A stretch of 64,000 nucleotides of DNA from Eledone cirrhosa. Taxonomy: Eukaryota. Positions 1 through 64,000 of the stretch are shown piece after piece. The position numbers and the translations under genes were made by a program. The first letter of the stretch is position 1; every line of letters starts with the position of its first letter. The stretch spans positions 278,628,001 to 278,692,000 of the forward strand of contig OZ024742.1 in assembly GCA_964016885.1 (NCBI GenBank), written 5' to 3'. Under the pieces are notes generated by a model. It saw only the letters and a program-made list of their open reading frames with translations, did not search any database and was not told the origin of the DNA.

Positions 1-34
<34 letters not shown>

Positions 35-1067
35 ACAGTAATAATAATTATACTAATATTAATAATATCAATAATTATAACAAAGTTACAGTATTAATAT
101 AACATAAGCTAGAAAGAGCAGAGTGAAATATAATCCCTAAGTAATCACAATCCTTGTTTTTTTCACAGGAAAAGTCCAGGTTTTCCATTTCGGCCAACTC
201 ATAAAAACCTCGTAAAATCTCGTATGATATAGAGAAATATCAACTATCTAGAAATGTATGTGTGCGTGTGGTGTATGTGTGTGTATGTTTGTGGGTTGGT
301 ATGTGTCAGTGTGCATGATGTATTGTGTTTATATGGTGAATGCTGTATACAGTTTCTAATATGTGTATGTTATTTATATACTTACATCACGTTACATCAC
401 GTATGTATTGATTTTATTTATGGTACATTTGTTTCTATTTAATACTTTTTAAAACTTTTTTTATTTTATTTTCTGTAACATTTCTGATCCCAGCTGGATG
501 TGTTTGTATTTGTTCTGTTGGCTCAGGGATTTCATATTTATTGGGAAACGTAAATTGTGCGAAGATTATTTATGTACGTGAGTATGGGACTAATATATAT
601 ATATACATGTATGTGTGTGATTAGCGTCATTGTGTCTATTTATTTTGTTTTGATTCGAATTTGTGTATCGTTTATTGTACATCATAAATATAAGTAAGCG
701 TGTTTAATAAAAAATCAAGTATCCGCCATATTTTCTGTGCACTGACTCTCACGCCTTCGCATTTTTATAATTATAACTTAATTCCTATATCCATACTAGA
801 TATATGATATTTGCACATAAACCATCACTTCCGAACTTTCATTAATTCATACTTTACTGTGGAATACAAGACTTAAAACTTCACACTTGCATAGGAAACA
901 TAGGTAAGTATTTATATAGATGATGTATGTATGTATGTATGTATGTATGTATGTATGTATGTATGTATGTATGTATGTATGTATGTATGTATGTATGTAT
1001 GTATGTATGTATGTATGTATGCATAGGGATAATGTGGTACAATAGAAGTGGAAGTAGAATATGAATA

Positions 1068-1114
<47 letters not shown>

Positions 1115-1117
<3 letters not shown>

Positions 1118-1250
1118 CTGGAAGCCGATGATTTCTCCCGAATGAAACATTAGTAGTCCTGTAGAAGCCTTTTCTATATTGAATATTTGTATTCTGCTTT
1201 GTATTGACCACCTTACTTACTGTGGTTACCTCCGTTTAAACCCGGGATAA

Positions 1251-1252
<2 letters not shown>
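1115..1252 (+). mobile_element. Short PLE-like 3' fragment (family E) with degenerate HHR, between (TA)n tracts
   Basis: CCGATGA-T-TTC-TCCC-GAA-T-GAAAC-ATTAGTA-GTC; homologous to the long arm of 17265-17449. Confidence 0.6.
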
Positions 1253-1294
<42 letters not shown>

Positions 1295-1331
1295 GTGTGT
1301 GTGTGTGTATGTTTGTGTGTGTGTGTATGTT

Positions 1332-1393
<62 letters not shown>

Positions 1394-1395
<2 letters not shown>

Positions 1396-1572
1396 CGAAG
1401 GAAATGTGGTAAGGAACCAGGTGGACCATAACGCACCAAAGTACTCAATACTTAGGGTAGTAGAGTGGGTAATAGGAACGAGTAGGAACCCGACGACTGA
1501 GCTCAAGCCGTTTCGACGGCTAATTCATTAGCCGTCGAAACGGCTTGAGCTCAGCCGTCGGGGTCCTACTCG

Positions 1573-1577
<5 letters not shown>
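1394..1577. mobile_element. Fold-back PLE-like 3' fragment (family D) in (TA)n
   Basis: Inverted arms centred at about 1525; arm carries the HHR 3' half GAAAC-GGCT-TGAGCTC-AGCC-GTC; left arm about 80 nt longer; relatives at 15683, 29406 and 59610. Confidence 0.75.
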
Positions 1578-1640
<63 letters not shown>

Positions 1641-1699
1641 TATATAAATATATTATACACTCACACACACATATATATATATATATATAAATTTATATC

Positions 1700-2620
1700 T
1701 GTATAAAGTTAAATGTCTCTCATAGGTAAAAATCTCAATGAAAGGATAAGCTATATTAATACACTATCCACTCAGGGAAGTATAAAAATATATTAAAGTA
1801 AAGCAAAAATTCCTTCTCGGTGGATATAAGCCAAATCGCCTAAAAGATGTCGGCTTTAACTCATATAATACTACGACCAAAGTTTCTGAAATTCAAGATA
1901 CAAAATCAGGAATTCTAAGACATTGGAAAAATCAATATTGGCATAATTAAATATCCTTCTTCCGGAGGTGAATTCTTCTTAGAAATAAGGGGACCGGTTG
2001 AAAATATATCATATATACCATTTCGTTGCTAGACCATATGGTGAATAAGGTTTAGTATCGCTGAATTACTGTATGTATTATATTCTAACTAAAGGAGCAA
2101 GTTGAATATATATCATACATACCAAGCTGTTAGTAGATCGCATGATGAAATAACGTGTTCCATCACTGAAATTACTGTTTGAATATTTCTTACTTAAAGT
2201 GTTGGTACAATTGACACCGGAAACAGCGATATAAGCCGATTTGATGAGAATTTGGCTGAAGTTTAATGTATTTTAATTCTTTTGTGAGTGGATAATTTAT
2301 TTATATATCATATCCTTTTATTGAGATGCTTATGTATCAGAGGCAGTTAACATTATAGAGTTATAAATTAATATTGACTGTTCCACCATTGTTGAGCAGA
2401 TATAGACGGTTTTGTTAACTGTTCCTTCACTATTCGGCGAAGAAACTTAAATTCTTCCAATATTGGATATTCCAATATCTTGGAATTCCTGATGTTGAAT
2501 CTTGTGATCCAGAAATGATAGTGGAGGTATTATATAAGTTAAAGCCGACTTTATTTAGTCAATATAGGTTATATACCCCACCAAAATGAGATTTTGGCTT
2601 AAGTTTAATATATTATATTA
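1700..2620. mobile_element. Old diverged fold-back PLE-like insertion
   Basis: About 1785-1972 and 2426-2615 are diverged inverted repeats; both arms keep a decayed CTGAT..-stem II-GAAA..(GTC) motif facing outward. Confidence 0.55.
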
Positions 2621-2858
2621 CCGGGAAACCTCACCCACATACTTATGTATCTGTGTGTGTATCTCGTTACTATGTTGTCCCAACTTCCTTATGGTTGTGT
2701 TAAACAGCCGGGTGCTGAGAGTTTTTTCTAGCAAATTTGGTACTCACTAAATGTCCGGCTTTTGCTTCTGTGACCGGTGTATAATGTGATATTTTTTACC
2801 CCACCCCGAGAATTATTCATATGGAACGGTTCAGTCAAGAAATAATCCACTATTATGA

Positions 2859-2954
2859 GGGGTCTCTTGATAAGCCTTCAGTCTCACAGCAATGGTGCAC
2901 CTTTATGTTGCATGCTTGCTGCAATTCAGTTGGTGAAACTTTAGTCGAGACTCT
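2859..2954 (+). ncRNA. Type I hammerhead ribozyme, U3-A8 core variant, long stem II
   Basis: GGGGTCTC/GAGACTCT stem I; TTGATAA core at 2867; stem II GCC..CAGCAA..TTGCTG..GGT (61 nt); GAAAC-TTTA-GTC. Confidence 0.75.
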
Positions 2955-2975
2955 GAAGAAAGAAAGGTATACATT

Positions 2976-3025
<50 letters not shown>

Positions 3026-3412
3026 GTACTCGATGAAATGTCACATTTGTAGGGCAATTTCTAGGTTAGATCTTTTAGGACGATCATTACATAGATACAA
3101 CTTTCATAGGACTAAAATAATTGACACTACAAAGTAAACTATAGCATCAACAAACCTAACTACATTACCATACATTTAAAACACTTAAATATAGTAATAT
3201 TACCGATATTTCTGTGGGTCAAAACACACAGACCTGCTTAAATCTTATAATTTCATGATTGTAGCATCTCAGTTCATAAATATACCTTAAGTCACAAATG
3301 CTGATCTGCTGGCTTTAATTGGCAGGACAAATCTTTACACACACACACTATATATATATGAACACAGACACACACACATATATATGTATACATAAATACA
3401 TACATATATATT

Positions 3413-3456
<44 letters not shown>

Positions 3457-3463
<7 letters not shown>

Positions 3464-3900
3464 CAAAATATTAACAAATGAAGATATTCACAAAATCAAA
3501 ATATATGCTTTATTATATATATTTTTCGAAGGTACTGTAATGTTTTTTTCCAGTACATCCTCGTCAGATGAAATATATGATTTGATATATGACATACCTC
3601 TACTGTCTTGATATTTCAATTCCAACTGGAATTGAAATATCAAGACAGTAGAGGTATGTCATATATCAAATCATATTTAATCTGACGAGGACGTACTGTA
3701 AAAAAAAACATTACAGTACCTTCGAAAAATATATATAATAAAGCATATATTTTGATTTTCTGAATATCTTCATTTGTTAATATTTTGAATAATATGATAA
3801 CTCCCGGAATATATCCTTGTTGAGTGCTTTTAATCTATTGTAAAACTGTTTTAATCCATTGCAAAACATTGAGTAATCAATGAACAATATTAATCTTTGG

Positions 3901-3903
<3 letters not shown>
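3457..3903. mobile_element. Fold-back PLE-like 3' fragment with HHR-like motif in both arms
   Basis: Near-perfect 168-bp arms around a 2-nt centre (3625-3626); CTGACGA(3682)..GTACTGTAA/TTACAGTAC..GAAA(3724); right arm about 108 nt longer; (TA)n on both sides. Confidence 0.8.
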
Positions 3904-3952
<49 letters not shown>

Positions 3953-4207
3953 TTGTGTGTGTGTGTGTAATGAAACACAACCAGTGTAATCCGAAGATTT
4001 AATCCGATCAGTTACACATAAACAGATCATCATGTCAGCATTGTAAAACTTAAAAGTAAATAGAGCAAGATAGGTTAATGTAATACGCTTGAGGTTCAAT
4101 GTAGTCAGCCAATCACAACAGCTCGTCATTTTCTGTATGTTTCCTGCAAGAAAACTACTAACAATATTACGTTATTTTCTCACATTAAGCATATATATAT
4201 ATATATG

Positions 4208-5005
4208 CAGCGGCGGACTGGCCAGGTTGCCAGCTTTCCCAATGGCAATGGGCCCCAGGGGGCAAACAGTAGCATTGCAAGAGCCCACAGTAGCATTGCA
4301 AGAGCCCACTGTAGTATTTTAGGGGCCAATGCTCTGCTTTTAAAAAAATACCTGAATTCTAAGAGAAAGAATAAAATAAAAAAAAAATTAAATTAAACAA
4401 TTAAGCAAAGCATTTGGTGAACCAATTCCCCAAGGAATTCCTAGAAATCAAAATATACGATAGTACATTCTACTAAATGTAAAGCTTAGTGTATTCATTC
4501 ATGCATGCAAACATACATATAGAGACACAGACACAAATCATAGTAGATTCAAATATCACAGAGAGAGAGAGAGAGAGAGAGACGGGAGGTGGGGGTGGGG
4601 GGTGGGAACAGGAATGAAACATGGATTACAGGTTAAAATGTAGTCTAGATATATGAGAAACAAATCGAGGATTTAGAAGTCGACCTTAAGTAGGATCAAT
4701 AATATCAAGAAAGACATGAACGACACCACAACACTTTGTTTTGAAAATTTTTAAAATCGGTTTATAAGTATGAATTTTCATGAGCATTTAGTAGTTGTCG
4801 CTGTGGCATAGCGGTAGGTAAAAGAGACGATGGAGATCCGGACCTTGGGTTCAATCCTGGTTAAGAACTACATGTAACATTTTTAGAATTTTTATTTTAC
4901 AAACAATAGTAAAAAACTGAAAAGGTTTACAGGAAACCCTACTCCCGACCAGGATCGAACTTCAGACCAGGATCAACAACCAATATTTTTAGACCCAGTC
5001 CACTG
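4208..5005. mobile_element. hAT-like non-autonomous element (MITE)
   Basis: Ends CAGCGGCGGACTGG / CCAGTCCACTG (imperfect TIR); 8-bp direct repeat TATATATG at 4200-4207 and 5006-5013. Confidence 0.6.
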
Positions 5006-5035
5006 TATATATGTATATATATATATATATATATC

Positions 5036-5090
<55 letters not shown>

Positions 5091-5310
5091 GAGAGAGAGA
5101 GCAATAGAGTATGTGTGTGAGTGTGTAAAAATAAACAAGGCAAACGACACAGTAGAATGAGGATATATTAGTTTGATGCTTGAAATGATAGAAAAAGACT
5201 CTTAAACTGTAGGACACTAGTCCTTCATTGGATGTTAGAATGAGAAATAAAAGTTGAAATAGAAAGATAAAGAATCTAAAGAGGAAAAAATAACGTGCGT
5301 CACTCAATCA

Positions 5311-5460
5311 GTCGGACGCCATGCTTTGCAGCTAAGAATTACGGCCGTTTATGGTCCGAGTTCAAATCCCGCCGAGGCTAACTTTGCCTTTCATCCTTAC
5401 GGTGTCGATAAAATAAAGTACCAGTAATACATATTGTCTTTGTGCCAAAAGTAGAAACAA
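5311..5460 (+). mobile_element. 5'-truncated tRNA-derived Nin/Deu-domain SINE (octopus OR-like)
   Basis: GAGTTCAAATCC B-box followed by CTTTGCCTTTCATCCTTACGGTGTCGATAAAATAAAGTACCAG. Confidence 0.8.
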
Positions 5461-5696
5461 ATATATATATATAAGAGAGTATTGAAGTTTGCTTGAAGCA
5501 TTGTGGAATAATAAATAAATATCTTTAAGTCGTTTGGAAGCCTCGACAATGCAAATGGGTAATTCTCCGGGTAACAAGATCCGGTGGTGGAGAGAGAGAT
5601 GTAAGTGGGTGTACGTTGAGATGCGTGGTGTGTAAAGATGTGTAAATGTGTAGAAGAAAGAAGGGAAGAGTATAAAGGATAAAATATATATATATA

Positions 5697-7676
5697 ATAT
5701 AATATAATAACAGGAGGCTGGACTTGTGTAAATTCTTGAAAGGTTTATTATACTATTATCATTTCAATGACCGGTTCCGTATGAATCCGGTGATATCATC
5801 AGGTATTCGAAATATAATAGATAAAAGGGCCTTTGTAATTCACACTGAATTCGGAAGCTTGAACACACACTGATTCCATCTCTTCCATCCTCTATATCTA
5901 TATGCATTATCTAACTGCAACTTGATCTATATTGTATTTCCCCTGTGTTTTGATTTCTCCGATATGTTCTTATATACTTCCGTTTTACTCCACCACCACC
6001 CTAGCTATGACGGCGTTTTATTTATTTTTTAATGTATTTTTTCATTTATTTATTTATTTATTTATATATTTCTACCTTTTTACTTTATTAATGTGTTTTT
6101 ATCTTCGTATTCTGCTTTTATTTATCTATGTATTCTTGGTTTTTTGCCTACTGTTCCATTTATTTAATGTTTTTACTCGCTTTACTCTCATTAAGTACTT
6201 ATCATTTTACTCATTAGCAGACGACACTAGAATATCTCCCCCTGAGAACCACAATACTTATAACCCGGACTATCTGGGGACCTAGATATAGTCTACTTGC
6301 GTTTTTCATCGGGTTTTATACTTGATTACACGCGATGATCCGACTGGTGTGGTGGTTTTCCTGGCTGCGCGCCCGGCGCCCTGGTGCATAAGCCTCCCTT
6401 GAGTGCTTGGAAAAATAAATTTCCCATTCTTTCGGTAAATGAAATTACTCGGAGCATATTGCTTCGCCCCGGGGCCCGCCGCGCCGCCGTTTTTTACCGC
6501 CATATAGTACCTTTAAATTATAGGCCTAATCATAACTATTAGCTGTATCATGCCTCCCTCTACCTAAACAAATCCCCCTCCTGTGTAAATTAATAGTACT
6601 CATTTGGTATAATGATGGCCTAACGACAATGGCTGACTTCCCACTAGCACACCCGAAGCCTAGAACAGTTACATTCCTCGAGTGCTCGGAAAAATTGATA
6701 TCCATATCTCTCGCTAGACGGTTTCACTCGGAATGGCTGACACGTGGTTAGAATGGGCAGGCCGGAGTCTGCAGTCGTCGCGTGCTGTTTGACTGCTAAA
6801 CAAAGACTTAATCTTTACTCTATATCCCACTCTGAAAACTTATCGAGGATCTCTATAATACACCTAACATTTTTTCATAAAAGACTCTCTCTGTAAATTC
6901 TTTACCGAAATCTCGCAACCCAAACCATACTTTTTTTAAACTGTTTAATTTTTAATTTTCAAATTTTTTAAATTTTATAATTTTAATCTTTAATTTAATT
7001 ATTTTTAATTTCATCCTATAAATCTAAACAAAAATTTAACGTTCCAATTTTCTGTTCACACATTATACCATGCAGACGCCCACTATATATACCTCTGTTA
7101 TAATATATACCTCTGTTATACTATATACCTCTGTTATAATAGGTTCTTTAGAATAAAATTTTTTGCGGCAATTCCTAGCCTGATTGTAGCATGACATTAA
7201 CGCTGACTTTTCTTCTTTCTTTCTGTCTTTTTTTCTCTTTGACCGGGAGGTTAGTAGCACATTATAAGCTTTCGCCCCCTCACCAGATAGCCTTAAGTAG
7301 ACCGAATGGCCAGCACTTGAGGGCGACCGGCTAAAGTGGAAGATGCTAGATGGTCGGTCGTCCTCGCGTCTATGATTTTCAGCCCCATGGATTTTATCTG
7401 TTACATTCATTTATTATATTTCGAATACCTGATGATATCACCGGATTCATACGGATCCCGGTCATTGAAATGATCATAGTATAATAAACCTTTCAAGGAT
7501 TTACACAAGTCCAGCCTCCTGTTATTTTATTATAATATTTAACTCCGTACTCGCACCACCAACTACACAAACGAAGACGGTTGAGATGCTTTACGTTGAG
7601 CACTCTCCATATTATTTCATCAAGATTGACCATACGGAATGACCAGCTCTATCCAGTGGTGAACCTTCAAACCTAA

Positions 7677-7680
<4 letters not shown>
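5697..7680 (+). mobile_element. Non-coding PLE-like element with inverted HHR-bearing 5' copy of its 3' end
   Basis: 5697-5819 is the reverse complement of about 7412-7540; right end extends about 140 nt further to (TA)n; no RT ORF inside. Confidence 0.7.
7425..7482 (+). ncRNA. Type I minimal hammerhead (second copy on - strand at about 5750-5806)
   Basis: ATAC/GTAT stem I; CTGATGA; CCGG..CCGG stem II; GAAA-TGATCA-TA palindromic stem III. Confidence 0.75.
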
Positions 7681-7707
<27 letters not shown>

Positions 7708-8232
7708 GTAAATTATAGCTTCGTTAAACTTAATTTATATAATCTTCCACGTGCCAGACCTGCTTTTAATCGTAAGTTAAACACTATTCTTTTAATACTT
7801 TAGTTCGAAATGTACGTATTTTGCATACGATTTTTGTAAACATACGATTTTTTGTAAATTCATCGAGTGTGTAGATAGCGGCTGGTATAGAGAAATTGTA
7901 AACGGTTAGCTTCGTTAAACTTAATTTATATAATCTCTCAGACTTGCCATTAATCGTAAGTCGCACACTATGTTTTATATTTTAGTTTAATGTCTACGTA
8001 TTTTGTATCTCTGAATTTGTTATTCACATAACTAACCAGATTGGGGGCTTAGGTGCTTATTTCAATTTTACCGCTAAAATTGTTTTTCCTCGTAACGGCT
8101 TATTTCATCTACTCACTCTTTATAGGATCACGTGATTCGTCAACAGCATGAAACTGCTAGCAGTATCGCTGTGATATATCAACTCAACCCTACAGTCTCT
8201 TGGATAAAAATATCCAGTTTGGATTAGGATTG

Positions 8233-8360
8233 AGTTCCCGCTGATGATATGATACGTCGGTCCTAAATATTTGGTAATATTGCATTGCTTCAGTGAGTAA
8301 AACTTGCTTATGTAGCCATTGTACACAAGGCGTGGCGTTGAAACTGTACAGTTAGGATCT
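8233..8360 (+). ncRNA. Hammerhead-like motif with 92-nt branched stem II (partly decayed)
   Basis: CTGATGA(8241)-T-ATGATACGTC..GGCGTGGCGT-T-GAAA(8340)-CTGTACAG-TT; stem I weak and position 17 is U. Confidence 0.55.
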
Positions 8361-8802
8361 ATTAATTGTAATCACTCTCAGTCGTTTATCTACTAATTAG
8401 AGTATAGTCTCCACCTTGTGTTACAGATTCGTATTTACAACAAACGATTTTTGTAAATTCATCGCGTGTGTAGAGAGCGGCCGTGCTAGAGGGATTGAAA
8501 TAAGATAGCTTCATTAAACGTAATTAATATATCTGTATATTGAATACACACGTGCTTCTCAAAAATCCTTTGTATTTCATCTTTTATTTCTCATTCTATC
8601 TCCTGATGAAGGACTAGTGTCTGAAACGAAAATATATTTTTCTACTACATCAAGGGTTTAACCATATATTTTTTTATTGTACTCTATTGTTTTTCTTTCA
8701 GTTTACGTTTTACATACATACATATTTATAAGTTTTGTCTAACAGCCAAGAGAAGTAAACAAATATATAATCCTTTTATGAAGCGTAACGATATGTAAAT
8801 CT

Positions 8803-8929
<127 letters not shown>

Positions 8930-9456
8930 TAGAGGAGAGAACGGGAAGAGAGAGAGACAGAGAGAGAAAGTGCCTGGAATTCGAGAGATGTCCGCGCTGT
9001 AAAAAGCACCACGCCGTAGTCTAATGTGTAAAATCAATAAAAGAATAAAGATATGAAGGCACTGTGATTTTGGAAACAATTTTCCGATAAAAGAAGTTTA
9101 GAAACCAAAAGTATTGAATTGTCTCAATTTTTCATAATGAATTGTTTGACATTGTTGCCAGGCTTTTGGTCGGTAGTATTCGCGATTAACTCTGTGGTGG
9201 AATAAACAAGAATTCTAAGTATATTAATGACATTGGAAAATAAACAGCATAAAGTAAAACGAAATAAATTGAAATAAAATAAAAAATAAAATAAAATAAA
9301 AATTCATAACAAACAAAGTCAATAGGAAATAGATTTCATATTATACATATATATTTTTTTATCATCAGTTAATCTCCCTTCGTATATATCCACATTAAAA
9401 ATTTACTCCTCTTTTAGACGTCGTATTCGTTATCAGTTTGAGCGCGGTCGTATATA

Positions 9457-9508
<52 letters not shown>

Positions 9509-9661
9509 CATATATATATATACTTATATATATATACATATATATATATATAAATATAAATATATATATATGCATATATATATGTATACATATATATATA
9601 TATATATATGCATATATGTATATATGCATATGTATATGTATATGCATATATATACACAAAC

Positions 9662-9793
<132 letters not shown>

Positions 9794-10504
9794 GAAGGAG
9801 GCACATCTACAAATTTAGAGATAGAAGAATATATACATGTTTGCATGAAAGTTTATATACGCGACTGTGTGTGTGTGTATGAGTGTGTACACATAAACAC
9901 AAATATATATACGCACACAGATACGGAAACCTATACTCACATATAGGCACACAAACAGAAAACGTGCACGCTACCATCTTCCCATACTGGAACACATACC
10001 CTCTAATATATATTAAAATTGTATATTTAATCTAAGCTGATAAGATATGTATATAAATATAAACACAAGTTTGTTTTGCCAATATTTACCATAATATAGT
10101 TTATTTTGGTGGATTAGAATTAAAGCCCGGTTTCAAATTGTCATGGCAATTTATATAAATGTTGTTTCTGTTATTGTTAATAAAGGTTAGCAGCGTATCA
10201 GTCCCACATCATCCCCATATCACCCCCAGACCATCCCCATGTTAGCCTCAGGTCAAATATAACTATGTTCGAAGGGTATCTAATCATGACAACTCTTATC
10301 CTTTTATAAACAATTTCACCATCCATTATCAGATGCCACAATTGTGATTTTGGGCTAGGTTTGGCTGCTATATGCAATTTCTGTCGGGACTAATGTTCGG
10401 CAGATAGTATCAAACACACTATTTGTCCCCCCAAAATTACTCATGTATTCTATACACAAAATAATAAGAAATTGATATTAATAATTTTCTTCCAAAGATT
10501 TTTT

Positions 10505-11066
10505 CTACAATGGTGATACCGTATTTTCAGAAAAATACGGTAATTTCCTTAGTTCGATCCGATGACCAACTCGCTTCTTTTTCCGCTGCAATATAGCAGA
10601 TTGTAGTGGCTCGCACCCATACGGTACTGTCGTGGTATCTTTATAAAACTGTTGTCGTTGAGCAACTCGTTGGAGCGTCGGATATTCGTTGCGATATGTC
10701 TTCCCGCATTCTGTGCAGTGCATTCAAATCACCCCGAAGTTTACTCTGCATTTCCTCCATTCAAAATCTATGAAGATAGCCTAATGCTTTCCTCTCTCAC
10801 ACTTTCTCTATCTCTCTCCCTCTCCAATGCCCGTCACAAGCCTGGAGGCTCATCCGGACGTTGCATATCCCGGTTTCCATAGCGTTAAACCATTGAGAGT
10901 ATAAGACTTCCTTCTGGACAAGATTCCAGTCTATCTTAGGGCTAAACTTCCAGCTGTTGTTGGCACTAAGTTTTAGCTGAGTAAACTGGGGCAACGTGAA
11001 ATGAAGTACTTTAGTCAAGAACACAACATACATCCTAGTCCATGAATACACCCACAACATTATCAT
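10505..11066 (-). pseudogene. Possible decayed hAT (Buster/Charlie-like) transposase C-terminal remnant
   Basis: Translation EYPTLQRVAQR..TTTVPYGCE..SAILQRKKK..RI resembles the hAT dimerisation motif EYP.L..A..TTYLCE.GFS.L..IK.K.RNRL. Confidence 0.3.
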
Positions 11067-12434
11067 CGTAATTCCAACACCCTTACTACTAGTTCCCTAT
11101 GTAGTTATAATATATATATACATAGATGTTACTGGTTAAAACCAGGAAGACCATCATTCTGTAGAAATATAGTGTAGATATTATAAGGTTACTCGGCCCT
11201 ACGGTTAAGCTTCTATTGAAACGATAGAAGCTTAACCAACAGTTCCGCACATACTCCTTATACTGTATACATATTAGTATGTTTGTTTGTCCGTATGTAT
11301 GTGTATCTACACGTGCATCTGTGTGTATGTGCACATACGTCTGTGTCTCTGTACATAGTGACTAGACTTATAAATCTATACTCCAAAGTGTTTTATTCAA
11401 CCAGCATTATGAAGACACTTGTACTAAAAAATGATTGAAAAGTTATTTTTTCTTAATACCACCGACTATAAAATAAACTTATCCATTAGAATATGTACAT
11501 CACTACTGAAAGCCTGTATTGAGTTCTTGTATAGATTGTGTGTGCTTGAATGAACGTAAGAGATTATACACATACAAGACATATATGTATGTTTCTGTCT
11601 GCCTTTGTTGTATTTTGTGCATTATATATCAATTCCCTGTCTTTCATAAATATATTAGAATTATGTTTAGTGTTTGTGATATACTAACTTTCACTCGTAT
11701 ATACACACATATACGTACATACATAAATATATGGAGATAAACTACACACACACCTATTTTATTCTATCATTCTGCTGTTCTTCGTTGGTAATTGGGTAAC
11801 ATATTTTATTAATTTCTGAAAGATGAAACGCAAAACGTTGAACTAACTTCGGTGGTATTTGAACTTGGAATGCAGAGATTTGAAACAAATGTTTCAGTGC
11901 GTTTTGTACTACCGAATCGGCCAAAACACCAATGTGTGGTAATCTTTCTCTTCCTATACTGTTTTCCATTTTTTCTTAGTTTCTAAGTTTCTTAGCAATA
12001 TGAGAAATAAAAGTAAACAACACTCTGTATCACACTGAATCAAAATGGCGCACAGCAGTATTTTACAGTCTTTCTTAATGGCGACCAACGTCAGTTCTGT
12101 TTTAATTTCGTTTCCTTTATGCGCCTTTCCAAGTACTTTATCATCATCGGAAGAAGTCTAAATGGTACGTTGGGTAAAATAGACCACTTTTTTATGGTTT
12201 CTTATGGTGACCAACATCAATTGTATTTTAATTTTGTTTGTTTTATTCATACCGTTTCCAAGTATCTCAGCGGTATGGAAAAAAAAAAAACACAACTATA
12301 ACAAAATACTCCATCATCAGAAGTAAACTTAATACCGTGTTGGGTATAGTACAGTAACATTTTACTGTCTACATATGTTGCCCAATAGCATTACTCTTGC
12401 TTCTATTACATCCAGTCTATTCTATTCTAATATA

Positions 12435-12515
<81 letters not shown>

Positions 12516-12749
12516 GGTGTGTGTGTATGTGTGTGTGTGTGTTTCTGTGTGTGTGAGCATGTCTACGTGTATGTTCATGCATATATATATATATGGGGTT
12601 AGGGATACACTCGCGCACGCGAGTGTGATCGATAAAGCAATAAGAAATAAAATATTGGTTAAACCTGCAACAACGCAATTTTGATTTTTTTTTTTTTTGC
12701 TAGAATTAAAATCTCATTCCACCCCACAAAATAAAAAAAAATTGTTATC

Positions 12750-12799
<50 letters not shown>

Positions 12800-13169
12800 C
12801 GGTGATGATGATGATTATGAGGAAAAGAATACATTTAAACTAAAGCAGCAAAAATAGCCCCAAGGTGGTGTATGGTGTGTATGGTGTATGTGTGTGTGAT
12901 GTATAGTGTGTGTCGTATGATTGAGTGAGAGAAAGATGGGTTAAACGTAAAGAAAAAAAATATTTTTTTTCCTTGAAGATAATAGAAATTTAAAGCCAAA
13001 AGTAAATAGATAAATAGACTACCAGAAAGTTCCATTGGAGGTAAAGAAAGGAAGTTAATCAAAAATACATGAATCCAGTCGATTTATTTATTCATACATG
13101 TTCTTTGTTTAATCTAGGCAATATAAAAAAATATATATATATTTTTTTTTTATAGATAGAAAAGATTAA

Positions 13170-13540
13170 AGAGGAACAATAACAACAACAGCAATAACAA
13201 CGACAGAAATGACAACAGAAGCAACAACAATAACAATAGAAACAACAATAACACCTCCATCAAAACAACAGCAACATCAGCAACAGCTGGAACGGTAATA
13301 ACAACAACAGCAACAACAACAACAACAATAATAGTAACAAAAACAACAATAACACCGCCAACAAAACAACAGCATCAGCAAAATCAGCAACAGTAACAAT
13401 AACAACAAAGGCAACAACAACAATAACAATAATAGTAACAAAAACAACAATAAAGACAACAATAACAACTCCAACAAAACAACAACATCAGCAACAGCAG
13501 AAAGAGTAACAACAATAACGCCACCACCACCACCACTATC

Positions 13541-13582
<42 letters not shown>

Positions 13583-13598
13583 AGTAATAATAATAATA
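13170..13598. repeat. Degenerate (CAA/TAA/CAG)n trinucleotide tract
   Basis: Direct reading. Confidence 0.9.
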
Positions 13599-13599
13599 A

Positions 13600-13694
13600 T
13601 TGTTTCTACTTTTGGCACAAGGCCAGCTATTACCCCAGTGTATTACTGGGACTTTATGTTATCGACCCTGTGATGAAAGGCAAAGTTGACCTTT
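13600..13694 (-). mobile_element. Nin/Deu-domain SINE fragment
   Basis: Reverse complement of the SINE core (GATGAAAGGCAAAGTTGACC). Confidence 0.75.
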
Positions 13695-13723
13695 GTTATT
13701 GTTATTATTAATTTCGTTATTAA

Positions 13724-13945
13724 GGGCAGTGGGCTGGCAGTGTCGGTAAAGGGTCGAGCGCCATGATTTGCAGCAAAGAGTTATGGCCCTTTATGGTCTG
13801 AGTTCAAATTCTGCCGAAGTTAACTTTGCCTTTCATCATTACGGGGTCGATAAAATAAAGTACCAGTCACGCACTGGGGGCGATTTAATCGACTTTCTCC
13901 TCCCCCAAAATTGCTGGCCTTGTGCCTATATAAGAAACCATTATT
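13724..13945 (+). mobile_element. Full-length tRNA-derived Nin/Deu-domain SINE
   Basis: A-box-like TGGCAGTGTCGG, B-box GAGTTCAAATTC, Nin core, 3' TTGCTGGCCTTGTGCC..AGAAAC-(ATT)n. Confidence 0.85.
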
Positions 13946-13958
13946 AATTCGTTATTAA

Positions 13959-14152
13959 GGGCGGTGGATTGGCAGTATCGGTAGAGGGTCGGGCGCCATG
14001 CTTTGCAGCAAAGAGTTACGGCCCTTTATGGTCTGAGTTCAAATCCTGCTGAGGTTAACTTTGCCTATCATCCTTACGGTGTCGATAAAATAAAGTACCA
14101 GTAATACACTAGGCAATTGCTGGCCTCGTGCCAAAAGTAGAAACAATTATTT
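13959..14152 (+). mobile_element. Full-length tRNA-derived Nin/Deu-domain SINE
   Basis: Same motifs; tandem with 13724-13945. Confidence 0.85.
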
Positions 14153-14574
14153 ATTTCGTTATTTTTATTATCATTGTTGTTGCTGTTGTGCTGTTGTGCT
14201 TTGTCATGTTACTTTTTTGTTGTTATTGTTATTGTTGTTGTTGTTACTATTATTAACAACAACAACAACAACAAAAGCAACAACAACAACAACAATAACA
14301 ATAACAACAAAAAAGAACATGAGAAAGCACAGCAGCAACAACAGCAACAACAATGATAATAAAAATAACGAAATGAATAATAACAATAACAACATGAATG
14401 ACAATAGCAGCCACAAAAATAGCAATAGCGACAGCAACATCAACAACAACATCAAGAACAGCAACAGGTTTTTTAACCTACAAACGAAGGCAATATAAAC
14501 ACAGTTTCTCCATATGACAAAAGACGGAAGGACATGAACAATAACAACATAATAGCAATAACAACAAACCTAGC

Positions 14575-14610
<36 letters not shown>

Positions 14611-15490
14611 GTGATATTGGTGATGGTGTTGGTGATAATGATGGTGATGATGGTGATGATGATGGTAATAATGGTGAAGCTATTGGTGATAATGATGGTG
14701 ATGATGGTGATGATGATGGTGATAATGGTGATGATATTGATGATAATGGTGATGATGATGGTGGTGATAATGGTGACGATGTGGTGATAATGATGATGAT
14801 GATGATAATGGTGATGATATTGGTGATAATGATGATGATGTTGGTGATAATGATAATGTTGATGATGCTGGTGATGATGGTGATAATGGTGATGATATTG
14901 GTGATAATGTTGATGATGTTGATGATGGTGGTGATAATGGTGATAATGTTGATGATGTTGGTGATAATGATGATGTTGGTGATAATGATGGTGATGGTGG
15001 TGGTGATAATGTTGATGATGTTGGTGATAATGGTGATAATGTTGGTGATGATGATGGTGATAATGTTGATGATGTTGGTGATAATGATGATGATGATGTT
15101 GGTGAAAATGATGATGATGATGATGTTGGTGATAATGATGATGATGGTGATGATGATGGTGATAATGGTGATGCTTTGGGGATAAGGATGATGATGATGA
15201 TGGTGATAATGTTGATGATGTTGGTGATAATGATGATGATGTTGGTGATAATGATGACGATGTTGGTGATAATGATGACGATGTTGGTGATGATGATGGG
15301 GATAATGTTGATGATGTTGGTGATAATGATGCTGATGATGGTGATGATGATGATAATGGTGATGATGGTGGTGATAATGATGATGATGGTGATGATGATG
15401 GTGATAATGGTGATGATGTTGGGGATAAGGATGATGATGATGATGATGATGATGTTGGGGATAATGATGATGATGAGGAGGGTGGTGATA
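14575..15490. repeat. Degenerate (GAT/GGT/AAT)n trinucleotide tract
   Basis: Direct reading; explains the poly-M/V/I ORFs. Confidence 0.95.
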
Positions 15491-15682
15491 TTAAGTATAA
15501 TGTTTAAACTACCTCCACCAACGCCACTTTTGTGACGTAACGAATACACTTGTTGTTGACTTTGCTCTTGATGCTGATCATGATGATGATAATTATAATG
15601 TTTTATCACTACCACTTAAGTATTTTCAGCTTTCCTTGCTGCTTGTTTTACTGTGTGTTCATTTGTATTACTGTATATATAT

Positions 15683-15735
15683 AGTCCAGAAATAGCCGTC
15701 GAAACGGCTTGAACTCTGGCGTCGGGGTCATACTT

Positions 15736-15740
<5 letters not shown>
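15683..15740 (+). mobile_element. Single short arm of family D
   Basis: TCCAGAAATAGCCGTCGAAACGGCTTGAACTCTGGCGTCGGGGTC between TA tracts. Confidence 0.65.
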
Positions 15741-15787
<47 letters not shown>

Positions 15788-15915
15788 TTATATAAATCAT
15801 GAGAAGAAAGAAGAATACTGCGTGGTTTGCACATGGGTTACATAAGATAAAAATAGTCCTTCGTCAGGGATTTTCCAATCATCATTGGTATTTCATCGCA
15901 TTAAATATATATATG

Positions 15916-16022
<107 letters not shown>

Positions 16023-16197
16023 TGTATATATAAATATATATATATATATATTACTGAGAGTATATAAATCATACACAAAACGCCAGCACCAACAGTTTTG
16101 CAAGAGATGTCAATATGAACGGACCTGTTATTTTTATCTAAATACATTTTTTCCAATTCCATCCCACCCGTCCCTCCAATCTATTTTAATTCTTATT

Positions 16198-16237
16198 TTT
16201 TCTTCTGATGAAGGACTAGCGTCCGAAACGTTAATAC
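16198..16237 (+). ncRNA. Minimal hammerhead-like motif (decayed relatives at about 8600 + and 5215 -)
   Basis: CTGATGA-A-GGAC-TAGC-GTCC-GAAA-CG-TT; stem I poor. Confidence 0.5.
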
Positions 16238-16317
16238 CCTCTTCCTGCTATATCAAGCGTTAACCTAATATATACCTACCATATACTGTACCGATTGTGT
16301 TGTTATTTCTGTTTACC

Positions 16318-16366
<49 letters not shown>

Positions 16367-16385
16367 TATATTATATATATATATG

Positions 16386-17662
<1,277 letters not shown>

Positions 17663-17809
17663 TATTTTCCGTTGTGTTGTAATATAAATATTACACACAG
17701 TAGATTATCAGCTCACGTAGAGTTTGCTCGACGGTTCCAGTTGTAGTTCCAAAAGTAATCCGGAGAAGAATAGAAAGATTTGAATGGATACAGTTTAGTT
17801 GAAAGGAAT

Positions 17810-17926
17810 TTATTGACACGTGTTTCTATAACAGTTACATAACCTAAAACAGCTATCTACAAACTGTTAGTTATGCAGACATTCAATATTTCAATGTTAT
17901 TATTTACTGTCATTTCATCAGAATAA
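17810..17926 (-). ncRNA. PLE-A hammerhead with long stem II
   Basis: Same motif as 35186-35305. Confidence 0.8.
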
Positions 17927-18514
17927 TATTACTGAGGACCTATTTAGTATTTATAGAGAATATTAGGAGGGAGGGGTGAAGTTGTTAGAAGAATAGTTGA
18001 AGGAGTGGTTTTTCGATAGCAGTGAGAATTCTTGGTGGCAGTGAGTAATTAGATTCCCATCTGTTGTTTTGACATTTTTTATAGAATATATTATTGGTTA
18101 TTTTTCTAAATCTATAGAAGGATTAGAGATAGTAAAGATATGCGTGGTTGGTTTTGTGTTTGCACTTAATTAACATTCAGACTTAAATTTTTCTTTCGAG
18201 TGTACGTATCCTTTCACCCACGCATTCACACACAAATGTATTTGCACACCTCTACAAAATACATATACTCACAATTCACATATTCATACTTACATATATA
18301 TACACATGCATACACATATATATACACACATGTATTCATGTACATACATACGCGCTCATGTGTATACATTTTCATACTCAACTTATCTTTATATACACAC
18401 GTATAGACACACACATATATACATACATACTCTAGTCCATGTGTACACACATACACATACATACACATCCATACACACATACATACATACACATATATAT
18501 ATATATATATACAT

Positions 18515-18571
<57 letters not shown>

Positions 18572-18882
18572 TTCACACATATACATATACACACACACAC
18601 ATATATATATATAAGCACTTTAATACATGAATACACTTACATCTAACTATACACATCAAACATATATATATATTTACTTATTTATATACATTTTCACATA
18701 TATATACATACTTATGGACGTTTTTAGACACATTCATTATCGCATATTTGTACCTATTCTCATCAGCATATCTTTTCATTATTAGTATGGTAATTTAAGG
18801 TTATTAATATATGTTGAGAAGAGATTGTTTTTATAATTTTCCAACTAGATTAAGGTTTATATAGTTGGGGGATGTCCCTCTT

Positions 18883-20820
18883 TTATGTAATATTCGGCTT
18901 GTAGTGGGAAAAAAGGGTTTTAGTTCTGTGACGGCAGAATAATGTTCGTTCAATTCTGTTATTCAGCAGTTTCTTCTTGTGTGTGATTATGTAATAAATC
19001 TCAAGATTACACAATTTGCAGAAATTTTGGCTCCTGGAAAAGCTTTGGGTTTTAGCTAATTTTTCCCATTTTAGGGTAAACTTTTGATTGCTATCCCTGA
19101 GCGGCCAAGCTTTTTCTGCTAAAGTTGTTATATTTCTTTGGCTCTGGTGTTTTATTGAGTAAGAATGCCTATAAAATCGAGATTTAAACGATGTTGCCGT
19201 TGATCCCACGTAATACCACTCGTTGCCTCCGGATTTAATGGTACACTTATAAATAATATTTTTTTCCAGGCAGTTATTGCCGAGGGGGCAGTTGTCAGGA
19301 TAGGTGCAGTTACAGTTGTGTACGTTGGGTTTTCTCTGGAGTAGTATTGCGGACGAACTTAGGTGTGGTTTATTTATGTTCTGTAGTGTATTGTCTACTG
19401 TTTTTTTTGAGTTCTTTGTACTTAAGTTCTTAGTGTTTTCGTTTAACCTTCTAGTATTGATCTTTTTTATGTGTTGTTCAAGGTTTAACGCTGTAGAGTA
19501 TGACAGTCTTATAGTGGTAGGGTTTAGGATTTTGTGGTATTTGTGTGATGTGGGAAAATGTCTTTTAATTATTTTAAAGAAGAGTACTGGTAAATTTGTA
19601 CTAATGGAGCTATTGTATTCGGGGTTATACCATAAGTACTCTTTGCATCGCTTTCTATTAGTTTTGTTTGTTGGTTTACTGGTGTGCATACTATGGTAGT
19701 GAGTGTGGTTTGGTGTTGTGTTATTATATCTACCTATGTGGGATTTATTTTGGGTGTTTTGATTGTTCCCATCTATGTACTCTATTTTGTTGAGGTAGCC
19801 TGCTTTACTAAGGGCGTTATCGTAGTACTCGGCGTGTTCCTTAAATACTTGTATGTTAGAAGATAGACCCGAGATTCTAAGGGAAATATTTTTAGGGATA
19901 GATTTAATTATAGAGATGGGGTGGTTAGACCCAACATTTACGTATTTGAGATTTTCATTCAATTTATGAAACGGTTTAATCAAACCAGAGTTTAAATTGA
20001 GTGTGACATCCAGGAAGTTAACTACTTTAAGGTTGTATTCATATGTTATAGTTAGTCCTATTTCGAGTAGTAGTTTTCTTATATCTTTGCGTAGTTTTTC
20101 TAGTTTTTGGTTATTAAGGTTTTTAGCTAGGAGGAGAACATCGTCGCGGTATATTCCGCCGTGGAGATTGCTGAATTTTTCCTGGAGTCTAAAGGCGATA
20201 AATAACCCCACAATATCAGTTATTTCCGCCGAATCGTTAGAGCCCATTGTTATGTCAAAGTTAGAGGGTCTATCTTTACGTACCCAATAACTGTTCTCAA
20301 ATTTGACTATAGTTTTCCTAGCTTCTAATATAATCTTAATTTCATCGTTTGTAAGGTCAGAGTTATCCTTAGCAAACTTAATGGCTCTATTCAAAGTTTC
20401 AGGTGATATCGATGAGTAATATTCATCGATATCAAACTGGATAAACTTAGATTTATTCTTATTGCTAATGCTATTAAACCATCTTATTGCTTCTTGGGTC
20501 TTCCCCCAGAGTTTAATGTTAACCTTAGCCTTAATTTGGGGGATGATTCTATCTAAGATATATTTGCTTATTTTACCTATATCTGATTTAGAGGGGCAGA
20601 TTAATCTAATTTTAGGGTCATTATCAAAGTTTACCTTGTGGTCCTTAAGATTGAAGGTGGGTACCGCCGGTAAGAGTGGTCCTGTCCTATCTTCGATTCC
20701 GAGATTTTTCACTATTTCGCATGCCTCATCATTGATGTGCTTAATGGTTACTTCACTCGTTTTTCTATATTTTTTATGTAATTCTTTTCGAATGAAGTTG
20801 TTGTATGTAGTGCAATCCAT
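18883..20820 (-). CDS. PLE reverse transcriptase + GIY-YIG endonuclease (main ORF part; Nematis-like by motif)
   Basis: QFDIDEYYSSI, FDITMGS, GIYRDD, NFLDVTL; WYNP; CNC-x5-CPLxxNC; NIIYKC..YYVGST..R; CKLC..CRH. Confidence 0.95.
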   Translation of the reverse strand: MDCTTYNNFIRKELHKKYRKTSEVTIKHINDEACEIVKNLGIEDRTGPLLPAVPTFNLKDHKVNFDNDPKIRLICPSKSDIGKISKYILDRIIPQIKAKVNIKLWGKTQEAIRWFNSISNKNKSKFIQFDIDEYYSSISPETLNRAIKFAKDNSDLTNDEIKIILEARKTIVKFENSYWVRKDRPSNFDITMGSNDSAEITDIVGLFIAFRLQEKFSNLHGGIYRDDVLLLAKNLNNQKLEKLRKDIRKLLLEIGLTITYEYNLKVVNFLDVTLNLNSGLIKPFHKLNENLKYVNVGSNHPISIIKSIPKNISLRISGLSSNIQVFKEHAEYYDNALSKAGYLNKIEYIDGNNQNTQNKSHIGRYNNTTPNHTHYHSMHTSKPTNKTNRKRCKEYLWYNPEYNSSISTNLPVLFFKIIKRHFPTSHKYHKILNPTTIRLSYSTALNLEQHIKKINTRRLNENTKNLSTKNSKKTVDNTLQNINKPHLSSSAILLQRKPNVHNCNCTYPDNCPLGNNCLEKNIIYKCTIKSGGNEWYYVGSTATSFKSRFYRHSYSIKHQSQRNITTLAEKAWPLRDSNQKFTLKWEKLAKTQSFSRSQNFCKLCNLEIYYIITHKKKLLNNRIERTLFCRHRTKTLFSHYKPNIT

Positions 20821-20872
20821 AGTGTACAGGTTTGATGTTTTGTCCGCTTTTACTACAATTCCTTTGGTGTTT

Positions 20873-21205
20873 TTAAGGTCGTCCAGTAGTTTTTTTTATA
20901 TCTTTCTGTAATTTGCTGTTGGTGTTGCGTCCTTTGAATTTAATTTTAAGGATTAAGTTCATAAGGTCCTGCTCAAATGCATCTAATAGTGGGTTGGTGG
21001 GTGGGTTTTTACAAGTCCTAAAACCGAATTTGTTGTTTACACCACTTTCTAATGTTAAGTTCATACGGCTTCTATCATAGTGGAGCGTTTTCCACCTGAC
21101 ACGTCGAATGAATTCATTAGTTTTTTGAATCATGCTCAATAAATATTCCTTTCTACCTTGGGTTGGTATGTTTTTGAGTGACATATCCAGGTAGTGTTTT
21201 TCCAT
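20873..21205 (-). CDS. N-terminal part of the same PLE ORF, offset by +1 at an A8 run
   Basis: FIRRVRWK..FGFRT..FEQDL; removing one A at 20890-20897 joins it to LLDDLKNTKGIVVKADKTSN (KADK motif), giving about 773 aa. Confidence 0.85.
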   Translation of the reverse strand: MEKHYLDMSLKNIPTQGRKEYLLSMIQKTNEFIRRVRWKTLHYDRSRMNLTLESGVNNKFGFRTCKNPPTNPLLDAFEQDLMNLILKIKFKGRNTNSKLQKDIKKTTGRP

Positions 21206-21423
21206 TGTTGTGGTTGCGTTTGGTGTGTGGGTTGCTCGACTTTACAGGAGGTAAATATACAGTATTTTCCGTTGTGTTGTAATATAAATATTACACACAG
21301 TAGATTATCAGCTCACGTAGAGTTTGCTCGACGGTTCCAGTTGTAGTTCCAAAAGTAATCCGGAGAAAAATAGAAAGACGTGTCAATAAATTCCTTTCAA
21401 CTAAACTGTATCCATTCAAATCT

Positions 21424-21461
<38 letters not shown>

Positions 21462-21824
21462 ATCATAGATTGAGTTATCAACTCAAAATAGTCTTTTACA
21501 ATTAAATTTCAGAGCCGTGTAATACACGAATCTTCCTGGATATCCGCAGATGAGCACAGGAATTCAGGCTTTCACTTAATAATCCTTTCGAAACATATTT
21601 GCGTCTGTCCGGGTATCAAAGGCTATTGACCGATATAGGTTTGTTATTTTTATTGATTTGTACTTTAAATCGAGTCAGGCCAATTTATTATACTTATTCA
21701 CCAACCAACCAAATTATTTCTCTAAAAACCTGGCATTTCGAGCCACCTTTTTCCATATAAAACAGAAGTAACATTCAAAGACCAACCAGATGTGAGAAAA
21801 ACCACAGAGCCTCATCTCAATTAT

Positions 21825-21862
21825 ACTTTTGAAAAGCAGAAGAACTGCGAAACCGGTAAAGG
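21825..21862 (+). ncRNA. Minimal hammerhead, U3-A8 core
   Basis: CTT-TTGAAAA-GCAG-AAGAA-CTGC-GAAA-CCGG-TA-AAG; in repeat 21791-21961, homologous to 41886-42070. Confidence 0.75.
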
Positions 21863-21965
21863 AACCAAGTAAATATATATTTAAAAAAAAAAGACTCCAG
21901 TTGCATTATCTTTTTTCCTTATACTTTCAATCGTGTAGGACACCTCAGTTATTTTTCATTTCTAT

Positions 21966-22740
<775 letters not shown>

Positions 22741-22748
22741 ATATATAT

Positions 22749-22835
<87 letters not shown>

Positions 22836-22903
22836 CCAGGTTTAGCAAATAGAGAAAAAGTTTTAAAATAAATTTTAAAACGTTCACTGCACTTACTATA
22901 TTT

Positions 22904-22987
22904 ACCCTTACCGCGTGGTTTCAAGTCTCAAAATAAATGGATAATCCATGCGGAAAACCAATGAGAAGGAAACTCTCGTCAGAGGGT
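22904..22987 (-). ncRNA. Type I hammerhead, canonical core
   Basis: ACCCT-CTGACGA-GAGTTTC..GAGACTT-GAAA-CC-ACGC-GG-TA-AGGGT. Confidence 0.85.
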
Positions 22988-23308
22988 TCTTCTCTCTCGG
23001 AGAATATAAAATTCACGAGTTCAAATCACGAACTGGCGCCATACAGAACTGTTCCCGGATGAGAGTGGATGATAAAAAAAACAATTTTCTCTAGTGCCGT
23101 GTGTAAAGATAGAAGGCAAGGGCGGAAAGGTCAATGTCCTGCCACTAGAAATAGCAGCAGTTAAAACGACCAAAATGTTATCTCGACATTAGGGGAGATT
23201 AATAATAACAAAGTATGTTTTCCTACGTGCAAAAAATGCATGTATATACCGTATGCCAATGTGGTTCTATGGCAGGTTAATAAATTAACGAGCTAGAACA
23301 TATATAAT

Positions 23309-23339
<31 letters not shown>

Positions 23340-23449
23340 AAGTGTCAACGTGTGTATATGTGAGAGTGCGTGAGTTAGTAAAACGTTTTTAATTTACAGT
23401 GGAGAAAATAGTGCTAAGACAAACCAACTATATCCACAACAACAGTAAT

Positions 23450-23858
23450 AACGGTTTCTAATTTAGGCACAGGGCCAGCAATTTGGGGAGAGGGGAAAGT
23501 TGATTAAATTGACACCAGTGTATTACTGGTGCTTTATTTTATCGACCCTCGTAAAGATGAAAGACAAAGCTAACCTCGGCAGGATTTTGAACTCAGAATG
23601 TAAAGGGCCGTAACTCTATACGGCACAGCATGGTGCCCGACACTACCAATTCTGCCCATCCACCGCCCTCACAACAAGAGTAATAATTGCTTCTATTTTT
23701 GGCACAAGGTCAGCAATTTACCCAGTGCATTACTGGTTCTTTGTTTTATCGACACCGTAAGTATGAAAGGCAATGTTAACCTCGGCGGGATTTGAACTCA
23801 GAATCGCAAGGGCCATAACTCTATGCGTCAAAGCATGGCGCCCGTGCCTCTACCAATT
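23450..23858 (-). mobile_element. Two tandem Nin/Deu-domain SINEs
   Basis: Reverse-complement SINE cores at about 23450-23669 and 23686-23858. Confidence 0.8.
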
Positions 23859-24421
23859 TTACAGAGTTAGACTTTTCTTTTTATATTCGTTTCCCAATGC
23901 TTGCATGGATTGGACAAATCTGAAAGCTTATCCTGTTTTCATTGGCGTTAATTAAAACGAAGCTTCTCAGTTTTTGTCAGATGAGTGGATTTGGATTAGC
24001 GAAAAAAGGAAACGTATTCTTCAACGTTTCACCAAGCCTGAGAATCGAACTCATTACCTTATGATCGTTGGCCCAGCCCTCTAATCAATATACCACTCAC
24101 GATCATACAACAAAATTAACAATATTTTAACTGTTTTCTAGCATAGCTATATGGACAGCAAATTAGCAAGATAATTAGAGGGTTGGACGAAAGGCTTTTG
24201 CATTCCATCTATGCAGAGGTAAAGCTTTGCTGATATCATTTTTTTTTCTTGCGGTTATCCTCTCAAGGGTTGATAAAAGAGAAAACCTGCCTAGTGCAAT
24301 GCATTAGTTGAATGGTGTTCTTACTTAAATCCAGTGTTTTATTCAAACTCTATGCAAATGAGCATCTTCAAACGATCTTTCATACTCAAAAGAGCATATA
24401 AGTTATAAACTTGTCGCATAA

Positions 24422-24502
<81 letters not shown>

Positions 24503-24688
24503 GATAAATCTACCAAAATGTACGGTAGTGTCCAATCCGTATGAAGAACTCAATGTAATCCGAATATCATGAAAAGAGAAGATGTATTCAAAAGTTATTT
24601 TTGATGAAAAATACAGGAAAACAGAGTCAAGATAAATTAATAAAAATAATGAATAAAAACAAAGAAACGGTTCCTTATATTAAAAAAT

Positions 24689-24826
24689 TCATCATTTTAC
24701 GATCGTTTCTAGGATATATATGTGTGTGTTGGTATGTATATCATATAGATCTATGTAAAATTTTTACAAACTATCAGAGGGAATATACATACCTACACGT
24801 ATATATGCTGTCTTCAGAAATAATGA
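24689..24826 (-). ncRNA. PLE-B hammerhead with 101-nt stem II
   Basis: Mirror of 29001-29138. Confidence 0.8.
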
Positions 24827-25527
24827 TATTTGTTCTTTGAAAAAAACCCAACAAAGATTTAATATAATAAGTCTGTTTGGGAACAGGTTTTGAATTGACC
24901 AATAGAAAGGTAGTAAGTGGTCAATATGATAGAATAGTAGTAATTGAACTTTAATTTAGGTGTAGAGGAAAGTAGATTTCAGTTTTGAATGGAAAGAGTA
25001 TAATGAATGAAAAGATTATTTTGAGGATGAAAATAGGTCAAGCCGGTAAAAGGTACACGAACATATGATGTTATAAACAAATAATGCTAATGTAAATATC
25101 TAAGGAGAATAACATTTTACGATAAATGTGTTAGTGAAAAATATCAATCTTATTTAAAACATAAGGAATTTACATCTATAAAAAGAAAATAAATTAATTA
25201 AATTGAAGGTATATTTATATTGATAAATTTATATTAATTCATATAGATATGATAAATAAGAGTTAGATGTAATTGAAGAATGCTGTTAAAAACGAAGGGA
25301 AAATAAATAAATTATAATAATTATAGATTATAAGGAATATAGATTCGTAACCTGAAATTAAAATAGTTTATATGTATACTTATTGGTATACATTTTAGGA
25401 AAAGATAGCTGTAAAAGGGAAATAAAATTATGCAGTTCATTAGTAGTAGAATATTAATTATAGGTTAACTAATTTTAAAAAAGTGTTATTATAATAATTT
25501 GTAAAGTGTATATTAATTAGGTTTATA

Positions 25528-26874
25528 ATATTTAAAAGTTCTTCTCAATTTAAGATTACATGATATAATTAATTCCTGTCGCTTATTTAATAGGATATCC
25601 ATAGATTTCATTATTTCAAAAAGTTCCTGGGAACATAATCTACATTCATATCTATTATTTTGATAAGCGGTGGCCCTTTTGAGCAAATTCCAGGTCAGGT
25701 TATAATCTATATTCCTTTTTCTATAATTATTAATTATTTCGGCTAAGGATGTTGTATTAGCTAATGCGGCATTTTTAAAACTGTGTTTGTGGGTATTAAA
25801 TCTTACTTTAAATTGGTTAGAAGTAGCTCCTATATATGAATAAGCTGAGTCCTTAGTGTTAATTCTACATTTATATACTATGTTATTAATAAGGCAATTT
25901 CCTTTTAATCGTCAATTTGCTTTGTTTCTACAGTTACAACCTTTCGTGAATGCTGTATCAGAGAAGATAGTCAAATTAGGTGTGGAATTTTCACGATTTG
26001 TTGTATGTGAATGAGATGGTGGTTTGCTGTGGTTTATTTTAGTATTATGGTTAGTATGATGTATTGGTGGTATATTCATGTTTTTTTTTACATTCATATC
26101 CATTATAGGCACTTATATTTTGTTGTATATTTTTGGTTGTTGAGTAGGAGAATTTAACCGTTGATCTATTTAAAATTTGATGGTATTTATGGTTTCGCGG
26201 GAAGTTTTTCTCTAGGATTGTAAAACATTATTTAGGTATATTATCTTTAATTTGTAGATTAAATGGAGCATTATACCAAGTAACTCTTCTATTACGGTTT
26301 CGATGTTGTTTATTATTTTTATAGGATGTATCCTGATGTTTATTAAGAGAATTAGTATTAGAGATTTTATTACACATATTTTTAGTTAGATTCATTGATT
26401 TAGGTGTTTTAGCCTGTTTATTAGGAATTTTGTTATTAACATATATTGGAACATTAGAATGAATGTTTTTTTTGAAAGTTACTATATTGTATATTAGAAG
26501 AGTTAGAGAAATTAAGTTTTATGTTGGTATTTTTGGGTATAGTGTGAGTGGCATTTAGGTGTGTATATTTCATTTGGTGTTTGTTGGTAATATTGGGTTG
26601 TATGTTTGTAGTGTTATTGGTACAAGGTAGGTATACTAATTTGTTTTTGTGGCCGCTTCTAGCTAAAGCTTCGTTATAAATGGTCGCATTTTATCAAATA
26701 CATCCTGGTTAGACGAAAGGTTAGAAATTCTGACTGAGATATTATATGCTAGGTTTTTAAGGATAGATTTAGGGTGATTAGATTGTGAGTGTATGTATTG
26801 TAAGTTTTGGTTAGGTTTATGGTAAGGTTGGTAGATACCCGTAGATAAGTCTACTGTTATATCAAGGAAATTAA
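25528..26874 (-). pseudogene. PLE-B RT thumb/linker/GIY-YIG, left arm
   Basis: NFLDIT..WYNAPF..CNCRNKAN*RLKGNC..NIVYKC..YIG; private frameshifts. Confidence 0.9.
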
Positions 26875-28244
26875 ATTTGAAAACACAAGTAAAGTAGTTA
26901 ATTTCCTTGATATAACATGAGACTTATCTACGGAAATCTCCCAACCTTACCATAAACCTAACCAAAACTTACAATACATACACTCACAATCTAATCACCC
27001 TAAATCTATCCTTAAAAAACCTAGCATATAATATCTCACTCAGAATGTCTAACCTTTCGTCTAACCAGGATGTATTTGATAAAAATGCGACCTTTTATAA
27101 CGAAGCTTTAGCCTGAAGCGGCCACAAAAACAAATTAGTATATATACCTTGTACCAATAACACTACAAACATACAACCCCATATTACCAACAAACTCCAA
27201 ATGAAATATACACACCTAAATGCCACTCACACTATTCCCAAAAATACCAACATAAAACTTAATTTCTCTAACTCTTCTAATATACAATATAATAACTTTC
27301 AAAAAACCATTCAACCTAATACTCCAATATATGTTAATAACAAAATTCCTAATAAACAGGCTAAAACACCTAAGTCAATGAATCTAACTAAAAATATGTG
27401 TAATAAAATCACTAATACTAATTTTCTTAATAAACATCAGGATACATCCTATAAAAATAATAAACAACATCGAAACCGTAATAGACGAGTTACTTGGTAT
27501 AATGCTCCATTTAATCTACAAATTAAAGATAATATATCTAAAATTTTTTTTACTATCCTAGAGAAAAACTTCCCGCCAAACCATAAATACCATCAAATTT
27601 TAAATAGATCAACGGTTAAATTCTCCTACTCAACAACCAAAAATATACAACAAAATATAAGTGCCTATAATGCATATAAATGTAAAAAAACCATGAATAT
27701 ACCACCAACGCATCATACTGACCATAATACTAAAATAAACCACAGCAAACCACCATCTCATTCACATACAACAAATCGTGAAAATTCCACACCTAATTTG
27801 ACTATCTCCTCTGATACAGCATTCACGAAAGGTTGTAACTGTAGAAACAAAGCAAATTGACGATTAAAAGGAAATTGCCTTATTAATAACATAGTATATA
27901 AATGTAGAATTAACACTAAGGACTCAACTTATTCATATATAGGAGCTACTTCTAACCAATTTAAAATAAGATTTAATACCCACAAACACAGTTTTAAAAA
28001 TGCCGCATTAGCTAATACAACATCCTTAGCTGAAATAATTAATAATTATAGAAAAAGGAATATAGATTATAACCTGACCTGGAGTGTGCTCAAAAGGGCC
28101 ACCCCTTATCAAAATAATAGATATGAATGTAGATTATGTTCCCAGGAACTTTTTGAAATAATGAAATCTAAGGATATCCTATTAAATAAGCGACAGGAAT
28201 TAATTATATCATGTAAACATAAATTGAGAAGAACTTTTAAATAG
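26875..28244 (+). pseudogene. PLE-B RT thumb/linker/GIY-YIG, right arm
   Basis: KVVNFLDIT, SNHP, WYNAPF, NIVYKC..SYIGATS..RFNTH, CRLC..LNKRQE..CKH; frame open from 27201 to 28244 except TGA at 27858. Confidence 0.9.
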
Positions 28245-29000
28245 TATAAACCTAATTAATATACACTTTACAAATTATTATAATAACACTTTTTTTAAAA
28301 TTAGTTAACCTATAATTAATATTCTACTACTAATGAACTGCATAATTTTATTTCCCTTTTACAGCTATCTTTTCCTAAAATTTATACCAATAAGTATACA
28401 TATAAACTATTTTAATTTCAGGTTAAGAATCTATATTCCTTATAATCTATATAAATTTATTATTTCTCACTAATAAATTTATCCCCCCCCCCCCCCGCAT
28501 AATAATAATAATTATTTTTTTTATTTTCCCTTCGTTTTTAACAGCATTCTTCAATTACATCTAACTCTTATTTATCATATCTATATGAATTAATATAATT
28601 TTATCAATATAAATATACCTATCAATTTAATTAATTTATTTTCTTTTTATAGATGTAAATTCCTTATGTTTTAAATAAGATTGATATTTTTCACTAACAC
28701 ATTTATCGTAAAATGTTATTCTCCTTAGATATTTACATTAGCATTATTCTTTTATAACATCAAATTTTCGTGTACCTTTTATCGACTTGACCTATTTTCA
28801 TCCTCAAAATAATCTTTTCATTCATTATACTCTTTCCATTCAAAACTGAAATCTGCTTTCCTCTACCCCTAAATGAAAGTTCCATTACTACTATTCTACC
28901 ATCTTGAACATTTTCTACCTTTCTATTGGTCAATTCAAAACCTGTTCCCAAACAGACCTATTATATTAAATCTTTGTTGGTTTTTTTCAATAAACAAATA

Positions 29001-29138
29001 TCATTATTTCTGAAGACAGCATATATACGTGTAGGTATGTATATTCCCTCTGATAGTTTGTAAACATTTTACATAGATCTATATGATATACATACCAACA
29101 CACACATATATATCCTAGAAACGATCGTAAAATGATGA
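29001..29138 (+). ncRNA. PLE-B type I hammerhead with 101-nt branched stem II
   Basis: TCATTATTT/AAATGATGA stem I; CTGAAGA(29010); GGTATGTATAT/ATATACATACC within stem II; GAAA-CGATCG-TA. Confidence 0.85.
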
Positions 29139-29189
29139 TTTTGTTAATATAAGGAACTGTTTCTTTGTTTTTATTCATTATTTTTATTA

Positions 29190-29243
<54 letters not shown>

Positions 29244-29260
29244 ATATATCAGAGCACCAA

Positions 29261-29607
<347 letters not shown>

Positions 29608-29659
29608 TATATATAATAGGTATATTTATGGAGATGCATATATACTTATGTATGAAGGA

Positions 29660-29714
<55 letters not shown>

Positions 29715-30018
29715 TATAATTTTTACAAATCAAAGATGGAAAACAAATAAATTTTAACGAAAAATACAATTCGTAACCGAACATCAGAGGAACCTTAATA
29801 ATTCTCAGTTAATAACAAATAGAAAAATAGGTTTACATAGTTAAATGAATATTTATCGCAAACATCAAATATATACTGAAAAGAAAATATATATATTAAG
29901 TTTTATTAATAAACATGTGAAAATCAGCTGTGGGAAAATTGTTTGTTTCATTACTGATAAATTTATTTCGCATTGTGTTTGTAGATGGTATGGGTAAAGT
30001 GTGTGTGTATGTGTTTAC

Positions 30019-30051
<33 letters not shown>

Positions 30052-30485
30052 CATATGAGCATATACGTCAGTGTTTATGGAAGCAATTATTTGTATATAG
30101 TGATATAGTTAAATTATATATACTTCTAATGGCGGCTAAGTGGTACAGTCGTAAGAAGGTCGTATAGAATGCATTGTTTTATTCATGTCGGCTCACTACC
30201 ATCTGAGTTCAAATTCCACTGAAGTCAATTTTACCTTTTATCCATTCGAGGTCGATGGAAAAAAGTACCAGTCTCGTACTGGAGACGATTCTTCTTCTTC
30301 ATCTCTTTCTCATTTCCATTTTTTCATTCTATATCCTTCGCCAGAATAATTCTGTTGTCTTCAGAACTGGAGAGAAGGTCACCTCTAGGTCTTAAAATGC
30401 CCTAGAAAGACCGTATGTCAATACGGTGCCACAGGATTTAAGGAACATGCATGCATTTATATCTACACACATTACAAACACACAA

Positions 30486-30576
<91 letters not shown>

Positions 30577-31839
30577 GAGCGAGAGAATATAACAATAAGC
30601 CCCGTGTTTTGAGTTTTAAATATAATATATATATATTTATATGAATAGATATATTGATTAATTGTTGGCTGGATGATGGGTTGTTTGGTAGGTTGGACGG
30701 ATGGATGAATGGATGGATACTCTCTGTAACTTCCGAACATAATATATTACCAAAGAAAGGCAGCAATAATCGAAAAATTAGAGTTTGGTTACATGAAGAG
30801 AAAGAGACACATATTGAAATAGAGAGGGTAGAGAGGGAAAATGTGAAATACATTTAAACAAGCAAAGGTTGGTGGAGAAGTAAGGCAGTTTCTGTCTCCC
30901 AGTATTTAGAAGACATCATTCAAACGGAAGAAATGTTAAAATACTTTTGCTCAACTTGAAATCGTGGGTTTTTATAGTGAACTTCTCAACAACTCAGATA
31001 CGAAATGCGTAAGCATGTCTGAGTTATTTAGATTATAAGCCATGGCATAGGGTATTGTCAGGTTCTTAAACCTGGAGAACCCCATGACTCACCAAGTCAA
31101 AACACAGCCAATTTCCTCAGAGAAATAGAGTGATGGGGGTGGATACAGGAAGAATCGATCCCAGAAATGAACTGGTACTTTAATTATCGCCATCGAAAGA
31201 ATGAATGTAAGACTAGACTGCTGTAGGATTTACAATTAGAGCGCTCATTGTCGGTACGAAACACTAACGTACTCTATCCAACACCCGAACCACTCTGCCA
31301 ATTCACAGTGTTATGTAAGTATACGTTTAAATATACAGGCAAAATATTTGACACTGATTAGCGAGACAGCTTTGCAGACGATATTTTATTCTAACATTTA
31401 CACAAATTGTTCAGCTAAAAATTGTTTTCTAGCAAATTCTGCGGAACATCACCGATAAAGAGAAAAGGTGTGATTATCTATGTAGTGAGAATTTCTTCGA
31501 ATATCAATTAGTCTAGGCAACGAAAACGAGTTGCTCAGTATTTATGTGTATAAGCGTATATATATATATATATATGACTATGTACACATACACATATATA
31601 TATATGTATGCATATATATATACACAAACAAGCGCACAGACACAAACACACATGTATATACATATATATGTATATATATATATATATATAAATATATATG
31701 TGTGTGTGTGTACGTGTGTGTGTGTGTGTGACTGTGTGGGTGTATGTCTGTGTGAACGTGTGTGTACATATATTTGTATATATATATGTGTGAGTATATA
31801 TACTGCTATATACATAATTATATATATATGTATATACAT

Positions 31840-31879
<40 letters not shown>

Positions 31880-31883
31880 TATG

Positions 31884-31917
<34 letters not shown>

Positions 31918-31940
31918 CATTACATATACATATATATATT

Positions 31941-31994
<54 letters not shown>

Positions 31995-32339
31995 TACATA
32001 TACATATATATATATATATACGTACATATATGCAAACATATGCCAAGAAATAATATAAACTTCTCGGTCAATCTACACAGGTCATTATGTAGTGTAGTTA
32101 ACAAGTAATTCTGTTGATTTTTGATTCGGTCTTAGAGATGTACATTGTCTCATTTTCTAACTTTCGTTTTCACAGCTAGTTTCTCCTACTGAATATTTAC
32201 CAAAATTGTTCACGTTCAGAGTGATTTAATGAGTTTTTGGAAAAGTTAAATAGGCTGTATAAATGTATGATTATACACACATACATACTGCACCCATATA
32301 ACATATATACAAACATATATATATATATTATATATATAT

Positions 32340-32460
32340 GGAAGGCGTGTGGCTGAGTGGTTAGAGAATTGGATTCGCAATCGTAAGGTTGTGAGTTCGA
32401 TTCCTGGACCAGGTGATGCGTTATGTCCTTGAGCAAGATACTTTATTTCACGTTGCTCCT
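32340..32460 (+). mobile_element. tRNA-derived SINE of a second family (V/Meta-domain-like)
   Basis: TGGCTGAGTGG A-box, GAGTTCGATTCC B-box, then TGTCCTTGAGCAAGATACTTTATTTCAC. Confidence 0.75.
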
Positions 32461-32638
32461 TCTACCTGGAGTTGCAACCGATAGATAGTATTAGCAATTG
32501 GAAAGACCAACGGAAACATTGTTCCCTCGGTCCGATTTGACGAAAGTCGATCGTTCCTTTTATATATAGGTTATCTGACATCTTATTCTTTTTCTCTGTC
32601 TCTCTCTCTCTTTATATATATATATAGATATATATGTG

Positions 32639-32693
<55 letters not shown>

Positions 32694-32772
32694 GTTTATA
32701 TATATACGTACATATATATATATACACACACATACATATATTTATATTTTGGTCTTGTATCTCTTTCAACAT

Positions 32773-32809
<37 letters not shown>

Positions 32810-33224
32810 ATCATATATATACGTGTATATATATGATACATAGGTCCATTTGCTCCACAAGACTTAACGTTTAAGAATATATTCTGATAAAGATTTTGTT
32901 CGTGCCTGTGTTCTTTGAGCAGTTGTATGCAACAAGTAAATTATGGTATATCGATCGAAGTTTCTATTATAATTTACTCCCGATAATTTGATATGATCGG
33001 TTGAGTGCTTAGATTACCGAGCAAGTTGCTTCTATTTTTAGAATTACTGTCAAACTCATTAGCTACCCAGTCTGCAAGTAGTTTTGACAAAACACGTGAC
33101 GAAATATTGTTAAATTTTACCACTGGATGCTGGCTGATATTTTAGTTTTCTCTCAGAACTCATTTGCTGTTAAGAGTCATTGTCTTAAATTTGCTGATTG
33201 TCGATATGTAATAATTGTTTATAC

Positions 33225-33394
33225 GTTTGGCTCAAGGCCAGCAATTACCCAGTGCATTACTGTTAAGTTATTTTATCGATCCTGTAAGAACGAAAGGCAA
33301 AGCTATCCTTGGCGGGATTTGAACTCAGAACCTAAAGGGCTATAACACTATGCTGCAAAGCATAATGTCTGACGCTCTACCGTTATTGCCAAAC
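33225..33394 (-). mobile_element. Nin/Deu-domain SINE
   Basis: Reverse-complement core GAAAGGCAAAG..GGATTTGAACTC. Confidence 0.75.
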
Positions 33395-33640
33395 CATAGT
33401 TGGAAACTGCGCAGTACTGCGTTTTTTGAAATGTGAGTACGTTACCGTTTTCACTTTTAAAATGATTAACTACTGGTTCATCATTTTCCCGCCTGGTTAT
33501 ATGATATTTGGTAGTGATTCCACAACATTAATCGTTTAAGATTTTGTCCTGATAAAGGCTTTTCCTTTGCCCCTGTGTTCAATGATGAATTTGATGTAAC
33601 GAGGTCAAAATTATCGTACGATTTATTTATCTAAATTTCT

Positions 33641-33687
<47 letters not shown>

Positions 33688-33721
33688 AGATTTGAATGGA
33701 TACAGTTTAGTTGAAAGGAAT

Positions 33722-33841
33722 TTATTGACACGTGTTTCTATAACAGTTACATAACCTAAAACAGCTGCTATCTACAAACTTTTAGTTATGCAGACATTCA
33801 ATATTTCAATGTTATTATTTACTGTCATTTCATCAGAATAA
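33722..33841 (-). ncRNA. PLE-A hammerhead (inverted arm)
   Basis: Same motif as 35186-35305. Confidence 0.8.
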
Positions 33842-34397
33842 TATTACTGAGGACCTATTTAGTTTTTATAGAGAATATTAGGAGGGAGGGGTGAAGTTGT
33901 TAGAAGAATAGTTGAAGGAGTGGTTTTTCGATAGCAGTGAGAATTCTTGGTGGCAGTGAGTAATTAGATTCCCATCTGTTGTTTTGACATTTTTTATAGA
34001 ATATATTATTGGTTATTTTTCTAAATCTATAGAAGGATTAGAAATAGTAAAGATATGCGTGGTTGGTTTTGTGTTTGCACTTAATTAACATTCAGACTTA
34101 AATTTTTCTTTCAAGTGTACGTATCCTTTCACCCACGCATTCACACACAAATATATTTGCACACCTCTACAAAATACATATATTCACAATTCACATATTC
34201 ATACTTACATATATATACACATGCATACACATATATATACACACATGTATTCATGTACATACATACGCGCTCATGTGTATACATTTTCATACTCAACTTA
34301 TCTTTATATACACACGTATAGACACACACATATATACATACATACTCTAGTCCATGTGTACACCCATACACATACATACACATCCATATACACATAT

Positions 34398-34520
<123 letters not shown>

Positions 34521-35185
34521 CACTTTAATACATGAATACACTTACATCTAACTATACACATCAAACATATATATATATTTACTTATTTATATACATTTTC
34601 ACATATATACACATACTTATGGACGTTTTTAGACACATTCATTATCTCATATTTGTACCTATTCTCATCAGCATGACTAGAGTATGTATGTATATATGTG
34701 TGTGTCTATACGTGTGTATATAAAGATAAGTTGAGTATGAAAATGTATACACATGAGCGCGTATGTATGTACATGAATACATGTGTGTATATATATGTGT
34801 ATGCATGTGTATATATATGTAAGTATGAATATGTGAATTGTGAATATATGTATTTTGTAGAGGTGTGCAAATATATTTGTGTGTGAATGCGTGGGTGAAA
34901 GGATACGTACACTTGAAAGAAAAATTTAAGTCTGAATGTTAATTAAGTGCAAACACAAAACCAACCACGCATATCTTTACTATCTCTAATCCTTCTATAG
35001 ATTTAGAAAAATAACCAATAATATATTCTATAAAAAATGTCAAAACAACAGATGGGAATCTAATTACTCACTGCCACCAAGAATTCTCACTGCTATCGAA
35101 AAACCACTCCTTCAACTATTCTTCTAACAACTTCACCCCTCCCTCCTAATATTCTCTATAAAATCTAAATAGGTCCTCAGTAATA

Positions 35186-35305
35186 TTATTCTGATGAAAT
35201 GACAGTAAATAATAACATTGAAATATTGAATGTCTGCATAACTAAAAGTTTGTAGATAGCAGCTGTTTTAGGTTATGTAACTGTTATAGAAACACGTGTC
35301 AATAA
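35186..35305 (+). ncRNA. PLE-A type I hammerhead with 91-nt branched stem II (5' pLTR)
   Basis: TTATT/AATAA stem I; CTGATGA(35191); ATGACAGT/ACTGTTAT stem II base; GAAA-CACGTG-TC. Confidence 0.85.
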
Positions 35306-35509
35306 ATTCCTTTCAACTAAACTGTATCCATTCAAATCTTTCTATTTTTCTCCGGATTACTTTTGGAACTACAACTGGAACCGTCGAGCAAACTCTACGT
35401 GAGCTGATAATCTACTGTGTGTAATATTTATATTACAACACAACGGAAAATACTGTATATTTACCTCCTGTAAAGTCGAGCAACCCACACAGCAAACGCA
35501 ACCACAACA

Positions 35510-37820
35510 ATGGAAAAACACTACCTGGATATGTCACTCAAAAACATACCAACCCAAGGTAGAAAGGAATATTTATTGAGTATGATTAAAAAAACTAATG
35601 AATTCATTCGACGTGTCAGGTGGAAAACGCACCACTATGATAGAAGCCGTATGAACTCAACATTAGAAAGTGGTGTAAACAACAAATTCGATTTAGGACT
35701 TGTAAAAACCCACCCACCAACCCACTATTAGATGCATTTGAGCAGGACCTTATGAACTTAATCCTTAAAATTAAATTCAAAGGACGCAACACCAACAGCA
35801 AATTACAGAAAGATATAAAAAAAACTACTGGACGACCTTAAAAACACCAAAGGAATTGTAGTAAAAGCGGACAAAACATCAAACCTGTACACTATGGATT
35901 GCACTACATACAACAACTTCATTCAAAAAGAATTACATAAAAAATATAGAAAAACGAGTGAAGTAACCCTTAAGCACATCAATGATGAGGCATGCGAAAT
36001 AGTGAAAAATCTCGGAATCGAAGATAGGACAGGACCACTCTTACCGGCGGTACCCACCTTCAATCTTAAGGACCACAAGGTAAACTTTGATAATGACCCT
36101 AAAATTAGATTAATCTGCCCCTCTAAATCAGATATAGGTAAAATAAGCAAATATATCTTAGATAGAATCATCCCCCAAATTAAGGCTAAGGTTAACATTA
36201 AACTCTGGGGGAAGACCCAAGAAGCAATAAGATGGTTTAATAGCATTAGCAATAAGAATAAATCTAAGTTTATCCAGTTTGATATCGATGAATATTACTC
36301 ATCGATATCACCTGAAACTTTGAATAGAGCCATTAAGTTTGCTAAGGATAACTCTGACCTTACAAACGATGAAATTAAGATTATATTAGAAGCTAGGAAA
36401 ACTATAGTCAAATTTGAGAACAGTTATTGGGTACGTAAAGATAGACCCTCTAACTTTGACATAACAATGGGCTCTAACGATTCGGCGGAAATAACTGATA
36501 TTGTGGGGTTATTTATCGCCTTTAGACTCCAGGAAAAATTCAGCAATCTCCACGGCGGAATATACCGCGACGATGTTCTCCTCCTAGCTAAAAACCTTAA
36601 TAACCAAAAACTAGAAAAACTACGCAAAGATATAAGAAAACTACTACTCGAAATAGGACTAACTATAACATATGAATACAACCTTAAAGTAGTTAACTTC
36701 CTGGATGTCACACTCAATTTAAACTCTGGTTTGATTAAACCGTTTCATAAATTGAATGAAAATCTCAAATACGTAAATGTTGGGTCTAACCACCCCATCT
36801 CTATAATTAAATCTATCCCTAAAAATATTTCCCTTAGAATCTCGGGTCTATCTTCTAACATACAAGTATTTAAGGAACACGCCGAGTACTACGATAACGC
36901 CCTTAGTAAAGCAGGCTACCTCAACAAAATAGAGTACATAGATGGGAACAATCAAAACACCCAAAATAAATCCCACATAGGTAGATATAATAACACAACA
37001 CCAAACCACACTTACTACCATAGTATGCACACCAGTAAACCAACAAACAAAACTAATAGAAAGCGATGCAAAGAGTACTTATGGTATAACCCCGAATACA
37101 ATAGTTCCATTAGTACAAATTTACCAGTACTCTTCTTTAAAATAATTAAAAGACATTTTCCCACATCACACAAATACCACAAAATCCTAAACCCTACCAC
37201 TATAAGACTGTCATACTCTACAGCGTTAAACCTTGAACAACACATAAAAAAGATCAATACTAGAAGGTTAAACGAAAACACTAAGAACTTAAGTACAAAG
37301 AACACAAAAAAAACAGTAGACAATACACTACAGAACATAAATAAACCACACCTAAGTTCGTCCGCAGAGAAAACCCAACGTACACAACTGTAACTGCACC
37401 TATCCTGACAACTGCCCCCTCGGCAATAACTGCCTGGAAAAAAAAAATATTTATAAGTGTACCATTAAATCCGGAGGCAACGAGTGGTATTACGTGGGAT
37501 CAACGGCAACATCGTTTAAATCTCGATTGTATAGGCATTCTTACTCAATAAAACACCAGAGCCAAAGAAATGTAACAACTTTAGCAGAAAAAGCTTGGAC
37601 GCTCAGGGGTAGCGATCAAAAGTTTACCCTAAAATGGGAAAAATTAGCTAAAACCCAAAGCTTTTCCAGGAGCCAAAATTTCTGCAAATTGTGTAATCTT
37701 GAGATTTATTACATAATCACACACAAGAAGAAACTGCTGAATAACAGAATTGAACGAACATTATTCTGCCGTCACAGAACTAAAACCCTTTTTTCCCACT
37801 ACAAGCCGAATATTACATAA
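35510..37820 (+). pseudogene. PLE-A RT + GIY-YIG ORF, disrupted
   Basis: Nearly identical to copy 1; extra 1-nt deletion at about 35690, deletion of about 11 nt at about 37366, and the same A8 offset at 35817-35824. Confidence 0.92.
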
Positions 37821-38087
37821 AAGAGGGACATCCCCCAACTATATAAACCTTAATCTAGTTAGAAAAATATAAAAACAATCTCTTCTCAACATATATTAAT
37901 AACCTTAAATTACCACTCTAATAATGGAAAGATATGCTGATGAGAATAGGTACAAATATGAGATAATGAATGTGTCTAAAAACGTCCATAAGTATGTATA
38001 TATATGTGAAAATGTATATAAATAAGTAAATATATATATATGTTTGATGTGTATAGTTAGATGTAAGTGTATTCATGTATTAAAGTG

Positions 38088-38213
<126 letters not shown>

Positions 38214-38780
38214 TATGTATGTATATATGTGTATATGGATGTGTATGTATGTGTATGTGTGTACACATGGACTAGAGTATGTATGTATATATGTGTGTGT
38301 CTATATATGTGTATATAAAGATAAGTTGAGTATGAAAATGTATACACATGAGCGCGTATGTATGTACATGAATACATGTGTGTATATATATGTGTATGCA
38401 TGTGTATATATATGTAAGTATGAATATGTGAATTGTGAATATATGTATTTTGTAGAGGTGTGCAAATATATTTGTGTGTGAATGCGTGGGTGAAAGGATA
38501 CGTACACTTGAAAGAAAAATTTAAGTCTGAATGTTAATTAAGTGCAAACACAAAACCAACCACGCATATCTTTACTATCTCTAATCCTTCTATAGATTTA
38601 GAAAAATAACCAATAATATATTCTATAAAAAATGTCAAAACAACAGATGGGAATCTAATTACTCACTGCCACCAAGAATTCTCACTGCTATCGAAAAACC
38701 ACTCCTTCAACTATTCTTCTAACAACTTCACCCCTCCCTCCTAATATTCTCTATAAAAACTAAATAGGTCCTCAGTAATA

Positions 38781-38900
38781 TTATTCTGATGAAATGACAG
38801 TAAATAATAACATCGAAATATTGAATGTCTGCATAACTAAAAGTTTGTAGATAGCAGCTGTTTTAGGTTATGTAACTGTTATAGAAACACGTGTCAATAA
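38781..38900 (+). ncRNA. PLE-A hammerhead (3' pLTR)
   Basis: CTGATGA(38786)..GAAA(38884)-CACGTG-TC. Confidence 0.85.
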
Positions 38901-40387
38901 ATTCCTTTCAACTAAACTGTATCCATTCAAATCTTTCTATTTTTCTCCAGATTACTTTTGGAACTACAACTGGAACCGTCGAGCAAACTCTACGTGAGCT
39001 GATAATCTACTGTGTGTAATATTTATATTACAACACAACGGAAAATACTGTATATATATATATATATATATATATATCCACCGACTTCATAATAAGAAGT
39101 CCTCCTCCATCCCTGCTATCAGGAACGTGTCTAGATAGATAGATAGATCGATATATAGGGGTCGTAACTTCCAGTTACTGTAGGTTCACACATTATAACT
39201 TTGCCTTTCATTCTTACGGGGTCGATAAAATAAAGCTCCAGTAATGCACAGGGGTAATTGCTGGCCTTCTGCCAAAAGTAGAAACATTATTATTATTATC
39301 ATTATTATATATACATATCAACACAATCTCTCTCTCTCTATATATATATATATACACATGTATATCTACGAAACCTACATCAAACTACAACTCTAATATC
39401 TTTAAAATGACACTTTAGATTATGTGGACATTGTTATACACTCTTCGCGGGAATACTTATATGGAAAATTCATAGCTTGAATAAGTCTGCTGCAACGGAA
39501 AGGAGAAAAACGACAACAATACTGCTATCATTATAAAGTACTTGAATATAATCTTGGGTATATTATTTTGCCATACTAATTCCGCAACTATTACGGGAAG
39601 CAATTTAACTGTCATTTCCTATAATGAATCTATCTTTTCAACAACCATTGTCATATTTCAACAAGCTATCGTCTGCCTTTAATCATTTAATCATCAGTCA
39701 AATCATTCCTTCGGTTATTCCCTTACAATACTTGACTGCGTGATATGCCCCGTAACATGAAATAATGCTATATATTAACAATCATCATGAATGTTGTTGT
39801 CTGGATAAATAAACTATCTTCTGCCCTGTAAAACTGGAGATATTTGATTGAATAAACATGTCGTCTGCGTTATCATTCAATGTGTTCGTCTTGATTAAAA
39901 TATGACGAAAATAAAAGCAAAAACTCATTTCTATTATCAGTGAAACGTTATTCGGACTTCATAAAGCTGTCGTTTGCATTATAATTCCACAGCTTATTGG
40001 TTAAAACATAAAGCTATTCTCTCTATATGATATTTATCAATAGAGATTGAGCGTCAGTAACACGTTTGTTGAAACTCGTAATCGGAGAGAGGTGCTGTTT
40101 TGTTGTGCTATGACGGTTCATAGGATTAAGCAATCTCGTTAATTTTTTTAAGGTGACGAAAGAAACTCTGAAAAATAAAAATGAATAAATAAAATTAAAA
40201 AACACCACTCCTCTGCAAATCTTGCCGCTTAACCGCACCCTTAAAATAGTATAACGAACGTTGATGTTTTCAATGGATATAATTCTAGACGAAATTTTAA
40301 CCGCACCCAAGAAGTTGATGAAACCAGTCACTTTCATCATAAAATGGCGCCAGTCCATTTATGAGTAGGGTATATCGTGAGCGCACA

Positions 40388-40507
<120 letters not shown>

Positions 40508-40996
40508 AAGAAACACCTTATATCAGAAATACATCAGACAAGCATAAAAAACTTAACAGGAACACAAGCAACCATCAACACTCACATGGACAGATATACA
40601 CACAGTATGAAAAATGACATTGACAGCAAGATTAACTATGTACAGTATATGTATATGTGTACCTGTGTCTACGAGTGTGTACATATAAGTGTAACGCCAT
40701 TTTCTAAATATTTGTGTCTCACATATCATTCTTTTATTGGTTTCTTTTATTTTAAGTGGAGGAGTCCCTATTAATTGCAAAACTCCCTTCAACACATTTC
40801 TCACATTTTCTTTTTATCTTTAATTCTTTCTTTCTGTTCTTTCTTTCCTTCTATTCCTTTTCTTTATTTATTCTCAATTGTTCATTCTTTCTACCGTCTT
40901 GCATTTTCCTTTCTACCCAACCTTTCTCCCCGCTTTCTCTCTCCATTTTTCTCTTTTTTCCCCCGACCTCTCACTCACTCTCTCTCTCTCTCTCTG

Positions 40997-41116
<120 letters not shown>

Positions 41117-41221
41117 TAGGTTAACCAGAGTGAGCACTCGATGTGTAGTTTCCAGTAACTATAGAGGTGTAGAACGAAGCAGAATGGAATAATAATAAAA
41201 AGGACGATATGTTATGTCTTC

Positions 41222-41282
<61 letters not shown>

Positions 41283-41286
<4 letters not shown>

Positions 41287-41511
41287 AGAAAATGTTCGCT
41301 CTCATGGCTGAATTCAATAAATGTAAATCTGAGTTTTTCGAATATTAATAATAACATTCGATTCGTTTGCAATTATGCATACAAGCCTCAATGTTATAGC
41401 CATGTCAGTAGAATGAACACTTCATTCTTGAAGAATGAAGTGTTCATTCTACTGGCATGGCTATAAAATTGAGGCTTGTTTGCATAATTGCAATAAATAT
41501 TCGAAAAACTA
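41283..41511. mobile_element. Fold-back 3' fragment of the family at 57093-57346
   Basis: Inverted arms around about 41430; arm sequence AATGAAG(T/G)GTTCA..CTACTG..CATGGCT..AAATTGA.GCTTG also at 57239-57345. Confidence 0.75.
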
Positions 41512-41840
41512 TACATACATATATATATTAAGCTTATATTTTTAAGCAGACTGTATTTTCATTTAGGTGTCATAGAAACTCTACATCGGATTTAAACAGC
41601 AATTTCGGGAGTCCAGGTCTGGTTATCATTTATTATCGTCTTTTTGTTTTGACCTCTTTAGCTTGATTTGGTTTTGGGCTTGGTAGGTTAATGCCTTCTT
41701 GACCACCTTTTCAGTTTTGTATGGCATCTTAACACATTTAGCTCTGGTTTTTAACTATGGAGCACTTTGCCAGTATCATTTCTGATTTTTGCGTTTCGCT
41801 TTCGCTTTTCCTGCCCGCCGAAATGCGATTCTCGCTGAAT

Positions 41841-41889
<49 letters not shown>

Positions 41890-41920
41890 AGAAAAACCAC
41901 AGACCCTCCATCTCAACTCA

Positions 41921-41958
41921 CCTTTTGAAAAGCAGAAGAACTGCGAAACCGGTAAAGG
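41921..41958 (+). ncRNA. Minimal hammerhead, U3-A8 core
   Basis: CCTT-TTGAAAA-GCAG-AAGAA-CTGC-GAAA-CCGG-TA-AAGG. Confidence 0.8.
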
Positions 41959-42087
41959 AACCAAACAAATATATATATTTAAAAAAAAATAAGACTTCAG
42001 TTGCATTTTCGATTTCATCTCTTTTACTTTATACTTCCACTCGTGTAGGACACCTCGGTTATTTTTCATTTTGTAAAAAAAAACCAC

Positions 42088-42163
<76 letters not shown>

Positions 42164-42251
42164 AAGTATGTAGGTATGTATACGTACATACATATATGTA
42201 TACAGACGTACAGTAGTATGTATATATATACATACATGTACACATATATAT

Positions 42252-42819
42252 ATGCACGTATCGGTTTACCGAATATTTATTATAATGTTCGGTTTGTTTG
42301 TTTGTAAACAAACAAACAGCCCGAATTACGCCATACAGTATTTCGGCAACCACGTCACCTTTTTGTACAACACTGACACAGGACCGATGTACTAGTTACA
42401 AGCTTATTAGCTATCGTCAGCATCGTATACCTTCCTGCGAGATGGTTGAACGTCTGAAAGTATATACTTTCCTTATGCATATTAACGCCTGAGCAGCCTA
42501 ATTTGCATATCGTGTGAGTTCAGTCGGCTGGGTGCACCGAAAACGATAAATGGAATAGAATGAAACGAAATTTCATTTCTCACTCTTAGTATGGCACTTA
42601 CTTAAATGTAAGTATGTATGTATGTATACGTACATACATACTGAAACTCTGAGTTTCAGAAGATCCCGTTAAGGGTGAAAGCAGTAATTCTTTGCTTAAA
42701 CTTTAATCTGTTATTTTAATAAATATATACATGTATGCACGTATCGGTTTGCCGAACATTTATTATAATGTTAGGTTTATTTGTTTGTAAACAAACAAAC
42801 AGCCATAATTACGCCGTAC

Positions 42820-42821
<2 letters not shown>
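42252..42821 (-). mobile_element. Non-coding HHR unit with 87-bp direct terminal repeats
   Basis: 42252-42338 matches 42735-42821; includes a fragment (42652-42720) shared with the Helitron-like element at 45255. Confidence 0.65.
42385..42425 (-). ncRNA. Minimal hammerhead with one core substitution
   Basis: CGATG-CTGACGA-T-AGCT-AATA-AGCT-T-GTAA-CTAG-TA-CATCG (GAAA changed to GTAA). Confidence 0.7.
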
Positions 42822-42901
<80 letters not shown>

Positions 42902-43212
42902 AAATATATATATATATAAAATATTGGAAGATATGAAAATAATGCTTTTTCCATATTTTTCAAAGGAACTTTCAAAGAATTTTCTAAGACCTTCAGAAAA
43001 TATTTCAAGGAAAATTGTTCTTAAAGAATTTCAAGTAGTCATATAAAAAGGTCATAATCAATTGATAAGTGTAATAATATAAAGTATATTTATGAAGTAG
43101 AGATAATAGAAAGTAAATTAAATATATATGAATCATAATTAGATAAATCTGAAGGATGAATTTGTAGCTGGTTGGATATAGAAAACATTATGTAAAGGAG
43201 ATTAACCATATA

Positions 43213-44535
43213 TTACATTTTATATATATATCTAAAAGTTGAGTTTAAACGATGTTTACAAAAACTAAATAAATTATTACGCAAATTAATAGAGTTCTTA
43301 CTTTTTAGTATAAAGAATATTTCTTCAACGCAAAGGGAGCAATTTTCGATAGAGCTGTGTATGAAGGAGTTTTGGAGATAATTTCCCAAGATAAAGAATA
43401 GTTAATATTCTTGGATTTTAAGTTCCATAATAAGTTGGATAGAGAAGTTGAAGATTGTTTACCAATATTCGTAAAGGAACATGTATGTTTATTAAAACGA
43501 GATTTGAAGTCTGTGGAAGTAGAGCCGACATAGGTAAAGGAATTTTCTTTTGTTTTGACATTACAATGTATACTATATTTTTAACTAAACAGTTATTATT
43601 TAGAGGACAGTTAGATTTATTTTTACATTTACATTTATCTGAATTTATATTATTGGGAGCCGTAACATTATATTGGATATTGCCTGAGGTATTAATGTTA
43701 TTCTGATTAGGTTTTAAGTTTATATTATTAATTCTATTAATATTCTGCGCTAAATTCATAGTGGTGGAATATGAGAGTTTAATAGTATGTCTATTAAAGA
43801 TTGAGTAATATCTGTGTGTCTTAGGAAAACACTTATCTAGAGCTTTAAAAAATAGTTTAGCTATTGGAGTTTTAATACTTAATGAGAAAGGGGGAGCGAA
43901 CCATAATATATTTCTAGTTCTATTTCTTCTTTTGATTTTCGACTTAGTGCAAGGTTTCCTATTATTATATTTATAGTTATGGTTAATTGACACATTCTTA
44001 TTATCAATGTATTTAATTTCATTACTATAGCCTGCTCTACTTAACGCTTCGTTATGATATTGTGCCTCATCTTCAAATATATTCTTATTCGCTGAAATTC
44101 TAGAAATACGTTGCTGCACAGAATTTACAATAGTGTTTTTAACGGATCTGGGGTGATTGGAATTAAAGTTAACATACTTTAAATTCTCATTGATTTTATG
44201 AAATGGATAATAAAGACCAGTAATATGGTTTAAAGTTACATCTAAAAAATGAACTATTTTATAATTATTCTCTACTTCTACTTTAAGATTAACGCTATTA
44301 AAAAATTGTATAATTTCTTTTCTTTTCCTATTTATTTCGCAATTATTATTATTTTCAATAAGCAATAGCATATCGTCCCGATATAAACCACCGGTCATCT
44401 CTGGTATTTTCCTATGTAAAGTATTGTTAATAAAAAGGCCCACAAGATCCATTAATTGCGCCGAGTCTGATGATCCCATAGTGATATCGAAATTGTTATC
44501 CCTATCTGCTCTAGTCCAAAGGTGGTTGCTAAATT
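43213..44535 (-). pseudogene. PLE family C, 5'-truncated RT + GIY-YIG
   Basis: NFDITMGS, GLYRDD, HFLDVTL, WFAPPF, CKC-x5-CPLNNNC, NIVY; frameshift at about 43557; ends CKHRLNSTFRYIYKM*. Confidence 0.9.
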
Positions 44536-45254
44536 TAATTAATAATTATATTCTTAAGATAAATTTTTTAACTTTATAACAATTATGACTTCTTATAAAA
44601 TAACCTATCGTTTATGTTTTAATTATAATCTTAAGATAAATTTATGACTTCTTATAACATAACATATGGTTTATGTTTTAATTATATTCTTAAGATAACA
44701 TTTTTTAACTTTATAACATTTATGACTTCACACAAAAAATGTTTTGAAAAAAAAAAAAAATTTTTTTGAAAGAACATTTTTTGAAGGTTTTTTTTATGTA
44801 TCCTTGGAGTCATTTGAGTTCTTAAAATATCACTTCTAACTTCCTTTATACTTCCTTACTGTTTTTATAATATAATTAAATAGCTATTCCTTTGTAAACT
44901 CTCGTAAATTTTCATAAATTTGGAATTATTTGGATGTTTAAGTTTTGACTTACAACTATTAATAAATATAATTTTGCCAAACTTACTTTAATCAAATAAA
45001 CTATACTAGATTTTCTCTAATGTAAAATACTATATATTTATTGAAATAATTTATAATCCATAACATACACATCTAAACGAATATATTATTACTATTACAT
45101 CCTAATATAATATAAATACTTCTGTTTTAATTTTAATTTTTAATTTTTAATATTAATATTAAATTAAATTTTTAATATTAAGGTAAATTTTAATCTTTAA
45201 TTTTGATTTTTAATTTTTAACTTTAATTTTTTCAACTTATCATTATCAATATTA

Positions 45255-46062
45255 CTAGCAGAATGGCCAGGCGTTGCTCGGAATTTGCTCTAGGGTTCTT
45301 ATATATTTGATATATATTTATCCTTATCGAACCTCGTGAAATAAATACGTTTGTTTATATTTTGTTATTGTGCATGCAAAAATATCTATCCATGAATATA
45401 TAATTATATATATATATATATATATTAAAATAACAGATTAAAGTTTAAGCAAAGAATCACCGCTTTCACACTTAACGGGATCTTCTGAAACTAAACAAAT
45501 CAATCTGTGAACGCAGAAAATGAATGGCTGCTTTCACCCTTAACGGGATATTTTACCTACAAGCAGTATGAAATACACTAAGACTAACTGATGTAATCTT
45601 TGGCCTTGTTTGTCTATATTTTGTTTTTGTGTATGCAAAAATATCTGTACACGAATATCTATATTAAAATAACATATTAATGTTTAAGCAAAGAATCGCT
45701 GCTTTCAACCTTAACGGGATCTTCTTAAACTAAAAAAAATCAATCTGGAAAACAGGAAGACGATACTTTGGTTCGTGAAGACGTTCCCTGGCATAAGAAT
45801 ATATATACACACACATACTTATCGCGTCATAATGACGTAATGCAGACAGTCAGACGTACAGACAGATATTATAAAGAGAAAGACTAAGAGAAAGAGAAAG
45901 AGATCGCTAAATCGCATAATGTGGTCCCTAGGGCATTGAAAATTTGAATTTTTCTTTGCTCAGAACACTCACTGTGTAAAGTTTGAAAACAAACGGTTGG
46001 GTACTTCTAGAGATTTAGGGAAACAAGCACACAGACAGACATCCTCTGTTTTATATATATAA
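45255..46062 (-). mobile_element. Non-autonomous Helitron-like element
   Basis: 3' end CCGAGCAACGCCTGG..CTAG|T on - strand; 5' region TATATATAAAAC..GTCTGTCTGTG; internal 70-bp repeat. Confidence 0.6.
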
Positions 46063-46476
46063 TAATCACAACGTAATGAACCATACATTCTAAATATTAT
46101 TCTTCCACGTTAATCTTATTTCTTCTTTTACTTCTTTCACTTAGATATATTTACGCCCTATATTCTTCCATTAATATTTATTTCTTCATTTACTCTCACT
46201 ATCTTCACTATCACTATGTATAATCGTTTTTTTCTCTTCTCTCTTTCTCCTTCCTTTTCTTTTTCCTTTCTCTCTCCCTTACATATCCTCTTCTTCCAAC
46301 AGTTTAATTTAAATAAACCGTTATATTTTCAACTTTTCGGACACTCATTTGCATACTCAAACATAACTTTGTATTACCCTCAATAAAATATTATCTCCAC
46401 TATCTAGGGAGCTCCAACCGTTAAGGTTGTCTTTTTTTCCGGGTAAACCAATATTTATTTATAAAACAAATATGTA

Positions 46477-46538
46477 TTTTATCTGATGAAAGCGCACCAT
46501 AATTTGCCTTGGTTGCCTTTGAAATGTATATAATAAAT
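46477..46538 (+). ncRNA. Hammerhead-like motif
   Basis: TTTAT-CTGATGA-AAG..ACCA..TGGT..CTTT-GAAA-TGTATA-TA-ATAAA. Confidence 0.65.
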
Positions 46539-46666
46539 ATGGTTTAATGAATATAGTTTCCATTTATTAATATATTGTGTATTTACACCACTAAATTGTT
46601 GAGTGCTTTATATCAGTTATAAAAATGTTTAAGCTTGTTGAATCCCAACAAATTAAATATAACCTC

Positions 46667-46741
<75 letters not shown>

Positions 46742-47104
46742 CCACTCTATCTGTTGTCTCTATATGTCTATCCGGTCACTCACGGTCCCTCCATCTATCT
46801 ATATGTGCGTGCAACAGAAATTTACTTTGTTATAATTAATTACGTCTTTAATTTCTATTTCCAAATACCAAACATCAACTGTGCCTGTCATTCCTCAGGT
46901 TAGAATAAGTATTAGTTAAGTATCAATATCAAAAGTTATGATCTTGACCAAGATGTCGGATGAGCAAATAATCTCCATTGGTATTTCTAGCAGGTTAAAT
47001 GACAAAGAAGAAGTTACTTCGCTGGTATGTACATTTGCACGTTGAGAGATTATTGTAGGAATAAGAGAGAATATAGTATGTATGTATATATGTATGTATT
47101 TATG

Positions 47105-47311
47105 TAATATCGCTCTCGAGTGGTACTAGTAACATGTAACCCATGGTCGGGTCGTCCGTGACTAAACCGGCAACCTCGCTAAGTTTACTTGGTGAAGAGA
47201 GTCTTTTTGGACACCCTACAGGACAAAAAACAAAACTTGACAAAGGGCGGAAGAACTCACAAGAGTCAACGGCGATCCAAAAATGTGTAAATATGTATAT
47301 ACGTCTATGTA

Positions 47312-47397
<86 letters not shown>

Positions 47398-47705
47398 CAT
47401 GTATGCCTGTGTATGTATATGCAAAGTGAAATAGAAATAATCGGGCTGGATACCCGATTGTGCGGTTAAACCACTGGGAGTGAAGGACTCCTAGCCCTTC
47501 ACAGGGCATTCTTCTAGGAGAAGACAACTCAGGAAACTAGGATATCTCCGACATAAAACCTGAGCTTCAGTGGTTACCGATGATGTCGGTCAGAGAGTAG
47601 GATTGGCTCAGTGCACAGTCTTTCCTCACAATAGCATTAATTGGTAATTATTAACAATGTTATATCGCGCAATGGCCATACTCAATAACGAGGGGGAAGC
47701 CATCA
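47105..47705 (+). mobile_element. Diverged RTE-derived SINE-like copy
   Basis: Similar 5' part and CTAGGAGAAGACAACTC; (TGTA)n tail. Confidence 0.55.
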
Positions 47706-47747
47706 TGTATGTATGTATGTATGTATGTATGTATGTATGTATGTATG

Positions 47748-47781
<34 letters not shown>

Positions 47782-47802
47782 TGTATTTATGTATGTATTT
47801 AT

Positions 47803-48370
47803 GTCAGGTCATGAGTTGGTGCTACTGGTAACATGTATCCCAGTACAACATGTCTCATGGTCGGGTCGTTGGCGACTAAACTGGCAACCCCATCAAGGTT
47901 TCTTGGTGAGGAGAGTGTCTTTGGACATCCTGCAGGACTAACAACCAAACCTGTCAAAGGGCAAAGGAGCTCTTAAGAGTCAATGGCCATCCAAAATCAC
48001 CGTTAGAGATGACACATTAGCCTTTGTCAAGGCAGAATTCTAGGAGCAGGAAAACTCTGATATAACACCTGCAACCCTGATGGTATCCAATGATGTTGAC
48101 TTGTTCCTCTTTTTGGTAAATATCATCTTGGTTAAGATTTGTGCAGTGCCTTTGCTCACTATAAAAGCTTCACGGCACAGGCATTGCTTTATATCTGGAG
48201 ATCTCTCTGCACTTGTCGTCACATGGTACCATGGGCCCAGCACTATGTGTCAATAATTGTCACAAGTGTAGTGTTTGTATCAGAGTTTTCAAGTCGCTGG
48301 CTGGACTAAAAAGTCACACTACATGGATATAAAGTAGTGGCCGTACTCGAAAACGAGTTGGCAGCCACCA
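47803..48370 (+). mobile_element. RTE-derived non-autonomous/SINE-like repeat
   Basis: Matches the reverse complement of 16513-17119; (TGTA)n tail from 48371. Confidence 0.6.
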
Positions 48371-49063
48371 TGTATGTATGTATGTATGTATGTATGTATG
48401 TATGTATGTATGTATGTATGTATGTATGTATGTATGTGTGTATGTATGTATGTTATGTATGTATGCGTGCATGTATGTAAGTGTGTGTGTATGTATGTAA
48501 GTATATATTTATGTATGTTTTTATATATGTTGTATATATGAATGGATCGATGTATGGATATATGTATGTATGTAAGTACGTATGTGCATATTTATGTATA
48601 TATGTACATATGCGTCGATTTATGATTTATTTATTCATTTATTTAAATTAAACGCTCGTATAGAGCTAGTAAGCTCTGACATACTAGGGGAAGTATCGAA
48701 TATTCCTTACAGTTGTATGTATGCATAAATGTATGACTGAATGTGTGTATGTGTGTATAAATGAATGCATATAGCGATGTACGTATGAAATTATATATGG
48801 ATAATTGTATGTATTTAGGCAGTTATAAATAATTACGTATTTATACAAAGACATTTAATATATGTATAAGAACAGTTTATAAGCCACGATGTGAGGACTG
48901 AATTCCAATATAATCTCTACACGCAATCTCATCTGTGGTTTTGCATGAACGAAGTTAGTAACATAATGCTTATGAAACCGATTTACAATTTCATAGCGAG
49001 GCTTACTGTGATAACTACATGAAATCTATCTTAGATATTCTTTTTTCTGCTTGTTAGATGTTT

Positions 49064-49140
<77 letters not shown>

Positions 49141-49177
49141 TTAAGTATATATATTTATATTTATATATATATATATA

Positions 49178-49877
49178 CTGATCAAGGACTAACTTTATTC
49201 ATATGTAACCCATTTGCAACCACGCAGCATGTTTATTCTCATATTTACACATATTTTTTCCCCCGCTGTGACCCGTCTATTTCGTTCTTACTGCTTCCTC
49301 TTTCTCTGTATCTTTATCCGCTCTAACAGTCACTCTCTCTGTTAGCCTCTTCCTCACCCTTCACTCACTCACTCTTTGTTACTACCTCTCCTCCTCCTCC
49401 TTCTTCCCGTTTGACCTGTGCGTAATTATTTTCTTTCGCACGCTTGGTCAGGCTGGTTCGCCTTTTTTCTCTCTCTCGTCTACGATTTCACAGAACTTAC
49501 GTTCACCGAATTCACAGACTAGATCCATTCTTCCTCCCGTTAGACCTGTACGGAATTCCTTCCTTGCTCACATTCCAACCAGGTTTGATGGTCTTTATTC
49601 TCTCTCGTTCACGATTTCACCGACTTATATTCATGGAAATTTGGGACTTGACTCGTTCTTCCTCACTTTTCGTTGCTTCACCATCTTTGTTTGTTTACAC
49701 TCTCGCTGTCCCCTTTATTTACGTGTCCCAACGACTTTTTTTAGCCGTTTCTCACACCAACCGGAGGTATATGGTGTTTAAAGCAATGAAATACCAATGA
49801 TGGTTGGAAGATCACTGATGAAGGACTAACTTTATTCATATGTAACCCATTTGCAACCACGCACCACGTTTATTCTC

Positions 49878-49880
<3 letters not shown>
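49178..49880 (+). mobile_element. Non-coding unit with about 66-bp direct terminal repeats in (TA)n
   Basis: CTGAT(C/G)AAGGACTAAC..TTATTCTCATA at 49178 and 49815; related 3' piece on - strand at 15795-15905. Confidence 0.6.
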
Positions 49881-49914
<34 letters not shown>

Positions 49915-49929
49915 TATATAAATACATAA

Positions 49930-49983
<54 letters not shown>

Positions 49984-50996
49984 CACCATAATCAAAATTA
50001 TGTTCAAATCATTTTATTGCTGACAATCCTTTCTTCCAAACTTTCGTTTGACATCCTAGGAGCCCTAGCAAAGTTTGGACATATATTTAACTTCCTATTC
50101 AACTGAATAATCATATATATACATGGATATTAATGTTGTCATCAACAGTATCGTATTTATAGAGTGGAATGGATGTGACAGAGATTACAAGAGAATAGTA
50201 TATAAATTAAAGAGACACAGAGTGGAATGCATGTGACAGAGATTACAAGAGAATAGTAGAATAATTAAAGCAGTATAGAGAGTGCAAATGCGTTAGGCCT
50301 ATACAGGACAGTTAGGTAGTAAACAAGCAATGGTACTAGGCATATATAATTACTGCATGGCAAAGGTATCACATAAAAATAACATAGGTTTACAAGCAAT
50401 CTTAGAATTAAAGAAGCACTAATTATAGACAAAACAAACCAACAATCAATAACAGACTAGAACTCAACACTCAATTTTTAACGTGATAGAGCACCTAGCC
50501 CCACACTTACACCTCCAGGCACCATCTCACATACACACACACACGCACGCTTACACCTTCACTTATTCTCTCTCACACACATACACAAACATAGACCAGT
50601 TTTAACATGATAGAGCATCTAGCCCCCACATTTACATATAAACATATCCTCTCACACTCACACACACACGCATGCTTACACCTTCACGTATTCTGCCAAA
50701 CACACTTAGACATACATGTCCAAACCCTTTTAAAGGGAGACAACCCCATTATCCACCTAACCTTCACTCTTTGACATCAGAATTAGAATGGAATTTCTAT
50801 ACTATTTCCTGCAAGCCTGACTTGGCAAGCTAATTAGAACACCCTTTACTTCCCTCCGAAGAAAAGATATTATCTCGAAAATTAAGGATATTCAAATAAA
50901 TTTAAGGTAAAAGATTAATTGTCAGCAATATCTTTTGTATTTGTATTTATATTCTATATCCATACCTGCATTGATCTGGCCTTCTAACTACAAATG

Positions 50997-51055
<59 letters not shown>

Positions 51056-51145
51056 CATATATATATGTATGATGTACGTATGTATTTATCTATGTAGAAT
51101 ATTTCCGTGTTCGTGCCGGGCTCACGGTCTAGATTTTACTTCTTC

Positions 51146-51178
<33 letters not shown>

Positions 51179-51509
51179 GCGCGCACATACGTATATATAT
51201 ATATATAAAGAGAGAGAGAGAGAGAGAGAAAGGGGGGAGACGGGGTTTTGTGTTTTTCAAATTGGTGTGAAGAATATTAGGAGCGCTTGTGAAAAAAACA
51301 GAATATATAAAAAAGGTCCAGACAATCTCTTTATTGAGTAATTCATAGTGACAAACTGTAGAATATATGTCGACATTGTGACGCTTTGATTGTAATATAG
51401 CCTTTCCCTTTTTACATCAGTATATACATGTATACATTTCACTAATCCTTATATAAGACATATATATAAATATACACGCACACGCAGACACATATACAAA
51501 CAACACACA

Positions 51510-51540
<31 letters not shown>

Positions 51541-51581
51541 CATATATGTATAAATACATATACATATACACACATATATAT

Positions 51582-51647
<66 letters not shown>

Positions 51648-51765
51648 TAATATGTATACCTTAATGTTCTACCGATGTTAATATCCCATCAAAGAAAGTG
51701 AAATCTGTTTTTTTGGAAAGATGGTAATCTCGAACATGTCATCGAGAATTCAAAACACACTCACT

Positions 51766-51848
<83 letters not shown>

Positions 51849-51869
51849 ACATATATATATATACGTATA

Positions 51870-52108
51870 TAAGTGGTAACAACAGTTAGTTCACCATACC
51901 GAGAACAATTGTTTCACCTTAGCGGATCGTCAGCCAGGTCGGACTGGTCATGGTATTCCGTATAAACATGACCAGTCCGAGGTGAAACTATTGTTGCGGT
52001 ATGGTGAACTAACTGGTGTGTTCTCCCACTTCTACCTAACTCGTTCCATGGACTGAGTGCTCTACCACTACGGATATTACCTTCCAGTGTTCTACATATT
52101 TTCTCTAT
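51870..52108. mobile_element. Fold-back fragment with HHR
   Basis: Inverted arms; - strand 51898-51939 reads CTGACGA-T-CC-GCTAA-GG-T-GAAA-CAATTG-TT; right arm about 75 nt longer. Confidence 0.7.
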
Positions 52109-52143
52109 CTCCCTCCCTCCCTCCCTCCCTCTCCCTCTCTCAG

Positions 52144-52200
<57 letters not shown>

Positions 52201-52313
52201 TAATTATTTTACCGCCAATTCACCCCCCAAATGATGTAGATAATATTTGTAGAAAATTCATCAGATGATACAAACATTCGTACACGAAAATACACACACG
52301 AACATATATATAA

Positions 52314-52364
<51 letters not shown>

Positions 52365-52837
52365 CGTGTGTGCGTGTATTTTTGTGTACGAATGTTTGTA
52401 TCATCTGATGAATTTTTTACAAATATTATCTACATCATTTGGGCGGTGAATTGGCGGTAAAATAATTACTGCCCTTTACATTCTGAGTTCAAAACAGGCT
52501 AAGATTGATTTCGATTTTCATCATAACGGGTCTATAAAATAAAGTAAGCCGGAAATCACAAGTGCCTCAGGCTGGTGTCATGATACGCAGTAGATCCACT
52601 GAGAGTTAAGAACACTGTGTTGTTGTTACGGCACACATCTAAATGATTGACATTCTGAAGCTGTTTAAATGATTACTGTTCATCTTGTCACCAGATAATA
52701 ATTTCTGAGACTTAGAGAGTGTTTTAAAAGCATTAGTCACTATAATTTAAAGATTTACAGATGTTTCCCTCTGTATTTTTCGTCCCTATTTCGTTCAACT
52801 GGCATAAGCCAGGACTCTGAATTATCGTCACTACTTA

Positions 52838-53017
52838 TGAATTGGCAGTATCGGTAGAGGGTCGGACGCCATGCTTTCCCGCATAGTTACGTCCCTTTAC
52901 GGTCAGAGTTCAAATCCCGTCGAGGTTAACTTTGCCTTTCATCGTTACGGAGTCGATAAAATAAAGTACCAGTAATGCACTGGTTAATTTGCTGGCCTTG
53001 TGCCAAAAGTAGAAACA
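52838..53017 (+). mobile_element. Nin/Deu-domain SINE
   Basis: A/B boxes plus Nin core. Confidence 0.85.
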
Positions 53018-53724
53018 ACTACATATAGACAACAGATATACACACACTTGAAATACGCACACTTCCGTAGTTTTGTCACTTCGGAAGGTGTAGTATAATA
53101 GAAAACATACGGTTCTCTGGCAGTGGTTATTTCCTATGTAGATCTTTGTCAAAAGGATGGGTCTTAATCTTGCAATGCAAGTGTTTGTCTTTTGCATGGA
53201 CAGAGAGATAAACGATGAAGATGGATTCTCAAAGATACGGCAATCCTCTGTGAAAATGGAGCAATCATGATGTAAGTACGTGTATATACATAAGTGTATT
53301 TATATATGCATGTATGAATCAACCTGTATAGATATGGAAGTATATGCCTATAGTAATGTGCCTATGCATATTTTCATCATTGCATGAAATTTTGTAGATA
53401 AGTGTGCATGCTTGGAAATTATGAAAGCATGTACCTATGTATTTATTTATAGGTATCTCTACCTGCCTGTGTGTGAATGTAATATCTGTGCGTTCATCTA
53501 TGTAGCTATGCATGTGGAAGCTTACTTATGTAAGCAAGTGTACGGCTATCTATACATTAATCTGTGTAAATATTCATGCGACTGCTTCGACTTATGTACA
53601 CATGTATGTATACGTGTATGCATGTATGTGTGTACGAATGCATACATAAGAGTATTTACATACCCTTTCTTTGTATGAATTAATCTATATGGCTATATGT
53701 GTAAGCATGTATACTTATAATCTA

Positions 53725-53776
<52 letters not shown>

Positions 53777-53809
53777 GTATGCTTTTACTTATGTAGCCAT
53801 ATATACGTG

Positions 53810-53875
<66 letters not shown>

Positions 53876-53901
53876 TTTACTTATGTAACAATAAATACGT
53901 G

Positions 53902-53956
<55 letters not shown>

Positions 53957-55690
53957 CTGTATATATAGATATTATTACTTTTCTTGTCTTTAATTCTTTT
54001 TAAATTTTCATTAAAAAGTAGAGCTCGTTTCATGATTGTTTCAAACAACGTGACAGAGATCAATGGGTGAAATCTAGATAACAACAATTCTAAAGAATTA
54101 CATACATCAATGTTACTAATGCTAATTGAATCTACAGAATTCCTGATAAATAATCACTTTCTTTGAAAGAAAACAGTAAGCGTTCGGAGATCTTTAACTT
54201 AAACACTTAAACCCAAGCAAGCTAATGATTACAGCTTACAAATGTATAATTTATAATCTAGAATTTGTAGCCTTGACATTAGTTCTTCGGAGATGTTCTC
54301 TTTCTCTTCACAGTTTTACAAACTTTAAATGAAATATTTACATTTGCCATTAGTGAGCTGGCATAGTCGTTAGAGGCCAATGGTAGATTTTTTGCCTCTT
54401 TGTGAAGTGAATTTAAAATCATTGTAGATCGGTTCAATTATTCAGGCCCTCTGCGCTCTTCAAATCGTCGTTGTCTTTTAACCTTTCGGGGGCCGACAAA
54501 ATAGAGTATTAGACAGGACACTTGAGCGTTAGACAAATATCTTGAGATATCCTTGCCATGTGGTGAAGTAAATGAATCATTTCTTTGATCTGGCACTGTG
54601 CGCTATGAGTTTAATCCTGCAGAGGTCAACTTTGACTTTTAACTTTCAGTATCAGCCCCCGTCGGTAGATTGGTGCAATTGTTCTGGAGCTCTGCACCGA
54701 GAGCTCAAATCGATATTGTTTTTTATTCTTTCGGAGTCGACAACATAGAGCGTTAAACATTAATTTGAAATGGCTCTCTGCGTATGAGTTTAATCCTGCA
54801 GAGGCCAACTTTAACTTTCAACTTTTCAGGCTGATAAAATAAAATACACAGTCTAGGAGAGTGCATTGATGAAATTGTGGAGACTTGATGCCTTGCGGTG
54901 TATCCATCGATCTATTATGTTCTGAGTCCGACATCGATGCCAATGGTGATACGCTGTATCGAATATTAACTTTCTTCTTGGACAACATCAATAGTACTAA
55001 GAGATGAGACCTCCCTACATGAGCGACAGTTGGCCTTTCCTAAAACATCCTTGCGTTTGAAGCTGAAATTTCTAGGTGCAGATCAATGGTCGAATGAGAC
55101 ATAAGGGGTTGCCGAATATTAAAATATGCCGAGAGGCTGGCATTAATATTGATTTCGAAATTAAGCTCAACACCAGCTATTTTGGGCGAGGGGAGAGTTG
55201 TTTATATCAACCCCAGTTCGTGACCGGTACTTTACTTTACGACGTCGGAGGGATGAAAGGAAATATATGAAACCGTAGAGTACAAGCAAATGTATCAATT
55301 GTGTGGGTGTGACTTGGTGCGCGAATGTATATGTATGTGTCTGCATGAAACAAAAACAATAAACATTTCTGATATCATGCAACCAGAATAAGATGTGTTG
55401 TTTGTGTTTGTGATATTCATTATAGAGGCTGTAGAGCTGGAAATACTTGAGGAAATAGATTAGTGCTACCAATGAATATGTTCACATGATTTATTTAATT
55501 TATATCCCTGTGTTTATTGAGAAAAGTCGCACAATTTCAATATATATGCCTCCGTGGTATTTTCTTCGTGGTTATAAGAGGCTTAGCTCTGTTTCTCGAC
55601 CGTTATATCGCGTGACTATCTCCCCCTCCGCCTTTTGGGATTCTTTCTCACGTCGTGTAGACGCGTTCTTGAGACTAGTAAAATGAGGTA

Positions 55691-55778
55691 TCCTCTTGAT
55701 AAGTCGGCAGACCTCGCAAGGACTCTATATCTCTGATATATTGTTTTTGTTTATGCCACGAAACTACGTAGTCGAGGA
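55691..55778 (+). ncRNA. Type I hammerhead, U3-A8 core
   Basis: TCCTC-TTGATAA-GT.GGCA.GAC..GTT..TGCC-AC-GAAA-CTACGTAG-TC-GAGGA. Confidence 0.85.
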
Positions 55779-56281
55779 ATTTAGGAACAGTTTAGGTATG
55801 ATACATTTTATTACTAATTATATCTAAATGTTTCTTCTCTCTTCATAATGTATTTTTAACTCTGATACTGGTTCAGTCTGGTTCAAACTGAATTGGTCTG
55901 TCCCAGTCGTTCATTGAGCAACATCGGTGAAGTTGGCACCCTTAACTCACAGTTGGGTGCGGATGCATTCATGTATATATGTGTGTGTCCGCATGTATCT
56001 GTGTGTTTCTAAATATATTAATAACTCCCTCTGGTCGAGCAATCTTTGAAGTGTGGGGACAACTGGAAAGCTTCCATTACTCATACTTCTCGCCTTCTTC
56101 ACTACCTCTTCTACGGCCTCGATATGAATACCCCCTCCGCCTCCGTGGTATTTTCTTCGTGGTTATAAGAGGCTTAGCTCTGTTTCTCGACCGTTATATC
56201 GCGTGACTATCTCCCCCTCCGCCTTTTGGGATTCTTTCTCACGTCGTGTAGACGCGTTCTTGAGACTAGTAAAATGAGGTA

Positions 56282-56369
56282 TCCTCTTGATAAGTCGGCA
56301 GACCTCGCAAGGACTCTATATCTCTGATATATTGTTTTTGTTTATGCCACGAAACTACGTAGTCGAGGA
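56282..56369 (+). ncRNA. Type I hammerhead, U3-A8 core (second copy)
   Basis: Identical to 55691-55778. Confidence 0.85.
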
Positions 56370-56629
56370 ATTTAGGAACAGTTTAGGTATGATACATTTT
56401 ATTACTAATTATATTTAAATGTTTCTTCTCTCTTCATAATGTATTTTTAACTCTGATACTGGTTCAGTCTGGTTCAAACTGAATTGGTCTGTCCCAGTCG
56501 TTCATTGAGCAACATCGGTGAAGTTGGCACCCTTAACTCACAGTTGGGTGCGGATGCATTCATGTATATATGTGTGTGTCCGCATGTATCTGTGTGTTTC
56601 TAAATATATATATATATATATATATATAT

Positions 56630-57053
56630 GGGGTAACAAATAATAGTTATATCCAGTCCCCTTAGGTGTAGTCCAGTTATGGTATTCCGGGTAGTGGATG
56701 ATATCAACGCTAGGCTTGGTTTGACTCAACAAGGCGTATTCATAGTGATGTTGCGAGTATGCTGTAATTCCTATGTTGTAAATACTTGGAGTAATAATAA
56801 ATCAGGAAAGAAGATTGACATGGTTTGCAATACAAAAAAGGTTTTTAATCTCATTGCTGACAATTGTTTCTCTGAACTGGTAGGTCTAGAGATCGCTATT
56901 AGCTTGTTTTCACGTTACTCGATCGCCAATACCGTGAGTAACGTGAAAACAAGCGAATAGCGATCTCTAGACCTACCAGTTCAGAGAAACAATTGTCAGC
57001 AATGAGATTAAAAACCTTTTTTGTATTGCAAACCATGTCAATCTTCTTTCCTG

Positions 57054-57058
<5 letters not shown>
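56630..57058. mobile_element. Fold-back PLE-like 3' fragment
   Basis: 123-bp arms 56798-56920 / 56936-57058 with HHR 3' half GAAA-CAATTG-TC; left arm 168 nt longer; (TA)n on both sides. Confidence 0.8.
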
Positions 57059-57097
<39 letters not shown>

Positions 57098-57163
57098 TCA
57101 CTATGTATTTTTGAAAATAGCATATATTTTCACTAGCTCTGACAGTTTGGCAGGTAAACAGTT

Positions 57164-57211
57164 AGCTGTACTGATGAAGGGTGATACCCAGAAATATTAG
57201 TGTCTGCAGTT
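57164..57211 (+). ncRNA. Type I hammerhead, canonical core, in the 57093-57346 insert
   Basis: AGCTGTA-CTGATGA-A-GGGT-GAT-ACCC-A-GAAA-TA-TTAG-TG-TC-TGCAGTT. Confidence 0.85.
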
Positions 57212-57366
57212 CTGTTCACATTTCAACACAAGAGCAAGAATGAAGGGTTCACTCTACTGACATGGCTTTAAAATTGAAGCTTGTTTGTATAATTGCAAAC
57301 GAATCGAATGTTATTATCAATATTCAAAGAACTCAGATTACATTTATATATATGTATATATATATA

Positions 57367-57451
<85 letters not shown>

Positions 57452-57733
57452 AGTAGTCATTACAATACAACTGGAGGAAAAATAATAGTACCGCTGATGA
57501 TGGCACAGGTGTGTGATGAAAGAACTTTGATAGACTATATATATATATATATTAACCTTTGGGAAATCAATGATAAACATTGATTGCCTGTTGAATTAAC
57601 TATAAGGATAGATATAAAATATACAGAAGCGAAAAACAGTCCAAACCAAACAGTGAATGTGTTTTATTAGAATTCCTGGCAATATTATAACAACATGACC
57701 CTCCCCAAATATAACAATACACACACACACACA

Positions 57734-57837
<104 letters not shown>

Positions 57838-58227
57838 GTAGAAATTTGGAGTAAATATCCAATAGTGACCTGTCCAGGTATTTAGGTTTCGTTCGGTTAT
57901 TTACCCCAACTCATACAGTCTGTCATATATTATATTTATGAATGGTTGGAGTGACTAACCCAACGAAACGTAAGTACCTATACAGGCCACTGTTGTAACT
58001 ATATATATACATGTATTGAGCAGTCTCGGTTACACATACTTTATTTATACATATAACTTTATAATACACTTCGACTGCTGGTGCACTTCTTAATATCTTT
58101 ATCAACTACTAATACTGCCACTAATTATATGCAACTTAGTATGACCATTTCAGAATAATGTTAAGAATGAATGTGTATATATACTCATCAAATATATATT
58201 TTGTTGTGGTTGATTGGCTTATATATA

Positions 58228-58272
58228 CGTCATCTGATGAGGGTACAATTAGATCCGAAAATCCATTAAAGT
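58228..58272 (+). ncRNA. Decayed hammerhead-like motif (relative at about 59376-59436)
   Basis: CTGATGA-GGGT..ATCC-GAAA-ATCCAT-TA; stem I weak. Confidence 0.45.
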
Positions 58273-58394
58273 TGTTTATCATTTTTTCAATTTAAATCGA
58301 AATTCTTATTTTCTGGCATGTTTACATGCCTACATACTAGATATGTGTATATATTTATACACATTGGTACAGTCTTGGTTACACACTATGTATT

Positions 58395-58488
<94 letters not shown>

Positions 58489-58615
58489 TAAGTTTGAAGA
58501 ATAGCCAGACCAAATTTATCCAATTCTTTTCTTCTTAGTCCGTAGAAATTAACTAGATAGATAATCAATTAAACGGAACTAAGTTTAAAGAAAAAAATAT
58601 ATATTTATATATATA

Positions 58616-59365
58616 CTAGCAGAATGGCCCGGCGTTGCTTGGGCTTCTAAATATAGATTGGCATGTTTATCCCTCCTTTCTGAAACAGTGCAGAGAAGTA
58701 CGGAATACCTCAGCCTGGGGATGGTGTCTACATTTTGTGCTTATGAAAAAAAATTCGTCGTAGATTACCAGAGGTTTAACTTAATTGGGTGCCTGAGAGT
58801 AAAATGTTCAACCCACGAAAGCCAAGACGATAGGGTTAAGTAAAAAGGCATTCGACAAACCGAACATGTATTTGTTGTGCTATGGTACAATGACAGTTAC
58901 AGAGCAGTAAGTGCAGTGGTGGAGAGCATGAAGGAATTTAGTTGGATACTTTTAAGTTACAAAATTCTACCCAATCTGATATAGACCGAACTGTTATATC
59001 GGATGCCGAAAGCTTCGGAGTTACTATTGCGGTCACCATCAACAATTTTAAGGGATGTACGTTTATGTAGGGATAATATAGTCTATAATGAGAGGTAACT
59101 CTTTCAAAATACTAAAGAGTTGTCTCTCTTAAACATTGTAACAAAATTGCCGACAAAATGGGCTTACAGTTTTAGTGAAAAAAACGCTTTTAACAACAGA
59201 AAATTTAAACATTAAAGCTGCAGTTAATATCTTTAGACTGCAAGGAATATATAAATGCAAGTTTGATGTCAATCGGAATAGAAATGTGGATTTGTATAGA
59301 CTTTGCAAAAATTAGGACACACACACACACACAGACAATTTCAGTTTTATATATATATGTATAGA
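58616..59365 (-). mobile_element. Non-autonomous Helitron
   Basis: On - strand: 5' A|TCTATAC..TATAAAACTGAAATTGTCTGTGTG, 3' hairpin CCCAAGCAACGCCGGG followed by CTAG|T. Confidence 0.75.
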
Positions 59366-59609
59366 TGATATACACGTCATCTGATGGAGGTGGGGTGGGT
59401 ATTTTGGTCTAATTAGATCCGAAAGCGATTAAAGTTGTTTATCGTTTGTTTCAATTGAGATGGAAAGACGTAGTTTCTGGCATGTTTACATATTTACATG
59501 CATACGTATTAGAAAAGTGTATACATTTATACAGGTTAGGGTGGTCTCGCTTAGACACTCAGTATTTATACCGATATAATTTTTAAAAAACAACAACATA
59601 TATATATAT

Positions 59610-59802
59610 AACAAATAAAGTGTGGCAAGGAACCAGGTGAACCATAATTACTCGATACTTAAGGTAGTAGAGTGGGTAATAAGAAAAGAGTCAGGACCCG
59701 GTCTGCTGAGCTTCAGCCGTTTCGACAGATAGATACGACAGCCAGGTCGGATCTAACTGTCGAACAGCCGGATCTCAGCCATCGGCGTCCTGACTCTTTT
59801 CA
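59610..59802. mobile_element. Diverged fold-back family D fragment
   Basis: GAAAAGAGTCAGGAC..GTCCTGACTCTTTTC arms; left extension about 70 nt. Confidence 0.65.
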
Positions 59803-60195
59803 TATATATATATGGGGGGAGGGGCGTCTGCGAGAGGGAGAACTCGTTGATATACGTGAGTGCATATGCATATGTGAGCGTGGAAGAAAAACAAAATAAA
59901 AAATCAACTACAACAACAATGGCGTCAACAGTTGTAGGAACAAAAACAAGAAACAATTGTGATATTAGTACAATCACGCTCCATTAATTCTAACATAATA
60001 AAGTCATCTCCAGATAGAAGAGTTGATAATTCTGCTGGAAAATCTGCCAGCGGAAGTTAAGTCTTAGAGAACATAATTTAGAGCAACCAATTTGGATTAG
60101 TTATGTTTGAGGATGCGGGTACGCATGAGTGATTGTGTATGCGTATATGTTCAAGTGAGTACGCACACATACACATTTATGCATATATATATGCA

Positions 60196-60339
<144 letters not shown>

Positions 60340-60365
60340 CATATATGTATATATATATATATACA

Positions 60366-60424
<59 letters not shown>

Positions 60425-60517
60425 GTATATATATATATATATATACATATATGTATATATATATATATATACATATATGTATATATATACATATATGTAT
60501 ATATATATATATTAACA

Positions 60518-60621
<104 letters not shown>

Positions 60622-60943
60622 TGTATATATTAAATTTACTGTTTGTGTGTATATCTCTGTATTATTCATGGCTTTACTCTTTGCAGATTTTTATAAAAAC
60701 AACAACAATAACAACAATAACAACAGCATTATTTTAAGTACTATTTTATTTTACATTCTTTCACATTATTTTGTTAAATTGTATATTCAATTTTATTGAA
60801 ATCTGAAACAATTCTTTGCATAAAAAACATAAATAAAAACCACACAAACATTGACACAAAGAAAACTTCAGTCATTACATCGATAAAAGAAAAAATAGCA
60901 ACAACGACAACGGCCATGACCATAACAATAACATATACAACAG

Positions 60944-61163
60944 TAATGGTTTCTTATAGGCACAGGGCCAGCAATTTAAGGGGAGGGGTAAGTCGTTTAA
61001 GTCGACCCCAGATCATTACTGGTGCTCTATGTTATCGACCCCGTTAGGATGGTAGGCAAAAATTAACCTCGGCGGGATTTGAACTCAGATCGTAAAGGGC
61101 CGTGACTCTATGCTGCAAAGCATGGCGCCCGACTCTCTACCGATACTGCGAAAACACCACCCT
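60944..61163 (-). mobile_element. Nin/Deu-domain SINE
   Basis: Reverse-complement full-length SINE. Confidence 0.85.
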
Positions 61164-61833
61164 AACATCTCCAACAATAATAATTACAAAAATGACCATG
61201 CCGATAAACAAAAATCTATCTCTACAAAAATATAACACCAACTACTACATCAACACTAGCAACAACAATGATCATAGCAATGATAACGTCAACAACGACA
61301 ACCAATGAAAACAACAACAACAAAACACCAGCAGCACCACCAGCAACAACAACAATAACGATACAGATCTATCAATATTTTCCGACAACTGCAAGCACCA
61401 CCATCTCTATTACCAGATCCAAATCAATTTAGTGTCACTCGGGGCCAGCTATTATTCCTACAAATAAATAAAGAATGAATGAAGCAAAAGAAGGAAAGAT
61501 ATAATGTAAGAAAGGAAATAGTAAAAATAAAGAAAGACAACAAGAAAGAAAGAGCAATAAGGAGAGAAACAGCAAAAATAGCAGAAACAAATATGGCCGA
61601 AACAGCAAGAAAGAGAGAAAAGAGCGAAAAAGCAAGAAGGCAAGAAAGAGAGAAAGAAAAAATGAACAAAAGACAGAATGAGCAAGAGAGAGAGAAAAAA
61701 GAAAAAGACTGAAACAGCAAGAAGGAAATTGAGAAGTAAATAAAAAAAAAGAAGGAAGTTAAAAGAGAGAGAAAGAGAGATAGAGAGAGATAGAGAAAAA
61801 GAGGGAAATATAGTGCGGTTTACATATAGAGAC

Positions 61834-61898
<65 letters not shown>

Positions 61899-62099
61899 GA
61901 GAGAGAGAGAGAGAGAGAGGGGGAGAGAGAGAGAGAAAGAAAAAGAGAGAGAATACGAAAGTCTAAAATAAAAATATAAGCCAGAATGTTTTCAATGCAA
62001 ATAGTGGAATATTTGAATTAGTAACATCAACGATGTGTAAATCAGTAATAATATGAAGCGTAAAGAAATACCAAAACTCGCTCAAAGCGTGATATACGA

Positions 62100-64000
62100 C
62101 ACAATACTGTACTTCACTTAACTACACTACACTCCACTATACTATATCCGTGCCCTATACTATATGACTGCAGCAGATTTTACTAGATTGCTCTACATTA
62201 TATTGCGCTGCACTACACCAAACTATTCCTAACTAGACTGCATTATAATGTCCTACAAACAGAAGTTAGTGATATAATACAGTGCAGTGTATTATAATAC
62301 ACTGCACTGTGTTATATCACTAACTGCACTACATTACACTACACTACACTATACTGCACTACACTACTATACAGGACACTGTACTGCACTACGCAACACT
62401 ACAATGTGCTGCACTACGCTACACTACACTACACTACGCAACACTACAATGTGCTGCACTACGCTACACTACACTACGCAACACTACAATGTGCTGCACT
62501 ACACTACACTACACTACACTACGCAACACTACAATGTGCTGCACTACGCTACACTACACTGTACTGCACTACGCTACGGTATACTGTACTACACTACGCT
62601 ACACTACACTACACTACGCAACACTACAATGTGCCGCACTACGCTACACTACACTACACTGTACTGCACTATGCTACGCTACACTGTACTGCACTACACT
62701 ACACTACACTACACTACACTACACTACACTGTACTGCACTACGCTACTATAAACGACACTGTACTGCACTACGCAACACTACAATGTACTGCACTACGCT
62801 ACACTACACTACATTGTACTGCACTACGCTACGCTACACTGTACTGCACTTCACTACACTACACTACACTGTACTGCACAACGCTACGCTACACTGTACT
62901 GCACTACACTACACTACACTACACTACACTGTACTTCACTACGCTACGGTATACTGTACTGCACTACACTACACTGTACTGCACTACACTGTACTGCACT
63001 ACGTTACACTACACTGTACTGCACTACGCTACGGTATACTGTACTACACTACACTACACCGTACTGCACTACACTACACTACACTGTACTGCACTACGCT
63101 ACACTACACGACACTGCACTGCACTACGCTACACTACACTGTACTGCACTGCGTTACACTATACTGTACTGCAATACGTTACACTCCACTGTACTGCACT
63201 ACGCTACAGTATACTGTACTACACTACACTACACTGTACTGCACTACACTACACTGTACTGTACTGCACTACGCTACACTACACAACACTGCGCTGCACT
63301 ACGCTACACTACACTGTACTGCATTACGCTACACTACACAACACTGCACTGCACTACGCTACACTACACTGTACTGCACTACGCTACACTACACAACACT
63401 GTACTGCACTACGCTACACTACACTGTACTGCATTACGCTACACTACACTGTATTGCACTACACTACACTACACTGTACTGCACTACGCTACATGTCACT
63501 GTACTGCACTACACTACACTACACTACACTGTACTGCACTACACTACACTACACTGTACTGCACTACGCTACACTACACTGTACTGCACTACGCTACATG
63601 TCACTGTACTGCACTACGCTACACTACACTGTACTGCACTACGCTACATGTCACTGTACTGCACTACACTACACAACACTGTACTGCACTACACTACGCT
63701 ACACTGTACTGCACTACGCTACACTGTACTGCACTGCAGTGCACTGCACTACTCTACACTACACTGTACTGCACTACACTACACTACACGACATTGTACT
63801 GCACTACCGAAGACTATACGATACTGTACTGCACTACCGCACGCTATACGACACTGTACTGCATTACCACACTACACGATACTGTACTACACTGCCACAT
63901 ACTACACGATTCTGTACTGCACTACTGCACACTACAGGATACTATACTCACTACACTACACTACACTACACTACACTACACTACACTACACTACACTACA
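62100..64000. repeat. 5-bp-period satellite (ACACT/GCACT/GTACT/ACGCT variants)
   Basis: Direct reading; runs to the window end. Confidence 0.95.

What the first reader, a model, noticed from the sequence alone, without database searches (positions are those of the whole stretch)
21370..21429. Independent PLE-A insertions start their inverted arm at the same base
Seen: both copies begin (TA)n-TAGAAAGATTTGAATG (21429 on -, 33683 on +), although the inverted lengths differ (about 52 vs 990 bp). Both 3' ends stop at GGAAAATACTGTA, 113 nt further on. The copy 1 junction falls in the HHR stem III palindrome through ATAGAAA microhomology. In copy 2 the inverted and direct arms overlap by about 670 bp, unlike classical L1 twin priming. 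Inference: two fixed priming sites, possibly on two RNAs or on both pLTRs.
Basis: partly seen in the sequence, partly recalled or inferred. Interest (0 to 1): 0.7.

Follow-up and report, generated by a model that had tools for sequence, protein, structure and literature searches.

The report
Twin hairpins mark retroelement's two ends
The two fixed ends of this Penelope-like jumping gene are the already known 'tail' signature, but each end sits four bases in front of its own copy of a small conserved hairpin, repeated twice in distant relatives too, which likely tells the reverse transcriptase where to start copying.

Summary
Observation confirmed. Both insertions are a Hydra-clade Penelope-like element in (TA)n. 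The inverted arms start at one base (short end), the main arms end 113 nt further on (long end), and the copies come from different source lineages. This scan also noted such palindromic PLE insertions on other DNA (e1-7858806).

What I did not find described: each end lies 4 nt 5' of its own copy of a bulged hairpin (CUC-stem...2-nt bulge-GAG). In relatives of 32-39% protein identity the hairpin occurs twice between hammerhead and ORF (21 of 29 leaders; shuffles 0.02). Its upper stem covaries, and 9 of 14 mapped ends lie 3-6 nt before hairpin 1 or 2. Tail length therefore equals hairpin spacing (115 nt here, 52-83 in relatives, against 30-40 published).

Likely mechanism: each hairpin positions an RT, probably of a dimer, and both nicked target strands prime. 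Copy 1's short arm may alternatively be a collapsed longer palindrome.

The parts
17658..21378 (-). PLE-A copy 1, main arm: starts 8 nt before the short site, then tail, ORF, 3' pLTR, long end at 17658
21378..21428 (+). Copy 1 inverted arm, 51 nt, from hammerhead stem III to the short end
21429..21459 (.). (TA)n target flank of copy 1, short-end side
21327..21365 (-). Hairpin 1 in copy 1 leader
   Evidence: descriptor hit
21235..21250 (-). Hairpin 2 in copy 1 leader
18883..21205 (-). Copy 1 RT-endonuclease ORF; N-terminal frame (ATG 21205, KNIP and RWK motifs) separated from the 670-aa RT/EN frame by a frameshift in an A run
17727..17765 (-). Hairpin 1 inside the tail of copy 1's 3' pLTR (hairpin 2 is not part of the 3' pLTR)
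33644..33682 (.). (TA)n target flank of copy 2, short-end side
33683..34674 (-). Copy 2 inverted arm, 992 nt (reverse complement of 37934-38939)
34675..35457 (+). Copy 2 5'-truncated upstream pLTR including the tail; overlaps the inverted arm by 671 nt
35186..35305 (+). Type I hammerhead motif: 5-bp stem I, 91-nt stem II, palindromic 8-nt stem III, predicted cut after 35300 (also at 38781-38900, and on - in copy 1's 3' pLTR and copy 2's inverted arm)
   Evidence: descriptor scan, fold; cleavage not tested; no hammerhead family among the Rfam matches
35345..35457 (+). 113-nt tail between short end (35344, ambiguous to 35345) and long end (35457, ambiguous to 35460)
35350..35388 (+). Hairpin 1: CUC/GAG, 2-nt 3' bulge, C-G G-C G-C upper stem; 4 nt after the last base shared with the short end
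35465..35480 (+). Hairpin 2: CUC/GAG, 2-nt 3' bulge, C-G U-A upper stem; 4 nt after the last base shared with the long end
35510..37820 (+). Copy 2 RT-endonuclease ORF, broken by frameshifts
37934..39052 (+). Copy 2 3' pLTR region with internal microsatellite, hammerhead, short-site equivalent 38939 and long end 39052
39053..39077 (.). (TA)n target flank of copy 2, long-end side

Best explanation
The two fixed ends of this Hydra-clade Penelope-like element each lie 4 nt in front of their own copy of a conserved bulged hairpin, and these hairpins likely act on the template RNA as docking sites that set where reverse transcription starts, so that the two nicked strands of a (TA)n target would prime two cDNAs, one from each site. 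Shown: the two ends, the duplicated hairpin, its constant offset, its covariation, and the pairing of one short with one long end per two-armed insertion. Inferred: the hairpin folds in RNA and binds the RT, probably one subunit of a dimer per hairpin; 3-5 nt of TA pairing fine-tunes the start; the hairpin lies 3' of the start and is not copied, so the tail is simply the distance between hairpins. Also inferred: hairpin 2 exists only at the pLTR-ORF junction, so long-ended full-length copies need a more-than-unit template (tandem transcript, circle or template jump); the two cDNA 3' ends join by microhomology wherever they stop. In copy 1 the short-site cDNA would have stalled at the hammerhead after 51-60 nt and joined the other strand at the short site. 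In copy 2 it would have run 992 nt, and 671 nt were copied twice, from two template copies or by strand displacement.
For: Same offset (4 nt) at all four PLE-A ends. In the window, 8 ends of seven other families or copies measured by script give 5, 5, 5, 6, 6, 10, 10 and 16 nt to the hairpin; the large values are cut short by a mismatch in old copies. Relatives: 33 of 80 loci had a usable leader, 29 distinct; 21 have two motifs, 5 one, 3 none; in 100 shuffles 0.02 leaders had two. Upper stem, which was not part of the search pattern, in 64 hairpins from 32 leaders: Watson-Crick pairs 60, 45 and 35 of 64 against 35, 19 and 16 shuffled, with 0 of 2000 shuffles reaching them, and this strongly only in the 2-nt-bulge register; it holds within hairpin 1 and, for pairs 2-3, within hairpin 2. 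9 of 14 mapped ends in relatives lie 3-6 nt before hairpin 1 (5) or hairpin 2 (4); rough binomial P 4e-10 to 1e-6. Either site serves either arm (L037). Contig depth in X6 steps 1687, 721, 405 across the two sites, so short ends seem at least as common as long ends (weak). Published for the anole element PAc: two internal RT start sites bound the tail, RNA 3' of them (to +172) is required, both strands are nicked and extended, a dimer is predicted (PMC11167929).
Against: No biochemistry or RNA data for this clade. PLE-A's hairpins lack the closing G-C pair and the strict 3' core of relatives (the strict pattern found none), and free folding of hairpin 1 gives another structure. G-U versus A-C counts are too few to say whether the RNA or a DNA strand folds. 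2 of 14 mapped ends fall inside the hammerhead (66 and 87 nt away), and 3 more are at 9, 13 and -5 nt. The 3-6 nt window and the motif were defined on these same data, and some loci are related. Most two-armed insertions in the window have both arms truncated at almost the same point, which snap-back synthesis explains more simply. On a single RNA, cDNA from the long site would cover hairpin 1, so the order of events is unresolved.
Confidence: 0.65

Rival explanations
1. The hairpins are read on a DNA intermediate: one cDNA is primed, snaps back on itself to build the inverted arm, and the GIY-YIG endonuclease cuts or resolves the intermediate beside a hairpin, so at least the short end is a cut or stop site and not a priming site.
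For: Near-perfect head-to-head palindromes dominate the window (B, D1-D3, E, F, I), several centred in hammerhead stem II. One short plus one long end per insertion follows automatically. Self-priming was proposed in PMC3846280 and endonuclease-mediated resolution in PMC8557442; the D. virilis endonuclease needed the tail for recognition, as cited in PMC11167929. The folding strand was not determined.
Against: The same motif at the same offset at both ends suggests one reaction at both. Solo and ORF-bearing copies end at the short site (15682-15739; L005, L018, L023, L036, L072), and short ends are not rarer than long ends in X6. PAc RT starts at both tail boundaries in vitro.
Confidence: 0.2
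2. Sub-question, copy 1 only: it was inserted with a long inverted arm like copy 2, and the palindrome later collapsed by replication slippage, leaving 51 nt. The shared short end is still an independent event, but the junction then says nothing about priming or the hammerhead.
For: The 7-nt word at the junction is the direct repeat closest to the base of a copy-2-type hairpin among 44 diagonals with a repeat of 7 nt or more. Collapse explains why the direct arm starts at the short site.
Against: Older and longer palindromes in the window have survived (PLE-B, 2.3-kb arms, 94-96% alike; copy 2 itself). L037 shows that a 47-nt inverted arm can coexist with a longer direct arm. The same microhomology is available for joining two cDNA ends.
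Confidence: 0.35
3. The hairpins serve another step (RNP assembly, translation or hammerhead folding), and the ends are set only by short TA matches between the (TA)n primer and the RNA nearby.
For: Both ends have TA overlap with the target (3 nt short, 5 nt long), and the long end is one of two 5-nt alternating TA stretches in 35301-35520.
Against: 13 positions in that 220-nt stretch offer 3 nt of TA match, yet only the two next to hairpins are used. Some mapped ends in relatives join non-(TA)n flanks and keep the offset (L018, L023, L033, L064).
Confidence: 0.1
4. Copy 1 is a DNA-level duplicate or deletion product of copy 2 (template switching between (TA)n arrays), so the shared start is one event seen twice.
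For: The copies lie 12 kb apart, are about 99% alike, and share an 8-A run with a frameshift that contigs of X1, X2 and X6 lack.
Against: Five alleles of copy 1 occur in other family members but not in copy 2; each copy has private changes; the flanks are unrelated; a third locus with the short end exists in X2.
Confidence: 0.04

Closest known systems
Hydra clade of C-terminal-endonuclease Penelope-like elements (Craig et al. 2021, PMC8557442)
   Same: RWK, DKT, CxCx5C linker, CxxC and CxH, no CCHH, (TA)n target, hammerhead; one Repbase member is noted with a 966-nt inverted 5' copy and an octopus member with four copies ending at one site (supplement rows).
   Different: Unit about 3.6 kb (clade generally under 3 kb), hammerhead stem II of 91 nt, tail 113 nt; no paired hairpins mentioned in the sections or supplement rows I saw.
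PLE 'tail' and two internal RT start sites of anole Poseidon PAc (Frangieh et al. 2024, PMC11167929)
   Same: Two fixed ends bounding an optional extension; starts internal to the RNA, downstream of the hammerhead; RNA 3' of the starts needed; uncleaved RNA used (all arms here cross the cut site).
   Different: Tail 113 nt, not 30-40; sites lie before the ORF start, not inside the ORF; 3-5 nt of primer-template TA match is present here; PAc is described with one AC-rich stem-loop, not a hairpin repeated once per start site.
Inverted pLTR plus partial tandem of D. virilis Penelope and Adineta Pen2a (PMC2377424 Fig. 1C legend; PMC3846280)
   Same: Copy 2 is this arrangement: inverted arm of variable length, truncated upstream copy, full copy, tail on one end only.
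   Different: Longer tail; no target-site duplication can be read inside (TA)n.
L1 twin priming (Ostertag and Kazazian 2001; seen here only as described in PMC2246262, details from my own knowledge)
   Same: Both ends of the break prime; copy 1's direct arm begins where the inverted arm starts.
   Different: The second site is fixed and marked by a cis element, and arms usually overlap extensively (671 nt in copy 2, 2.3 kb in PLE-B).

Membership tests
Hydra-clade PLE | N-terminal RWK motif | tested here: met
   RRVRWKT in the N-terminal frame
Hydra-clade PLE | DKG motif modified to DKT | tested here: met
Hydra-clade PLE | C-terminal GIY-YIG-type endonuclease without CCHH, preceded by CxCx5C | tested here: met
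   CNCTYPDNC, then YKC...YYVG with one cysteine; read by motif, Pfam gave no RT or GIY-YIG hit
Hydra-clade PLE | CxxC and CxH near the conserved E and N | tested here: met
   CKLC and CRH
Hydra-clade PLE | Insertion into (TA)n | tested here: met
   all four ends
Hydra-clade PLE | Hammerhead motif in the pLTR | tested here: met
   type I core with palindromic stem III and unusually long stem II; activity not tested
Hydra-clade PLE | Phylogenetic placement with named Hydra reference proteins | not tested
   named reference sequences were not fetched; homologues found were almost all unnamed
PLE tail / two RT start sites | Extension present at one end of an inverted-repeat insertion, with fixed boundaries | tested here: met
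   both PLE-A copies and eight other two-armed insertions in the window
PLE tail / two RT start sites | Tail of 30-40 bp | tested here: not met
   113 nt here; about 70-167 nt in other window families; hairpin spacing 52-83 in relatives
PLE tail / two RT start sites | Ends coincide with RT initiation sites | not testable with these tools
   needs in vitro assay; shown only for PAc
L1-type twin priming | Direct part begins where the inverted part was primed, little overlap | tested here: inconclusive
   met by copy 1 (8-9 nt duplicated), not by copy 2 (671 nt overlap)
L1-type twin priming | Second priming site varies between insertions | tested here: not met
   same base in both copies and in an X2 contig

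The most novel reading that the evidence does not exclude
Hydra-clade PLEs carry an undescribed, twice-repeated bulged RNA hairpin that is the RT-positioning element: each copy programs one internal start a few bases upstream, an RT dimer uses both at once to prime from the two target strands, and this accounts for the tail, its length, the inverted arms and the mobilisation of ORF-less units that keep only hammerhead plus both hairpins (such as 55548-56609). It would be a minimal, portable address for internal initiation by a telomerase-related RT.
Probability: 0.5. Interest if true: 0.72.

Novelty: new variant of a known kind. Interest (0 to 1): 0.55.

Why it matters
How PLEs choose their internal start sites and why insertions carry a tail on one end are open questions in the two papers that address them. 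A small covarying hairpin present once per end gives a concrete cis element to mutate, move or transplant, predicts tail length from sequence alone, and gives a way to call ends and non-autonomous partners of these elements. PLE RTs are the sister group of telomerase, so a structure that fixes where the template starts is of interest beyond this family. The finding as first written (same start of the inverted arm) is by itself known.

Tried and rejected
No assembly is held for the window, so no genome-wide census of PLE-A ends could be made. No RNA holder was listed. Read-laying used contigs only and showed 22 of 161 loose-end rows; no inversion joint like copy 1's appeared among the joints listed, and two X6 joints near the short site could not be interpreted. 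An exact 24-base pattern found nothing in metagenome contigs. Rfam listed no hammerhead family for the window stretch, mostly microsatellite-driven matches, and nothing at gathering score in 9 related loci. Pfam did not recognise RT or endonuclease. RNAalifold on a MAFFT alignment of 59 hairpins predicted no pair, because variable loops split the 5' strand in the alignment; the covariation result rests on my end-anchored count. Free folding of the tail was no better than shuffles. Rejected: hammerhead cleavage as the source of either end (ends are 44 and 157 nt downstream of the cut, and arms cross the cut); Naiad or Poseidon membership (domain order, motifs); copy 1 as a derivative of copy 2. 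Left out of the two-armed count: 41317-41493 and 52198-52471 (no clear long end or hairpin), and inverted pairs of a dispersed repeat that do not touch (TA)n. Most of the 80 related loci are collapsed or circularly assembled and hold no inverted arm.

Full report
What the element is. The window holds two copies of one retroelement, at 17658-21428 (minus) and 33683-39052 (plus), about 99% alike. The protein has RWK, DKT, YRDD, a CxCx5C linker, a C-terminal YKC...YYVG endonuclease without CCHH, and CxxC and CxH motifs. These are the features listed for the Hydra clade of Penelope-like elements (PMC8557442 section 11). Placement is by motifs, not by a tree with named references. Both copies sit in (TA)n and carry a type I hammerhead motif with a palindromic stem III and a 91-nt stem II. 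The host was not identified and no assembly was available.

The observation. Confirmed as written, within one base. Both inverted arms start at the short end (35344 in leader coordinates), both main arms stop at the long end (35457), 113 nt apart; the arms are 51 and 992 nt; copy 2's arms overlap by 671 nt. The copies are independent. Flanks are unrelated, and copy 1 shares five alleles with contigs of other runs that copy 2 lacks. Contigs from four runs add a third short-end junction into (TA)n (X2) and six long-end junctions (X1 one, X3 five). In X6 the contigs break at both sites, with depth 1687, 721 and 405. That call showed 22 of 161 loose-end rows, so it is no census.

What is already known. 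Inverted 5'-truncated arms and a 30-40 bp tail on one end are standard for PLEs (PMC8557442, PMC3846280, PMC2377424). For the anole element PAc the tail was shown to be the stretch between two internal RT start sites, with both target strands nicked and extended, RNA 3' of the sites required, and a dimer predicted (PMC11167929). The same rule is visible in eight other two-armed insertions in this window (B, D1-D3, E, F, G, I): one arm abuts (TA)n at a short end and the other runs about 70-167 nt further. Three copies of family D share both ends within a few bases. Two further inverted pairs were left out as unresolved.

What is added. I fetched the 80 best of 477 confirmed related loci (32-39% protein identity). 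Between the hammerhead cut and the ORF they carry two copies of a short motif, GCUC(C/U)...GAGCAC. Of 33 loci with a usable leader, 29 were distinct: 21 have two copies, 5 one (mostly truncated leaders) and 3 none, against 0.02 leaders with two in shuffles. A second definition found paired motifs in 36 of 80 loci, spaced 52-83 nt. The motif is a hairpin: CUC pairs with GAG, a 2-nt bulge follows on the 3' side, and the next three pairs, which were not in the search pattern, are Watson-Crick in 60, 45 and 35 of 64 cases against 35, 19 and 16 after shuffling; other registers give at most one weak excess. The signal holds when hairpins 1 and 2 are counted apart, except the first pair of hairpin 2, which hardly varies. 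The shuffle ignores relatedness, and RNAalifold found nothing on a plain alignment that split the 5' strand.

Ends track the hairpins. Fourteen 3' ends could be mapped against an internal copy in the related loci: nine lie 3-6 nt before the CUC of hairpin 1 (five) or hairpin 2 (four), three lie at 9, 13 and -5 nt (the last over-extended by a chance match, 3 nt by eye), and two lie inside the hammerhead. The rough binomial chance is 4e-10 to 1e-6, with the window chosen after looking. PLE-A has both hairpins in a relaxed form (35350-35388 and 35465-35480), and all four ends are 4 nt from them. Hairpin spacing is 115 nt, which matches the tail. A descriptor tuned on these examples gave 21 hits in the window against 2 in shuffles; 14 of the 21 belong to PLE ends or leaders of families A, B, D, E, G, I and J, and 7 do not or were not checked. 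Tail length varies mainly with the loop of hairpin 1 and the spacer. Family J (55548-56609) is an ORF-less partial tandem that keeps a hammerhead-like core and both hairpins and ends 6 nt before hairpin 2.

Likely mechanism. Each hairpin lies 3' of the start it marks and is not copied by the cDNA that starts there, which fits a docking site on the template RNA and the PAc requirement for RNA 3' of the starts. All ten two-armed insertions counted pair one short with one long end; two RNAs choosing freely would give this about once in a thousand, so one leader used at both hairpins by a dimer is the simplest reading, though snap-back synthesis predicts the same pairing. Because hairpin 2 is absent from the 3' pLTR, long-site priming must occur at the pLTR-ORF junction, and full-length copies need a tandem transcript, a circle or a jump. 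All arms cross the hammerhead cut, so the template was uncut or rejoined there. These steps are inferred (confidence 0.65). The main rival is recognition of the hairpins on a DNA intermediate with snap-back and endonuclease resolution (0.2); it is helped by the many palindromes whose arms stop at nearly the same point and hurt by solo and ORF-bearing copies that end at the short site.

Copy 1's junction. The direct arm begins 8-9 nt from the short site and joins the 51-nt arm at an 8-of-9 microhomology inside hammerhead stem III. This fits a short cDNA stalled at the hammerhead and joined to the other strand. It also fits collapse of a longer palindrome, since the same word is the repeat nearest the base of a copy-2-type hairpin. 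Survival of older, longer palindromes nearby argues mildly against collapse; I put it at about 0.35.

Literature seen. PMC11167929: parts 1-2 of 4 of the text (abstract, results, start of methods), text of supplement 1, term search of three supplements; figures, including Fig. S2 with its RNA structure, were not visible and may bear on novelty. PMC8557442: abstract, sections 3, 11, 18, passages, and supplement rows found with three terms; figures not visible. PMC3846280, PMC2377424, PMC4209133, PMC7229834, PMC8969392, PMC2246262: passages. bioRxiv 10.64898/2026.07.22.740005: part 1 of 5 and passages. Ten searches listed no paper whose title or abstract start describes paired hairpins at PLE ends, and the passages read mention none. 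[quoted passage not shown] Earlier scan notes describe palindromic PLE stumps and hammerhead-edge truncation in other genomes; none matched the hairpin words or this sequence.

Verdict. The flagged feature is real and is the known PLE tail in a long form. The repeated hairpin at a fixed distance from each end is well supported as a sequence and structure fact, appears undescribed as far as I could search, and makes the origin of the tail directly testable. New variant of a known kind; interest 0.55.

Noticed in passing
window 24500-29195: Second Hydra-like family (PLE-B): head-to-head insertion with 2.3-kb arms truncated at almost the same point in the RT region, hammerhead with 101-nt stem II, 132-nt tail, hairpin 1 with a 72-nt interior 5 nt after the short end.
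   Followed up: partly
window 55548-56609: ORF-less unit of about 590 nt in partial tandem with a hammerhead-like core and both hairpins 165 nt apart; ends in (TA)n 6 nt before hairpin 2. Looks like a non-autonomous partner or retrozyme-like element.
   Followed up: partly
window 1395-1579, 29407-29608, 59605-59805, 15682-15739: Family D: three palindromic insertions centred in what looks like hammerhead stem II, sharing both ends, plus a solo copy that ends at the short site.
   Followed up: partly
window 35186-35305 and 29000-29140: Hammerheads of PLE-A and PLE-B have 91- and 101-nt stem II regions, whereas the first hit in each of 57 related loci had at most 36 nt.
   Followed up: partly
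window about 35815-35822 and 20894-20901: Both PLE-A copies share an 8-A run that shifts the frame between the N-terminus and RT; contigs of X1, X2, X6 and part of X3 have seven. Shared defective source, recurrent slippage or assembly error; unresolved.
   Followed up: partly
window 37934-37990: Copy 2's inverted arm stops 3 nt before a second, degenerate hammerhead-like stretch (CUGAUGA with a short matching stem but no GAAA).
   Followed up: no
window 43228-44545 (-): Third, decayed Hydra-like PLE, about 40% identical in protein to PLE-A.
   Followed up: no
L037:717-900: Distant relative with a 47-nt inverted arm ending 9 nt before hairpin 2 (long-type site) and a direct arm starting at the 5' edge of hammerhead stem I.
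   Followed up: partly
window 35318-35349 (run X6 contigs): Two joints near the short site with 10-15 inserted letters resembling nearby element sequence, possibly repeated re-priming; kind of joint not given.
   Followed up: no
window 52198-52471, 41317-41493: Two more palindromic inserts beside or near (TA)n whose second end or hairpin could not be resolved.
   Followed up: no
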